Assembly (NCBI GenBank): GCA_963813785.1
Contig: CAWFAJ010000015.1
Coordinates: forward strand, 83,060 to 147,059
DNA length: 64,000 bases
Direction of reading: 5' to 3'
Source: an uncultured delta proteobacterium
Lineage (GTDB): Bacteria > Desulfobacterota > Binatia > Binatales > Binataceae
The number at the start of each line of letters is the position of its first letter. Positions within the stretch are counted from its first letter, which is position 1. Of the stretch, positions 1 through 64,000 are shown in pieces. The position numbers and the translations under genes are program-made. The notes beneath the pieces were generated by a model. The model did no database searches and was not told where the DNA came from. It worked only from the letters and a program-made list of their open reading frames with translations.

Positions 1-1077
1 CGCGAAACCACCGTCGCCAAAGAGGGCGACAACGAAATCCTGGTGCAACTGCCCGGCATCCAGGACCCCGAGCGCGCCAAGGAACTGATCGGCAAGACCG
101 CGGTGCTCGAATTCAAACTGGTTGACGACTCGAAAAACGTGCAGGACGCGATCAAGGACGGCCCGCCCCCCGGCGACGAAATCCTTTATGGCACCTCGGA
201 GCGCGGCGGCAGGGAGCCGTACCTGGTCGAGTCCCCCGTGCTGATGACGGGCGACGTCGTTACCGACGCACGGGTGCGTCCCGGCGCGCGGCTGGAAGGT
301 CCGTACGTGGCGGTCGAGCTCGACGCGCGCGGCGCGGAAATCTTCGATGCGATGACGGCTGAAAACGTCGGGCGGCGTCTGGCGATCGTGCTGGATAACA
401 CGGTTTACTCGGCGCCGGTCATCAAGGAGCGAATTCCCGGCGGTCACGTGCAGATCACCGGACGCTTCTCGCTGGACGAGGCGCACGATCTCGCGATCGT
501 ATTGCGCTCGGGCGCGCTGCCGGCGTCGGTCGAAATCGAAGAGGAGCGCACCGTGGGCCCGTCGCTCGGCCGCGATTCGATTCGCCAGGGCGAGATGTCG
601 TTCGTGATCGGCGCGGGCGCCGTGCTGATCTTCATGGCGCTGTACTACAGCGGCGCGGGTGTGCTCGCGGATTTCGGGCTGTCGCTCAATATCCTGCTGC
701 TGATCTGCGTGATGGCGGCGCTCGGCGCCACGCTGACGTTGCCGGGCATCGCCGGCATCGTGCTGACGCTGGGCATGTCGGTCGACGCGAACGTGCTGGT
801 GAATGAACGAATGCGCGAAGAGTTGCGCGCCGGCAAATCGCCGCGCGAGGCGGTGAAGCTCGGCTACGATCGCGCATGGTCGGCGATTCGCGACTCGAAT
901 ATCTCGACGTTCGCGGCGGGGCTGATCCTCTTCCAATTCGGCACGGGGCCGGTCAAAGGTTTCGCCGTCACCCTGTGCGTAGGCGTGCTGACCGGACTGT
1001 TTTCCTGTATTGTGGTGACACGCGCGTGGTACGACTACCGGATATCGATGCGGAAGCTCACCAGGATTAGCGTTTAA
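1..1077 (+). CDS. secD: Protein translocase subunit SecD, C-terminal part (5' end lies outside the window)
   Basis: ORF open to base 1 in frame; translation shows the SecD C-terminal 6-TM bundle (GAGAVLIFMALYYSGAG...MSVDANVLVNERMREEL...FQFGTGPVKGFAVTL); no secF follows. Confidence 0.85.
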   Translation, partial: RETTVAKEGDNEILVQLPGIQDPERAKELIGKTAVLEFKLVDDSKNVQDAIKDGPPPGDEILYGTSERGGREPYLVESPVLMTGDVVTDARVRPGARLEGPYVAVELDARGAEIFDAMTAENVGRRLAIVLDNTVYSAPVIKERIPGGHVQITGRFSLDEAHDLAIVLRSGALPASVEIEEERTVGPSLGRDSIRQGEMSFVIGAGAVLIFMALYYSGAGVLADFGLSLNILLLICVMAALGATLTLPGIAGIVLTLGMSVDANVLVNERMREELRAGKSPREAVKLGYDRAWSAIRDSNISTFAAGLILFQFGTGPVKGFAVTLCVGVLTGLFSCIVVTRAWYDYRISMRKLTRISV

Positions 1078-1250
1078 AGATTGTTAATGATTCTAAAAGA
1101 TGTTATTAAATTCTGATGATCGACCCTCCCGGGGGCTGTGAGCAAATCTCCAGGTAGTGGGTGCTTTTTTCCTTGACTTGGGCGATGGGCGCGTACTACA
1201 AAATCGCGTCCTGACAAAATCCCCGAGGCAAGGCGTCTTGTTGGACTCGT

Positions 1251-1445
1251 ATGGCCGATAAGGACGACATACTGCTGAATTCCCGCGAAGTCGCGTTCCT
1301 GCTCGACCTGAGTCCGGACACGGTAAACGAATTTGCCCGGCGCAATATTATTCCGGCCTTCAAGAAAGGCCGCCAATGGCGATTTCGCAAGCGCGATATA
1401 ACTTCTGTCAAACGTCAGTTGCGAGGCATCAACGCGGCGGCCTAA
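1251..1445 (+). CDS. Excisionase-family / AlpA-like helix-turn-helix DNA-binding protein (64 aa)
   Basis: LNSREVAFLLDLSPDTVNEFARRNIIPAFKKGRQWRFRKRDI matches the excisionase-family HTH pattern (helix, turn, recognition helix then GRxWRF wing); lies in an AT-rich segment. Confidence 0.55.
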   Translation: MADKDDILLNSREVAFLLDLSPDTVNEFARRNIIPAFKKGRQWRFRKRDITSVKRQLRGINAAA

Positions 1446-1560
1446 CGCCACCCGCGCGAGTCACGCTGAATTCGCGCCGCATCGGGCCAAAATCGCCGTG
1501 ACATAAAAATCCTGCCTCGCACTGATCTCCTGGTCCGCGTCGACCCAATGGAGTTTTCCG

Positions 1561-2179
1561 ATGTCACAACCGCATGAGAGCCGTGTCTATTCCGACCTGG
1601 CGCGTTTCTATGATTTTTTCTTCGGCCGGGTTTTTGTCGATCGCGAGCATGAGGTTATCGAGAGCCTGAATCTCAGGCCCGGTAATCAGCGTGCTCGAGG
1701 TTGGCGTCGGCACCGGAATCGCGCTGGACGCATATCCGCCGTACGCGCACGTTGTCGCGATCGATCCGTCGGCCGACATGCTCGAGCGCGCAAAAAAGCG
1801 CGTGGCGGAAAACGGCTGGGGACATATCGAGCTTCGGCAGGGCGACGCGCTCAATCTCGACTATCCCGACAACAGCTTCGACTACGTTACCTCGTTTCAC
1901 GTTCTGACCGTGGTTCCCGATCCGTACCGGATGATGTCGGAGATGGTGCGGGTGTGTAAGCCGGGCGGGCGGATCGCGATCACCACGCATTTCCAGAGCT
2001 CGAACCCGGTAGTCGCGGCGCTCAACACCATCGTCAATCCGATCACGCGGCAACTGGGATGGACCACCAGATTGCGCAAGCAGGACGTGCTCAAGGGCCA
2101 CCCGATTACGCTGGAACGCAACCAAAAGATCAGCCGGTGGTCGGTGCACTCGTTGATCATCGCGCGCAAAAACGCGTGA
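1561..2179 (+). pseudogene. Class I SAM-dependent methyltransferase (UbiE/PEM-type) interrupted by a +1 frameshift near nt 1690
   Basis: N-terminal part (MSQPHESRVYSDLARFYDFFFGRVF...LNLRPGNQ) is in frame 1 and the methyltransferase core (VLEVGVGTGIALD...DALNLDYPDNSFDYV...KPGGRIAI) is in frame 2; the junction ggt aat cag c|gtg ctc gag needs one base removed. Confidence 0.6.
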
Positions 2180-2222
2180 GCCGCCGCGCGTAGCCGCCGC
2201 CGAGCGAGAAGACCAGCGCGGC

Positions 2223-2600
2223 ATGGCTGATTCGAACAAACCCGATCCTGATTCCCGGAGCAACGACGACCGGGTCGAGGCGCTCGCCAAAGAGCTCGCC
2301 GACCGGCTGCGCGCGATGCCCAATCGCCAGGAACTCACCGAATACGCCGTCAGCATCCTCAAGGAAAGCAACGAGGATGCGGGCGCGTCGGAGCAGGCGG
2401 CGGCGATGGTCGAGCGGGCGGCGAGGAACGACCCGTTCAACCCGATCGCGTTTGCAATTCCACTGCTGGTTATCGGCGCGATGCTGTGCGCGACGGGAAT
2501 CCTGGCCGGCGTGGGGCTGGGTGTAATCGGGATCGCAGTGCTGATGGTGGTGTGGGGATTGCTCGTTGCGTTCTTCGGCCGCTTCCGCCGACAGGGGTGA
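2223..2600 (+). CDS. Hypothetical membrane protein (acidic N-terminus, two C-terminal TM helices)
   Basis: ORF with hydrophobic C-terminus IPLLVIGAMLCATGILAGVGLGVIGIAVLMVVWGLLVAFFG; no recognisable domain. Confidence 0.4.
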   Translation: MADSNKPDPDSRSNDDRVEALAKELADRLRAMPNRQELTEYAVSILKESNEDAGASEQAAAMVERAARNDPFNPIAFAIPLLVIGAMLCATGILAGVGLGVIGIAVLMVVWGLLVAFFGRFRRQG

Positions 2601-2840
2601 GCAGGAAATTCACTTGATTGAATGTGAAACCCTCGGTGGGTTTCACACTTCCTTCGGCAGGGGCTGAGCCCCTGCACCCGCAGTGAGAAGACGCGAAAAT
2701 CTGCGCAGCGCATCTTTTCGCGACTACGCGATGGAAGAGGTGACCCCGTGCACCGCAGGGGTGAGCCCTGCACCCAGTATTAAGGCTGCGCTCCGTTGTC
2801 GCGCGCGGCCCCTGCCAACGACTCAATACTGCGCTGCCTC
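2601..2840. repeat. Mosaic palindromic intergenic repeat (REP/MITE-like), copy 1
   Basis: Chain of hairpin modules (gtgaaaccc-N5-gggtttcac; gcagggg-ctgag-cccctgc; cgcccgcc-gttg-ggcgggcg-like). The first ~140 bp are near-identical to the reverse complement of 54230-54370; related modules recur at 47934, 48676 and 63320. Confidence 0.7.
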
Positions 2841-3056
2841 CGTTGGACCGCTCGCTTTCATCGGTTCGAGCGCATCGAAATCCCGACTCAGTGAGTCTGG
2901 TATGTTGCAGAGACCGGGCGAAATTAGGTAGGCTTGCGCCGGATTTCAAGCGCGCTTGCGATAGAGCTGCAGAGACTGGAATCTTTTACAGTGCATTTGC
3001 TCAAATTGCGGTGGGCGCCCATGGTGGGCAGCTCCTGGAAATTTTGGTGGTAGCGG

Positions 3057-3830
3057 ATGGCCAAGTTTGACTGGAACGAAACGAAACGCCAGATAACCGA
3101 TTCGCAGGCCTGGCAATCCATATTCAGGCACGGATACGAAGACACGCCGCGCAACCGGATCCTGATGGTGTCCGGCAACGTGTGGCTGCATCTGCATCCG
3201 TCCAAAGTGCAAAAGCATGCGGTGCGCCTGCGCTTCACCTGGTGCATGGGCGGCATCACGTTTTTGCTTTTCCTGGTGACGGTGGTCACCGGCGTGTACC
3301 TGATGTTCTACTATCGGCCGACGGCGGAATACGCCTACGCCGACATGAAGTACCTGGAATTCGACATGCCGTTCGGGATGTTGATGCGCAATATGCATCG
3401 ATGGGCCGCGCACGGAATGGTGATCGCGGTGTGGCTGCATATGTTCCGGGTGTTCATGACGGGCTCGTACAAACCGCCGCGCGAGTTCAACTGGGTGGTG
3501 GGCGTGATCCTGCTGGTGCTGACGCTGCTGCTGTCGTTCACCGGATACCTGTTGCCGTGGGATCAACTTTCCATCTGGGCGGTGACGGTCGGCTCGAACA
3601 TGGCGCGCGCCACGCCGCTGCTTGGGCACGGCGGTCCGTTCCATGAAGTGCTCGGGGTGAATCCGGTTTACGACGCGCGCGCATTTATTTTCGGCGGCGC
3701 GGAAATCGGACCGCACACGCTGCTGCGTTTCTATATTTTGCACTGCATCTTTTTTCCGTTGATCGCGGGCATCTTCATGGCGGTGCACTTCTGGCGAATC
3801 CGCCGCGACGGGATGTCGGGGCCGCTCTAG
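3057..3830 (+). CDS. Cytochrome b, N-terminal haem-binding half (cytochrome b6-like subunit of a bc-type complex)
   Basis: Cytochrome b N-terminal domain signature: WLHLHPSKV...HRWAAHGMVIAVWLHMFRVFMTGSYKPPREFNWVVGVILLVLTLLLSFTGYLLPWDQ with the four His ligands of haems bL and bH. Confidence 0.85.
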   Translation: MAKFDWNETKRQITDSQAWQSIFRHGYEDTPRNRILMVSGNVWLHLHPSKVQKHAVRLRFTWCMGGITFLLFLVTVVTGVYLMFYYRPTAEYAYADMKYLEFDMPFGMLMRNMHRWAAHGMVIAVWLHMFRVFMTGSYKPPREFNWVVGVILLVLTLLLSFTGYLLPWDQLSIWAVTVGSNMARATPLLGHGGPFHEVLGVNPVYDARAFIFGGAEIGPHTLLRFYILHCIFFPLIAGIFMAVHFWRIRRDGMSGPL

Positions 3831-3849
3831 GAGCGGAGGCGGGCGGTCG

Positions 3850-3996
3850 ATGGGAGGCGTATTTTCATGGCTGTTGCACCAGGGAATCGTGCGCGTGCTG
3901 TCGGTGCCGATCGGGATGTCGATCGTGGTTTATATAATGTACGTGCTGGCGGCGCCGCCGCCGTGGAGCGACGACGAGGACGGAGCGCCTCGTTAA
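3850..3996 (+). CDS. Possible small single-TM peptide (48 aa) between the two cytochrome b halves
   Basis: Short ORF MGGVFSWLLHQGIVRVLSVPIGMSIVVYIMYVLAAPPPWSDDEDGAPR, below the 60-aa ORF-track cutoff; hydrophobic core; position typical of small bc-complex subunits. Confidence 0.25.
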   Translation: MGGVFSWLLHQGIVRVLSVPIGMSIVVYIMYVLAAPPPWSDDEDGAPR

Positions 3997-4005
3997 GGGT
4001 TAATC

Positions 4006-4911
4006 ATGGCAAGCCGGGAAGGTAGCGAAGGCGCCGTCGCGATGCGGGCGGCGGGAGCGGGCGCAGGCGGAGCTGCCGCGAGGACGCCGGCCGGGGGCGG
4101 GTCGAAGCGAATCGAAGTTCCGATCAAAAAGGCGGGCGGCGGCGGCGAAGAGAAGCTGCACACCTGGCCGTTTTTGGTGCGCAGCGAATTCCTGATGGCG
4201 ATTCTGGTGATCGTCGTTTTGACGGTGTGGTCGCTGTTGCTCAACGCGCCGTTGGAGCAGCCGTCAAACCCGACTCGCACGCCGAATCCGTCGAAGGCGC
4301 CGTGGTACTTTCTGGGCTTGCAGGAAATGCTGGTGTTCTTCGATCCGTGGTACGCGGGCGTGGTGCTGCCGAGTTTCATTATCGTGGGGCTGATGCTGAT
4401 TCCGTACCTGGACATCAATCCGAAAGGTAACGGTTACTACACGCTGCGCGAGCGAACCTTCGAGATTCTGACTTTTTTCATCGGCTTCCACATTCTATGG
4501 GTCTCGTTCATCATCATCGGCACATTTTTCCGCGGACCCGGATGGAACTGGTTCTGGCCCGGCCAGGTATGGGATCCGCATCTGGTGGAGGCGCTGACCA
4601 ACGTGGATTTGCCGTACATGTTCGGCTTCCGCGATTACCTGGCGTCGGCGCTGTTCGGATTGTCGCTGATAATCGGCTACTTCGTGGTCGGGTACGCGGG
4701 GTTATATTACTGGATACGATCGCGGCCGGCGGGCGATCCATGGTCGGCGTTTCCCGGCGGCGGTCCCGAGATATTGAAGAAATGGGGACCGGTGCGCTTC
4801 GGCATCACGGGATTTCTGCTGATCGCGATGGCCGGGGTGTTTATCAAGATGGCGCTGCGGCACGCGCTCAACATCAAGTACATCCTGGTTACGCCCTGGA
4901 TTAACATCTGA
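4006..4911 (+). CDS. Cytochrome b C-terminal half / subunit IV-like protein of a bc-type complex
   Basis: APWYFLGLQEMLVFF (PEWY-type motif) and multi-TM topology; Gly/Ala-rich N-terminal extension; the true start may be internal. Confidence 0.75.
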   Translation: MASREGSEGAVAMRAAGAGAGGAAARTPAGGGSKRIEVPIKKAGGGGEEKLHTWPFLVRSEFLMAILVIVVLTVWSLLLNAPLEQPSNPTRTPNPSKAPWYFLGLQEMLVFFDPWYAGVVLPSFIIVGLMLIPYLDINPKGNGYYTLRERTFEILTFFIGFHILWVSFIIIGTFFRGPGWNWFWPGQVWDPHLVEALTNVDLPYMFGFRDYLASALFGLSLIIGYFVVGYAGLYYWIRSRPAGDPWSAFPGGGPEILKKWGPVRFGITGFLLIAMAGVFIKMALRHALNIKYILVTPWINI

Positions 4912-4912
4912 C

Positions 4913-5107
4913 GTGGCCGCGACCCCGGTGTTTATCCTCGCCAAAGTACTGCAGGCGCTCGGAATCGCCGACGTCGGCTTCGCGCTGTACGTCGGGATCA
5001 GCCAGCCGCACGGGATGGGGAAAGAATACGAGTTCACCGGCATCGGCATACTGGTTTTTCTCGCCGGCTACATCGTCGAGGTCCTGTGGGCTCGTCCGGG
5101 TGAATGA
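4913..5107 (+). CDS. Small hypothetical membrane protein (64 aa)
   Basis: Two hydrophobic segments; overlaps the previous stop by one codon, suggesting translational coupling. Confidence 0.3.
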   Translation: MAATPVFILAKVLQALGIADVGFALYVGISQPHGMGKEYEFTGIGILVFLAGYIVEVLWARPGE

Positions 5108-5194
5108 CTAGTGAGTATTCGAGTGAGTATTTAAGTGAGTAATTGGACGGCGGCCTCGCGGCGGCATTCGCAGTTTAGGACAGGATAAGAGCAG

Positions 5195-7960
5195 ATGGCT
5201 GGCAGACCAGGGCTTGATCCCACTGAGGAAGGAAAATCATACAGCGCGCTGTTCGTGCTGATGGTGGCGGTGTTGCTCGCGACCGCGGTCTGGTCGATTT
5301 GGGACGACAACATCTCGCGCCGTCCGTGGAAGGAATACCAGGTCCAGTGGGACCGGCTGGCGTACGACAAGTACATGAAGGACGCGGCCGACGAGCAGAA
5401 GCGCCTCGACGCCGATCCCGAATACCAGAAAGTCTCGAAGGATCTGGCCGCGGCGCGCAATGAACGCGACTCCGGCGCCACCGCGGCCAAGCTGGCCGCG
5501 CTGCGCGGACAGTTGACCGATCTGAACAACACCGCCAACGACAAGGATCAACTGGTCCGCTTCACCAAGTCGTATTTGACCGAGCGCTGGTACGACTACA
5601 ACCACGCCGTCCAGGAAAGGGAGGACCCGGGTCCATACAAAAAGGAAATCGATCAGCTGAACGCCGAACTCGCGCAGGAAAGTATCGTCTCCGATAAAGC
5701 GAAGGACAATCTGCAGGCGGTCAAGGATCAGATCGAGGCGCTCAACTCGAAGGTCGACAGCCTGACAGATCAGATGAAGAAGCTTACCGCCAAGCGCGAC
5801 GATTTCCTCGACAAGGCCGACACCTGGATGATCCCGGTCAAGTTCCGCAACACCGTCCTGTTGCGCTATCCGAAGATACCGAAGATTCAGCAGACCGCGA
5901 TCGACGACTTCGACCGCAACGCCTTCGACGAGGCGATCGCGCGGGTCGATCGATGCCAGAGCTGTCATATGGGCGCCGACAAGAAGGGCTTCGAGAATGC
6001 GCCCGAGCCGTTTCGCACGCATAGCAACTTCGATCAGATCATATTGAAGCATCCGCCCGAAAAACTCGGGTGCACGCCATGTCACGACGGACAGGGGCCC
6101 GCGGTCAGCTCGGTGCGGCTGGCGCACGGCGACGATCCGGATTGGGATTCGCCGATGCTCAGGGGCGACAAGATGCAGTCCCGATGCATCAAGTGCCATA
6201 TCGACGTGGGCTCGCTGCACGACGCGGCCGGCAAACCGATCGCGGCGAACTGGGTCGAGGGGGAACGGATGTTCCAGCAGATGGGATGCGCGGGATGCCA
6301 TCTGGTGGCGGGCTACGAGGACATGCCGAAGATCGGCCCGTACCTGAAACTCGCGTCGGCGAAGCTCGACCCGTCGTGGACGGTGCGATGGATCGCCCAA
6401 CCGCACGTCTTCCGGCCGCACAGCCGCATGCCGGACTTCATGTTCTCGCGCGAGCAGGCGACTGCGCTGGCCGCGTTCATCATGGACAGTTCGTCGAAGA
6501 ATTCGAAGGACTGGCTCGCGGCGCATCCCGAGCTGGCGACGCTGGAGGCCGACGTCAAGAATCCGGCATTCGTCGAAGAAGGCAAGGGGCTGTTCGAATC
6601 GGTGGGCTGCAAAGGATGCCATGCGATCGAGCCTGATCAATATGGAACCCCGGTGGGCGTTGCCGAGGGCTTCAAGCCCGCCCAGGCGCGCACGACCAAG
6701 GACTTCGCGCCCAACCTGGGCAGGATCGCGGAGAAGACTTCGGCGGCGTGGATATATGCGTGGTTGAAGAATCCACGTGACTTCTCGCCGCACACGGCGA
6801 TGCCGTCGCTGCGCCTGAGCGATCACGAAGCCGAAGCGCTGACCGCCTTCCTGATGACGCATGGCGAGAAGAAGGACGACGCCGGGGTCGAAACCGCCCT
6901 CAAGGATCCCGAGCAGATCAAGAAGGGCGAAGCGCTGGTGCGCAAGTACGGATGCTTCGGGTGCCACGAGATCGAAGGGATGGACAAGGAGTCGCGAACC
7001 GGCGTCGAGCTGACGACCTTCGGCTCCAAGCATCTCGACGAACTATTTTTCGGCAATCAGACGCAGATACCCGAGACCTGGGATCAGTGGACATTCCACA
7101 AACTCCAAAACCCGCGCATCTACGCGACCAAGGACGTCGAGCAGTTGATGCCGAATTTCGATTTCGACGACGCCGACATCAAGAACCTGGTCGTGTTCCT
7201 GGCCGGGATGACGCAAGGCACGGTGCAGGAGCGGTACCGGATGCCCGGATCGGAGCATCAGACGCAAATCGTCGCGGGCCGGCGAATAGTCAATTACTAC
7301 AACTGCGTCGGCTGCCATATCGTCGAGGATCGCGGCGGTTATATCCGCCGCTTCTACCCGGGAGATGAAATCAACTTTGCGCCGCCAATACTCAATGGCG
7401 AGGGCTTCAAGGTTCAACCCGAGTGGCTATTCGCATTCCTCCAGGGACCGACCCCGATTCGTCCGTGGCTGAAGATCAGGATGCCGACTTTTCATTTCAA
7501 CAACGGTGATGACGACGCGATCGTGAATTACTTCACGGCGCTATCGGACGTGAACGTGGTGTATACCTTCATCGACACCAACCTGATTCCACCGGCTGAG
7601 CTGGCGGCGGGCGCGAAGCTGATGACGAAGGACTACTTCAACTGCTTCAGTTGCCATCAGCAGGGCGACAAGAAGCCTGAGGGACCGCCGTCGGGATGGG
7701 CGCCCGACCTGGCGCTGGCGCATCAGCGGTTGAATCCGGACTGGATACTGAAGTGGATCGCAAATCCGTCGGCGCTACAGCCGGGAACCAAGATGCCGTC
7801 GTACTATCCGGGCGGCCCGGACGACATCCTGGGCGGCAACCAGGACAAGCAGATCCGCGCGGTAACGGACTATATTTTCTGGTTTGGAACTCATCCGGGG
7901 CAGACATTGCCGGGCCAGGTGGCGACGGCGCCGGTGAAAAGCGAAGTGAGTAAGAAGTAA
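5195..7960 (+). CDS. Membrane-anchored octaheme c-type cytochrome with an N-terminal coiled-coil stalk (921 aa)
   Basis: Eight CxxCH motifs (CQSCH, CTPCH, CIKCH, CAGCH, CKGCH, CFGCH, CVGCH, CFSCH), several followed by Met-ligand regions (RMPDF, AMPSL, LMPNF, RMPTF, KMPSY) typical of class-I cytochrome c domains; N-terminal TM helix and a ~170-aa heptad-like charged region. Confidence 0.8.
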   Translation: MAGRPGLDPTEEGKSYSALFVLMVAVLLATAVWSIWDDNISRRPWKEYQVQWDRLAYDKYMKDAADEQKRLDADPEYQKVSKDLAAARNERDSGATAAKLAALRGQLTDLNNTANDKDQLVRFTKSYLTERWYDYNHAVQEREDPGPYKKEIDQLNAELAQESIVSDKAKDNLQAVKDQIEALNSKVDSLTDQMKKLTAKRDDFLDKADTWMIPVKFRNTVLLRYPKIPKIQQTAIDDFDRNAFDEAIARVDRCQSCHMGADKKGFENAPEPFRTHSNFDQIILKHPPEKLGCTPCHDGQGPAVSSVRLAHGDDPDWDSPMLRGDKMQSRCIKCHIDVGSLHDAAGKPIAANWVEGERMFQQMGCAGCHLVAGYEDMPKIGPYLKLASAKLDPSWTVRWIAQPHVFRPHSRMPDFMFSREQATALAAFIMDSSSKNSKDWLAAHPELATLEADVKNPAFVEEGKGLFESVGCKGCHAIEPDQYGTPVGVAEGFKPAQARTTKDFAPNLGRIAEKTSAAWIYAWLKNPRDFSPHTAMPSLRLSDHEAEALTAFLMTHGEKKDDAGVETALKDPEQIKKGEALVRKYGCFGCHEIEGMDKESRTGVELTTFGSKHLDELFFGNQTQIPETWDQWTFHKLQNPRIYATKDVEQLMPNFDFDDADIKNLVVFLAGMTQGTVQERYRMPGSEHQTQIVAGRRIVNYYNCVGCHIVEDRGGYIRRFYPGDEINFAPPILNGEGFKVQPEWLFAFLQGPTPIRPWLKIRMPTFHFNNGDDDAIVNYFTALSDVNVVYTFIDTNLIPPAELAAGAKLMTKDYFNCFSCHQQGDKKPEGPPSGWAPDLALAHQRLNPDWILKWIANPSALQPGTKMPSYYPGGPDDILGGNQDKQIRAVTDYIFWFGTHPGQTLPGQVATAPVKSEVSKK

Positions 7961-8061
7961 GTTGTTATCGTTTAGTCGATTGAGTGGGCAACTGATTATT
8001 CGCTAAGCTGAGAGAGTTTGACGTAACCGGGCAAAACATCCGAGCGATTTCGCAGGAGGAA

Positions 8062-8772
8062 ATGGTAATGAACAAGTTTCGAGTTGTACTGGCAGCGTGT
8101 GCGGGTGTCGCGCTCAGCATGACCGCTGGCGCCAGCCTTGCGAGCGCTGCCGGCGGCACGATTAGCGGAACCGTCAAGTACGATGGTACGCCGCCCGCAC
8201 CCAGGAAGGTCGAGGTGACGAAGGACAAGGACGTATGCGCGCTGCATCCGCACTTCGACGAGGAGCTGATCGTTGACAGCGGCGGCGGAATCGCGAACGC
8301 GGTTGTGATCGTGAAAGGCGCCAAGGGCGACCTGAAGCCCGGCGACGTAAAGTTCGACCAGAAGGGATGTGACTACACGCCGCACGTGCTCGCGTTTGAG
8401 GCGGGCAGCACCGTGGATATCATCAACTCGGACGGGATTCTGCACAACATCCATACCTATTCGACCAAGAATCCGCCGTTCAACATGGCTCAGCCCAAGT
8501 TCAAGAAGGTAATCCAACGAAAGATCGATCAGCCGGAAGTGTTCAAGGTCAGCTGCGATGCGCACGGCTGGATGCATGCATGGTGGTACTCGACCGACAC
8601 TCCATACTTCGCGGTGACGGACGACAAGGGCAACTATTCGATCGCAGGCGTGCCGCCGGGCAACTACACCGTTGAAGTGTGGCAGGAAAAGCTCGGCACG
8701 GAGGATCAGAAAGCTGAGGTGAAAGACGGCGCGACGGCGACGACCAATTTCTCGTTGAAGCCGAAGGGCTGA
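8062..8772 (+). CDS. Secreted cupredoxin-like (type-1 copper) protein with an Ig-like/CarbopepD_reg-like C-terminal domain
   Basis: Signal peptide (VVLAACAGVALSMTAGASLASA); candidate T1-Cu ligands H(ILHNIH)...C-D-A-H-G-W-M (CxxHxxM); AGGAGG RBS 6 nt upstream. Confidence 0.5.
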   Translation: MVMNKFRVVLAACAGVALSMTAGASLASAAGGTISGTVKYDGTPPAPRKVEVTKDKDVCALHPHFDEELIVDSGGGIANAVVIVKGAKGDLKPGDVKFDQKGCDYTPHVLAFEAGSTVDIINSDGILHNIHTYSTKNPPFNMAQPKFKKVIQRKIDQPEVFKVSCDAHGWMHAWWYSTDTPYFAVTDDKGNYSIAGVPPGNYTVEVWQEKLGTEDQKAEVKDGATATTNFSLKPKG

Positions 8773-8797
8773 GCGCTACGATGCGACGACAGGAGTC

Positions 8798-8830
8798 GCG
8801 GGGCTGGAGCAATCCAGCCCCGTTTTTCTT
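8798..8830 (+). terminator. Rho-independent terminator after the cupredoxin gene
   Basis: GC stem gcggggctgga-gcaa-tccagcccc followed by gttttt. Confidence 0.6.
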
Positions 8831-8880
8831 TGCAACAATTTAACTTTTCACTATTCACCGGCAGGATAGAATCCGCAGCG

Positions 8881-9237
8881 ATGATTAAACGCCTCGACAC
8901 GCTCGAAGTCGCGACTTCGGATCTCGCGGACGCAGCGTCGATCTACGAAAAGAACTTCGGCTTTGCCGTTGCCAGGTCGGCAGACGGCAAGTCGGCGTCG
9001 GTGAAGGTCGGCGGCGCGGAAATTCGTCTCGTCGCGGCGGCCGCGATCGATTCGTCGAGCGAAGGGATGATCGGTCTGTGGCTCGAGGCCGACGACGTCG
9101 ATCAGGTGATAGCGGACTTCCGCGCCGCCGGTCTCGACGCCGGCGCGATTCGGATCGAGCCGGGACGCCGCATCCTGACGATCGATCCCAAGCTGGCCAA
9201 CCAGGTCCCGCTGTTCATCTTCGATCGCAAAGCCTGA
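8881..9237 (+). CDS. VOC-family (glyoxalase/bleomycin-resistance-fold) protein
   Basis: ~118 aa with the paired beta-alpha-beta-beta-beta module pattern (MIKRLDTLEVATSDLADAASIYEKNFGF...GLWLEADDVDQV); start chosen at the ATG after the upstream TTG. Confidence 0.5.
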   Translation: MIKRLDTLEVATSDLADAASIYEKNFGFAVARSADGKSASVKVGGAEIRLVAAAAIDSSSEGMIGLWLEADDVDQVIADFRAAGLDAGAIRIEPGRRILTIDPKLANQVPLFIFDRKA

Positions 9238-9260
9238 CCGGAGCGCCAGCGAGCGCGCGC

Positions 9261-10019
9261 TCAAACCTCAGTCGTGAAAGTGGCGCGCACCGCTTCCTCG
9301 AGCCTGCGCGTCAGTTCGGTGCGGTCGGCGCTGCGCATTCCTTCGGTCGCGATCGGCTTTCCAATCGTCATGCGCATCGCGCAGCCCGGGGTCACGACCT
9401 TCGCCAGGCGCGGGAAAATAAGGCCGGAGCCGCTGATCGACATCGGCACCGCCGGCAACTTCGACAGGATCGCGAGCCACGCGGCGCCGTCTTCGAACTC
9501 GTGGACCCGGTTGTCGCTGAAGCGATGGCCCTCGGCGAAGACGCAGACGTCAAGGCCGCTGCGGATGATCGCAATCGCCTTGCGAATTGCCTTGCCACCG
9601 GCCTCGCGGTCGATGATCACGTGACCGCCGCGTTGCATCGCGTAACCGACCACCGGGATTTTGAGCAGCTCTTTTTTGGCGACGAAACGAGGCTCGCCCG
9701 GAATGAACGCGGCCGCGGCGAAGATGTCGAAGAAGCTCTGGTGGTTTGCAACCAGGATGAACGACTTCAGACCGGCGAGATTTTCAAGACCTTCGATTTG
9801 TACCTTGATGCCGCAAAGCCCGATTATTACGCGAGCCCATACGCGACTGATCACCGTGACCGCGTGCTGCTTGCCCATCGTGGCCGCGATCGCCGCGGCG
9901 ATCGCGCAAGGCGCGGTCCATAGCACTGACAGAATCGTCGCGACCAGCCCCCATGCGAGGTTGAAGATGCCGCGGTGCGCAGCGGCGGCGTACGGCGAAG
10001 CCTGGGCGTGATTGGCCAT
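9261..10019 (-). CDS. plsC: 1-acyl-sn-glycerol-3-phosphate acyltransferase
   Basis: HxxxxD acyltransferase motif (VANHQSFFDIF), FVAKKELLKIPVVG and VFAEGHR motifs; start set at MANHAQ, as the upstream Arg-rich extension is unlikely to be coding. Confidence 0.75.
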   Translation of the reverse strand: MANHAQASPYAAAAHRGIFNLAWGLVATILSVLWTAPCAIAAAIAATMGKQHAVTVISRVWARVIIGLCGIKVQIEGLENLAGLKSFILVANHQSFFDIFAAAAFIPGEPRFVAKKELLKIPVVGYAMQRGGHVIIDREAGGKAIRKAIAIIRSGLDVCVFAEGHRFSDNRVHEFEDGAAWLAILSKLPAVPMSISGSGLIFPRLAKVVTPGCAMRMTIGKPIATEGMRSADRTELTRRLEEAVRATFTTEV

Positions 10020-10175
10020 GCCCGAATACTTTGCCCGCTGGCGGCGGCGGGCTGCAAGCGCGCCGCGGACGCGTGGATTGGCAGCGCGTATCCGGCGGAG
10101 CGCGGAAAGTTGACACTGCCCTGACGGCGTTGTTACATCGATCATAGCAAGACCAAGGCGAGCGTCGAGGATTCA

Positions 10176-10361
10176 ATGGGCCATATCAGCGGGTTTCAGC
10201 AGTTTCTCCAAATTCTGACCGTACCGGACAACGTCCCGATCATTGCGATGATGATCCTGGTGATGTTTTTCACGTATATCGCGCTGAAGCAGGGCCGCCG
10301 CAACGATCAGCTGATCGAGCACGGCCATCGCGAGCGCATCATCGATGAGATGAGGAAGTAG
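10176..10361 (+). CDS. Small hypothetical membrane protein (61 aa)
   Basis: Single TM segment (VPIIAMMILVMFFTYIAL), divergent from plsC. Confidence 0.3.
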   Translation: MGHISGFQQFLQILTVPDNVPIIAMMILVMFFTYIALKQGRRNDQLIEHGHRERIIDEMRK

Positions 10362-10396
10362 GGGCGGCGCAGGCGCAAGGGCATCGATCGAGCAGC

Positions 10397-10951
10397 GTGC
10401 GGGGTGACTTGCCCCGACGATGCGATCATGCCCAGAAAAGATCTTCGGAGCCGGCCGCGTGGCCGGCTCTTTTTTCAGTATCTACGCGGATTCTCCTTGC
10501 GATTGGCGTCACTCTGTTTGCCACGCTTCAAACGACTCTGGCCGCCGGTTTACCCGCGGCGTCCGACGACAGCGCCGAAGCGGCATGCGCCGAGATCAAG
10601 ACTGCGCTTCATGCGCTGGCCGGCGCGGAGCACGACGAAGCGTTGGCGCTCGATCTTGCGTCGAGCGGCGGCAATTCGGCCGCGATTGTAGTGGAGCGGC
10701 TGTCCGTCCTGCTCGATCGCACGCAGGATTTGCGCGTCGCGCTCAGGCACGTGCGTCAAAGCGCGGTCGCGCGCGACCCGATGGCCGATCAATGCACGCG
10801 GATGGGGTTTCGCGCGCTGGTGATATCCGAGAAGCTGAGTTCCGACGTGGAAACCGTGCTGTTCGGCGGCGACGATTCTGTGGCGCAGGCGCCCGCGCTC
10901 AAGTCTGGCTCCGCTGCGCCGGCTGCATCGCCGCCCGCTCAGCAACCCTGA
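10397..10951 (+). CDS. Hypothetical secreted protein
   Basis: Signal-peptide-like ILLAIGVTLFATLQTTLAAG; no recognisable domain; overlapping alternative frames make this call weak. Confidence 0.25.
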   Translation: MRGDLPRRCDHAQKRSSEPAAWPALFSVSTRILLAIGVTLFATLQTTLAAGLPAASDDSAEAACAEIKTALHALAGAEHDEALALDLASSGGNSAAIVVERLSVLLDRTQDLRVALRHVRQSAVARDPMADQCTRMGFRALVISEKLSSDVETVLFGGDDSVAQAPALKSGSAAPAASPPAQQP

Positions 10952-11762
10952 CCTGTCGTGCGGCAGCATTGCGTGGAACCAACACGGCGGCCGCCGCAAG
11001 CATCAGCAGAAGCGCCTGCGCGCCGAGCGATTGAACGGTCGGGAACAGACCGAGCATGGGAATCGTTGGCGCGTAATTCACGAATGTAGCCGATACGATC
11101 GACGCTTCCTGCAAGCTCGCGATGCCCTGGCCGACAAAGACGATCGCCATCGCGTAGAGCAGGGTCGAAGTCACCTGGAAGAAGAACCTTATCGGGATTC
11201 GATCGGCGGCGCGCCTGATGACCACGAAAGACGCGGCCAGTGCGACCGCGGCGACTACGATGCCGGCCGTCACCGCGTGACGCTCGACAGCTGCGGTCGT
11301 GCCGCTGGTGAGCGCCTGAAAGAAGACTATCGTCTCCGCGCCCTCGCGCATCACGGCCAGAAACGCGGTGAGTCCGAGCGCGATACCGGGAACCGCGCTG
11401 TGCTCGGCGCTCTCGAGTTTGTGCGAGATGAACTTCATCCAGCGATCGGCCTGGCCTTTCGAGGTCATCCACGAGCTGACGTAAAAGAGGGTCGCGGCGG
11501 CGAAGAGTTGGAAGACGCCTTCGAGCGTGTCGCTGGCGTCGTCGGTGATGAAATTGTTGACCACCCACGCCAGCACGATGCTGGCGACGATGGCGGCGAG
11601 TGCCCCCGCGTAGATGTCGCGCGAGCGGCCAATTCCTCCCTTTCGTAACGCGCCGCCGGTGGCGGCCGCCAGCGCGACGACCACCAGCATCGCTTCCATG
11701 CCTTCGCGGAAGAGGATGCCGAGCGAATAGAAGAAGTAGGCGACGGCGGTTTGATTGATCAT
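10899..11762 (-). CDS. FTR1-family high-affinity iron permease
   Basis: Two REXXE motifs (REGMEA, REGAET) in a 7-TM protein; start set at MINQTAV. Confidence 0.75.
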   Translation of the reverse strand: MINQTAVAYFFYSLGILFREGMEAMLVVVALAAATGGALRKGGIGRSRDIYAGALAAIVASIVLAWVVNNFITDDASDTLEGVFQLFAAATLFYVSSWMTSKGQADRWMKFISHKLESAEHSAVPGIALGLTAFLAVMREGAETIVFFQALTSGTTAAVERHAVTAGIVVAAVALAASFVVIRRAADRIPIRFFFQVTSTLLYAMAIVFVGQGIASLQEASIVSATFVNYAPTIPMLGLFPTVQSLGAQALLLMLAAAAVLVPRNAAARQVRVAERAAMQPAQRSQT

Positions 11763-12029
11763 ATGGTTAATACTGAGAATGATTCTCAATTGCGACTGTA
11801 GCCCCGCCGCTGTCCCATGTCAACGGCGAGGATTTATCCGGCCGCAGCGCGGCGCGCGGTCATACTTGCGACCATCCAACGCCGGTAGTAACGTCACAAA
11901 TGAAGCGGGCCTGCCGATTTTTCGTGCGCACGGCCGCTTCAAGTTTTTTCAGGGGTTTTGCGGGGATGCGGCGCCTGCGGTGGATTCGGGTGTCGATGCG
12001 ATGCTCACTTTGAGGCGGTTAATCTCCTG

Positions 12030-12392
12030 ATGCGATGCGTCTATTGCAGCCAGCGCGCCGGTTTGATCCGCCGCGTCTGCACGCCGTGTGCGAAAGTAGT
12101 GGCGATCGTGGAGCGCGCCGGCGGCGAAGTCGGATTGACCGGACTGGTCGATATTTTCGTCGCAGAGGGTCTTACGCGGGAGCAGGTCGATGTGGTGCTC
12201 GACGCACAAGTTGGCGCCGCGCCAACCATCCGCGACCGGCTGACCTCGACCATGACGAACGTCTTGATGCGCAACCTCGGGATGCCGGGGCGCCAGTCGC
12301 CCGAAGACGTAAGGAAGGTGCGCACCGCGATGCAAAACGGTGGCGGCGCCGGCACCTGGGTCGGTGGCGAGGAGCCCCCGGAGCATCATTGA
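12030..12392 (+). CDS. Hypothetical protein with N-terminal CxxC...CxxC zinc-ribbon
   Basis: MRCVYCSQ...RVCTPCAKV then a ~90-aa globular region; no family recognised. Confidence 0.35.
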   Translation: MRCVYCSQRAGLIRRVCTPCAKVVAIVERAGGEVGLTGLVDIFVAEGLTREQVDVVLDAQVGAAPTIRDRLTSTMTNVLMRNLGMPGRQSPEDVRKVRTAMQNGGGAGTWVGGEEPPEHH

Positions 12393-12441
12393 TTATATCC
12401 GGCACCTCTAGTTCACGGCGGAATAAGTTTCGGAGAGACCA

Positions 12442-13323
12442 ATGAGCTTGCAGCAGATCGGCGTCATCGGGGCAGGGCAGATGGGTGCGGGGATCGCGCA
12501 GGTCGCGGCGCAGGCGGAAATCAGGGTCGTGATGCATGATATCGCGCCGGAGCTGTGCAAGCGCGGCGTCGATTCGATCGCGCGCAACCTGGAGCGGATG
12601 ATCGAGCGCGGGCGCTTCAAGCCCGAGGAGCGCGATCGGGTGATGCGCCGCGTGGTGACGACCACCAGGCTCGAGGACCTGGCCGGGGTCGGCTTCGTGA
12701 TCGAGGCGGTGATCGAAAACGAAGACGCGAAGATCGCCCTGCTGCAGAAGCTCGACAAGGTCTGTCCGCCCGAGACGATTTTCGCCTCGAACACGTCGTC
12801 GATTTCGATCACCAAAATGGGGGCGCGGACTTCGCGCGCCGACCGCGTGATCGGGATGCACTTTATGAACCCGGTCCCGGCGATGAAGCTGGTCGAAATC
12901 ATTCGCGGACTGGCGACCTCGGAAGCGACTTTTCAGCAGACCCGCGCGCTCGCCGAGCAGCTCGGCAAGACCACCATGACCGCGCAGGATTTCCCGGGAT
13001 TCATCGTCAACCGCGTGCTGCTGCCGATGATCAACGAAGCGATTTACACGCTGTACGAAGGCGTCGGCGGGGTGACCGATATCGACATCGCGATGAAGCT
13101 GGGCACCAATCAACCGATGGGTCCGCTGGAGCTGGCGGATCTGATCGGGCTGGACACCTGCCTGGCGATCATGGAGGTGATGCATCGGGTGCTGGGCGAC
13201 GACAAGTACCGTGCATGCCCGCTGCTGAAGAAGTACGTCGATGCCGGATACCTGGGCCGCAAATCAGGCCGCGGTTTTTATGTATATGATGAGAAAGGTA
13301 CTTTGATTCCGCCACCGCGCTGA
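12442..13323 (+). CDS. hbd: 3-hydroxybutyryl-CoA / 3-hydroxyacyl-CoA dehydrogenase
   Basis: NAD-binding IGVIGAGQMGAGIAQV, catalytic region ASNTSSISIT...GMHFMNP, C-terminal dimerisation domain (FIVNRVLLPMINEA...GPLELADLIGLD). Confidence 0.9.
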   Translation: MSLQQIGVIGAGQMGAGIAQVAAQAEIRVVMHDIAPELCKRGVDSIARNLERMIERGRFKPEERDRVMRRVVTTTRLEDLAGVGFVIEAVIENEDAKIALLQKLDKVCPPETIFASNTSSISITKMGARTSRADRVIGMHFMNPVPAMKLVEIIRGLATSEATFQQTRALAEQLGKTTMTAQDFPGFIVNRVLLPMINEAIYTLYEGVGGVTDIDIAMKLGTNQPMGPLELADLIGLDTCLAIMEVMHRVLGDDKYRACPLLKKYVDAGYLGRKSGRGFYVYDEKGTLIPPPR

Positions 13324-13352
13324 ACGCGGGTGCGCGCCGGGAGGAAACCAGC

Positions 13353-13586
13353 ATGTCCGTAAAGGCATTCATCCTGATCGACACGTCGCCGGGAAAGGCG
13401 CGCGAGGTCGCGGCGAAGATTCGAGGCGTGAGCGGCGTTTCGGTGGCGCACGCGGTCACCGGGCCGCACGACATCATCGCGATCGCGGAGGCCACGGACG
13501 TGACCTCGCTCGGCGAGCTGGTGGTGCAGAAGATTCAGAGCGTGACCGGCGTCAATCGGAGCCTGACTTCAATCGTCGCGGATTGA
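13353..13586 (+). CDS. Lrp/AsnC-type ligand-binding (RAM) domain protein (77 aa)
   Basis: Standalone RAM-domain pattern VKAFILIDTSPGKAREVAAKIRGVSGVSVAHAVTGPHDIIAIAEATD. Confidence 0.55.
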   Translation: MSVKAFILIDTSPGKAREVAAKIRGVSGVSVAHAVTGPHDIIAIAEATDVTSLGELVVQKIQSVTGVNRSLTSIVAD

Positions 13587-13673
13587 AGCAGGCAAAAAAG
13601 ATCGCGACTGCGCCCGATGGCGCGGCGATCGTACAGAGCGGGAAAAAGATCGCATTGGAGAAGTAACGTATCG

Positions 13674-14171
13674 ATGGCTGAATTACCGGTAATCAAGCGG
13701 CTCAGGAAAGACCTCGAGACGCTCAAGCGCGAACTCACCGTGGACCTGCCCAAGGAACTCGAGCGCGCGCGCGCTCACGGCGACTTGTCCGAAAACGCCG
13801 AATGGGCGATGGCGAAGCAGCGTCAGGAGTTCCTGCGCGCGCGGGTGGGCAACCTGGAGGCGCGAATCGTCGAGCTCACGATGATCGATCTCGAAACGAT
13901 TCCGCGCGACACCGTCGGGCTGGGCAGCCGCGTGCGGCTCGAGGATCTCGATGAGGGCGGTATCGCGGAGTTCGAGATCGTCGTGCCGGAGGAAGTTGAC
14001 GGCGCGCAGAACCGCATCTCGCTGTCGTCGCCGCTGGGCCGCGCGCTAATCGGCAAGGCGGCGCACGACGATATCGAAGTCGTCACGCCCAAGGGCAAGC
14101 GCGCCTACATGGTGAAGCAGCTTACCACGATCCATGCACTGCTGATCGTGGAGAGCGGCGAAACCAAGTAA
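13674..14171 (+). CDS. greA: Transcription elongation factor GreA
   Basis: N-terminal coiled coil with the acidic tip (HGDLSENAEW) and C-terminal FKBP-like domain (GLGSRVRLEDLDEG...ISLSSPLGRALIGK). Confidence 0.85.
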   Translation: MAELPVIKRLRKDLETLKRELTVDLPKELERARAHGDLSENAEWAMAKQRQEFLRARVGNLEARIVELTMIDLETIPRDTVGLGSRVRLEDLDEGGIAEFEIVVPEEVDGAQNRISLSSPLGRALIGKAAHDDIEVVTPKGKRAYMVKQLTTIHALLIVESGETK

Positions 14172-14193
14172 CCGGGCCGGGAAACTTAATCGA

Positions 14194-14218
14194 AACGCGG
14201 GGCTGCGAGCCCCGCGTT
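14194..14218. terminator. Bidirectional hairpin terminator between convergent greA and the acyl-CoA ligase gene
   Basis: aacgcggggc-tgcga-gccccgcgtt perfect stem. Confidence 0.55.
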
Positions 14219-14232
14219 CGATTCTGGATTCC

Positions 14233-16020
14233 TCAATCGCCGAACATCGTGTCGATCTGTTGCTTGAAGTGCGCCTGAACGATCTTGCGGCGCACCTTGA
14301 GCGACGGCGTCAGCTCGCCATTTTCCTGCGTGAACGGCTGCGCGACGATCGTGAAGCCGACGATCGCTTCCACGTCCGAGAGCTGCTTGTTGATTTCGCG
14401 AATCCGCTTGTGCAGCAGCGCCTTCAACGCCGGCGATTTCGCCAGCGCCTCCGGGTTTTTCCCGTCGAGCTGGTTTTCGCTTAGAAACTCCGCCAGATTT
14501 TCGTAGTCCGGCACTATCAGCGCGGCGAGATGCTTGCGGCGGTCGCCGACCACGCAGGCTTGCGAGATGAATTTGTCGCCGATGAGCTTGCTCTCGACGT
14601 AGGCGGGCGACACGTTCTTGCCGCCCGACAGCACGATGATTTCCTTTTTGCGGTCGGTGATCGAGATGTAACCCTCGACGTCGATCTTCGCGATGTCGCC
14701 GGTATGGAGCCATCCATTTTCGTCGATCGCTTCCTTGGTGTCGGCCTCGAGCTTGTAGTAACCCTTCATGATGTTCGGCCCGCGCAGAAGCAACTCACCG
14801 TCGGCGGCGGTTTCGACCTGGATGTGCGCCAACGGCAGGCCCACCGTGCCGATTCGGGTCTTGCCGTTGTGCAGATTGCACGCGACCACGGGAGCCGCCT
14901 CGGTCAGGCCATAGCCTTCGACGATCGGAACTTCGGCGGCGGACAGGAAGCGGTTGATCTCGGTCGGCAGCGGCGCGCCGCCGGAAATAAGGTAGCGCAT
15001 TCGATTTCCGAAGATCGCGCGCACTCGTGCGAAGACCAGCCGCCTGAACAGCGCCATCGACAGCGCCAGCATGGGCGGAAGCGGTTTGCCGCGATGGCGA
15101 TACTCAGCCGCTTGTTCGCCCGCCGCCAGCGCCATTTTGAACAGTCGTTGGCGCATCGGAGGCGAGGCCTCCACCGTGCGCATCACGCGGCTATGTATCA
15201 CTTCGAGCAGGCGTGGCACCGTGAGCACCACGGTCGGCTCGACCTCGGTCAGGTTCGATGCGATCTGCCCGAGACTTTCGGCAAACGCGATCGTCCCTCC
15301 GGCAATTGCCACGGTGTAGTAACCCGCGGTCCGTTCGAACGAATGCGCGATCGGCAGATGCGACAGCGTCATGTCGGTGTCGTTGAGCGTAAGTGCGGCA
15401 AGCGAGTCCGCGCAGTTGGCAAGTATGTTGCCATGCGAGAGCATCACGCCTTTGGGCGTTCCGGTCGTGCCCGACGTATAGATGATCGTCGCGAGGTCGT
15501 CGCGGCTGCCCTCGACGATGGCCGCCGGCGCATCGCCGCTCACCGATGCCAGCGTCATGATGGCGGGCGTTGCGTCGGCGGCGGGTGCGGATTCGGCGCC
15601 GCGATGCATGGCGACAATTGCCGTGACCGCGGGAATCGAACTGCCCAGTCCGACAATTTTTTTGATCATCTCGGGCCCTTTGGCGGCGACGATTTTCGCT
15701 CCCGAGTCGCTGATGACGTGCGCGGTCTCCTCCAGTCCGCTGGTCGTGTAGAGCGGTACGACGATCGCGCCGAGCCCCATCACGGCCTGATCGACGACGA
15801 TCCATTCGGGGCAATTGTCGGAGAGGATCGCGACGCGATCGCCGGGGCGCACGCCCAGGCCGAGCAGGCCGGCGCGAAGCTTTCCGGCGGCGTCGGAGAT
15901 TTCGGTCCACGAGTGGTCCGTCCAGACTTTGCCGGGCTTGTCCTTTAAGAATACGCGCGCCCCGTACTTCTGCGCCCGCGCCTCGAAGGCTTGGGAAATG
16001 GTCGCCGCACGATCAGGCAT
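14233..16020 (-). CDS. Long-chain-fatty-acid--CoA ligase (AMP-dependent synthetase)
   Basis: IYTSGTTGTPKGVMLSHGNI (A3), TGD and C-terminal motifs; start set at MPDRAATISQ. Confidence 0.85.
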   Translation of the reverse strand: MPDRAATISQAFEARAQKYGARVFLKDKPGKVWTDHSWTEISDAAGKLRAGLLGLGVRPGDRVAILSDNCPEWIVVDQAVMGLGAIVVPLYTTSGLEETAHVISDSGAKIVAAKGPEMIKKIVGLGSSIPAVTAIVAMHRGAESAPAADATPAIMTLASVSGDAPAAIVEGSRDDLATIIYTSGTTGTPKGVMLSHGNILANCADSLAALTLNDTDMTLSHLPIAHSFERTAGYYTVAIAGGTIAFAESLGQIASNLTEVEPTVVLTVPRLLEVIHSRVMRTVEASPPMRQRLFKMALAAGEQAAEYRHRGKPLPPMLALSMALFRRLVFARVRAIFGNRMRYLISGGAPLPTEINRFLSAAEVPIVEGYGLTEAAPVVACNLHNGKTRIGTVGLPLAHIQVETAADGELLLRGPNIMKGYYKLEADTKEAIDENGWLHTGDIAKIDVEGYISITDRKKEIIVLSGGKNVSPAYVESKLIGDKFISQACVVGDRRKHLAALIVPDYENLAEFLSENQLDGKNPEALAKSPALKALLHKRIREINKQLSDVEAIVGFTIVAQPFTQENGELTPSLKVRRKIVQAHFKQQIDTMFGD

Positions 16021-16363
16021 AAGATATAAAAACCTCCTCTTCCCCGACTTGCCGTTGTAGCCCAAACATTTGCTGCCGCCAATCTCGCGCCAATGGCTGA
16101 TCGCCGGACCCGCGGCCGATGCGATCATGGGACCACGAAGCACTTGAATTAACTATCGAAATGCAAATATTATGGGCGGCCATTAAGCGAGCGTTTCGGT
16201 GAATCAACAAAGTTTTTTCATTCCACTGATCGCTGTGCTGACGGGCATAATCACACTCAGTTCATGAATCGGAAGGCGTTGGAACGTTGCATCAGCCGCC
16301 TTGATCGGCGCGGCGAATGCTCGTCCGGAATTTGCACATTGGCAGCGCAGAGGTGACGCTTCG

Positions 16364-17059
16364 ATGCTGGAGCATCTGTATTTTCCGCACGACATCTCGA
16401 CCTTCGGCCCCAAGATCGATTTCCTCTTTGAGCTGATCTTCTGGATCGTGCTGGTCGTTTGGACCGCGGTGATGATCACGATGGTGGTCTTCATGATTCG
16501 CTATCGCGCCCGGCCCGGCCGCAAGGCGGAATATATTGAAGGCAATTCGCGTCTCGAGATCATCTGGACCACCGCGACCGCGGCGATCCTGATCGTTCTG
16601 GCGTTTATGAGCCGCTCGACGTGGGCTGATATCAAGGAGCATGGACCTCCCGGGGATGTGTTCTACGCGGTGACCGGCAAGCAGTTCAACTGGGAAATCA
16701 CTTATCCGGGGCCCGACGGCAAACTCGGCACCAAGGATGACATCATCGTCGAGAACGAGCTGCACGTGCCGGTCAACAAAGTGGTGCGGATCGATCTCAC
16801 CTCGAAAGACGTCATCCACAGTTTTTACGTGCCGAACATGCGACTGAGGCAGGACGCGGTACCCGGCCGCATCATCCACGTCTGGTTCGAAGCGACCGAA
16901 ACCGGGCAATACGAAATTCCGTGCTCGCAGCTGTGCGGCTTCGGCCATTCGGGAATGAAGGGCAATCTGACGGTCCAGTCGCAGGAGGATTTCGACAAGT
17001 GGCTCAAAGACCTGAATGCCAACCCGCCCCCGCCGCCCGAAGGAGCTAGCCCAAAATGA
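16364..17059 (+). CDS. coxB: Cytochrome c oxidase subunit II (CuA, no fused cytochrome c domain)
   Basis: Two N-terminal TM helices, CuA ligands H...CSQLCGFGHSGM; Pro-rich C-terminus without CxxCH. Confidence 0.9.
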   Translation: MLEHLYFPHDISTFGPKIDFLFELIFWIVLVVWTAVMITMVVFMIRYRARPGRKAEYIEGNSRLEIIWTTATAAILIVLAFMSRSTWADIKEHGPPGDVFYAVTGKQFNWEITYPGPDGKLGTKDDIIVENELHVPVNKVVRIDLTSKDVIHSFYVPNMRLRQDAVPGRIIHVWFEATETGQYEIPCSQLCGFGHSGMKGNLTVQSQEDFDKWLKDLNANPPPPPEGASPK

Positions 17060-18822
17060 GCAGCGCAGCAGCGGTTGCGGCACACGGCGCTCACGCGGAG
17101 CCTCATGCGCTCGGCTTTTGGCGCACCTATATCTTCTCTGAAGATCACAAGATGATCGGCAAGCAGTTCCTGTTCATGGCGCTGTTCATGATGTCGATCG
17201 GCGGCCTGATGGCGATGCTGATGCGGTGGGAACTGGCGTGGCCGGAGACCCAGGTGCCTGGATTTGGCTGGGTGCCCGAACCGTTCATGTACGAGGGCGC
17301 GATTCCGCCCAATACCTACAACGCGATGTTCACGATGCACGCCACGATCATGATCTTCTTCGTGGTGATGCCGATCCTGGTCGGATGTTTCGGCAACTTC
17401 CTCATCCCGCTGATGATCGGCGCGCGCGACATGGCGTTCCCCAAGCTGAACATGCTGTCGTTCTGGACCGGCGCGGTCGCGGGCGTGATCCTGCTTTCCT
17501 CGTTCTTCGTGACCGGCGGTCCCGCGGCCGCGGGATGGACCTCGTACGCGCCACTGAGCGCGGTGCCAATCTACACCGGCGTCGATTGGGGCCAGAACTT
17601 ATGGTGCATCAGCATCATCGTGCTCGGCGCGTCGTCGCTGATGGGCTCGATCAACTACATCACCACGATCATCAACATGCGCACCAAGGGGATGTACTTC
17701 TTCCGCCTGCCGCTGACGATCTGGTCGCTGTTCATCACCGCGGTTCTGCTGCTGCTCGCGCTGCCGGTGCTGACGACGGCGATTGCGCTGCTGCTGTTCG
17801 ATCGCCTGGGCGGAACCCATTTCTTTCTGCCCGCGGGCGGCGGAGAGCCGCTGCTGTGGCAGCATCTGTTCTGGTTTTTCGGCCATCCCGAGGTCTACAT
17901 CATGATCCTGCCCGCGATGGGGATCGCCTCCGAGGTCATCTCGACGTTTTCGCGCAAGCCCATATTCGGATACCGCGCGATGGCGTATGCGATGATCGCG
18001 ATCGCGTTCCTGTCGTGGATCGTGTGGGGCCATCACATGTTCGTGTCGGGGATGGATCCGGTACTCGGCAGCAGTTTCATGATCACCACGATGATCATCG
18101 GAGTGCCGTCGGCGATTAAGACTTTCAACTGGCTGGGCACGCTCTACAAGGGCAACATCCATTACACCACCGCGATGCTGAACGCGCTGGCCTTCGTCGC
18201 GATGTTCGTGATCGGCGGGATGTCGGGAATCTGGATGGCGTGCACGCCGGTGGACATGTACATCCACGATACTTACTTCATCGTCGCCCATATTCACTAC
18301 GTACTATTCGGCGGCAGCCTGTTCGGGATCTTCGCGGGAATTACCTATTGGTATCCCAAGATGTTCGGCCGCATGATGAGCGAGACGCTGGGCAAGATTC
18401 ACTTCTGGATCACCTTCGTGTCGTTCAATTGCACCTTCTTCCCGATGCACATCCTGGGGATGGCGGGACACATGCGCCGGATTTACAATCCGCAGCAGTA
18501 CGATTTTCTGAAGCCGATCATCCCGATTAACGAATTTATTTCCATCAGTGCTTTCGTGCTTGGCGCCGCGCAGTTCCTGCTGCTCGCGAATATCATCTGG
18601 AGCTATTTCAAGGGCGCCAAGGCCACCGAGAATCCGTGGCACGCCAATACTCTGGAGTGGACGACGCCTTCGCCGCCGCCGCACGGCAACTGGCCCGGGA
18701 CGGTGCCGATCGTTTACCGTGGACCGTACGAATACAGCTCGGGTGAGGTTGCGGAGGATTATCTGCCGCAATCGCAGTTGCTCGAACACTCGACGGGCGC
18801 GGCCGAAAGGCGATCGCACTAA
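17056..18822 (+). CDS. coxA: Cytochrome c oxidase subunit I
   Basis: 12-TM haem-copper oxidase subunit I with canonical His ligands (WFFGHPEVYIMILPAMG...HHMFVSGM...HDTYFIVAHIHYVLFGG); overlaps coxB by 4 nt. Confidence 0.95.
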   Translation: MSSAAAVAAHGAHAEPHALGFWRTYIFSEDHKMIGKQFLFMALFMMSIGGLMAMLMRWELAWPETQVPGFGWVPEPFMYEGAIPPNTYNAMFTMHATIMIFFVVMPILVGCFGNFLIPLMIGARDMAFPKLNMLSFWTGAVAGVILLSSFFVTGGPAAAGWTSYAPLSAVPIYTGVDWGQNLWCISIIVLGASSLMGSINYITTIINMRTKGMYFFRLPLTIWSLFITAVLLLLALPVLTTAIALLLFDRLGGTHFFLPAGGGEPLLWQHLFWFFGHPEVYIMILPAMGIASEVISTFSRKPIFGYRAMAYAMIAIAFLSWIVWGHHMFVSGMDPVLGSSFMITTMIIGVPSAIKTFNWLGTLYKGNIHYTTAMLNALAFVAMFVIGGMSGIWMACTPVDMYIHDTYFIVAHIHYVLFGGSLFGIFAGITYWYPKMFGRMMSETLGKIHFWITFVSFNCTFFPMHILGMAGHMRRIYNPQQYDFLKPIIPINEFISISAFVLGAAQFLLLANIIWSYFKGAKATENPWHANTLEWTTPSPPPHGNWPGTVPIVYRGPYEYSSGEVAEDYLPQSQLLEHSTGAAERRSH

Positions 18823-18828
18823 CAGCGA

Positions 18829-19824
18829 ATGAGTCAGTTGCAGTTGTCAGCCGGGGATGAGAAGACGCGCGGATTGCATCGCTTTGCGGTGCTGACCGCG
18901 GGGGCTACTTTTTGCCTCATCTTCGTCGGCGGACTTGTCACCTCGACGGGTTCCGCACTTGCTGTTCCGGACTGGCCGCTGGCGTTCGGCAAACTCATTC
19001 CGGCGTGGGAGGGCGGCGTCCGTTTCGAATTCGGCCATCGCCTGGCTGCCGGAACAGTCGTAGTTCTTACGCTGGTGCTGATGGCGTGGGCATGGCGCAC
19101 GGAGCCGCGGCGATGGGTCCGCAAACTTGTGGTGCTGGCGTTCCTGCTGATCGTCGTGCAGGCCGTGCTTGGCGGAATCACAGTGCTGTTCGAGTTGCCG
19201 CTGGCCATCGCGGTTGCGCACGCCGCCACGGCTCAGGCGCTGTTGTGCCTGATGGTATCGATCGCCATTTTCACCAATCCGCGCTGGAGCACGACCCCGC
19301 ACGTCGATGATCCGCCGTCACGATTCCCGCTGCCTGCGCTGGCCGCCGCGATGACCGCCGTCATTTACCTGCAAATTCTGATCGGCGCGGTGATGCGGCA
19401 CATGAGCGCCGGGCTGGTGATCCCCGATTTTCCGCTGTCGTTCGGCCGTTTGGCGCCGCCGTACTGGGACGAGTACATCGCGGTTAATTTTGCGCATCGA
19501 TGCGGTGCGGTGGTTGTCACCGCGATGGTTTTGTGGACGGTGGCGCGCGTGCTGCGGACGCATCGCGAGGTTGGCGCGCTTCGCCGTCCCGCGGTCGGCT
19601 TGTTGATTCTGCTGGTTATCCAGATTTGTCTCGGTGCGATCACAATCTGGAGCGGGCGCGCGGTGCTCCCGACGACCAGCCACGTCGCGCTCGGCGCCGC
19701 AGTCCTGGCGACCAGCCTGACGCTGACCCTTCGTGCATATCGCATCCTCGGAGCGCCGCCTCGCGTCCATGCGATCGAGTCGCATGCGAGTCCGCGCGCA
19801 ATCGAACGGCAGGTGACCGCGTGA
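18829..19824 (+). CDS. ctaA: Haem A synthase (CtaA/COX15 family)
   Basis: 8-TM protein with His pairs in TM helices (FGHRLAAG..., HAATAQALL...). Confidence 0.8.
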   Translation: MSQLQLSAGDEKTRGLHRFAVLTAGATFCLIFVGGLVTSTGSALAVPDWPLAFGKLIPAWEGGVRFEFGHRLAAGTVVVLTLVLMAWAWRTEPRRWVRKLVVLAFLLIVVQAVLGGITVLFELPLAIAVAHAATAQALLCLMVSIAIFTNPRWSTTPHVDDPPSRFPLPALAAAMTAVIYLQILIGAVMRHMSAGLVIPDFPLSFGRLAPPYWDEYIAVNFAHRCGAVVVTAMVLWTVARVLRTHREVGALRRPAVGLLILLVIQICLGAITIWSGRAVLPTTSHVALGAAVLATSLTLTLRAYRILGAPPRVHAIESHASPRAIERQVTA

Positions 19825-20726
19825 ATGCCAGAGTGGCGACCGCTGAATCTGCGCTTACGCTGCCGCACGGCCGCGTCAGCGATTATTTCGAACTGACCAA
19901 GCCGCGCATTGTTCTGATGGTGCTGGTCACGACGCTGGCCGGTTTCTATCTGGGTGGGCGCACCGGATTCGATGTTACGCTCGCGCTCAATCTGCTGGCG
20001 GGTACGGCGTTGGCAGCCGGCGGGACGCTGGCGCTCAATCAGTACGTCGAGCGCGACACCGACGCCATGATGGACCGCACGCGCCATCGTCCGCTGCCCG
20101 ACCTGAGGATGCGCCCGGCCGAAGCGCTGGTGTTCGGCGTCGGCGCGACGGCCGCCGGGCTGGTTTACCTGACGCTCGCGACCAACATTCCGTGCGCCGT
20201 GGTGATCGCCGCAATCACCACCATTTATCTCGGCGTGTACACTCCGCTGAAGCGATATACCTGGATGTGCAACGTCGTCGGCGCGGTTTCCGGCGCTCTC
20301 CCCCCAGTGGCGGGATGGGCGGCGGCGCGTGGCGGCCTCGGGTTGGAGCCTATCGTGCTTTTCGCGATCATGTTCCTGTGGCAACTGCCGCATACGTTTG
20401 CGGTCGCGCGGCTCTTCCGCATCGACTACGCACGCGCCGGCATCCGGCTGCTTCCGGATGATACCGCGCGCGGCGGAAATCCTTCGAATCTGGTCGTGAT
20501 TGCGGGCTGCCTCGGACTCGTCGCGGTGGGAATCATCCCGACCATGCTTGGCTTCGCTGGAATCCCTTACATGGTAATTGCCTCCGCGCTTGGCCTTGGC
20601 ATGTTGATGTTTGGATTTGCGATGATCCGTTCGCCCGGTAATACGCGGGCGGCGCGCCGGGTGTTGCTCGCGTCGCTGGTTTATTTGCCCATCGTGTGGC
20701 TGGTGCTCGTGCTGGATCGCGTGTGA
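19821..20726 (+). CDS. ctaB: Protohaem IX farnesyltransferase (haem O synthase)
   Basis: UbiA-family motifs (NQYVERDTDAMMDRTRHRPLP, WQLPHTFAVA); GTG start overlaps the ctaA stop. Confidence 0.85.
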   Translation: MNARVATAESALTLPHGRVSDYFELTKPRIVLMVLVTTLAGFYLGGRTGFDVTLALNLLAGTALAAGGTLALNQYVERDTDAMMDRTRHRPLPDLRMRPAEALVFGVGATAAGLVYLTLATNIPCAVVIAAITTIYLGVYTPLKRYTWMCNVVGAVSGALPPVAGWAAARGGLGLEPIVLFAIMFLWQLPHTFAVARLFRIDYARAGIRLLPDDTARGGNPSNLVVIAGCLGLVAVGIIPTMLGFAGIPYMVIASALGLGMLMFGFAMIRSPGNTRAARRVLLASLVYLPIVWLVLVLDRV

Positions 20727-20857
20727 GAACCGCCGTGGCCGGCCTGGTTAAACGCGACGAGCGCCAAGAGGGCATCCGGCGGACGCTGAAGATACTGGTC
20801 GGCGTGATGGTTCTGCTGGTAGCGGTCTCACTCGTGACGATTCTGGTGAAGCATTGA
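20723..20857 (+). CDS. Possible small TM peptide (44 aa) between ctaB and coxC
   Basis: GTG start overlapping the ctaB stop (GTGTGA); VRTAVAGLVKRDERQEGIRRTLKILVGVMVLLVAVSLVTILVKH; below the ORF-track cutoff. Confidence 0.3.
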   Translation: MRTAVAGLVKRDERQEGIRRTLKILVGVMVLLVAVSLVTILVKH

Positions 20858-20858
20858 T

Positions 20859-21518
20859 ATGGCGCGCAGCGTGACAGCATCCACCGCGAAAGTAATTCCG
20901 CTGGTGGCGCCGAGCCGGCGCGTGCGGCCGTCCGACTCGAGCGCGGGCGGCGATCAGAGCGAGCGTCCCTTCATCAGCAGCGCGATGCTCGCGATCATGA
21001 TGTTGATCGCGGCGGAGATGATGCTGTTCAGCGGTCTCATCGGCTCATTCCTGATCTTCCGCCTCCAAGCCGCCTTCTGGCCGCCGCCGGCCCTGCCGCG
21101 CCTGCCGATCGCGGTCACCTGGGTGAACACCTTCGTGCTGTTATCGAGCGCGCTCACGATGACGCTCGCGCTGCGCGCGGTGCATCGCAGCCGCCAGCGC
21201 CTGCTGCGCCGTTATCTATTGGCAACGCTCGCGCTTGGCGTGACGTTTCTTGCGGTGCAGGGCAGCGAATGGGTGCGGCTGGTCGCGCACGGCCTAAAGC
21301 TTTCCAGCGGCGTGTACGGAGGCACCTTTTATTTGCTGATCGGATGCCACGGCGCGCACGTGACGGCCGGGGTCATTTGGCTCGCGTGCGTGGCGATGGC
21401 TGCGATGGGCGGCAGGTACAACGCGCGCAACGCCGGCGGGATTGAGGTATGCGCGGTGTACTGGTATTTCGTCTGCGCGGTCTGGCCGCTGCTGTTTGGG
21501 CTCGTATATCTGATGTAG
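20859..21518 (+). CDS. coxC: Cytochrome c oxidase subunit III
   Basis: Subunit-III C-terminal signature FYLLIGCHGAHVTAGVIWL...YWYFVCAVWPLLFGLVYLM. Confidence 0.8.
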   Translation: MARSVTASTAKVIPLVAPSRRVRPSDSSAGGDQSERPFISSAMLAIMMLIAAEMMLFSGLIGSFLIFRLQAAFWPPPALPRLPIAVTWVNTFVLLSSALTMTLALRAVHRSRQRLLRRYLLATLALGVTFLAVQGSEWVRLVAHGLKLSSGVYGGTFYLLIGCHGAHVTAGVIWLACVAMAAMGGRYNARNAGGIEVCAVYWYFVCAVWPLLFGLVYLM

Positions 21519-21527
21519 TTCCCGGGC

Positions 21528-21818
21528 GTGGGGAAAAACGCGGAAGTGAAAAAAATGAAAAATAGAAACCTCAAGGCCGCGGCCATAACGATGGCCAGTG
21601 CGATTGTCGCGGCGGCCCCGCGGCTGGCGAACGCGTGCGCCTCCTGCGGGCTGTCGGAGGACAGTCACGCGCTCCACGCGTACAAGGCCAGCACGCTGTT
21701 CCTGATGATGTCGCCGTACGCCTCGTTTGCCGCGATCGGCGGGATTAGTTACTTCGTTTATCGGCGATCGATCCGCCAGGATCGGAACTCCGCTCCTCCG
21801 ACGATCGAGAAGCGCTGA
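21528..21818 (+). CDS. Hypothetical small membrane protein with CASCG motif
   Basis: Signal/TM-like N-terminus, CASCGLSEDSHALHAY, C-terminal TM helix; inside the oxidase operon. Confidence 0.3.
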   Translation: MGKNAEVKKMKNRNLKAAAITMASAIVAAAPRLANACASCGLSEDSHALHAYKASTLFLMMSPYASFAAIGGISYFVYRRSIRQDRNSAPPTIEKR

Positions 21819-21878
21819 TCGGCGGCGAGGATAGTCATTTCAAGTGAGTACTGCCTATAGCTATTTGCCCCGAAGAGG

Positions 21879-22511
21879 ATGGTTGCGATGAGCGAGGCCG
21901 CTGCAGTAGAGACCCACGATCACGGCGCGCTACACGCCGATCAGTTAGAACCGTCACTTACGCCGGGAAATCTCGGCAAGCTCGGGATGTGGACGTTCCT
22001 GGCCGGCGACGCGATGACTTTCGGCGCCGGAATCGCAGCCTACGGTGCGCTGCGCATCGACAATCCCAACTGGCCGACACCCGCCGACTACCTCGGCATC
22101 ACCACCACCGCGATAATGACCTTCATCCTGATCTGCTCGAGCGTCACGATGGTCGAGGCGCTCGACGGCGTTCAACACGGGATGCAGTCGAAGTTCCAGA
22201 TGTTCATGGCGCTTACCGTCCTCGGCGGGCTCCTGTTCCTTGGGATGCAGGCGTTTGAGTGGCATCACTTGATCGTCGAAAGAGGCATGTCCATCCAGCG
22301 CGACCTGTTCGACGCGAGCTTCTTCATCCTGACCGGTTTTCACGGCTGTCACGTTTTCGGCGGCGTGGTGTACAACAGCGTGCTGCTGATTCGCGGGAGG
22401 ATGGGCAAGATACCGCAGTCGAAAGCCGGGCTGGTCGAGATCGCGGGCCTGTACTGGCACTTCGTTGACCTGGTCTGGATACTGATCTTCACCTTCATCT
22501 ACCTGATTTAG
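21879..22511 (+). CDS. Cytochrome c oxidase subunit III paralog
   Basis: FFILTGFHGCHVFGGVVYNSVLL...YWHFVDLVWILIFTFIYLI, the same family as 20859-21518. Confidence 0.75.
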   Translation: MVAMSEAAAVETHDHGALHADQLEPSLTPGNLGKLGMWTFLAGDAMTFGAGIAAYGALRIDNPNWPTPADYLGITTTAIMTFILICSSVTMVEALDGVQHGMQSKFQMFMALTVLGGLLFLGMQAFEWHHLIVERGMSIQRDLFDASFFILTGFHGCHVFGGVVYNSVLLIRGRMGKIPQSKAGLVEIAGLYWHFVDLVWILIFTFIYLI

Positions 22512-22558
22512 GACACCAGTTTTTCCAACGACTACGATCTGGAGATGAGATTCAAGCC

Positions 22559-22957
22559 ATGACGACGCAAGCTGCGATTCCAGGCTACGAGGCTGATCAT
22601 AGCGGGCCGAACTACATTGCGGTTTTTATCTACCTGGCGATTTTGACCGGAATCGAGCTGGGCGTGTATGCGATCGGTCTGCCGCACGTCGCCAAAGTCG
22701 GCCTGCTGATCGCCCTGGCGTGGGCAAAGGCCGTGCTGGTGGCGATGTACTTCATGCATCTGGCGATGGAAAAAAGGGCGCTGGCAATCATCGCAATTGT
22801 TCCGGTACTGCTGGTCACCTTTCTGTGCTTCATGCTGCTGCCCGATCTGACGACCCGGATGTGGACCAGGTTCGATCACCGGATCAACGTGACGAATCCG
22901 GCCGAGATGGGTGCGAAACCGGTCGCGCCGCCGCCCCGGCCGCTGCCGAACCATTGA
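22559..22957 (+). CDS. Prokaryotic cytochrome oxidase subunit IV (CyoD/CtaF-like) protein
   Basis: 3-TM small subunit pattern (YIAVFIYLAILTGIELGVY...LIALAWAKAVLVAMYFMHL). Confidence 0.55.
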   Translation: MTTQAAIPGYEADHSGPNYIAVFIYLAILTGIELGVYAIGLPHVAKVGLLIALAWAKAVLVAMYFMHLAMEKRALAIIAIVPVLLVTFLCFMLLPDLTTRMWTRFDHRINVTNPAEMGAKPVAPPPRPLPNH

Positions 22958-22981
22958 ACCGTGAAAAACTCGGCAACCTGA

Positions 22982-23452
<471 letters not shown>

Positions 23453-23459
23453 AAAAAAC

Positions 23460-23489
23460 GAGGCGGCCCGCGCCATGCGAACCGCCTCA
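23460..23489. terminator. Bidirectional hairpin between the oxidase operon and the convergent GST gene
   Basis: gaggcgg-N15-ccgcctc stem following an A-run. Confidence 0.5.
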
Positions 23490-23523
23490 ATCTTCTGTCA
23501 TGCTTCGATGATACGAATCGGCG

Positions 23524-24132
23524 CTATGCCTTGGCGCTGGGACGGCTCGATACCGCCTGATGCCATCGCGCGAGGTTCTTCTGATTCGCCTCGACCTTGA
23601 TTCCGGTCAGCCGGCCGAAATCGATTCCGATCAGCGCCGTGATATCCGCAATCGTGTAGCGCGGTCCCGCGATGAATTCGCGATCGGCGAGCACCGTGTC
23701 GAGCCATTCCAGGCGTTTGAGTGCCGCGTTTCGGCAAATCTCGCCGTATTCCTTGACTTGCGGGATGCGTCCCTTGAAGAAATCGCTGGTGTTGCGAAAC
23801 GCGCCCGCCGTCATCATCAAGATCTCGAACTCCATCCGCCGGTTCCACATCTCGACGAGCGCCTTGTCCTTCGCATCCACGCCCATCAGGCGCGGTTCGG
23901 GCTTGGTTTCCTCGAAGTAGCGGCAAATCGCGACCGACTCGGCGATATGGGTGCCGTCGTCAAGTTCGAGCACCGGCACCCCGCCCATCGGATTAATTTT
24001 CAGGAATTCGGGCTTGCGATTGGCGGCAGTAGCAAGATCGACCTGCTCGTAAGGAACGTTGATGCCTTTTTCCGCGAGAAAGACGCGCACGCGGCGTGGA
24101 TTGGGAGCCATGGTGAATTCGTAAATTTTCAT
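23524..24132 (-). CDS. Glutathione S-transferase
   Basis: Thioredoxin-like N-terminal domain (MKIYEF...NPMGGVPVLELDDGTHIAES) plus GST C-terminal helical domain. Confidence 0.85.
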   Translation of the reverse strand: MKIYEFTMAPNPRRVRVFLAEKGINVPYEQVDLATAANRKPEFLKINPMGGVPVLELDDGTHIAESVAICRYFEETKPEPRLMGVDAKDKALVEMWNRRMEFEILMMTAGAFRNTSDFFKGRIPQVKEYGEICRNAALKRLEWLDTVLADREFIAGPRYTIADITALIGIDFGRLTGIKVEANQKNLARWHQAVSSRPSAKA

Positions 24133-24201
24133 AGTTGCAATTTAAAACCGTGCCGTGTGTCAGTCAACTCCAAAAAATCATTGCGCTCAGCCGCGCGACG
24201 G

Positions 24202-24633
24202 TCAGCTCAGCCGCTGGCGATGCCAGGCGAGATAGATCGCCGTGCCGATCGAACCGATCAACGCGATTGCCAGGTAGCCCACGATGAAACCAATCGGGCG
24301 CGGCCCCGGCGGTTGCGTGTACCAGAACAGCACCAGGTTGTAGGGGACGTAGAACGCATAGACGATCGAAAGCGGCAGCACCCACGCTCGCAAGTTCCAG
24401 ATGCCGTGGGCGTAGATGAGGAACACGATGCCGAACAGCGGACCGAGCACGAGGTTGTTCGCGACGCCGTGGAACTTGTGACCGAAGACCACCAGGCCGC
24501 CTACCGCTGGATTGTTGGCGAACTGGAGCGCCTTGGTGAAATCGGAAAGTGCGAGCACGACAAACAGCACCGTCATCACGGTGAGGAACAATCCAAGCGG
24601 CGCGCGAGCGGAATCCGGTTTTTCATTTGCCAT
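24202..24633 (-). CDS. Hypothetical 4-TM membrane protein
   Basis: Hydrophobic ORF, no recognised family. Confidence 0.4.
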   Translation of the reverse strand: MANEKPDSARAPLGLFLTVMTVLFVVLALSDFTKALQFANNPAVGGLVVFGHKFHGVANNLVLGPLFGIVFLIYAHGIWNLRAWVLPLSIVYAFYVPYNLVLFWYTQPPGPRPIGFIVGYLAIALIGSIGTAIYLAWHRQRLS

Positions 24634-24639
24634 GCGCGG

Positions 24640-25422
24640 TCACCCCTTCAGGAATTTTCGGATCGCGCCCACCAGCGCTTCGCGCTGCTCGTACATCACC
24701 ATGTGGCCTGCATTCTTGATGATTTCGAGCCGGCTGTTTTTGATGCGGCTGGTGAACTCCCTGGCATAGGCCGCCGGAATCAGCTTGTCGTCGTCGCCCC
24801 ACAAGAGCAGCGTCGGCGCGGCAATCCGGTAGGCGCGCTTCTTGAGGCCCCGGTCGGGGATCGGCCACAGAAATTTGCCCGCCACCGCCAGCCGCTTCAC
24901 CCGCTCGACGTACATCGTTTCGAGCGCTTTGAAGTCCGACGGTATCGCGGTCATCATTTGCGCCGCCGGCGAATTGGGATCGTGGAACAGCAGCCCCGCA
25001 ATCTCGGTAAGCTGCGCGGCGAACAGGTCGGGAATCGGCACTTCGTCGATCCAGAAACCGGCCGGCGCTATCAGCACCAGCTTGCTGGCGCGATGCACGT
25101 CGAAGGCCGCGACCTCCGCCGCAATCATCCCGCCCATCGAATGACCGACGAGGTTGGCGGTCGGGATCCCAAGTTCATCCATCAACTCGTGATAGAAGAG
25201 CACCGCGTCTGCGATGTCGTCGATATGCTCGCTGCCGGTGGATTCGCCGTAGCCGGGAAATTGCGGCGCATACACCTTGAAGTGCGCCCCGAGGTCCTCC
25301 AGGAACGGCTCGACCGGCATCAGTCCACCCGCGCCGTGCAGGTACAGAAGCGGCTCGCCGCTGCCATAAACCTGCATCTCGAGCGAGAACTTTCCGTTCA
25401 GAAGTTTCTGAGTCGTGTTCAT
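24640..25422 (-). CDS. Alpha/beta-fold hydrolase
   Basis: HGAGG oxyanion region and GHSMGG nucleophile elbow. Confidence 0.8.
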   Translation of the reverse strand: MNTTQKLLNGKFSLEMQVYGSGEPLLYLHGAGGLMPVEPFLEDLGAHFKVYAPQFPGYGESTGSEHIDDIADAVLFYHELMDELGIPTANLVGHSMGGMIAAEVAAFDVHRASKLVLIAPAGFWIDEVPIPDLFAAQLTEIAGLLFHDPNSPAAQMMTAIPSDFKALETMYVERVKRLAVAGKFLWPIPDRGLKKRAYRIAAPTLLLWGDDDKLIPAAYAREFTSRIKNSRLEIIKNAGHMVMYEQREALVGAIRKFLKG

Positions 25423-26720
25423 TTCGCGCCGCGCCCCTCCGCCGCCCCCGGCGCCGCCGCGCGCACCTTGCCGTTGACTTCGGTCTTCTGGAAATGGACG
25501 GCGGCCGGCATCGCGATTTCATCTTGCGCCATCCGCTTCGGCGACCACTTGTCCTCGAAGCCGCTCCACAGGTCGCGCATATACGGCATGACCTCGGTGG
25601 CGAACAGGCTGGTGCTCTTGCGCACTAGTTCCGGAGGCATCGAGCCGACTTGCATGATCATCATCAGATGCCCGCAGTTGAGCGACTTCATCGCCTCACG
25701 CAGACGCTCGCGCACCGTCTTGGGCGAGCCCGCAATCACGAAGCCCTGATCGACAAAGTCCTTCCAGTCGAGACCTTCACGCCGCATCGCCGCCTGCGCG
25801 CCGACCTGGCCCAGCAGTCCAGCCTTGATCGTCTTCACCGTGCGATAGCCCGGAGCGTCGGCGAAGCCGTTATAGACGTGCAGGCAGCGGTTGTAGAAGT
25901 AATCCATGTGCGGGGCGTAGTCCTTCTCCGCCTGCTCGTCGGTCTCAGAAACCGCGACCACCTGCGCGAATCCCAGGCTGTAAGGATTCAACTCCTTGTT
26001 TTTCTTCGCCATCACTTCCCAATAGCCGTCGGCGACCTTCTTGCCCGCGATGTAGCCGAAGTAGGAAAGGAAGCTGTACTGATAGCCGTGGTCGGCGCAG
26101 AAGTCGTAGGTCTCCACCGAGCCGCCGCCGGGAATCCAGATAGGAGGATGCGGCTGTTGGAGCGGTCTTGGCCATAGGTTGACGTAGCGCAGCTTGGTGT
26201 ACTTGCCGTTGAACGAGAAGACATCCTTCGCGGTCCACGCCTTGATTATTAGGTCGTGGGCCTCGTAGTACTTCTCGCGTATCGTGGCCGGGACCTCGCC
26301 GTAACAGAAGTTGGTGTCCATCGAGGTGCCGACCGGGAATCCCGCGACCAGCCGCCCGCCCGAGATCACGTCGAGCATCGCGAATTCCTCCGCGACTCGA
26401 ATCGGCGGATTGTACAGCGCGATCGAGTTGCCGAGCACCACCAGGCTGGCGTTGCGCGTGCGCCGGCTGAGCGCGGCCGCCATGATATTCGGCGACGGCA
26501 TCAGCCCGTACGCGTTCTGATGATGCTCGTTGACGCCCAGCCCGTCGAAGCCCATCGCGTCGGCGTATTCGAGCTGATCGAGGTAGTCATTGTAGAGCCG
26601 ATGCCCGACTTTCGGATCGTACAAGTCGCGCGGGATATCGACCCACACGCTGTGATACTTTTCCTTGAAGTCTTCGGGCAAAAACCGGTACGGCATCAGA
26701 TGGAACCAGGTAAATTTCAT
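25419..26720 (-). CDS. LLM-class (luciferase-like) flavin-dependent oxidoreductase
   Basis: TIM-barrel luciferase-like family pattern throughout (GFDGLGVNEHHQ...LWPRPLQQPHPPIWIPGGG); 4-nt overlap with the hydrolase gene. Confidence 0.8.
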   Translation of the reverse strand: MKFTWFHLMPYRFLPEDFKEKYHSVWVDIPRDLYDPKVGHRLYNDYLDQLEYADAMGFDGLGVNEHHQNAYGLMPSPNIMAAALSRRTRNASLVVLGNSIALYNPPIRVAEEFAMLDVISGGRLVAGFPVGTSMDTNFCYGEVPATIREKYYEAHDLIIKAWTAKDVFSFNGKYTKLRYVNLWPRPLQQPHPPIWIPGGGSVETYDFCADHGYQYSFLSYFGYIAGKKVADGYWEVMAKKNKELNPYSLGFAQVVAVSETDEQAEKDYAPHMDYFYNRCLHVYNGFADAPGYRTVKTIKAGLLGQVGAQAAMRREGLDWKDFVDQGFVIAGSPKTVRERLREAMKSLNCGHLMMIMQVGSMPPELVRKSTSLFATEVMPYMRDLWSGFEDKWSPKRMAQDEIAMPAAVHFQKTEVNGKVRAAAPGAAEGRGAK

Positions 26721-26852
26721 AAGCCTTTCTCCCTCGTGGCATTAGGCCGGACCACTCCCGTCGCGACTGCGCCGGGGCATGGACGGCGACCACCTCCTGA
26801 TCTGAGTGTTTCCCGATTGCGCGAAAAGTGTCAAACGGCCGCAAAGGCGGCG

Positions 26853-27235
26853 TCACTTCGTGATGCTGCGATGGTCGAAGAGGCGGATCGTGTAGCCGTC
26901 GGGATCGCGAAGTTCCGGGCCGTAGCCCCATATCGTCTGCTTTGGTGCGTGCACGAATTTCACACGGTTGCCCTTGAGAGTCGGTAGCGCGCGTCCACAT
27001 CCTCCACTTCGAAATGGATGACGAATCCGGACGCCGCGCCTTTGGCGGGCTTGCCCTGGCTGATCAGCAGCGCCATTCCCCAATCGTCCTCGAGTGCGAC
27101 GAAGCCGTTTTCGGGCACTTCGAATTCGACCCTGAGGCCGAGGTTCTTGACGTACCAGTCGCGCGAGCGGGCCGCGTTGCGGACGTTGATCAGCAAGTGG
27201 TTGAGCTTGGCGTACTTTTTCTTCGCGCGCTTCAT
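26853..27235 (-). pseudogene. VOC-family (glyoxalase-fold) protein split by a frameshift near 27000
   Basis: N-terminal half (MKRAKKKYAKLNHLLINVRN...GFVIHFEVEDVDARY) and C-terminal half (KGNRVKFVHAPKQTIWGYGPELRDPDGYTIRLFD) are in different frames of the minus strand and overlap at 26960-27083. Confidence 0.55.
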
Positions 27236-27547
27236 GCGCGAATCCTAATCAACTGTTGACACGGCGCTCAAGCCGCGTAGTGTTCATTGAGATTCGCCCG
27301 GGGAAGCCGGTGAGAGACCGGCGCTGCCCCGCAACTGTAAGTTGAGCGTCGCGAGAGAGTCGCGGCGCTCGTCGAGTCAGGCGACCGGGTGAATCGATGG
27401 AGCCGAGAGAACCTTCGCGGGAGAGGGAGGCTTCAGGAGTCTTTTCAGCGACTACTGCCGGCGCCGTACTGCCGCGTAGTCGTCCGTCGCTCCTGGCCGC
27501 TTCCATCTTCCGTCCGCGAAGTTTCGGCCCGGCCGGGTATCGACACG

Positions 27548-28465
27548 ATGTTCGACGGACATCATAAAGAGGAAGTTTCAGTGACGCGGAATTGCTTCGC
27601 GCCACGGCGAAGAAAACCCAACGCGGCCGGCGTGGGCGCGATTCCGGAACTTTCCTACGATGCGACCGGGCCGCGCCCGAGTCGTCATGTGGCGTCGTTT
27701 GCAGCTTCGATAGCGGCTCACGCGGCGATTGTCGGTTTGATCGTGTGTTTTGCGGCGCCGGTGGCCACGGCGCCTGGCGATTGGGTTCTCGCCTATCTCG
27801 TCGAAGGGGCAGATGGCGCTGCCGGACGCGGCGGCGCGCGCGCTGGCGCGTCCGAGGCTCCGTCGATTCCCGCGCCGCCGCGTTCGGCACCGCCGCGGGC
27901 CGCTCGCAAACCGCGTCGCCGCGTTGAAGAACCGGATTCCGAAGTCGCCAGTCTGGCGCCGGTGCGCTCGGTCGCGCTCGCGCGATCGGCAGATTCAGAG
28001 CATGACGAGCACTCGCACAATCCTGATGATTCACCGGGGATCGCGTCTGGCTCTTTTTCGGCGACCGTTGCCGGCATCGGCGCCGACGGCACCGCCGCGG
28101 GACCAGGCGCCGGATCGGCGGTTGGCGCCGACAACGGCAATGGCGGCGGCGGCGACGGTGGCGATCCAAATTCGATCGCCCACGCCGATTACGCGGCAAA
28201 TCCGCCCCCCGCTTATCCGGCGATCGCGCGGCGACGTGCGCAGCAGGGCACCGTGACGGTCAGGGTGCTGGTCGGCGCCGACGGCTCCGTGGAGCGCGCC
28301 GAAGTTGCGGATTCGTCGGGCTTCGACGCGCTCGACGACGCTGCGCTGGAAACAGTTCGGTCGCGATGGCGCTTTGTGCCGGCCCGCCACGGCGGAGCTG
28401 CCGTCGAGAGCTGGGTCCTGGTGCCGATACGCTTTGCTTTGATCGAGGCCAACGCTACCCGTTGA
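27548..28465 (+). CDS. TonB-family energy transducer
   Basis: N-terminal TM anchor (ASFAASIAAHAAIVGLIVCFAAPV), Pro/Ala-rich spacer, C-terminal TonB domain (YPAIARRRAQQGTVTVRVLVGADGSVERAEVADSSG...WRFVPA). Confidence 0.65.
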   Translation: MFDGHHKEEVSVTRNCFAPRRRKPNAAGVGAIPELSYDATGPRPSRHVASFAASIAAHAAIVGLIVCFAAPVATAPGDWVLAYLVEGADGAAGRGGARAGASEAPSIPAPPRSAPPRAARKPRRRVEEPDSEVASLAPVRSVALARSADSEHDEHSHNPDDSPGIASGSFSATVAGIGADGTAAGPGAGSAVGADNGNGGGGDGGDPNSIAHADYAANPPPAYPAIARRRAQQGTVTVRVLVGADGSVERAEVADSSGFDALDDAALETVRSRWRFVPARHGGAAVESWVLVPIRFALIEANATR

Positions 28466-28544
28466 GCTTGCTGCTATTGACTGTTGCAGTCGTGCTTATC
28501 TGGAGAAGTCGTGATATAAGCCAAATTCGAGGAGGGTAGGAAAG

Positions 28545-29069
28545 ATGGCTGCGAAACCGTGTACTACTCTGGTGGTGGCGGGGCTGATTGTCGCGGCGAT
28601 TCTCGCGCCCAACAGCGCACGCGCGATCGAGGTCAAGAAGGATATTTTCAAGAACGGCGGTCCTGCCGGTCCGAATGCTGCCGGTCCGAGTGCTGCTGGT
28701 GCCAGCAGGTCGAATCCCATTCCCAAGGCGCAGCAACAGGCGCTCAGCGACACCATCGCGAGCGAATCCGATACCTATCTGAGCGACGAGAGCGAGAAGA
28801 AGGCGTCGGGCAAGGCGTATGTCGATCTCGAGCACGCAAAGTTCTTGTACTTGCCGACGATGAAGGAGGGACACTGGACCGTGCTCGCCAAGCTGCAGGC
28901 GTCCGAGTACACGCCGTCCAAGACCGGCGAGGGCAAAGGCAGGCCCACCGGCAAGCAGAAGATATTGGTATTCAACTACCGTCTCGACGGTGGCAAGTGG
29001 ACCGAAATCGAAGCTCCGAAATGGCAGGATGTCGAAACTAAGGGTGCGGCGGCGCCCGCGCATAAGTAG
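28545..29069 (+). CDS. Hypothetical secreted protein
   Basis: Signal peptide (LVVAGLIVAAILAPNSARA); no recognisable domain. Confidence 0.45.
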   Translation: MAAKPCTTLVVAGLIVAAILAPNSARAIEVKKDIFKNGGPAGPNAAGPSAAGASRSNPIPKAQQQALSDTIASESDTYLSDESEKKASGKAYVDLEHAKFLYLPTMKEGHWTVLAKLQASEYTPSKTGEGKGRPTGKQKILVFNYRLDGGKWTEIEAPKWQDVETKGAAAPAHK

Positions 29070-29081
29070 TTTTTCAGTGAC

Positions 29082-38462: not shown

Positions 38463-39248
38463 ATGGCGCTCAGACTCGAAAACAAAAACGCACTGGTCAC
38501 CGGCGGCGCCAGCGGAATCGGACGCGCGACCGCGATTCGATTCGCCCAGGAGGGCGCCAACGTCTTTGTCGCCGATCGCCATTTCGCCGCCGCCGAGGAA
38601 ACCGCCGCCGCCGTTAAAAAGCTCGGCCGCAGCTCGACCGCGTATCAGGTCGATACCAGCGACGAGGCCCAGGTCGATGCGATGGTCGCGCAGATGGTCA
38701 AGGACCTCGGCAGCGTGAACATCGTGGTCGCAGCCGCAGGAATTTCACACGCGCACTACGGTGAAGAAGGCCAGCCCGACATCGCCTTTCTCAGCAACAA
38801 GTCCTTTGCCAACTGGCGCAAGGTTCTCAGCGTCAACCTCGACGGCGTCTTCCTGACCGATCGCGCCTGCGCCGACGCGATGATCAAGGCGGGCAACGGC
38901 GGACGCATCATAAATATCGCCTCTGCCGCAGCGCGAATCCCGCTCCCGGGCGCCGGCGAGTATTCCGTCAGCAAGGCGGGCGTCTGGATGCTGACCCGGG
39001 TGCTTGCCACCGAACTGGCGCCGTTCAATATCACTGCCAACGCGATCGGACCCGGCTTCATCAAGACTCCCATGACCGCCGAGCTTCAGCAGCAGCCCGA
39101 CATTTCGCCGCTGATGCAGCGCGTGCCGATGAATCGGATGGGCGAGCCGGTCGATGTCGCCAACACCGCGCTGTTCCTCGCCGGCGAAGAGGGCCGCTAC
39201 TACACCGGATCGATTCTGCATCCCGACGGCGGAATCGTCATGCAGTGA
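38463..39248 (+). CDS. SDR-family oxidoreductase (FabG-like)
   Basis: TGGASGIGRA cofactor motif, NAAG, catalytic YxxxK (YSVSKAGVWM). Confidence 0.9.
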   Translation: MALRLENKNALVTGGASGIGRATAIRFAQEGANVFVADRHFAAAEETAAAVKKLGRSSTAYQVDTSDEAQVDAMVAQMVKDLGSVNIVVAAAGISHAHYGEEGQPDIAFLSNKSFANWRKVLSVNLDGVFLTDRACADAMIKAGNGGRIINIASAAARIPLPGAGEYSVSKAGVWMLTRVLATELAPFNITANAIGPGFIKTPMTAELQQQPDISPLMQRVPMNRMGEPVDVANTALFLAGEEGRYYTGSILHPDGGIVMQ

Positions 39249-39378
39249 CAAATGATTGGCCAACGACGTGACTCGTAACTATTTGATCGCGCAGAGGGTC
39301 GTTCTTTTTTTGTGTCATCCTGAGCGCAGCGAAGGAACCCGCCCCCGGGATTTTTCGCTGCAGCAACTTTCGCTCAGA

Positions 39379-39762
39379 ATGACAAAGTCGGCGCTCGCGG
39401 TTGCATTGCTGGTTCTCGCCGGATTCAGTTCTCCCGCGTTGGCGCAATACCAGAGCGCGACTGCGACGCCCACGCCCATGATGATGCCTGCGATTCCGCA
39501 GATTCAGCTTCTACCGGTGCCCGGATATGGGCCGGCGCCGCTGACCGTCGGCTTTATGCTATCGAGCGCCGACCCGGAAACCGTGCTCCAATCCTTTATA
39601 TGGAATTTCGGCGACGGACAGGTCTCGACGCTGCCGCCGACCGCGATGTTCCACATCTACACCAAGCCCGGCAGCTACGTGGTCACTGTTACTGCGACTA
39701 CGGCGGACGGCCATTCTGCGTCATCGTTAGCAGGCGTAGTCGTGACCCAGCCCGTGCACTAG
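39379..39762 (+). CDS. Secreted PKD-domain protein
   Basis: Signal peptide, then the PKD pattern (PLTVGFMLSSADPE...WNFGDGQVS...HIYTKPGSYVVTVTATTADGHSAS). Confidence 0.55.
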   Translation: MTKSALAVALLVLAGFSSPALAQYQSATATPTPMMMPAIPQIQLLPVPGYGPAPLTVGFMLSSADPETVLQSFIWNFGDGQVSTLPPTAMFHIYTKPGSYVVTVTATTADGHSASSLAGVVVTQPVH

Positions 39763-39794
39763 CTCCGCCGCGCGACGCGGAGTGCTGAAAAACG

Positions 39795-40481
39795 CTAGTC
39801 CTTCAGCATCTCGATCGTGCCCGTGTCGAGATCGTAGATGCCGCCGACAACCTTCAGCTCGCCCGATTTGACCATCGCCGACAGCGCCTGCGAAGCGGCA
39901 AGCTTATTCATCACCAGCTTCACATTCTCGCGCACCGCATTTTCGACCGGATCGCCCGGCATGCCACGGCTTGCGCGCACCGCGGGTTCCAACTCTCTGG
40001 CGATCTCGCGGATCTCTTCCCTATCTTTTTCATCAGCCTCAACCGCCGCAGTCACCGCGCCGCATCGGCTATGCCCCAGTACCATCACCAGCCGCGCGCC
40101 GAGATGCTTGACCGAGTAGCCAACGCTTTCGATCACCACCTGGTCGGCGACGTTGCCCGCCACCCGCACGGTGAATATATCGCCAAGTCCGCGGTCGAAG
40201 ATTATCTCGGGCGGTGTCCGCGAATCCGAGCATGCCAGCACCGCGGCGAACGGATGCTGTCCCTTGGCCACTTCGGTGCGCCGCGCCGGCGTCTGATTGG
40301 GATGCTCCAGTTTGCCGGCAACGAAACGCTGATTGCCCTCGAGCAGGAGCTTGAGCGCCTGCTCGGCATTGATCGCGGGCTCGTGGACCGCGGCTATCAC
40401 CGCGCGTGTCGTAGCGATCGACAGCGCGGCTATCGCCAGCACCATCAATATTCTCACCGAGATTTTCTTATGTCGAATCAC
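39795..40481 (-). CDS. Beta-class carbonic anhydrase (with signal peptide/TM anchor)
   Basis: Zinc ligand motifs CSDSR and HSRCGAV. Confidence 0.85.
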   Translation of the reverse strand: MIRHKKISVRILMVLAIAALSIATTRAVIAAVHEPAINAEQALKLLLEGNQRFVAGKLEHPNQTPARRTEVAKGQHPFAAVLACSDSRTPPEIIFDRGLGDIFTVRVAGNVADQVVIESVGYSVKHLGARLVMVLGHSRCGAVTAAVEADEKDREEIREIARELEPAVRASRGMPGDPVENAVRENVKLVMNKLAASQALSAMVKSGELKVVGGIYDLDTGTIEMLKD

Positions 40482-40568
40482 CGTCGCTTCTCCCTGTAGG
40501 TTTTGCGGTCACGCACATCTCGCGCATCGGCATTGACACCGCGCGGCTATTCGCCAGTATTGGTGGCG

Positions 40569-41108
40569 ATGCGACATAAATCCAGCACCAGCGTAATCTC
40601 CACACCCGTGACAAACCCGGTGAAGCGAATCCTGCTCGCGCACGCGCTCGGCGTCTTAGCGCTCATCGGCGCGGGATGCATGAACGATCAGAACGACGCC
40701 ACCAAGAAGTTGGTGCAACAGCAACAGGAGCAGCTCGAGCACCAGCAACAGGAGATCGAGAACCTCAAGGCGAATCAGAATCTAAGCTACACACCCGGCG
40801 TCACGGCTTCCTATCCGGGCGGATGCGACAAAGCCGTGGAGGCGACTGCCAACCAGCGCGGCGGCGACCGATTTGCCGCCGACGACTTCTCCAAGGCGCT
40901 CGCATACTACCAGGATGCGGTCTCGGCCTGCCCCACCGACGCCCGGGCCGAGGTTAACGTGGCGCGCACCTACGAGGCGCTCGGCAACAATGTCGCCGCC
41001 ATCAACCACTACCGAAAGGCCGCCGACATCCCCGGCCCCACCGTCAGCGACGCCTCGGAAGAGGCCAGGGCTGCGCTTGAACGAATGCAAGCCTCCCGCC
41101 TGCCCTGA
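40569..41108 (+). CDS. Lipoprotein with C-terminal TPR-like repeats
   Basis: Lipobox LIGAGC; Gln-rich coiled segment; TPR-like YYQDAVSACPTDARAEVNVARTYEALGNNVAAINHYRKA. Confidence 0.45.
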   Translation: MRHKSSTSVISTPVTNPVKRILLAHALGVLALIGAGCMNDQNDATKKLVQQQQEQLEHQQQEIENLKANQNLSYTPGVTASYPGGCDKAVEATANQRGGDRFAADDFSKALAYYQDAVSACPTDARAEVNVARTYEALGNNVAAINHYRKAADIPGPTVSDASEEARAALERMQASRLP

Positions 41109-41207
41109 CCGCCAGCGCTCGCGCCGGCGCCGTCGCGGCTTAGGTTGGCTCTGCCTGTCCCGCTCGGTAGTCTCGATAGTGGAGTGACGCGCGTCGCTCC
41201 CCCTTCC

Positions 41208-42224
41208 ATGGATGACGGCAACATTGAATCTTCCGGCGTGACCACCAACACGCGCCCCCGCCGAGTCGCAATTCTCACCGCCGGCGGCGACGCCCCCGGA
41301 ATGAACGCCGCCATTCGCGCCGTGGTCCGCACTGCGACGGTTGCCGGAATCGAGGTGATCGGCTTCAGACGCGGCTACGAGGGCCTCATTCGCGACTTGG
41401 CCGAGCCGCTTAGCACTCGTTCCGTCGCCAACATGATCCAGCGCGGCGGGACCTTCCTGGAGACCTCGCGCTCGGTCGAGTTCCGCACCCCCGCTGCCCG
41501 AGCGCTGGCAGCCCGCAACTTGAAACGTCACCAAATCGAGGCGCTCATCGTCGTCGGTGGCGAGGGCTCGATGATCGGCGCGACGATCTTCGGCGGCGAG
41601 ACTGGCATTCCGGTCTTCGTCATCCCGGCCTCGATCGACAACGACATCCCCGGCACCGACTACTCGATCGGGTTCGACACCGCGGTTAACACCGCGCTCG
41701 ATGCGATCGATCGCATTCGGGACACCGCATTCGCCTACGAACGCGTCTTTTGTGTCGAGGTGATGGGTCGGGACTCGGGTTTTATCGCAGTCGCGGTCGG
41801 TCTCGGCGGTGGCGCCGAGGCAGTCATCGTCCCGGAGATCCCGTTCACCCTCGACGAAATCTGCGATCGTGTCGAAGACAGCCATCGCCGCGGCAAACGC
41901 GCGACCATCGTCGTGGTCTCGGAGGGACCGCGCACCGGAGGCGTCATCCCGATCGCCGAGGCTCTTACCGCCAGGCTGCACGTGCAGGCGCGCGTGGTCG
42001 TTATCGGCCACGTCCAGCGTGGCGGAGCGCCCACGGCCAGGGACCGGTTGCTGGCGAGCCGGATGGGAGCCGGCGCCATCAGGGCCATCCTCGACGGCGT
42101 CGCGCCTTCACTGATCGGCGAAGAGCGGGGCGCGATCGTTTGCGTTCCGCTGAGCGACGCGGTTAATCGGCGCCGTCCGCTGGACCCGTCGCTGATCGAA
42201 CTGGTCCATCAGCTCTCCACCTGA
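41208..42224 (+). CDS. pfkA: ATP-dependent 6-phosphofructokinase
   Basis: RVAILTAGGDAPGMNAAIRAVV, GGEGSM and PASIDNDIPGTDYSIGFDTA motifs. Confidence 0.85.
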   Translation: MDDGNIESSGVTTNTRPRRVAILTAGGDAPGMNAAIRAVVRTATVAGIEVIGFRRGYEGLIRDLAEPLSTRSVANMIQRGGTFLETSRSVEFRTPAARALAARNLKRHQIEALIVVGGEGSMIGATIFGGETGIPVFVIPASIDNDIPGTDYSIGFDTAVNTALDAIDRIRDTAFAYERVFCVEVMGRDSGFIAVAVGLGGGAEAVIVPEIPFTLDEICDRVEDSHRRGKRATIVVVSEGPRTGGVIPIAEALTARLHVQARVVVIGHVQRGGAPTARDRLLASRMGAGAIRAILDGVAPSLIGEERGAIVCVPLSDAVNRRRPLDPSLIELVHQLST

Positions 42225-42399
42225 CGCCCCCGTTTCTCCACTACCAGCGCCGTCATCCGAGGATGACACAAAACTGGTTCTGACAGGCCGTCAGGCCGCA
42301 TCTTTCTCTTAACATTGGGTGCAGGCGCCAGCTCTGCTCGCCATCGCGCCGCAATAGTGCGATAAATCACAGCGAAACCCCCGGGAGGAAATTTCCACT

Positions 42400-43176
42400 T
42401 TGAACAATCCATTCAGTGTCGAAGGCAAAGTTACAATCGTGACCGGTGGCGGGACCGGAATCGGCGAGTCGATCGCCAGGGAGTTCGCGCTGCGCGGTGC
42501 GCCGGTGCTGATCGCCAGCCGCAAGCTCGAAAACCTCGAGCGCGTGCGCGACGAAATTCGCAAGGCCGGCGGAAAATGCGAGATGACTCAGGTTGACGTC
42601 CGCGACGCCGAGCAATGCGACAAGATGGTGGCGGAGGCGGTCAAGCAGTTCGGCCGCCTCGACGTGCTGATTAACAATCACGGCGCCAGTATCGCTGCGC
42701 CGTCGTTGAATCTCTCGCCCAACGGATGGCGCGCGGTGGTCGGAATCAATCTCGATGGCGTGTTCTTCTGCTCCAAGGCGGCGGCCCGCCAATTCATCGA
42801 GCAGAAAAGCCCCGGCTCGATCGTCAATATCTCCTCGACCGCGGGCGTGCATGGTTCGCCCTTCATGCTTCCGTACGGCGCGTCCAAAGCCGGCGTCATC
42901 AACCTGACCGTTTCTCAGGCAGGTGAATGGGGCGCGATGGGCATTCGCGTCAACTGCATCGCGCCCGGCCCGATCGACACCGAAGGCGCGGCGCCGCGCG
43001 TATGGCCAAATCCGAAGGTCAAGGAGATGGTGGCGCGATCGCGCGCGTTGCAGCGCTTCGGCCGCGTCGAAGAAATCGCCTACCCGTGCATCTTCCTTGC
43101 GTCGGACGCGTCGAGCTACGTTACCGGCGCGCTGCTGATTATCGACGGCGGCGAAGGCATGCGAATTTCCGAGTGA
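42400..43176 (+). CDS. SDR-family oxidoreductase
   Basis: TGGGTGIGES, NNHGAS, YGASKAGV catalytic region. Confidence 0.85.
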   Translation: MNNPFSVEGKVTIVTGGGTGIGESIAREFALRGAPVLIASRKLENLERVRDEIRKAGGKCEMTQVDVRDAEQCDKMVAEAVKQFGRLDVLINNHGASIAAPSLNLSPNGWRAVVGINLDGVFFCSKAAARQFIEQKSPGSIVNISSTAGVHGSPFMLPYGASKAGVINLTVSQAGEWGAMGIRVNCIAPGPIDTEGAAPRVWPNPKVKEMVARSRALQRFGRVEEIAYPCIFLASDASSYVTGALLIIDGGEGMRISE

Positions 43177-43240
43177 GTGGACAAACCGATCGAGCATCGC
43201 TAAGTAATTCCTTCGACCCTGTCGAGAGAGGATCAATCGT

Positions 43241-43699
43241 ATGGCTGATAAGAGCGCCGTCGGGAAAACCGGCAAACCATTCAAGATGCACGTCGATTGG
43301 AGCAAGGTTCGCGAGTTCGCCCGCGCAATCAAAGACCCCAATCCGCTCTACTTCGACCCGGAATTGGCGAAGAAGGAAATGGGCGGAATCCCCGTACCGG
43401 TCACGTTTCTGCAGACCAGCGCGTTTTGGACCGACGAGACCTCCAGCCCCGGCTTCGGCGGCTTCGACTTGCGCCGTATCCTGCACGGCGAGCAGGAGTT
43501 CGAATTCTTCAAGCCGATCTTTGTCGGCGACACGCTCACGGGCCTGACCAAAGTCGCCGACGTGCTCGAGAAGGAAGGCGGTCGCGGCGGCAAGATGACG
43601 CTGCTGATCACGGAAACCGAGTACACCAACCAGAAGGGCGAGAAAGTCGCCATTGCGCGCTCGACGCTGATCGAGACCGGACAAGCGGTCAAAGCGTAA
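43241..43699 (+). CDS. Hotdog-fold protein (MaoC_dehydrat_N / HadA-like, non-catalytic partner)
   Basis: FAS1-like dehydratase N-terminal pattern (FARAIKDPNPLYFDPELAKK...LHGEQEFEFFKPIFVGDTL). Confidence 0.7.
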   Translation: MADKSAVGKTGKPFKMHVDWSKVREFARAIKDPNPLYFDPELAKKEMGGIPVPVTFLQTSAFWTDETSSPGFGGFDLRRILHGEQEFEFFKPIFVGDTLTGLTKVADVLEKEGGRGGKMTLLITETEYTNQKGEKVAIARSTLIETGQAVKA

Positions 43700-43739
43700 T
43701 CGGCCCACCCGCGCGAAACGATTCAATCGGAAGATAAAA

Positions 43740-44159
43740 ATGGCAAAACTGAAATTCGATTCGATCAAAGTCGGCGACGAAATTCCAAAAATCGAGATCA
43801 AAGGCGTGACCCGTCCCGATTTCGTCCGCTATGCGGGCGCGTCGGGCGACTTCGTCCCACTGCATTACGATCAGACTTTCGTCGAGGCGGCCGGAATCCC
43901 GACCGTTTTCGCGCAGGGGATGTTCACCGCGGGCCTGCTCTCGAAGGCCGTCACCGATTACGTCGGCGTCGGCAACGTGCGCCGCTTCCAGGTGCGCTTC
44001 GCCACGCGCGTATGGCCCGGTGACGCCGTCACCTGCACGGGCAAAGTTACCAACAAGGTCGAGAAGGACGGCGAGAAGCAGATCGAGGGCGAGTTGATAG
44101 TGCTCAATCAAAAGGGCGAGCCCGCGATTCGTGGCAGCTTCCGCGCCGCCTGCGCATAA
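43740..44159 (+). CDS. MaoC-family (R)-specific enoyl-CoA hydratase / dehydratase (HadB-like catalytic partner)
   Basis: Hydratase motif region FVRYAGASGDFVPLHYD...GIPTVFAQGMFTAGLL. Confidence 0.8.
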   Translation: MAKLKFDSIKVGDEIPKIEIKGVTRPDFVRYAGASGDFVPLHYDQTFVEAAGIPTVFAQGMFTAGLLSKAVTDYVGVGNVRRFQVRFATRVWPGDAVTCTGKVTNKVEKDGEKQIEGELIVLNQKGEPAIRGSFRAACA

Positions 44160-44204
44160 GCGCAGCATCCCGGTCACAGAGCAAACGAAAGCGTGAATCG
44201 CATG

Positions 44205-44233
44205 GGCGAGCCCCTGCGGTGCACGGGCTCGCC
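44205..44233 (+). terminator. Hairpin terminator after the hotdog gene pair
   Basis: ggcgagccc-N11-gggctcgcc stem. Confidence 0.5.
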
Positions 44234-44397
44234 CTGCCTGTGGACGGAATTGTTCAAGGATTGTGGATAGTTAGCGCTTAAATTGGCTCTTTCGCTTGAT
44301 AAGTTGCGCAGAATCCGGCAAAGAAGACGGATAAGTTTTACCCTGGGTTTGGGGGTGGGCTTTCGCCCTTTGGCCCGGAGGCGCAACATAGTATTCG

Positions 44398-45852
44398 ATG
44401 AGTGATCACCGGTACGTCATAATCCACGGCCATTTTTATCAGCCGCCGCGCGAGAGCCCGTGGACCGGTTTGATCAGTCCTGAGAATGGCGCCGCCCCGT
44501 TTGCGAACTGGAACGAGCGAATTCTCAGCGAATGTTACACCGCCAACGCTCATGCTCACACGATGCAAGGGCCAGTCGTTCACGTTCGCAATAATTACGA
44601 GTCGCTGAGCTTCGATGTCGGCCCGACGCTGGCAGGATGGCTGCAGACGCACGGCAAGGCGGCGTATCGCGCGATGATCCGCGGCGACGCCTTGTATGCC
44701 AACGCGCACGGCGGCCACGGCAACGCCATTGCGCAGTCGTACAGTCACTCGATACTACCGCTGTTGCCGCCGCGCGATCGCGAGCTGCAGATCGCATGGG
44801 GTATCGACGATTTCGTTTTCCGATTCGGCCGCAAGCCCGCCGGGATGTGGATCCCCGAGTGCGCCGCCGACGACGACACGCTTGAGTCGATCGCGGCGGC
44901 CGGGATCGGGTTCGTCATTCTCGGGTCGGATCAGGGAAAGTTCAGCGGCCCGGGCGCCGAGTCGCGCAACGCCGGGCCGTTCCAATGGCGCCGGGGCGAT
45001 TTGAGCCTGGCCGTGTTCCGCTTCGACCGTGAATTATCCACGACCGTCTCTTTTGGCGATGGGTTGGCCGACGGCGCCCGGCTGGCGGACTGGATTGCCG
45101 ACACCGCGCTCAAGCTGAAGCCCGGCGCCGCGCTGATGTTGGCGACCGACGGCGAAACGTTTGGGCATCATAATAAACACGGCGCCGCCGAACTGGCGCG
45201 CGCCCTGATGGCGCTGGAGCGCCGCGACGACCTGATCCTTGCCAATTGCGCGGACTACCTGGCGGCGCATCCGGCGGCGGGATCGTTCGAGCTTGCGTCC
45301 GCCACTTCATGGAGTTGTCCGCACGGCGTCGAACGGTGGCGCTCGAACTGCGGATGCCGCCATGATCCGAACACCTCGCAGGAATGGCGCGGGCCGTTTC
45401 GCGCCGCGATGGATTTCGTGAAAAACCATGCCGAGGCGACTTACGACCGCTTCGCCCCGGCGATTGTGAAAGAGCCCGGCGCGATCCTGCGCGACGCAAT
45501 CCGTTTGCTGATCGATCCGAATCCCGCCGTCCACGAAGAGTTCTTCAAGCGATTCAGGGTTGCCGACGAAGGCAATCGCGAAACGCTGCTGCGGATGTTC
45601 GAGATGGTTCGCGCGGGGCAGGCGGCGCTTACCAGCTGCGGGTGGTTCTTCGATGATTTCGGAGGCCTGGAGGGGCGCGTGGTGCTCAGATGGGCGGCGC
45701 GCGCGGTCGAACTCGCGGCCGAGCACTCGGCGAGCATCGAAAACGAACTGCTCGAGCGGCTGCGCGGAATCAATTCGAACCGGCGCGAGAATGGCGACGC
45801 CGCGACCCTGTACTTAAGCTTGAAAACGCGCGAAGCTCGCGGTCGCGTGTGA
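44398..45852 (+). CDS. DUF3536 / GH57-like family protein
   Basis: N-terminal YVIIHGHFYQPPRE resembles the GH57/DUF3536 (beta/alpha)7-barrel start; remainder helical; assignment tentative. Confidence 0.45.
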   Translation: MSDHRYVIIHGHFYQPPRESPWTGLISPENGAAPFANWNERILSECYTANAHAHTMQGPVVHVRNNYESLSFDVGPTLAGWLQTHGKAAYRAMIRGDALYANAHGGHGNAIAQSYSHSILPLLPPRDRELQIAWGIDDFVFRFGRKPAGMWIPECAADDDTLESIAAAGIGFVILGSDQGKFSGPGAESRNAGPFQWRRGDLSLAVFRFDRELSTTVSFGDGLADGARLADWIADTALKLKPGAALMLATDGETFGHHNKHGAAELARALMALERRDDLILANCADYLAAHPAAGSFELASATSWSCPHGVERWRSNCGCRHDPNTSQEWRGPFRAAMDFVKNHAEATYDRFAPAIVKEPGAILRDAIRLLIDPNPAVHEEFFKRFRVADEGNRETLLRMFEMVRAGQAALTSCGWFFDDFGGLEGRVVLRWAARAVELAAEHSASIENELLERLRGINSNRRENGDAATLYLSLKTREARGRV

Positions 45853-45883
45853 CCTCCAAGCTTAATCGACAGGTGCTCGTGCG

Positions 45884-47842
<1,959 letters not shown>

Positions 47843-47933
47843 GCAGGGTCACAAGACGGCCGCCCCTTCTCCTAAACCTGTCTAACAGGGCCCTTCGAGT
47901 ACTCAGGGTAAACTCCGCCCGCAACTTTTCTTA

Positions 47934-48010
47934 ATGCTAGGGCGCAGCGGTCACCCCTGCAAACCCACGGTGGGTTTCATTTTTCACTGCTTCCTTGGGC
48001 AGCGGCTCCG
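47934..48010. repeat. Mosaic palindromic repeat, short copy upstream of dodecin
   Basis: Contains the aaacccacggtgggttt hairpin module and a gcagcggtcacccctgc module shared with 2601-2840 and 54120-54370. Confidence 0.55.
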
Positions 48011-48137
48011 GGCAGCGCGAAAATGTGTGCATGGCGCCGCGTTTGCCTGCCGGCAGATATTCGGAGTAGAGCAGCAAGAGAGCCAAACGGCCGGCGCGTC
48101 ACATATGGGCGATGCGCATCACACAAAGGAGAGTCTG

Positions 48138-48359
48138 ATGCCGGATAAGACGTACAAGATAATCGAGGTTGTGGGGCTGTCGGACGAGAGCATCCAGCAG
48201 GCGGTGCGCAACGCAATAATCAAGGCCCGCCGGACTATACGGAATATCGACTGGTTCGAGGTCAATCATATTCGCGGTTCGGTGAACAAGGCAGGCGCTC
48301 CGACTTTTCAGGTGGAAGTGCGGATCGGATTCCGGCTGGAAAGCGAGGCCGCGGGTTGA
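48138..48359 (+). CDS. Dodecin (flavin-binding) family protein
   Basis: MPDKTYKIIEVVGLSDES...RNIDWFEVNHIRGSVNKAGAPTFQVEVRIGFRLE matches the dodecin consensus (compare mycobacterial HTYRVIEIVGTS...WFEV.SIRGH...FQV...VGFRLE); AAGGAG RBS. Confidence 0.85.
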   Translation: MPDKTYKIIEVVGLSDESIQQAVRNAIIKARRTIRNIDWFEVNHIRGSVNKAGAPTFQVEVRIGFRLESEAAG

Positions 48360-48471
48360 TAAGGCCGCTCGGGAAAGGGGTTGATTACATTCTCCGGCGG
48401 CTTAATCGTTTGTGGCAGTGCAGTTTCTCTTAACCAGCGTGGGAAATACGATCGGAACCGCGGTTGGAAGA

Positions 48472-48675
48472 CGATTGCGCGCGCACGTCGTCAAGGAAAT
48501 CGGCGCGCTGGCGCGGCCAGACGCCGTCCGCTTCACCGAGGCGCTGCCGAAAACGCGCAGCCGCGAGATCATGCGGCGGCTGCTGCGGCAAATCGCGTCG
48601 GGCGATGAGACGCTTGGCGACACGACGACGCTCGAGGATCTGTCGGTGCCCGCCAAGCTGCGCGACGATGACTGA
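48472..48675 (+). pseudogene. Degenerate duplicate of the last ~65 codons of acs
   Basis: About 90% nucleotide identity to 47627-47842 ([17 protein letters not shown]...PKTRS[RE][27 protein letters not shown]); the catalytic Lys is replaced (SGKIM -> SREIM) and there is no upstream acs body. Confidence 0.7.
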
Positions 48676-48800
48676 GCAGGGGTGACCCCTGCACCCAATA
48701 TTAAGGCCGCCCGCCGTTGGCGGGCGCGGCCCCTGCCAGCCGCTTAATACTGCGCTGCCGTCGCCACGGCCAGGGGTGACCCCGGCACCCGATGCTAAGT
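48676..48800. repeat. Mosaic palindromic repeat, copy downstream of the acs fragment
   Basis: gcaggggtgacccctgc and ggccgcccgccgttggcgggcgcggcc hairpin modules plus the ttaatactgcgctgcc module shared with copy 1. Confidence 0.6.
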
Positions 48801-49136
48801 ACAGGTGCGGGCGGAGAGCATGCTGTCTGACAGCCAGGGCTAGGAAACCGATTTACCAACCTTCGAGGATCTTTCTGTTAACCAGATCGGGGATGACGGG
48901 AGTGATCGAGAACTGGAGGTTCATTTGGCTCAAAGTCTGCGAGCCCGGGCCACCGACCGAGAACCATTGCTGCGGAAATACTCCAGCCAGCCACTTACCA
49001 CCCAGGTACCCGAATACGCCGGCTGGTCCTAGCTGCCACTTGTTCTGCCCGTTAGTCGAGTTGCTTGCTGGAAGATCATGGGGTTCCTTCTGGTTGCGCT
49101 CTTTTCAGCATGCTATCGAGAGCGGTATTCATCGCC

Positions 49137-50265
49137 CTAACCAAAAGCAAGGGCCAGACTGAACATCAATTGCCGGCCCGACGGGGTGGCATGCGCGTCG
49201 AACTCTTCATAGTAGCGCAGCGAGAAGAGCCCGTACTTCGTCAATAGATTGATTGAAGGTCCCGCCGAATAGATCTGTGAGCGCGTATGCTCCAGCGTAT
49301 TGATAGCTGAGGCAGCGGTTTTGTTTGTGGGAGCTATGCTTATCTGGTTGTTGGTCACCTGCCACTGGGCATAGCCTACCGCGCCCAAGATAAGCTGCTG
49401 GAAAATGCGGTTGTTCAAGTTGAGGGTCTTTCCTGCACCCCACTCGAACGGGACGACGTCGCCGAGCGTATAGTGTCCGCCTATTTGCGAACCGTACAGC
49501 AGGTAATGAGTATAGATGGAGAGCGACCAGGTTCGATCGGCGTCGGCGTACGCGATACCTCCAAGGCCGAAGGCGCCCGTCCAGTGGCCAAAGCCAATGT
49601 TAACCGCCGCTTTCGAGTTGTACGGTCCTGAAGGCGCGAAGAAACCCGAGGAGACGACTGGCGTCCAGCTGGCGAAAGTGCCAGCCGAAATCTACCGGCT
49701 CCACGTAAATATCGCCGATACTGCCCTTCGTTACCCCGGCGGAAGTTTGTTGCGATGGCCCCGATGACGAGACGCGATTCAGACTCAGGTTGGGTTCCAG
49801 GCTCGCAGTACCACTCGCATCCGCGATTGCAAACGGCACATCGATAAACAATCCATAGTTCGCGCCCAGGACCTTATAGGGCGAGGTCCAGCCGATAATG
49901 TTCTGATCAACGAATTCGTCGAGACTGCCGCTGACATTAAGGTTGAGACTCGTAGAAAACCCGGACGTGCTCTTCGGTAACCCGATTGTTTCGAAATCGC
50001 TGCTTGAGGCGTGATAGTACGACCAGACATTTGAATAGAAAATGCCTTCCGGCGCCTGCTGCGCACTCAGCAAGCCGTCCGTTCCCATCAGCCAGTCGCC
50101 GTGCTGCGCGCGCGCCGGCGTTGCGAAAAGAATCAAAAGAGCGAGACAGCCCAAGCAGACGCGCACCGAAAGGTAGAACGCTCCAAGCCCTCGAGGCCAA
50201 ACCGTTCGGGCGCTCGTGGCTCGACTGCTCACGGTCCGATGACGGATGCGAATTCTCGAAAACAC
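49137..50265 (-). pseudogene. Outer-membrane beta-barrel channel (PF13557 / MetA-pathway-like transporter family) with a single frameshift near 49668
   Basis: Signal peptide (CLALLILFATPARAQ) and alternating beta-strand pattern continue across a frame change at a T-run (...DFGWHF | ASWTPVVSSGFFAPSGPYNS...); C-terminal aromatic-rich strands; paralogous to 51878-52726. Confidence 0.6.
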
Positions 50266-50725
50266 TCGTGGATGTCCTCCCCGCGGATTTGGTTTGAGTT
50301 GTTATTATCGAGAGGCGGCAACAGCCGTGCCAGAACGCGCAGAAGCGGTGACCAATTTCGAAAATATTCCTCTCATATCTGTCGGACCAAGGATATAAGG
50401 CTGTTTTCGACGAGTGTAATCCGGATAGCCAAAAAGTCAAAATGCTAGCGTCAAACAGTTGTCAGCGCTGACGTGCTGGCACATCCTTACGTCGGCACGA
50501 AACCGTCACTTCTCTACTTTCGGCCGACAAAGCTTTGTCGTTTCTACTCGTTGCCAGCAAGGCTTTAGCTCAAGGGAATCTATTCCTTGCTTTGCTCTTC
50601 GTAATTCGCATCCGGCCTGGATTCGGAAACGGCATTCTTCTTGCTCGCCTCTAATCGCATCGTCAGAGCATTTTCAAAGTCAACGCGGGTTAACCACACC
50701 AATCAACCGCAGAAAGGATGAACCA

Positions 50726-51865
50726 ATGACAATCACCGGCATTCGCGTCAAAACATCCGCGCCCCGTGAGTTCCCGCGCGCTTCCAGAGCGATATATCTC
50801 GCCGTCCTCGTGTGCTCGCTCTTTTTCGCGAAGCCGGCGCCAGCCTGCACCGGCATCAGACTCAGAGCCGAGGACGGGACCGTCGTGTACGCACGCACGA
50901 TGGAGTTCGCTATCGTTATGGACTCCGACGTGATCATGGTGCCGCGCGGCTATGCGCGAACCGGGGACACACCCGAGGGCGAGAATGGGCTGAAGTGGAC
51001 CACCAAGTATGCGTCGGTCGGCGTCAACAACGGTGGCGATAACCCGTTTTTGGTCGATGGCCTTAATGAGAAGGGATTGGCTGTTGGCCTGCTATATTTT
51101 CCCGGGAGCGTCGGCTACATGAAGTACAACGCTGCTGAGGCCTCCAAGACCGTCGCACCCTGGGAGGTCGGTTCGTGGATTTTGGAAAATTTCGCGACGG
51201 TCGAAGAAGTCAAACAGAAGATTGGAAGCATCATAGTCCCGGCGGTCGTCGTCAAGCAGATGGACTTTGTGCCGCCGCTCCACTACGTGGTGCATGACGC
51301 CTCAGGCAAGAGCATCGCGATCGAATATGTAGAAGGAAAACTCCATGTCCACGACGACGTGCTGGGGGTGTTGACCAATTCGCCATCCTTCGATTGGCAC
51401 ATGACTAATCTCCGCAATTACGTAAACTTCTCATTAGTGAATGTTCCGCCGGTGAAAATCGGTGCCATCACGCTGACTGGCACTGGCCAAGGCACTGGAA
51501 TGCTGGGGATGCCGGGCGACTTCACCCCGCCGTCGCGGTTTGTCCGAGCCGTGGCTTTCAGCACGTCGGCGCTGCCTGCCAAGACCGGAGAAGAGGCGGT
51601 GCTCGTGGCGTTTCATCTTATGAACAACTTCGACATTCCAAATGGCCTGTCCCGCGACGAACACAAGGACGAGCATGGCAACATCGTCGCCGACTATACG
51701 GTTTGGACCAGCGCCTCCGATTTGAAGGCGAAGCGATACTACTTCCGGACTTACGAGAACAGCCAGATTCGTTCGGTGGACCTGATGAAAATGCCTCTCG
51801 ATGCCAAGAGCATCACGACCTTTTCCATGAAAGGCCCGGAGGTCATCAAATCACTGAATCCCTAG
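50726..51865 (+). CDS. Secreted Ntn-hydrolase of the choloylglycine hydrolase / penicillin V acylase family
   Basis: Signal peptide ending ...KPAPA|CTGIRL, with the nucleophile Cys directly after the predicted cleavage site, and CGH-family motifs (NEKGLAVGLLYFPG, VLTNSPSFDWHMTNLRNY). Confidence 0.85.
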   Translation: MTITGIRVKTSAPREFPRASRAIYLAVLVCSLFFAKPAPACTGIRLRAEDGTVVYARTMEFAIVMDSDVIMVPRGYARTGDTPEGENGLKWTTKYASVGVNNGGDNPFLVDGLNEKGLAVGLLYFPGSVGYMKYNAAEASKTVAPWEVGSWILENFATVEEVKQKIGSIIVPAVVVKQMDFVPPLHYVVHDASGKSIAIEYVEGKLHVHDDVLGVLTNSPSFDWHMTNLRNYVNFSLVNVPPVKIGAITLTGTGQGTGMLGMPGDFTPPSRFVRAVAFSTSALPAKTGEEAVLVAFHLMNNFDIPNGLSRDEHKDEHGNIVADYTVWTSASDLKAKRYYFRTYENSQIRSVDLMKMPLDAKSITTFSMKGPEVIKSLNP

Positions 51866-51877
51866 GTGGTCTGACAG

Positions 51878-52726
51878 ATGCGCTTGCAGGCGGCTGTTCC
51901 CGCGGTCTTGAGTGTCCTGCTGGGCGTGTTGCTTGCCTCGTCGGCGCGCGCCCAGCAATCCTTGCCGCCGCAGGCAACGACGGCAGGCGCCGAATCGCTA
52001 CAAGATGTCGCCAAGGACACCCTGAATCCGTTTGCTGGATTCATCAAGGTGCCATTTCAATTCACGACCGGGTTCGGCGTCGGTTCGCATGACAGGGTGG
52101 GAGAGAGCCTGAATATCGAGCCGTTGCTGGGGTTCGCGCTTAATGCCGACTGGGATATCTTCGCGCGACCGAGTTTGAACGTGACCTATGCGCCTGGCCC
52201 GAATGAGCAATTTGGATTTCAAGATCTGCAGACCTCTTTCTTTCTGACCCCGGCAAAGGACAAGACATGGATCTGGGGTGTCGGCCCGATCTTTCAGTTC
52301 CCGACCGCCAGCAGTGAACGATTGGGCACCGGCCGCTGGTCGGCGGGGCCAACTGCGGCGCTGGTTTACCAGCAAGGTCCATGGTTCGTCGCAATCCTGA
52401 GTTACCAGCTGATGTCGTTTGCCGGCGATCGTGGCCGGGGAAGCGTCAACCAGACCTATATCGAGCCGCAAGTCAGCTACAGCTTGGATAGCGGCTGGTA
52501 CGGACAGTGGGATCCCGCTATCTCCTACAGCTGGACAGCCGACACGGATAACGCTTGGACGATTCCAGTTGGCGTCGATATAGGCAAGGCATTCCAGATG
52601 GGAGAGCAGGCGATGAGCCTGCAAGTCGGAGGATACGACTATCCAATGCATCCGGATGGCGCGCCGAAGTGGATAATCCGCGCGCAGATGACGTTTCTGT
52701 TCCCTAACCGGCTGTTGACAAAGTAA
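51878..52726 (+). CDS. Outer-membrane beta-barrel channel (PF13557-like)
   Basis: Signal peptide (LLGVLLASSARAQ), beta-strand periodicity and C-terminal aromatic residue; paralog of 49137-50265. Confidence 0.6.
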   Translation: MRLQAAVPAVLSVLLGVLLASSARAQQSLPPQATTAGAESLQDVAKDTLNPFAGFIKVPFQFTTGFGVGSHDRVGESLNIEPLLGFALNADWDIFARPSLNVTYAPGPNEQFGFQDLQTSFFLTPAKDKTWIWGVGPIFQFPTASSERLGTGRWSAGPTAALVYQQGPWFVAILSYQLMSFAGDRGRGSVNQTYIEPQVSYSLDSGWYGQWDPAISYSWTADTDNAWTIPVGVDIGKAFQMGEQAMSLQVGGYDYPMHPDGAPKWIIRAQMTFLFPNRLLTK

Positions 52727-52819
52727 TTTTCAGCGCCGGCTCTCTCCTTGACGTTTGCCATGCGGCTGAATGACCTGATCTCGTGCACCGTGCGTTCTAC
52801 CTTTGATAGATGCCTATAG

Positions 52820-54109
52820 TCAGTTGGCCTGCAAATGACTTACTAGTTCGGTGACGCGGGCGGGATCGATAATGACTATTGCCGCCGCGCCGACAGCGAA
52901 CATGATCGCGAACCCCGCCATCAGGCGCAGATAGAAGGCCGGCTGATGGCTGGTCTGGGCGACTCCCGACTTGAAGATCGCGTTGACTCCAGCCGCCAGC
53001 GTGAGGCCGATCACCGCGTCGCGCGCCGCGCTGGTGCCTGCCTGAACGAAAGACGCCAGCGTCAGCGAGATCGCATCGACGTCCACCAACCCGCTGATCG
53101 CCGAAACCACCATCTGGCCGCTGTATCCCGCGTACTGTTTGGCGACGCGGGTAACCAGCAGCACGACGGTGAATCCCACGCCGAACTCGAGCGCGGGGCG
53201 GATCGAAAACGGGTTGCGGAAGGTGGAATCCGCGACCGTGTTGCCTTTTTTCAAGGGCGCAGGGGCCAGTATCAGGGCGGCGGCGAAACCCGCGAGCATC
53301 ATCGCAGCGAAAGCGGGGATCGCCGCGATCGCGAGCGTCGGGCTGACCACCGCGACCAGCAGCAGCATCCGCGGGAATAGTATCGAATTGGCTATCAGCG
53401 AGTATCGGGCCGCCGGCACCGCTGACTTCGGCGCGTCGGCGACTGCGCGCGAGATCCCGGCGGTATAGGCGGTCGTCGAAGCGATAGCGCCAACTATCGC
53501 AGTGAGCAATTCGCCGCGCTCGCTCCCGGTAAACTTGGTCAGGAAATAGCCTACATATGAGACGCCGGATACGAGGATTACGAATAGCCAGATTTTGCGC
53601 GGCTCGAAAAATCCGAATGGCCCGTAGCTGCCGGCCGGCAGCAGCGGGTAGATGATGAAAATCAGGCCGAGGAAACTCAGCGTATCGATGTATTCGCGGT
53701 CGGAGATCGCGTCGCGCACAAAGTGGCGCAACTGATCGCGCTCCGCCAGAATCGCCGCGAGCACGATTCCGAGCCCGGCGCCGAACTGACGGTCCGGCGT
53801 GAGGCACAGGTCGGCCAGGGCGAAGGTCGCCACGGCCGCGAGCTCGGTGGTGATTCCGCTGCGCTCCGGATGCTGCGCGCGCATCACGAGGATGACGCCG
53901 ATCGTGCCGGCGAACAATGCGATCGCGATCGCTCCGTTGCCGGAATGGCCCGCGACCGCGCCCAGCAACGCGATTATCAGGAAATCGCGCATCCCGGGCC
54001 GCGGCGGACCATCGGGTCCGGGTTCTCGGGTACGGCCGATCAGGAATCCGATCGCCAGCGCGAGCAGGAATCCCAGGGCTGGTGAGTTGGGGCCGGTCAG
54101 CTCGGGCAT
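52820..54109 (-). CDS. MgtC/SapB-family membrane protein with DUF4010 domain
   Basis: Polytopic membrane protein (MPELTGPNSPALGFLLALAIGFLIGRTRE...). The ORF-track N-terminal extension (MRRRENLRSASFRDYAMEE...) is read through the repeat element, so the start is set at MPELTG. Confidence 0.6.
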   Translation of the reverse strand: MPELTGPNSPALGFLLALAIGFLIGRTREPGPDGPPRPGMRDFLIIALLGAVAGHSGNGAIAIALFAGTIGVILVMRAQHPERSGITTELAAVATFALADLCLTPDRQFGAGLGIVLAAILAERDQLRHFVRDAISDREYIDTLSFLGLIFIIYPLLPAGSYGPFGFFEPRKIWLFVILVSGVSYVGYFLTKFTGSERGELLTAIVGAIASTTAYTAGISRAVADAPKSAVPAARYSLIANSILFPRMLLLVAVVSPTLAIAAIPAFAAMMLAGFAAALILAPAPLKKGNTVADSTFRNPFSIRPALEFGVGFTVVLLVTRVAKQYAGYSGQMVVSAISGLVDVDAISLTLASFVQAGTSAARDAVIGLTLAAGVNAIFKSGVAQTSHQPAFYLRLMAGFAIMFAVGAAAIVIIDPARVTELVSHLQAN

Positions 54110-54119
54110 CGAGGGGACG

Positions 54120-54370
54120 ATAGCATGGGTGACCCCTGCACCGCAGGGCTGAGCCCTGCACCCACCGTTAAGGCCGCCCGCCGTTGGCGGGCGCAGCCTC
54201 TGCCCGTTGGCACGGCTGGCCAGTATTGGGAAACCGCGCGCCCGCGGCTCTTCCATCGCGTAGTCGCGAAAAGATGCGCTGCGCAGATTTTCGCGTCTTC
54301 TCACCGCGGGTGCAGGGGCTGGCCCCTGCCCAAGGAAGCGTGAAACCCACGGTGGGTTTCACATTCAATT
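54120..54370. repeat. Mosaic palindromic intergenic repeat, long copy in inverted orientation relative to copy 1
   Basis: Reverse complement of 54230-54370 is near-identical to 2604-2740 (ttgattgaatgtgaaaccc...gggtttcac...gcagggg...cccctgcacccgc.gtgagaagacgcgaaaatctgcgcagcgcatcttttcgcgactacgcgatggaagag); the remaining modules are shuffled. Confidence 0.7.
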
Positions 54371-54535
54371 GAGTTCCTCTATTTGGCCCGCCTTGCTGAC
54401 CGGCGGGTTGCGGTGGTATCCTGCTCACGTGAAGTGGGCGCGTGCCCACTTTTTTGTTGGTGTCGCAAAAAGGATTTTCGGTTTCGTCACATAAAGCCGA
54501 CTCCGACGGCCGTAGCGAGCGAGAGGTGAGAGCAG

Positions 54536-55021
54536 ATGGCGGCCCTTAGGCTTCATCCGACCGCGGAAAAGGTGGTCGAGCTGCTCGAGCCGCACATCGA
54601 ACGCCAGGGTTATGAACTGGTTTCGGTGGATTTTCGCAAGGGCACGCGAAATTCGCTGTTGCGGCTGCTGGTCGACAAGCCGGGCGGCGGAATTGCCCTG
54701 AGCGATCTGGAGAAGTTGAGCCCGACGCTGGGCGATTTGCTCGACGTGTACGACCCGGTCGAGGGCCGTTACACGCTGGAGGTCGCGTCGCCGGGAATCA
54801 ACCGCCCGCTGCGCAAGCTGGAGCATTTCGAGGCGGTCAAGGGCGAACGGGTGAAGGTACGAACGCATCGCGCGCGCGATGGGCAGAAGTCGTTCATGGG
54901 AATGCTGGTGTCGGTCGCTCAAAGTGGAATCGAGCTTGACGATGAGACGAGCCGCAAGCGGCAGACGATTGGCTTCGACGAGATGTCGGGCGCGAATTAC
55001 GAATACGATTTTGACAAGTAA
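54536..55021 (+). CDS. rimP: Ribosome maturation factor RimP
   Basis: YELVSVDF...LLRLLVDKPGGGIALSDLEKLS...YTLEVASPGINRPL pattern; operon position before nusA. Confidence 0.85.
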   Translation: MAALRLHPTAEKVVELLEPHIERQGYELVSVDFRKGTRNSLLRLLVDKPGGGIALSDLEKLSPTLGDLLDVYDPVEGRYTLEVASPGINRPLRKLEHFEAVKGERVKVRTHRARDGQKSFMGMLVSVAQSGIELDDETSRKRQTIGFDEMSGANYEYDFDK

Positions 55022-55112
55022 GTCATTTGAAAAATAAATGCACAGGCTCCTGCGGATCGGGAGCAACAAAAATAACTGGCGCGTATCTCTGTCCGCGCCC
55101 CGGGGAGGCGGT

Positions 55113-56522
55113 ATGCAGGTCGATCTGAACCGGGTAATCGAGCAGGTCTCCAAGGAAAAGGGCATCGACAAAACGATCGTGATCAACGCGGTCGAGGAGA
55201 TGATGCATTCGGCGGCGCGGCGCACGTTCGGCCCGGACCGCAATATCGAGTCGCGGTTCAACCCCGAACTGGGCGAAATCGAGCTGTTCGAGATCAAGAC
55301 GGTCGTCGAAAAAGTGGCCAACGCCGCTGCCGAGGCCGACGTGGCCGAGGCGCGCGCAAAGTACGATCCCGAGGCGGAAGTCGGCGACGAAATTTTGATC
55401 AAGCTCGATACCGCCACGATGGGCCGCATCGCGGCGCAGGCGGCCAAGCAAAATCTCATCCAGCATATTCGCGACGCCGAGCGCAAGCAGATTTTCAACG
55501 AGTTCAAGGATCGCAAGCAGGAAGTCGTTTCGGGAATCGTGCAGCGCTTCGAGCGCAAGAACATGATCGTCAATCTCGGCCGCACCGAGGCGATCCTGCC
55601 CGAGAAGGAGCAGATTCCCCACGAGCGCTATCGCCAGGGCGATCGCATCCGCGCGCTGATCCTGGACGTCGAGCTGTCGGAGAAGGGACTTTCCATCGTG
55701 CTCTCGCGCACCTCCAACGACTTCCTGATGAAGCTGTTCGAGCAGGAGGTGCCGGAAATTTACGAGGGCATCGTCGAGATTCGCCAGAGCGCGCGCGAGC
55801 CCGGCGGCCGCGCCAAGGTCGCCGTCTATTCCAAGGATTCGGACGTCGATCCGGTCGGCGCATGCGTCGGGATGAAGGGCACCCGCGTGCAATCGGTGGT
55901 GCAGGAGCTGCGCGGCGAGAAAATCGACATCGTGCCATGGACTGACGACCAGGCCGAGCTGGTGTGCCGCGCGCTGGCGCCGGCCAAGGTCTCCAAGGTG
56001 ATAATCGACGAGGACGAGCACGCGATGGAGGTGATCGTCCCCGACGATCAACTGTCGCTGGCCATTGGCAAGCGCGGGCAGAACGTGCGATTGGCGCATC
56101 GCCTCACCGGATGGAAGCTCGACGTGCGCAGCGAGGCGGAGGCCGAAGAAGAGGCTCGCTCGGCGCGCGCGTCGCTCAACGCAATCCCGGGCATCGGCGA
56201 TATCAACGCGGAACTGCTGTACCAGTGGGGATTCCGCTCGGCCGAGCAACTGGCGGAGGCGGACGAGACGGCGTTCGACGTCGAGGGAATCAGCGCCGAG
56301 CGCGCCACCCAGATAATCAACGCGGCACGCGAGCACGTCGCCAACAAGAAAATCGCCGCCGAAGCGAAGGCCGCGGCTGCCGCCGAGGCGGCCGAGGCTG
56401 CTGCCGCTGCTGCGGCGCAAGCTGCTGCGGCAGCCACGGAAGCGGAAGGTGCGGAGGCGGCCGCCGAAACGATCGCGGTGGAATCCGCGCCGGTCGTCAC
56501 TGAAGATGCGGGAGAAAAATAA
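55113..56522 (+). CDS. nusA: Transcription termination/antitermination factor NusA (with Ala/Glu-rich C-terminal tail)
   Basis: N-terminal RNAP-binding domain, S1 and two KH domains (FEIKTVVE...GDRIRALILDV...VDPVGACVGMKGTRVQSVVQELRGEKIDIV); low-complexity Ala-rich C-terminus. Confidence 0.9.
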   Translation: MQVDLNRVIEQVSKEKGIDKTIVINAVEEMMHSAARRTFGPDRNIESRFNPELGEIELFEIKTVVEKVANAAAEADVAEARAKYDPEAEVGDEILIKLDTATMGRIAAQAAKQNLIQHIRDAERKQIFNEFKDRKQEVVSGIVQRFERKNMIVNLGRTEAILPEKEQIPHERYRQGDRIRALILDVELSEKGLSIVLSRTSNDFLMKLFEQEVPEIYEGIVEIRQSAREPGGRAKVAVYSKDSDVDPVGACVGMKGTRVQSVVQELRGEKIDIVPWTDDQAELVCRALAPAKVSKVIIDEDEHAMEVIVPDDQLSLAIGKRGQNVRLAHRLTGWKLDVRSEAEAEEEARSARASLNAIPGIGDINAELLYQWGFRSAEQLAEADETAFDVEGISAERATQIINAAREHVANKKIAAEAKAAAAAEAAEAAAAAAAQAAAAATEAEGAEAAAETIAVESAPVVTEDAGEK

Positions 56523-56814
56523 TTTTTCACTTCTTCACGGACCACAGCGTACCTGTGTTGGATGCATGACGCAGGATGCGAAGGCGGCGATGGTGCGGAT
56601 TGCGGTCGTCAATGGGCGCGTCGAGGTCGATTTCGAGGCGCGACGCGCAGGCCGCGGCGGCTATTTGCATCCGACGCTGGAATGCGCCGAGCGGTTCGTC
56701 AGTTCGAAAGTTAAGGAATTTCGCGCGCTCCGGCGGAAAATAGATCGTCCCGAGCGGCTCCAGATAGCGGCGGCAATTAAACTCCGACTGGATAGAAACT
56801 CAAAGGTCGAATAG
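56506..56814 (+). CDS. ylxR: YlxR/DUF448 family RNA-binding protein
   Basis: RTCVGC motif and GRGGYLHP; 17-nt overlap with the nusA end; conserved nusA-ylxR-infB order. Confidence 0.65.
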
Positions 56815-56824
56815 TATAAGTAGG

Positions 56825-59749
56825 ATGGCGCGAAAGCGGATCAAAACTCTTGCTAGTGAATGGGGATTTCCGGTCGAGGATTTGCTCGCCGGATGCGCCC
56901 GCCTGAAGCTCGGGCATACGCAGTCCGAGTCCAGTCTCCTCTCGCCCGAAGAGGCCGACCGGCTCAAGGCCGATCTCGACGCTCAGGCGCATCGCGCGTC
57001 GATCCTGCGCCGCGAAACCGTGCTCGAAACCAGCAGCGGAAAAATTCTCGAAAAGCGCCTCAATGCCACCGTGATGCGCCGGCGTCATGCCGAGCCCGGC
57101 CAGTCCGCCGGTGGCGCCGACACGCCTTTTCATTTCGAAGTCGAAGAGACCGGCGGCGACTCGTTCGAAGCGCCGTTTCTCGCCGATTCACACGCCGCAG
57201 AGGCCGAGACGCCGGTCATGTTTGACGCGGGGCATCATGCGCAACCTCCGCTCGCCGAGCCGCATCGCCCGCCCGAGCCGGTCGTCGTCAGGCCGGAGCC
57301 TGAAATCGAGGAGATTGGCGAGGCCGACTACGAGGCGCATCCGCCCGAGGCGGCCGTTCATATAGAAAAAATTGAAGCTGAGCCCCAACCTGAGATTGCC
57401 CCCGAACCCGAGCATCCGCCCGTCGTTGCCGAGGCGGCGCCCGCCGCGCCCGACGCAGCGCCGGCGGCGCCCTCGTCGCGCTTTGGTTATCGCACCGATC
57501 GTGTGCGCCCGGCCGATGCGGCGGAGCGTGGCTCGATCAATCTGACTCGCGGCTCTCAGACCGGCCCGACCCTCGACGACGGACAGAAGGGACCCAGGGT
57601 CCTTGGCAAGATCGATCTCAGACCCAAGGCGCCGCCGCCGCGTCCCGCGTCGCCCGGTTCGCGTACCGCAGCGGGCGCGCCCAGTGCGCGGCCGGGACTG
57701 ACAGGACGTTTCGCTCCGCAGCAGCAGCAACCGGCCGACGCGATGCCGCAACTTCCGCCCGATCAAGTGGCCAAGCCCGGTGGCGGACGCGGTATAAAGA
57801 AAAAGAAAGTCGTCAAGAAGGGCAGTACCGATCTCGCCGCCGAGCGCGAGATGCGCGGGCTGCGGGTGCCGAAAAAACGCCGCGCCCTGCCCGGCAAGGA
57901 ACAGCGAAAAACCGAGATCACCACGCCCAAGGCCTCCAAACGCGTGGTCCGAATCACCGAGGGCGTTACCGTCGGCGACCTCGGCCGCTCGATGGGTGTC
58001 AAGGCCGGCGACCTGATCAAGAAGTTGATGGAACTCGGCCAGATGGCGACGCTCAACCAGGTGCTCGACGTTGACACCGCCACGCTGCTGGCCGGCGAGT
58101 TCGGCTACAGCGTCGAGAACGTTTCCTTCGACGCCGAATCCGCCATCGAAGAGGCGCCCGAGGAAGCCGTGGTGGGCGAAAGCGTACCGCGCCCGCCGGT
58201 CGTCACCGTGATGGGCCATGTCGATCACGGCAAGACCTCGCTGCTCGACGCGATTCGCCACACCAATGTGACCGCGCGCGAGTTCGGCGGAATCACCCAG
58301 CACATCGGCGCCTACACCGTCGAGGCCAATGGACGGAAGATCGCGTTTGTCGATACTCCCGGCCATGAGGCGTTCACTGCGATGCGCGCGCGCGGCGCCA
58401 AGGTCACCGACATCGTCGTGCTGGTGGTCGCCGCCAACGAAGGCGTGATGCCGCAGACGCAGGAGGCCATCAATCACGCTCGCGCCGCCAACGTCCCCAT
58501 AATCGTCGCGATCAACAAGATCGATCTGCCCGACGCCAATATCGACAACGTCAAGCAGCGCCTGACCCAGGTCGGCCTCGTGCCCGAAGACTACGGCGGC
58601 GAGACCATCATCGTGCCGGTCTCGGCCCGCACCGGTCAGGGAGTCGACAAGCTGCTCGAGATGATCCTGCTGCAGGCCGACGTGATGGAGCTCAAGGCCA
58701 ATCCGGCTCGCGCCGCGCGTGGCACGATCATCGAGTCGCAGCTCGACCGCGGCCGCGGCCCGGTCGCCACCGTGCTCATCCAGGAAGGCACGCTGCATCA
58801 GGGCGATCCTTTCGTCAGCGGCGTCTCGTACGGCCGCGTGCGCGCGATGCAGGATCATCTCGGCCAGCGCCTTACCGAGGCAGGTCCGTCCACTCCGGTC
58901 GAGATTTTCGGCCTCTCCAGCGTTCCCGAACCCGGCACTGTATTCACCGCGGTGGTCGAGGAATCGAAGGCGCGCCAGGTCGCCGAGTATCGCCGTTCCA
59001 AGCAGCGCGAAGGCGAACTCACCAAGACCAGCCGCATCTCGCTCGAAGACCTGAGCCAGCGTCTGGCCGCGGGCGAGGTCAAGGAACTCAAAGTCATTCT
59101 CAAGGGCGACGTGCAGGGCTCGGTCGAGGCGCTCGCCGACGCGCTCGCGCGGCTGTCCACCGAGGAAGTCAAGCTCGAGGTAATCCACGGCTCGGCGGGC
59201 GCGATTTCGGAAACCGACGTTACGCTCGCATCGGCTTCCAAAGCCATCATCATCGGCTTCAATATCCGTCCCGAAGCGAAGGCCGCCAGCCTCGCGGAGA
59301 AAGAAGGCGTCGAGATTCGGCTCTACACCGTCATCTACGAAGCGATCAACGATATGCGCGAGGCGATGGAAGGGCTGCTCGCGCCGACCTACCGCGAAAA
59401 GGCGCTCGGCCGCGCCGAAGTCCGCAAGATTTTCAGCGTGCCCGGCGCCACCGTCGCCGGCTGCATGGTCGTCGACGGCAAGATTGTGCGCAGCGCGCGC
59501 GCGCGGCTGGTCCGCGACGGCCGCCCGGTATGGGAAGGCAAGCTCGCCACCCTCAAGCGCTTCAAGGACGACGTGCGCGAAGTCGCGCAGGGCTACGAAT
59601 GCGGTATCGCGCTTGAAAATTTCAACGATGTGAAACCCGACGACATCATCGAAGCTTTCGAGATGGAAGCGATTCTGCGCAAGCTCGCCGCGCCCAAGCC
59701 CGAGACCGTGCGCGGCCAGGCCGCCGTCGAAAAGCAGCTTCAGCCCTAG
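56825..59749 (+). CDS. infB: Translation initiation factor IF-2
   Basis: Pro/Ala-rich N-terminal region, G domain ([29 protein letters not shown]) and C-terminal beta-barrel domains. Confidence 0.95.
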
Positions 59750-59814
59750 GCTGCGTATTCGTCGGTCGCTGCGGGCGCGCCAGACTGCGCGTTGGGGGAG
59801 GGGGCATTATCATC

Positions 59815-60102
59815 ATGGTCATCGGCATCATGCGGCTGACCCTGTTTCTGCCGGAGAATCATTCGCTCAAGGGCAAACGGCAGGTGCTGCGCGCGATCAA
59901 GGCTCGCGTCCGCAACAAGTTCAACGTCTCGATTGCCGAGTCCGACAGCCACGACATGTGGCAGCGCGCCGAGTTGGGCATCGCGCAGGTCGGCAGCGAT
60001 CGCGCGTTCGTGGACGGGGCGCTGCGCGAGGTCGTGAACTTTATCGATTCGCTGGGCTTGGTCCCGCTCGGCGAAGAGCGGCTCGAAATTATCAACTACT
60101 GA
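59815..60102 (+). CDS. DUF503 family protein (YlxP-like)
   Basis: Conserved position between infB and rbfA; LTLFLPENHSLKGKRQVLRAIKARVRNKFNVS pattern. Confidence 0.75.
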   Translation: MVIGIMRLTLFLPENHSLKGKRQVLRAIKARVRNKFNVSIAESDSHDMWQRAELGIAQVGSDRAFVDGALREVVNFIDSLGLVPLGEERLEIINY

Positions 60103-60516
60103 ATGGTGACTGAGAAATTGAAGCCGCGTCGCTGGCGCGGCTCGAGCGATAGCGGAGAAAGAACATTGCCTGAAGGCCGAAGACCGGAGCGCGTCGCCGA
60201 GGCGATCTTGAGAGAACTGTCCGGGATGCTGGTGCGCGATCTCCGCGACCCGCGGCTGCGCGGCATCACCCTGACCGGCGTCAAGATGGACGACGACTTG
60301 CGCCACGGCCGGGTCTATTTCTCGCACCTCGAAGGTTCCGTGCGCGCGCCCGCCGCAATCGCCGGCTTCAAGAGCGCCAGCGGCTTCATCCGGCGCGAGA
60401 TAGGCAAGTCGCTCGGGCTCAGATATACGCCCGAGCTGGATTTCGAATTCGACCCCGCCCTCGAGCGCGCCGCCCGCATCGACGCGCTGCTCAAGCAATC
60501 CGCCCCCAAGGACTGA
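60103..60516 (+). CDS. rbfA: Ribosome-binding factor A
   Basis: KH-like fold pattern RVAEAILRELSGMLVRDLRDPRL...ITLTGVKMDDDLRHGRVYFS. Confidence 0.85.
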   Translation: MVTEKLKPRRWRGSSDSGERTLPEGRRPERVAEAILRELSGMLVRDLRDPRLRGITLTGVKMDDDLRHGRVYFSHLEGSVRAPAAIAGFKSASGFIRREIGKSLGLRYTPELDFEFDPALERAARIDALLKQSAPKD

Positions 60517-60629
60517 GCGCGATTGTCGTCGCGATAGCATCGATTCGCCCCGGCTCGGAGCGCATATTTCGTTGCCAGCCCGGATTGCCATATTTGATTA
60601 CGGCATCGAAGGCTGGTAGATATTATGGC

Positions 60630-60836
60630 ATGAAGCCCGAGCGAAAGATTACCGTGCACGTTCGCAGCGAGCTGCTGGACAAAGCCCAAAAGGCCGCCAG
60701 GGCCGGAGTCAGCGAAACCGTTCGAAAAGGTCTCGAGTTGCTGGCGGCCAGCGACGCCTACGACCGGCTCCTGAAAATGCGCGGCAAGGTGAGGTTCTCC
60801 CTCGATTTGAGCGAGTTGCGCCAGGACCGGCGCTGA
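60630..60836 (+). CDS. Ribbon-helix-helix antitoxin (VapB/CopG-like)
   Basis: MKPERKITVHVRSELLDKAQKAARAGVSETVRKGLELL: beta-strand then two helices, typical of RHH antitoxins; sits immediately upstream of a PIN gene. Confidence 0.65.
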   Translation: MKPERKITVHVRSELLDKAQKAARAGVSETVRKGLELLAASDAYDRLLKMRGKVRFSLDLSELRQDRR

Positions 60837-60852
60837 TGCTCGAGGATCGGCG

Positions 60853-64000: not shown

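Follow-up and report, generated by a model that had tools for sequence, protein, structure and literature searches.

The 64-kb window, by which we mean the whole stretch of DNA analysed, carries on its forward strand a bc-type operon of Candidatus Binatus (Binataceae, Binatota) and, further downstream, a cytochrome oxidase operon. All genes that a first-pass annotation had named in the window were found where it had placed them, and two small membrane proteins that it had overlooked were added. An apparent frameshift was also seen in a nearby methyltransferase gene, at ~1690 of the window.

The cytochrome b6-type subunit (257 aa; 3057..3830, + strand; PF00033, E = 6.8e-44) has two bis-His haem b sites. 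Its four haem histidines, already recognised in the first pass, are invariant, and the pairs H114+H128 and H229+H244 align with the b6 ligands; an invariant CxGG cysteine (C63, in C63-M-G-G) forms, by sequence, a site for covalent haem cn. The best relatives in the PDB were the b6 chains of b6f complexes (E = 1e-49, against ~1e-27 for long cytochromes b), and the score against the NCBIfam cytochrome b6 model was 202 bits, below the cut-off of 325. The second half of the cytochrome b unit is a separate subunit-IV-like protein (301 aa; 4006..4911, + strand; PF00032, E = 1.8e-6), in which the reported APWYFL sequence, with the Qo motif APWY, was confirmed. Its N-terminus is extended by a low-complexity stretch, 5–6 hydrophobic or TM segments are predicted, and an insertion of 11 residues is, on comparison of the groups, restricted to Binataceae; the protein matched b6f subunit IV in the PDB at E = 0.0016 and the NCBIfam subunit IV model at 19.9 bits (below the cut-off of 127). 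More than 80 loci share the split into two genes, and the cytochrome b ends in ...SGPL, as true b6 does.

Two short genes accompany these halves. The ORF for a 48-aa single-TM peptide (3850..3996, + strand), which had been listed as possible, proved to be real: tblastn matched it in 57 loci, every one of Binataceae type, blastp between genera gave E = 1e-13 to 1e-19, and substitutions are in excess at third codon positions. With its one predicted TM helix, this Binataceae-specific peptide is probably a small subunit. A small 2-TM subunit (4913..5107, or starting at 4928; 59–64 aa depending on the start; + strand), one of the two overlooked proteins, occurs in all lineages, with a tblastn match to locus L002 at E = 3e-11, presence in 82 loci and blastp values across lineages of 1e-13 to 1e-23.

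The membrane-anchored octahaem cytochrome c (921 aa; 5195..7960, + strand) consists of an N-terminal TM helix, a helical, coiled-coil region (residues 44–209), a trihaem c7-like region (CxxCH at 254, 293 and 331) and five class-I domains (CxxCH at 365, 472, 587, 704 and 817). The earlier description of eight CxxCH motifs, several of them in class-I-like domains with Met ligands, on a TM helix and a stalk of ~170 residues held up: all eight motifs are invariant across 65 homologues, as are H276, H286 and H311 in the trihaem region and five Met-Pro pairs (M412, M536, M652, M763 and M867). Pfam matches comprised Cytochrom_C (E = 8.8e-34), Cytochrome_CBB3, Cytochrome_C7 and c3. The AF2 model had a mean pLDDT of 71.7, with low confidence in the trihaem region, and its top Foldseek matches in the PDB were antiparallel coiled-coil hairpins, none of them significant. 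We read the protein as a cytochrome that transfers electrons and not as an enzyme.

The last gene of the operon encodes a secreted two-domain copper protein (8062..8772, + strand; the true start is likely 8068, since homologues have 234 aa), made up of a type-1 cupredoxin domain (residues ~90–177) and a CarboxypepD_reg-like beta-sandwich (178–233). Residues H128, C165, H168 and M171, with the ligand loop C165-x2-H168-x2-M171, are invariant (75 and 58 homologues), and so are C59 and C103. Profile comparison with the PDB retrieved a blue copper protein (E = 1e-3) and amicyanin (E = 5e-3); within the family, which JGI labels plastocyanin, 18 of 40 members matched Pfam Copper-bind and 8 of 40 Cupredoxin_1. 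The AF2 model (pLDDT 83) was matched by Foldseek to pseudoazurin, plastocyanin and amicyanin (E = 1.6e-5 to 5e-4, probability 1.00). The secreted CxxHxxM cupredoxin of the first pass is thereby borne out as a real cupredoxin, its fold confirmed at the level of the predicted model: it combines the predicted beta-sandwich fold and the His...Cys-xn-His-xm-Met ligands of type-1 cupredoxins, and the octahaem likewise has the features of class-I/multihaem cytochromes c.

An intrinsic terminator (8798..8833, + strand; an 11-bp stem with 8 GC pairs, followed by the T-run TTTTCTTT) closes the operon, as had been noted, and an Rfam search gave no match within the cluster. About 8 kb downstream of the module lies an aa3-type cytochrome oxidase operon (16301..22511, + strand), which by Pfam encodes CoxB, CoxA, CtaA, CtaB and two CoxIII-like proteins. 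CoxB scored 168 bits in NCBIfam, over the cut-off, and has the CuA motif CSQLCGFGHSGM and no CxxCH, in agreement with the subunit II with CuA only that had been reported.

The Rieske gene in Binataceae and other Binatia

The absence of a Rieske gene from the neighbourhood, on which the first-pass annotation had laid weight, stands for the window: tblastn and a scan for CxH...CxxH motifs found none in the whole 64 kb, and tblastn found no Rieske remnant in the 457-bp spacer before the cytochrome b gene. The same is true of ~55 Binataceae loci, with no Rieske within 10 kb. In all other Binatia lineages examined, a b6f-type Rieske gene lies immediately 5' of cytochrome b in the same operon (PF00355 in this position at L002, L003, L005/L068, L069–L073, L077–L080, L083, L084 and L090).

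The gene that opened the ancestral operon, a conserved one, is still present in the window. This is the second overlooked gene, for a 125-aa membrane protein (2223..2600, + strand) with a soluble, helical N-terminus and a hydrophobic C-terminal membrane segment; Pfam and NCBIfam searches gave no match for it. Its homologue is found immediately 5' of the Rieske gene in relatives, as seen from tblastn with the 115-aa gene that precedes Rieske in L002 (E = 6e-9) and from blastp with the homologues in L001, L002 and L005 (E = 1e-11 to 1e-44). The position of the Rieske gene in relatives is occupied here by a variable spacer (2601..3056) with hairpins and a ~60-nt dispersed repeat (2755–2816), several copies of which were found by blastn in other Binatus loci. 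The last ~170 nt (2890–3056) are conserved 5' of cytochrome b (blastn) and are probably promoter and leader; a promoter scan gave no signal exceeding shuffle expectation. In other genomes the gap between the 125-aa gene and cytochrome b varies in length from 206 bp to 6 kb and is occupied by unrelated genes, such as a restriction-modification methylase and FG-GAP/Ig-like surface proteins in other Binatus genomes.

At the level of genomes, "Rieske-less" fails as a description of the complex, for related Binataceae encode an orthologous Rieske. The gene was found by scanning metagenomes with an alignment of Rieske sequences that had the closest Rieske-linked lineage at its head, and then looking up the exact sequences of the orphan and its neighbours among protein clusters. 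It is an orphan of the same family, present in single copy, with conserved EF-P/hydrolase surroundings (retained on at least 10 of 23 contigs with an identical protein), at loci of 0.60–0.61 GC with no cytochrome b downstream. A 203-aa form (L104:5275-5886) belongs to a 90%-identity cluster of 750 members, and NCBI gives the genes on either side of it the name Ca. Binatus sp. A 193-aa form (P0578) lies at ~1.717 Mb on a 3,269,263-bp contig that also carries the Rieske-less operon at ~2.17 Mb, placing the two ~455 kb apart in one Binataceae genome. All orphans fall into a single clade inside the operon-encoded Binatia Rieskes and have kept their Tat motif and TM anchor as well as CTHLGC and CPCHGSGY; box II of the Rieskes found here is either CPCHGSGY or CPCHGSGF, and the best NCBIfam match is PetC, below its cut-off. 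The Rieske gene thus appears not to be missing; it is relocated elsewhere in the genome, as demonstrated in congeners and one confamilial genome, the window's own genome having been read over 64 kb only.

A protein search for the Binataceae Rieske with that of L002 returned, among its best 120 matches, sequences of the operon-encoded type throughout, all at least 79% identical. Five other candidates, none of them from Binataceae, were rejected: P0268 (planctomycete-like and operon-encoded), P0243 (an orphan beside TatA, in DNA of 70% GC), P0269 (on a short contig), P0279 (operon-encoded) and P0267 (a frameshifted operon copy).

With its Rieske-linked orthologue at L005, the cytochrome b shares 91% identity. 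It shows only four fixed differences, all conservative, and the p-side loops are identical. Within Binataceae, cytochrome b diverges by 3.8% and the octahaem by 23.5%, a ratio of 0.165 versus 0.294 in the Rieske-linked group. Cytochrome b is thus under very strong purifying selection with no relaxation, its Qo-side loops unaltered. The first pass had put the octahaem in place of the Rieske protein, a proposal at odds with the Rieske gene found upstream of the same octahaem operon in every non-Binataceae relative with upstream DNA. Because the Rieske is encoded in cis in relatives and in trans in Binataceae, and because of the constraint on cytochrome b, the octahaem is better seen as the equivalent of cytochrome c1/f and no replacement for the Rieske protein.

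Proposed electron path and competing readings

We consider it probable that the cluster supplies the core membrane part of a b6f-like Rieske/cytochrome b complex, a complex III analogue, together with the branch through which electrons leave it. Quinol would be oxidised at a Qo site built by cytochrome b6 and the subunit-IV-like protein (APWY), with the first electron passing to the high-potential-type Rieske protein encoded at the distant locus and from there to the octahaem as functional counterpart of cytochrome c1/f. Inside the octahaem, the three bis-His haems would come first and the five His/Met class-I haems next, and electrons would leave through the secreted cupredoxin for the CuA of the cytochrome-c-less aa3 oxidase; the second electron would be recycled via haems bL, bH and cn in Q-cycle style. 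The two short peptides (48 and ~60 aa), perhaps joined by the protein of 125 aa, would be small membrane subunits or assembly factors. We infer that these proteins assemble physically, and that electrons flow in the direction, and in the order from octahaem to cupredoxin to oxidase, given here. The link between module and oxidase, which the first pass had suggested, gains support from synteny: at the sister-lineage locus L005 (same contig as L068) the cox operon follows immediately 3' of the copper protein. The aa3 oxidase is the probable electron sink of the module, and the cupredoxin, instead of shuttling, could be permanently built in as a subunit.

An extension of this scheme, which we regard as possible but unlikely, makes the octahaem more than a stand-in for c1 and, with the two-domain cupredoxin, a hard-wired hub tethering the bc core to aa3 in a cytochrome-c-free bc-Cu-aa3 supercomplex. 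The helical region of the octahaem appears, from predicted secondary structure only, to fold back as a hairpin of ~9–10 nm; the octahaem would hold three haems of low-potential type and five of high-potential type, and electrons might also enter from the periplasmic dehydrogenases of these predicted methylotrophs. The 48-aa peptide and the subunit-IV changes of Binataceae would then be adaptations for assembling a Rieske protein encoded at a distance.

The direction of flow is tentative, because Kao and Hunte proposed that APWY-type complexes may operate in reverse (PMC4122944). A rather improbable reading accordingly retains the complex and changes its direction or role: cupredoxin and octahaem would gather electrons from periplasmic dehydrogenases, for instance in methylotrophy, and either hand these on to the oxidase or, with the bc complex running in reverse, drive them uphill into the quinone pool. 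Besides the proposed reversibility, the amicyanin-like C-x2-H-x2-M loop and the eight haems, more than a simple c1 equivalent needs, speak for it, as does the prediction that Binatota are methylotrophs already possessing alternative complex III (ACIII) as quinol oxidase (PMC8262859). It is harder to square with the direct joining of the operon to cox genes in the sister lineage and with the absence of a linked dehydrogenase gene from every locus; the S-Y and S-F signatures of Rieske box II, which go with high or mid-plus potential (PMC4122944), fit forward flow to oxygen.

We think it very improbable that the complex is truly Rieske-independent, the orphan Rieske serving another partner and quinol electrons moving from the Qo pocket directly to an octahaem haem with no bifurcation, as proposed for the Geobacter Cbc type. 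In its favour are the Binataceae loci lacking a nearby Rieske, the origin of the 48-aa peptide and the subunit-IV insertion in the same lineage, and the Geobacter Ext cluster as the nearest set of curated NCBIfam families. Yet the same octahaem stands alongside a Rieske in every sister lineage examined, cytochrome b has kept its p-side loops under stronger constraint, and these genomes hold an intact, conserved orthologous Rieske that adjoins no other cytochrome b.

That the 921-aa protein is a periplasmic multihaem enzyme of nitrite or hydroxylamine type, with the cytochrome b genes as a mere anchor, has a probability close to nil: its eight haems and weak Pfam matches to c554 and DmsE-type families would suit an enzyme, but every CxxCH is standard and has an invariant distal His or Met-Pro, leaving no open coordination site, five domains are ordinary class-I cytochrome c, and Pfam, NCBIfam and PDB searches gave no HAO- or NrfA-type match. 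Equally negligible is a single cytochrome b gene broken by an assembly error, to which the frameshift at ~1690 might lend colour, for the stop after ...SGPL, the conserved intervening ORF and the fresh start recur in all 80-plus loci from independent assemblies, and the arrangement is the b6/subunit IV architecture of solved b6f complexes.

Relation to known complexes

In the literature on Binatia and Rieske proteins, or on Rieske-less cytochrome b/multihaem complexes, we found no description of this complex. The Binatus b6f-like module adds an undescribed variant to the APWY clade of the Rieske/cytochrome b family, noteworthy for its c-type subunit and copper partner and otherwise ordinary in principle. 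Binatota are abundant, uncultured bacteria of soil and peat, and a genomic survey credits them only with alternative complex III (PMC8262859); the present data show that a distinctive b6f-like complex III, whose cytochrome has eight haems and whose partner is a copper protein, is also part of their repertoire. The module offers a concrete subunit list for the APWY group and a clean natural case in which the Rieske gene has left the operon and the complex is still under strong selection. It also counsels caution, as local gene context alone is no ground for calling complexes "Rieske-less".

The two His pairs, the Qo motif variant APWY and the Rieske in same-family genomes place the module in the Rieske/cytochrome b superfamily. 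With the cyanobacterial and chloroplast b6f complex (PetB/PetD/PetC/PetA) it shares the four-helix b6, the CxGG cysteine for haem cn, the separate subunit IV, a b6f-type Rieske with PetC as nearest NCBIfam model, and a cupredoxin as acceptor. The electron acceptor of b6f is plastocyanin, itself a cupredoxin, and in cyanobacteria, too, the Rieske gene is not linked to petB-petD. Binatus differs from b6f proper in that no PetA was found and the TM-anchored octahaem takes the place of cytochrome f, while NCBIfam equivalog scores fall short; its Qo motif is APWY rather than PEWY, its subunit IV has 5–6 TM segments rather than three, its small subunits are unrelated, its cupredoxin is fused to a beta-sandwich domain, and the module belongs to a non-photosynthetic organism and is linked to an aa3 oxidase.

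Six Qo patterns count as major, APWY among them, and the clade that bears it, biochemically uncharacterised, couples its cytochromes b to Rieskes of mid-plus to high potential (Kao and Hunte 2014, PMC4122944). The Binatus module appears to belong to this clade, a membership taken from the motif and not from a joint phylogeny; the CPCHGSGY/CPCHGSGF Rieskes found here agree with that range of potentials. The survey did not cover Binatota and described no octahaem subunit, cupredoxin partner or relocated Rieske (PMC4122944).

The Rieske/cytochrome b complexes of anammox bacteria and planctomycetes (PMC12954380; PMC5600118) resemble the module in their short b6-type cytochrome b, subunit IV and Rieske, and in having large multihaem or unusual extra subunits in one operon. 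They differ in that they have no cupredoxin and are not linked to an aa3 oxidase, and the anammox extras are NAD(P)-binding FeS proteins or HAO-like proteins. Locus L086 gave a planctomycete-like case, in which the extra subunit is a 1604-aa protein.

Among curated families, Geobacter ExtP/ExtQ/ExtS (NCBIfam NF040969-71) scored highest with cytochrome b, with subunit IV and with a portion of the cytochrome c. All three scores lie below their cut-offs (271.5 of 290 bits for cytochrome b, 54.6 of 150 for subunit IV and 61 of 100 for cytochrome c), the ExtS model covers octahaem residues 345–552 only, and the Ext context is a selenite/tellurite reduction operon. With these scores, and an orthologous Rieske in cis or in trans, the module does not group with Rieske-less Cbc/Ext-type complexes. 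The comparison with the Geobacter Cbc type made in the first pass was the wrong frame, because the Rieske is encoded in cis in relatives and an orthologous one elsewhere in Binataceae; a b6f-like Rieske/cytochrome b complex of the APWY clade fits.

Finally, the copper protein is like amicyanin, pseudoazurin and plastocyanin in fold (target-relative TM-score 0.55–0.71) and in its His/Cys/His/Met ligands, with amicyanin-like spacing. It stands apart from them in sequence, at only 15–24% identity, in its extra C-terminal CarboxypepD_reg-like domain and in being encoded within a bc-type operon.

Gene content of the cytochrome b operon and its surroundings

The cytochrome b genes of the window lie in a compact plus-strand gene string (2223–8833). 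A 125-aa membrane protein gene (2223–2600) and a 457-bp spacer are followed by genes for a 257-aa cytochrome b (3057–3830; PF00033, E = 6.8e-44), a 48-aa single-TM ORF (3850–3996), a 301-aa subunit-IV-like protein (4006–4911; PF00032, E = 1.8e-6), a two-TM ORF of ~60 aa (4913/4928–5107), a 921-aa c-type cytochrome matching several Pfam cytochrome c families (the octahaem, 5195–7960), and a secreted 234/236-aa copper protein (8062/8068–8772), for which Pfam returned only a C-terminal CarboxypepD_reg domain; a strong hairpin/T-run terminator on the same strand (8798–8833) closes the string. The small ORFs are kept at the protein level, with substitutions biased to the third codon position. The nearest NCBIfam curated families (cytochrome b6, Geobacter ExtP/ExtQ/ExtS and b6f subunit IV) all scored under their cut-offs. 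The 88-bp gap just 5' of the octahaem gene contains 2.7 copies of a 12-nt tandem repeat, AGTGAGTATTCA (5110–5141). Every particular of the first-pass annotation was confirmed, including the lack of any Rieske gene in the 64-kb window by tblastn and motif scan.

On the upstream side, the string is flanked by the end of secD and by genes for a small HTH protein and a methyltransferase (1561–2179; Methyltransf_11/25-type in relatives), the latter with a +1 frameshift near 1690; the orthologue alignment occupies two frames in the window and one frame in loci L029, L007 and L010 of other contigs, indicating either a pseudogene or an assembly indel error. Downstream, genes for a glyoxalase, an acyltransferase, FTR1, a 3-hydroxyacyl-CoA dehydrogenase, GreA and an acyl-CoA ligase are found, as well as an aa3-type oxidase operon (from 16301) whose subunit II contains a CuA site and lacks a haem c domain. 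The CuA motif of this CoxB (16301–17059), CSQLCGFGHSGM, has Gln at a position that is Glu in most subunit II sequences, and its ORF as listed begins at a TTG far 5' of the first Met. Two CoxIII-like genes (219 and 210 aa) enclose a 96-aa ORF at 20859–22511, an arrangement repeated in locus L005. The remaining window consists of housekeeping genes. It also holds a cobalamin riboswitch (Rfam RF00174, 48.7 bits; 27301–27386) directly 5' of a gene whose product carries a TonB C-terminal domain (27389–28465), and a gene for a 1339-aa protein (32924–36943) with TPR repeats and the PIN domain of the TPR-GreAB-C-PIN system (PF20698), adjoined on the opposite strand by an ABC-F ATPase gene.

Rieske genes inside and outside Binataceae

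Homologues of the octahaem are numerous, at 66–95% identity in Candidatus Binataceae/Binatus MAGs (Binatus: Binataceae, Binatales, Binatia, Binatota) and ~50% in other Binatia, and copper protein homologues carry the NCBI name Candidatus Binatus sp. Some contigs and proteins of the Binatia-type cluster (L080, L077, L002, L064; P0511, P0548) bear public labels of Verrucomicrobiia, Syntrophobacteraceae, Alphaproteobacteria, Thermodesulfobacteriota, Limnocylindrales or Acidoferrales, and are probably mis-binned or mis-labelled MAG contigs.

Across 85 loci surrounding octahaem homologues, every non-Binataceae locus having upstream sequence showed the order small membrane protein, Rieske (172–202 aa, PF00355), cytochrome b, subunit IV, 2-TM ORF, octahaem and copper protein; in L005 (the L068 contig), the cox operon comes directly after it. 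None of the ~55 Binataceae loci had a Rieske gene within 10 kb of the operon. In its position is spacer DNA (206 bp to 6 kb) bearing a short dispersed repeat; in some genomes this spacer also contains unrelated cargo genes. The octahaem and the Rieske thus occur together in the ancestral operon, so the octahaem does not take the place of the Rieske, as had been suggested at first pass, and is the counterpart of cytochrome c1/f.

In the window, the spacer formerly holding the Rieske gene contains a GC-rich element of ~55–60 nt (GGGGTGAGCCCTGCACCC..., 2755–2816), which resembles a small, dispersed repeat of the REP or MITE kind and is found at several unrelated sites in Binatus genomes (L029 7210–7263 and 7324–7377; L006 3763–3824; L028 20815–20844; L016 19925–19954; L058 5614–5666; L037 2289–2355). 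Insertions cluster at the former Rieske junction, which separates the homologue of the 125-aa gene from cytochrome b (L014, L015, L018, L019, L025, L037, L062, L075): in other Binatus genomes this hot spot has taken up 2–6 kb of DNA, whose products include a type IIG-like N6 DNA methylase (L037:2405–5380) and FG-GAP/ASH-Ig surface proteins (L037:5908–7572 and L015:4199–7066).

Indirect evidence on whether the gene was lost or moved came from cytochrome b. Divergence within Binataceae was 3.8% for cytochrome b versus 23.5% for the octahaem, and the ratio of the two was lower (0.165) than in Rieske-linked lineages (0.294). All four fixed differences between Binataceae and Rieske-linked cytochromes b are conservative, no difference is seen in the p-side loops or the APWY loop, and the window protein shares 91% identity with its Rieske-linked L005 orthologue.

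Metagenome contigs were then scanned with an alignment of Rieske sequences led by that of L005, which revealed loci at 0.60–0.61 GC, fitting the Binataceae range (0.58–0.635). The Rieske gene at these loci is intact (203 or 193 aa), and no cytochrome b adjoins it. In an exact-sequence look-up, the cluster at 90% identity that contains the 203-aa orphan had 750 members. Next to this orphan are genes for EF-P, an alpha/beta hydrolase (MGA6971433.1) and a secreted protein of 147 aa (MGA6971431.1), which bear the NCBI name Candidatus Binatus sp. The same look-up located one member of the 193-aa type on a 3,269,263-bp contig (ERZ25039512 contig_15707), which is also the contig of the Rieske-less operon L001/L046. 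On it, the orphan locus (1,706,908–1,727,489) lies ~455 kb from that of the operon (2,162,170–2,184,926); both are in reversed orientation and therefore on the same strand. The Binatus-type neighbourhood (efp, UPF0020 methyltransferase, PD40/Tricorn beta-propeller protein, 145-aa protein, Rieske, hydrolase, EthD, AidB) kept this order on at least 10 of 23 contigs with the identical Rieske protein. The Tat motif and the TM anchor are retained in the orphans, and so are the two boxes that bind the cluster (CTHLGC, CPCHGSGY); in a neighbour-joining tree the orphans form one clade nested inside the operon-encoded Binatia Rieskes. The simplest reading is that the Rieske orthologue, seen in Binatus contigs and one Binataceae genome, was relocated in the Binataceae ancestor and not lost; the first-pass headline of a Rieske-less complex is accordingly abandoned.

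Orphan Rieskes of the same family were also present in lower-GC, Binatia-like contigs (L121, L125, L127, L142; GC 0.52–0.56), with 1.2–5.9 kb of downstream DNA free of cytochrome b, so that relocation or duplication may have happened more than once. A more distant orphan, P0243 (L087 6530–7114), 54% identical to the L002-type operon Rieske query, is encoded in 70% GC DNA, flanked by tatA and the gene for a signal peptidase; a DegP-like protease gene comes next.

Cofactor sites and folds of the redox subunits

Cytochrome b is b6-like, with 47% identity to chloroplast b6, a C-terminus ending in SGPL, and better matches among solved chains to b6 (E = 1e-49) than to long cytochromes b (~1e-27). 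The four haem histidines are all retained, as is the cysteine of CxGG that binds haem cn. The split from subunit IV is present in all loci, which excludes an assembly artefact. Subunit IV carries APWY, one of six major Qo patterns; no complex of this type has been characterised, and their Rieske partners are of the mid-plus to high potential type (Kao and Hunte, PMC4122944). Binatia Rieskes read CPCHGSGY or CPCHGSGF.

All eight CxxCH motifs of the octahaem are invariant, as are H276, H286 and H311 in its c7/c3-like region (haems 1–3) and a Met-Pro pair in each of its five class-I domains, suggesting three bis-His and five His/Met haems. An enzymatic role was excluded. The AlphaFold2 model (pLDDT 71.7) placed helices at 9–41, 44–72, 75–92, 94–140 and 146–209, followed by a beta-hairpin, with the heptad signal peaking at residues 150–210. 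Foldseek returned no significant match for this model, the best being antiparallel coiled-coil hairpins (Smc arms, p85 iSH2, HlyD, EnvC). Judging from secondary structure rather than coordinates, the stalk may be a hairpin bringing the haem domains back to the membrane surface, within reach of a Rieske head.

The copper protein is secreted and has two domains, a cupredoxin and a CarboxypepD_reg-like beta-sandwich. The set H128, C165, H168 and M171 is invariant; C59 and C103 are too. The family profile matched blue copper protein (E = 1e-3) and amicyanin (E = 5e-3) in the PDB, Pfam Copper-bind and Cupredoxin_1 were detected in a share of members, and the confident model (pLDDT 83) matched pseudoazurin, plastocyanin, amicyanin and CuA domains with probability 1.00.

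Proposed electron route and related complexes

Gene content, cofactor ligands, fold, synteny and the relocated Rieske gene of Binataceae are established by the observations above. We infer that these subunits assemble into a complex whose APWY Qo site would oxidise quinol. The first electron would pass through the trans-encoded Rieske, the octahaem and the cupredoxin to the CuA centre of the aa3 oxidase, and the second would recycle via bL, bH and cn. The main surviving rival concerns direction and role: the cupredoxin and octahaem could form a hub at which electrons from periplasmic dehydrogenases enter, or the complex could operate in the reverse direction, a proposal already made for APWY complexes. 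Complete independence from a Rieske protein is unlikely.

No description of the Binatia complex was found in the searchable literature, and a genomic survey of Binatota lists alternative complex III alone, leaving the present complex unmentioned (PMC8262859). The closest known systems are b6f, the uncharacterised APWY clade and the Rieske/cytochrome b complexes with multihaem subunits known from anammox bacteria and planctomycetes (PMC12954380, PMC5600118). A planctomycete-like operon in our set (L086 8001–16201) is a further unusual variant, encoding a Rieske with a 220-aa low-complexity N-terminus, then cytochrome b6, a 447-aa subunit-IV-like protein and a 1604-aa protein without Pfam match. 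The b6f complex resembles the Binatia complex in its split b6/subunit IV, haem cn and cupredoxin acceptor; the cyanobacterial Rieske gene, too, is unlinked to petBD. The Binatia complex differs from all three systems in its coiled-coil-anchored 3+5-haem cytochrome, its operon-encoded fused two-domain cupredoxin, its extended subunit IV and lineage-specific small subunits and, in Binataceae, its relocated Rieske gene.
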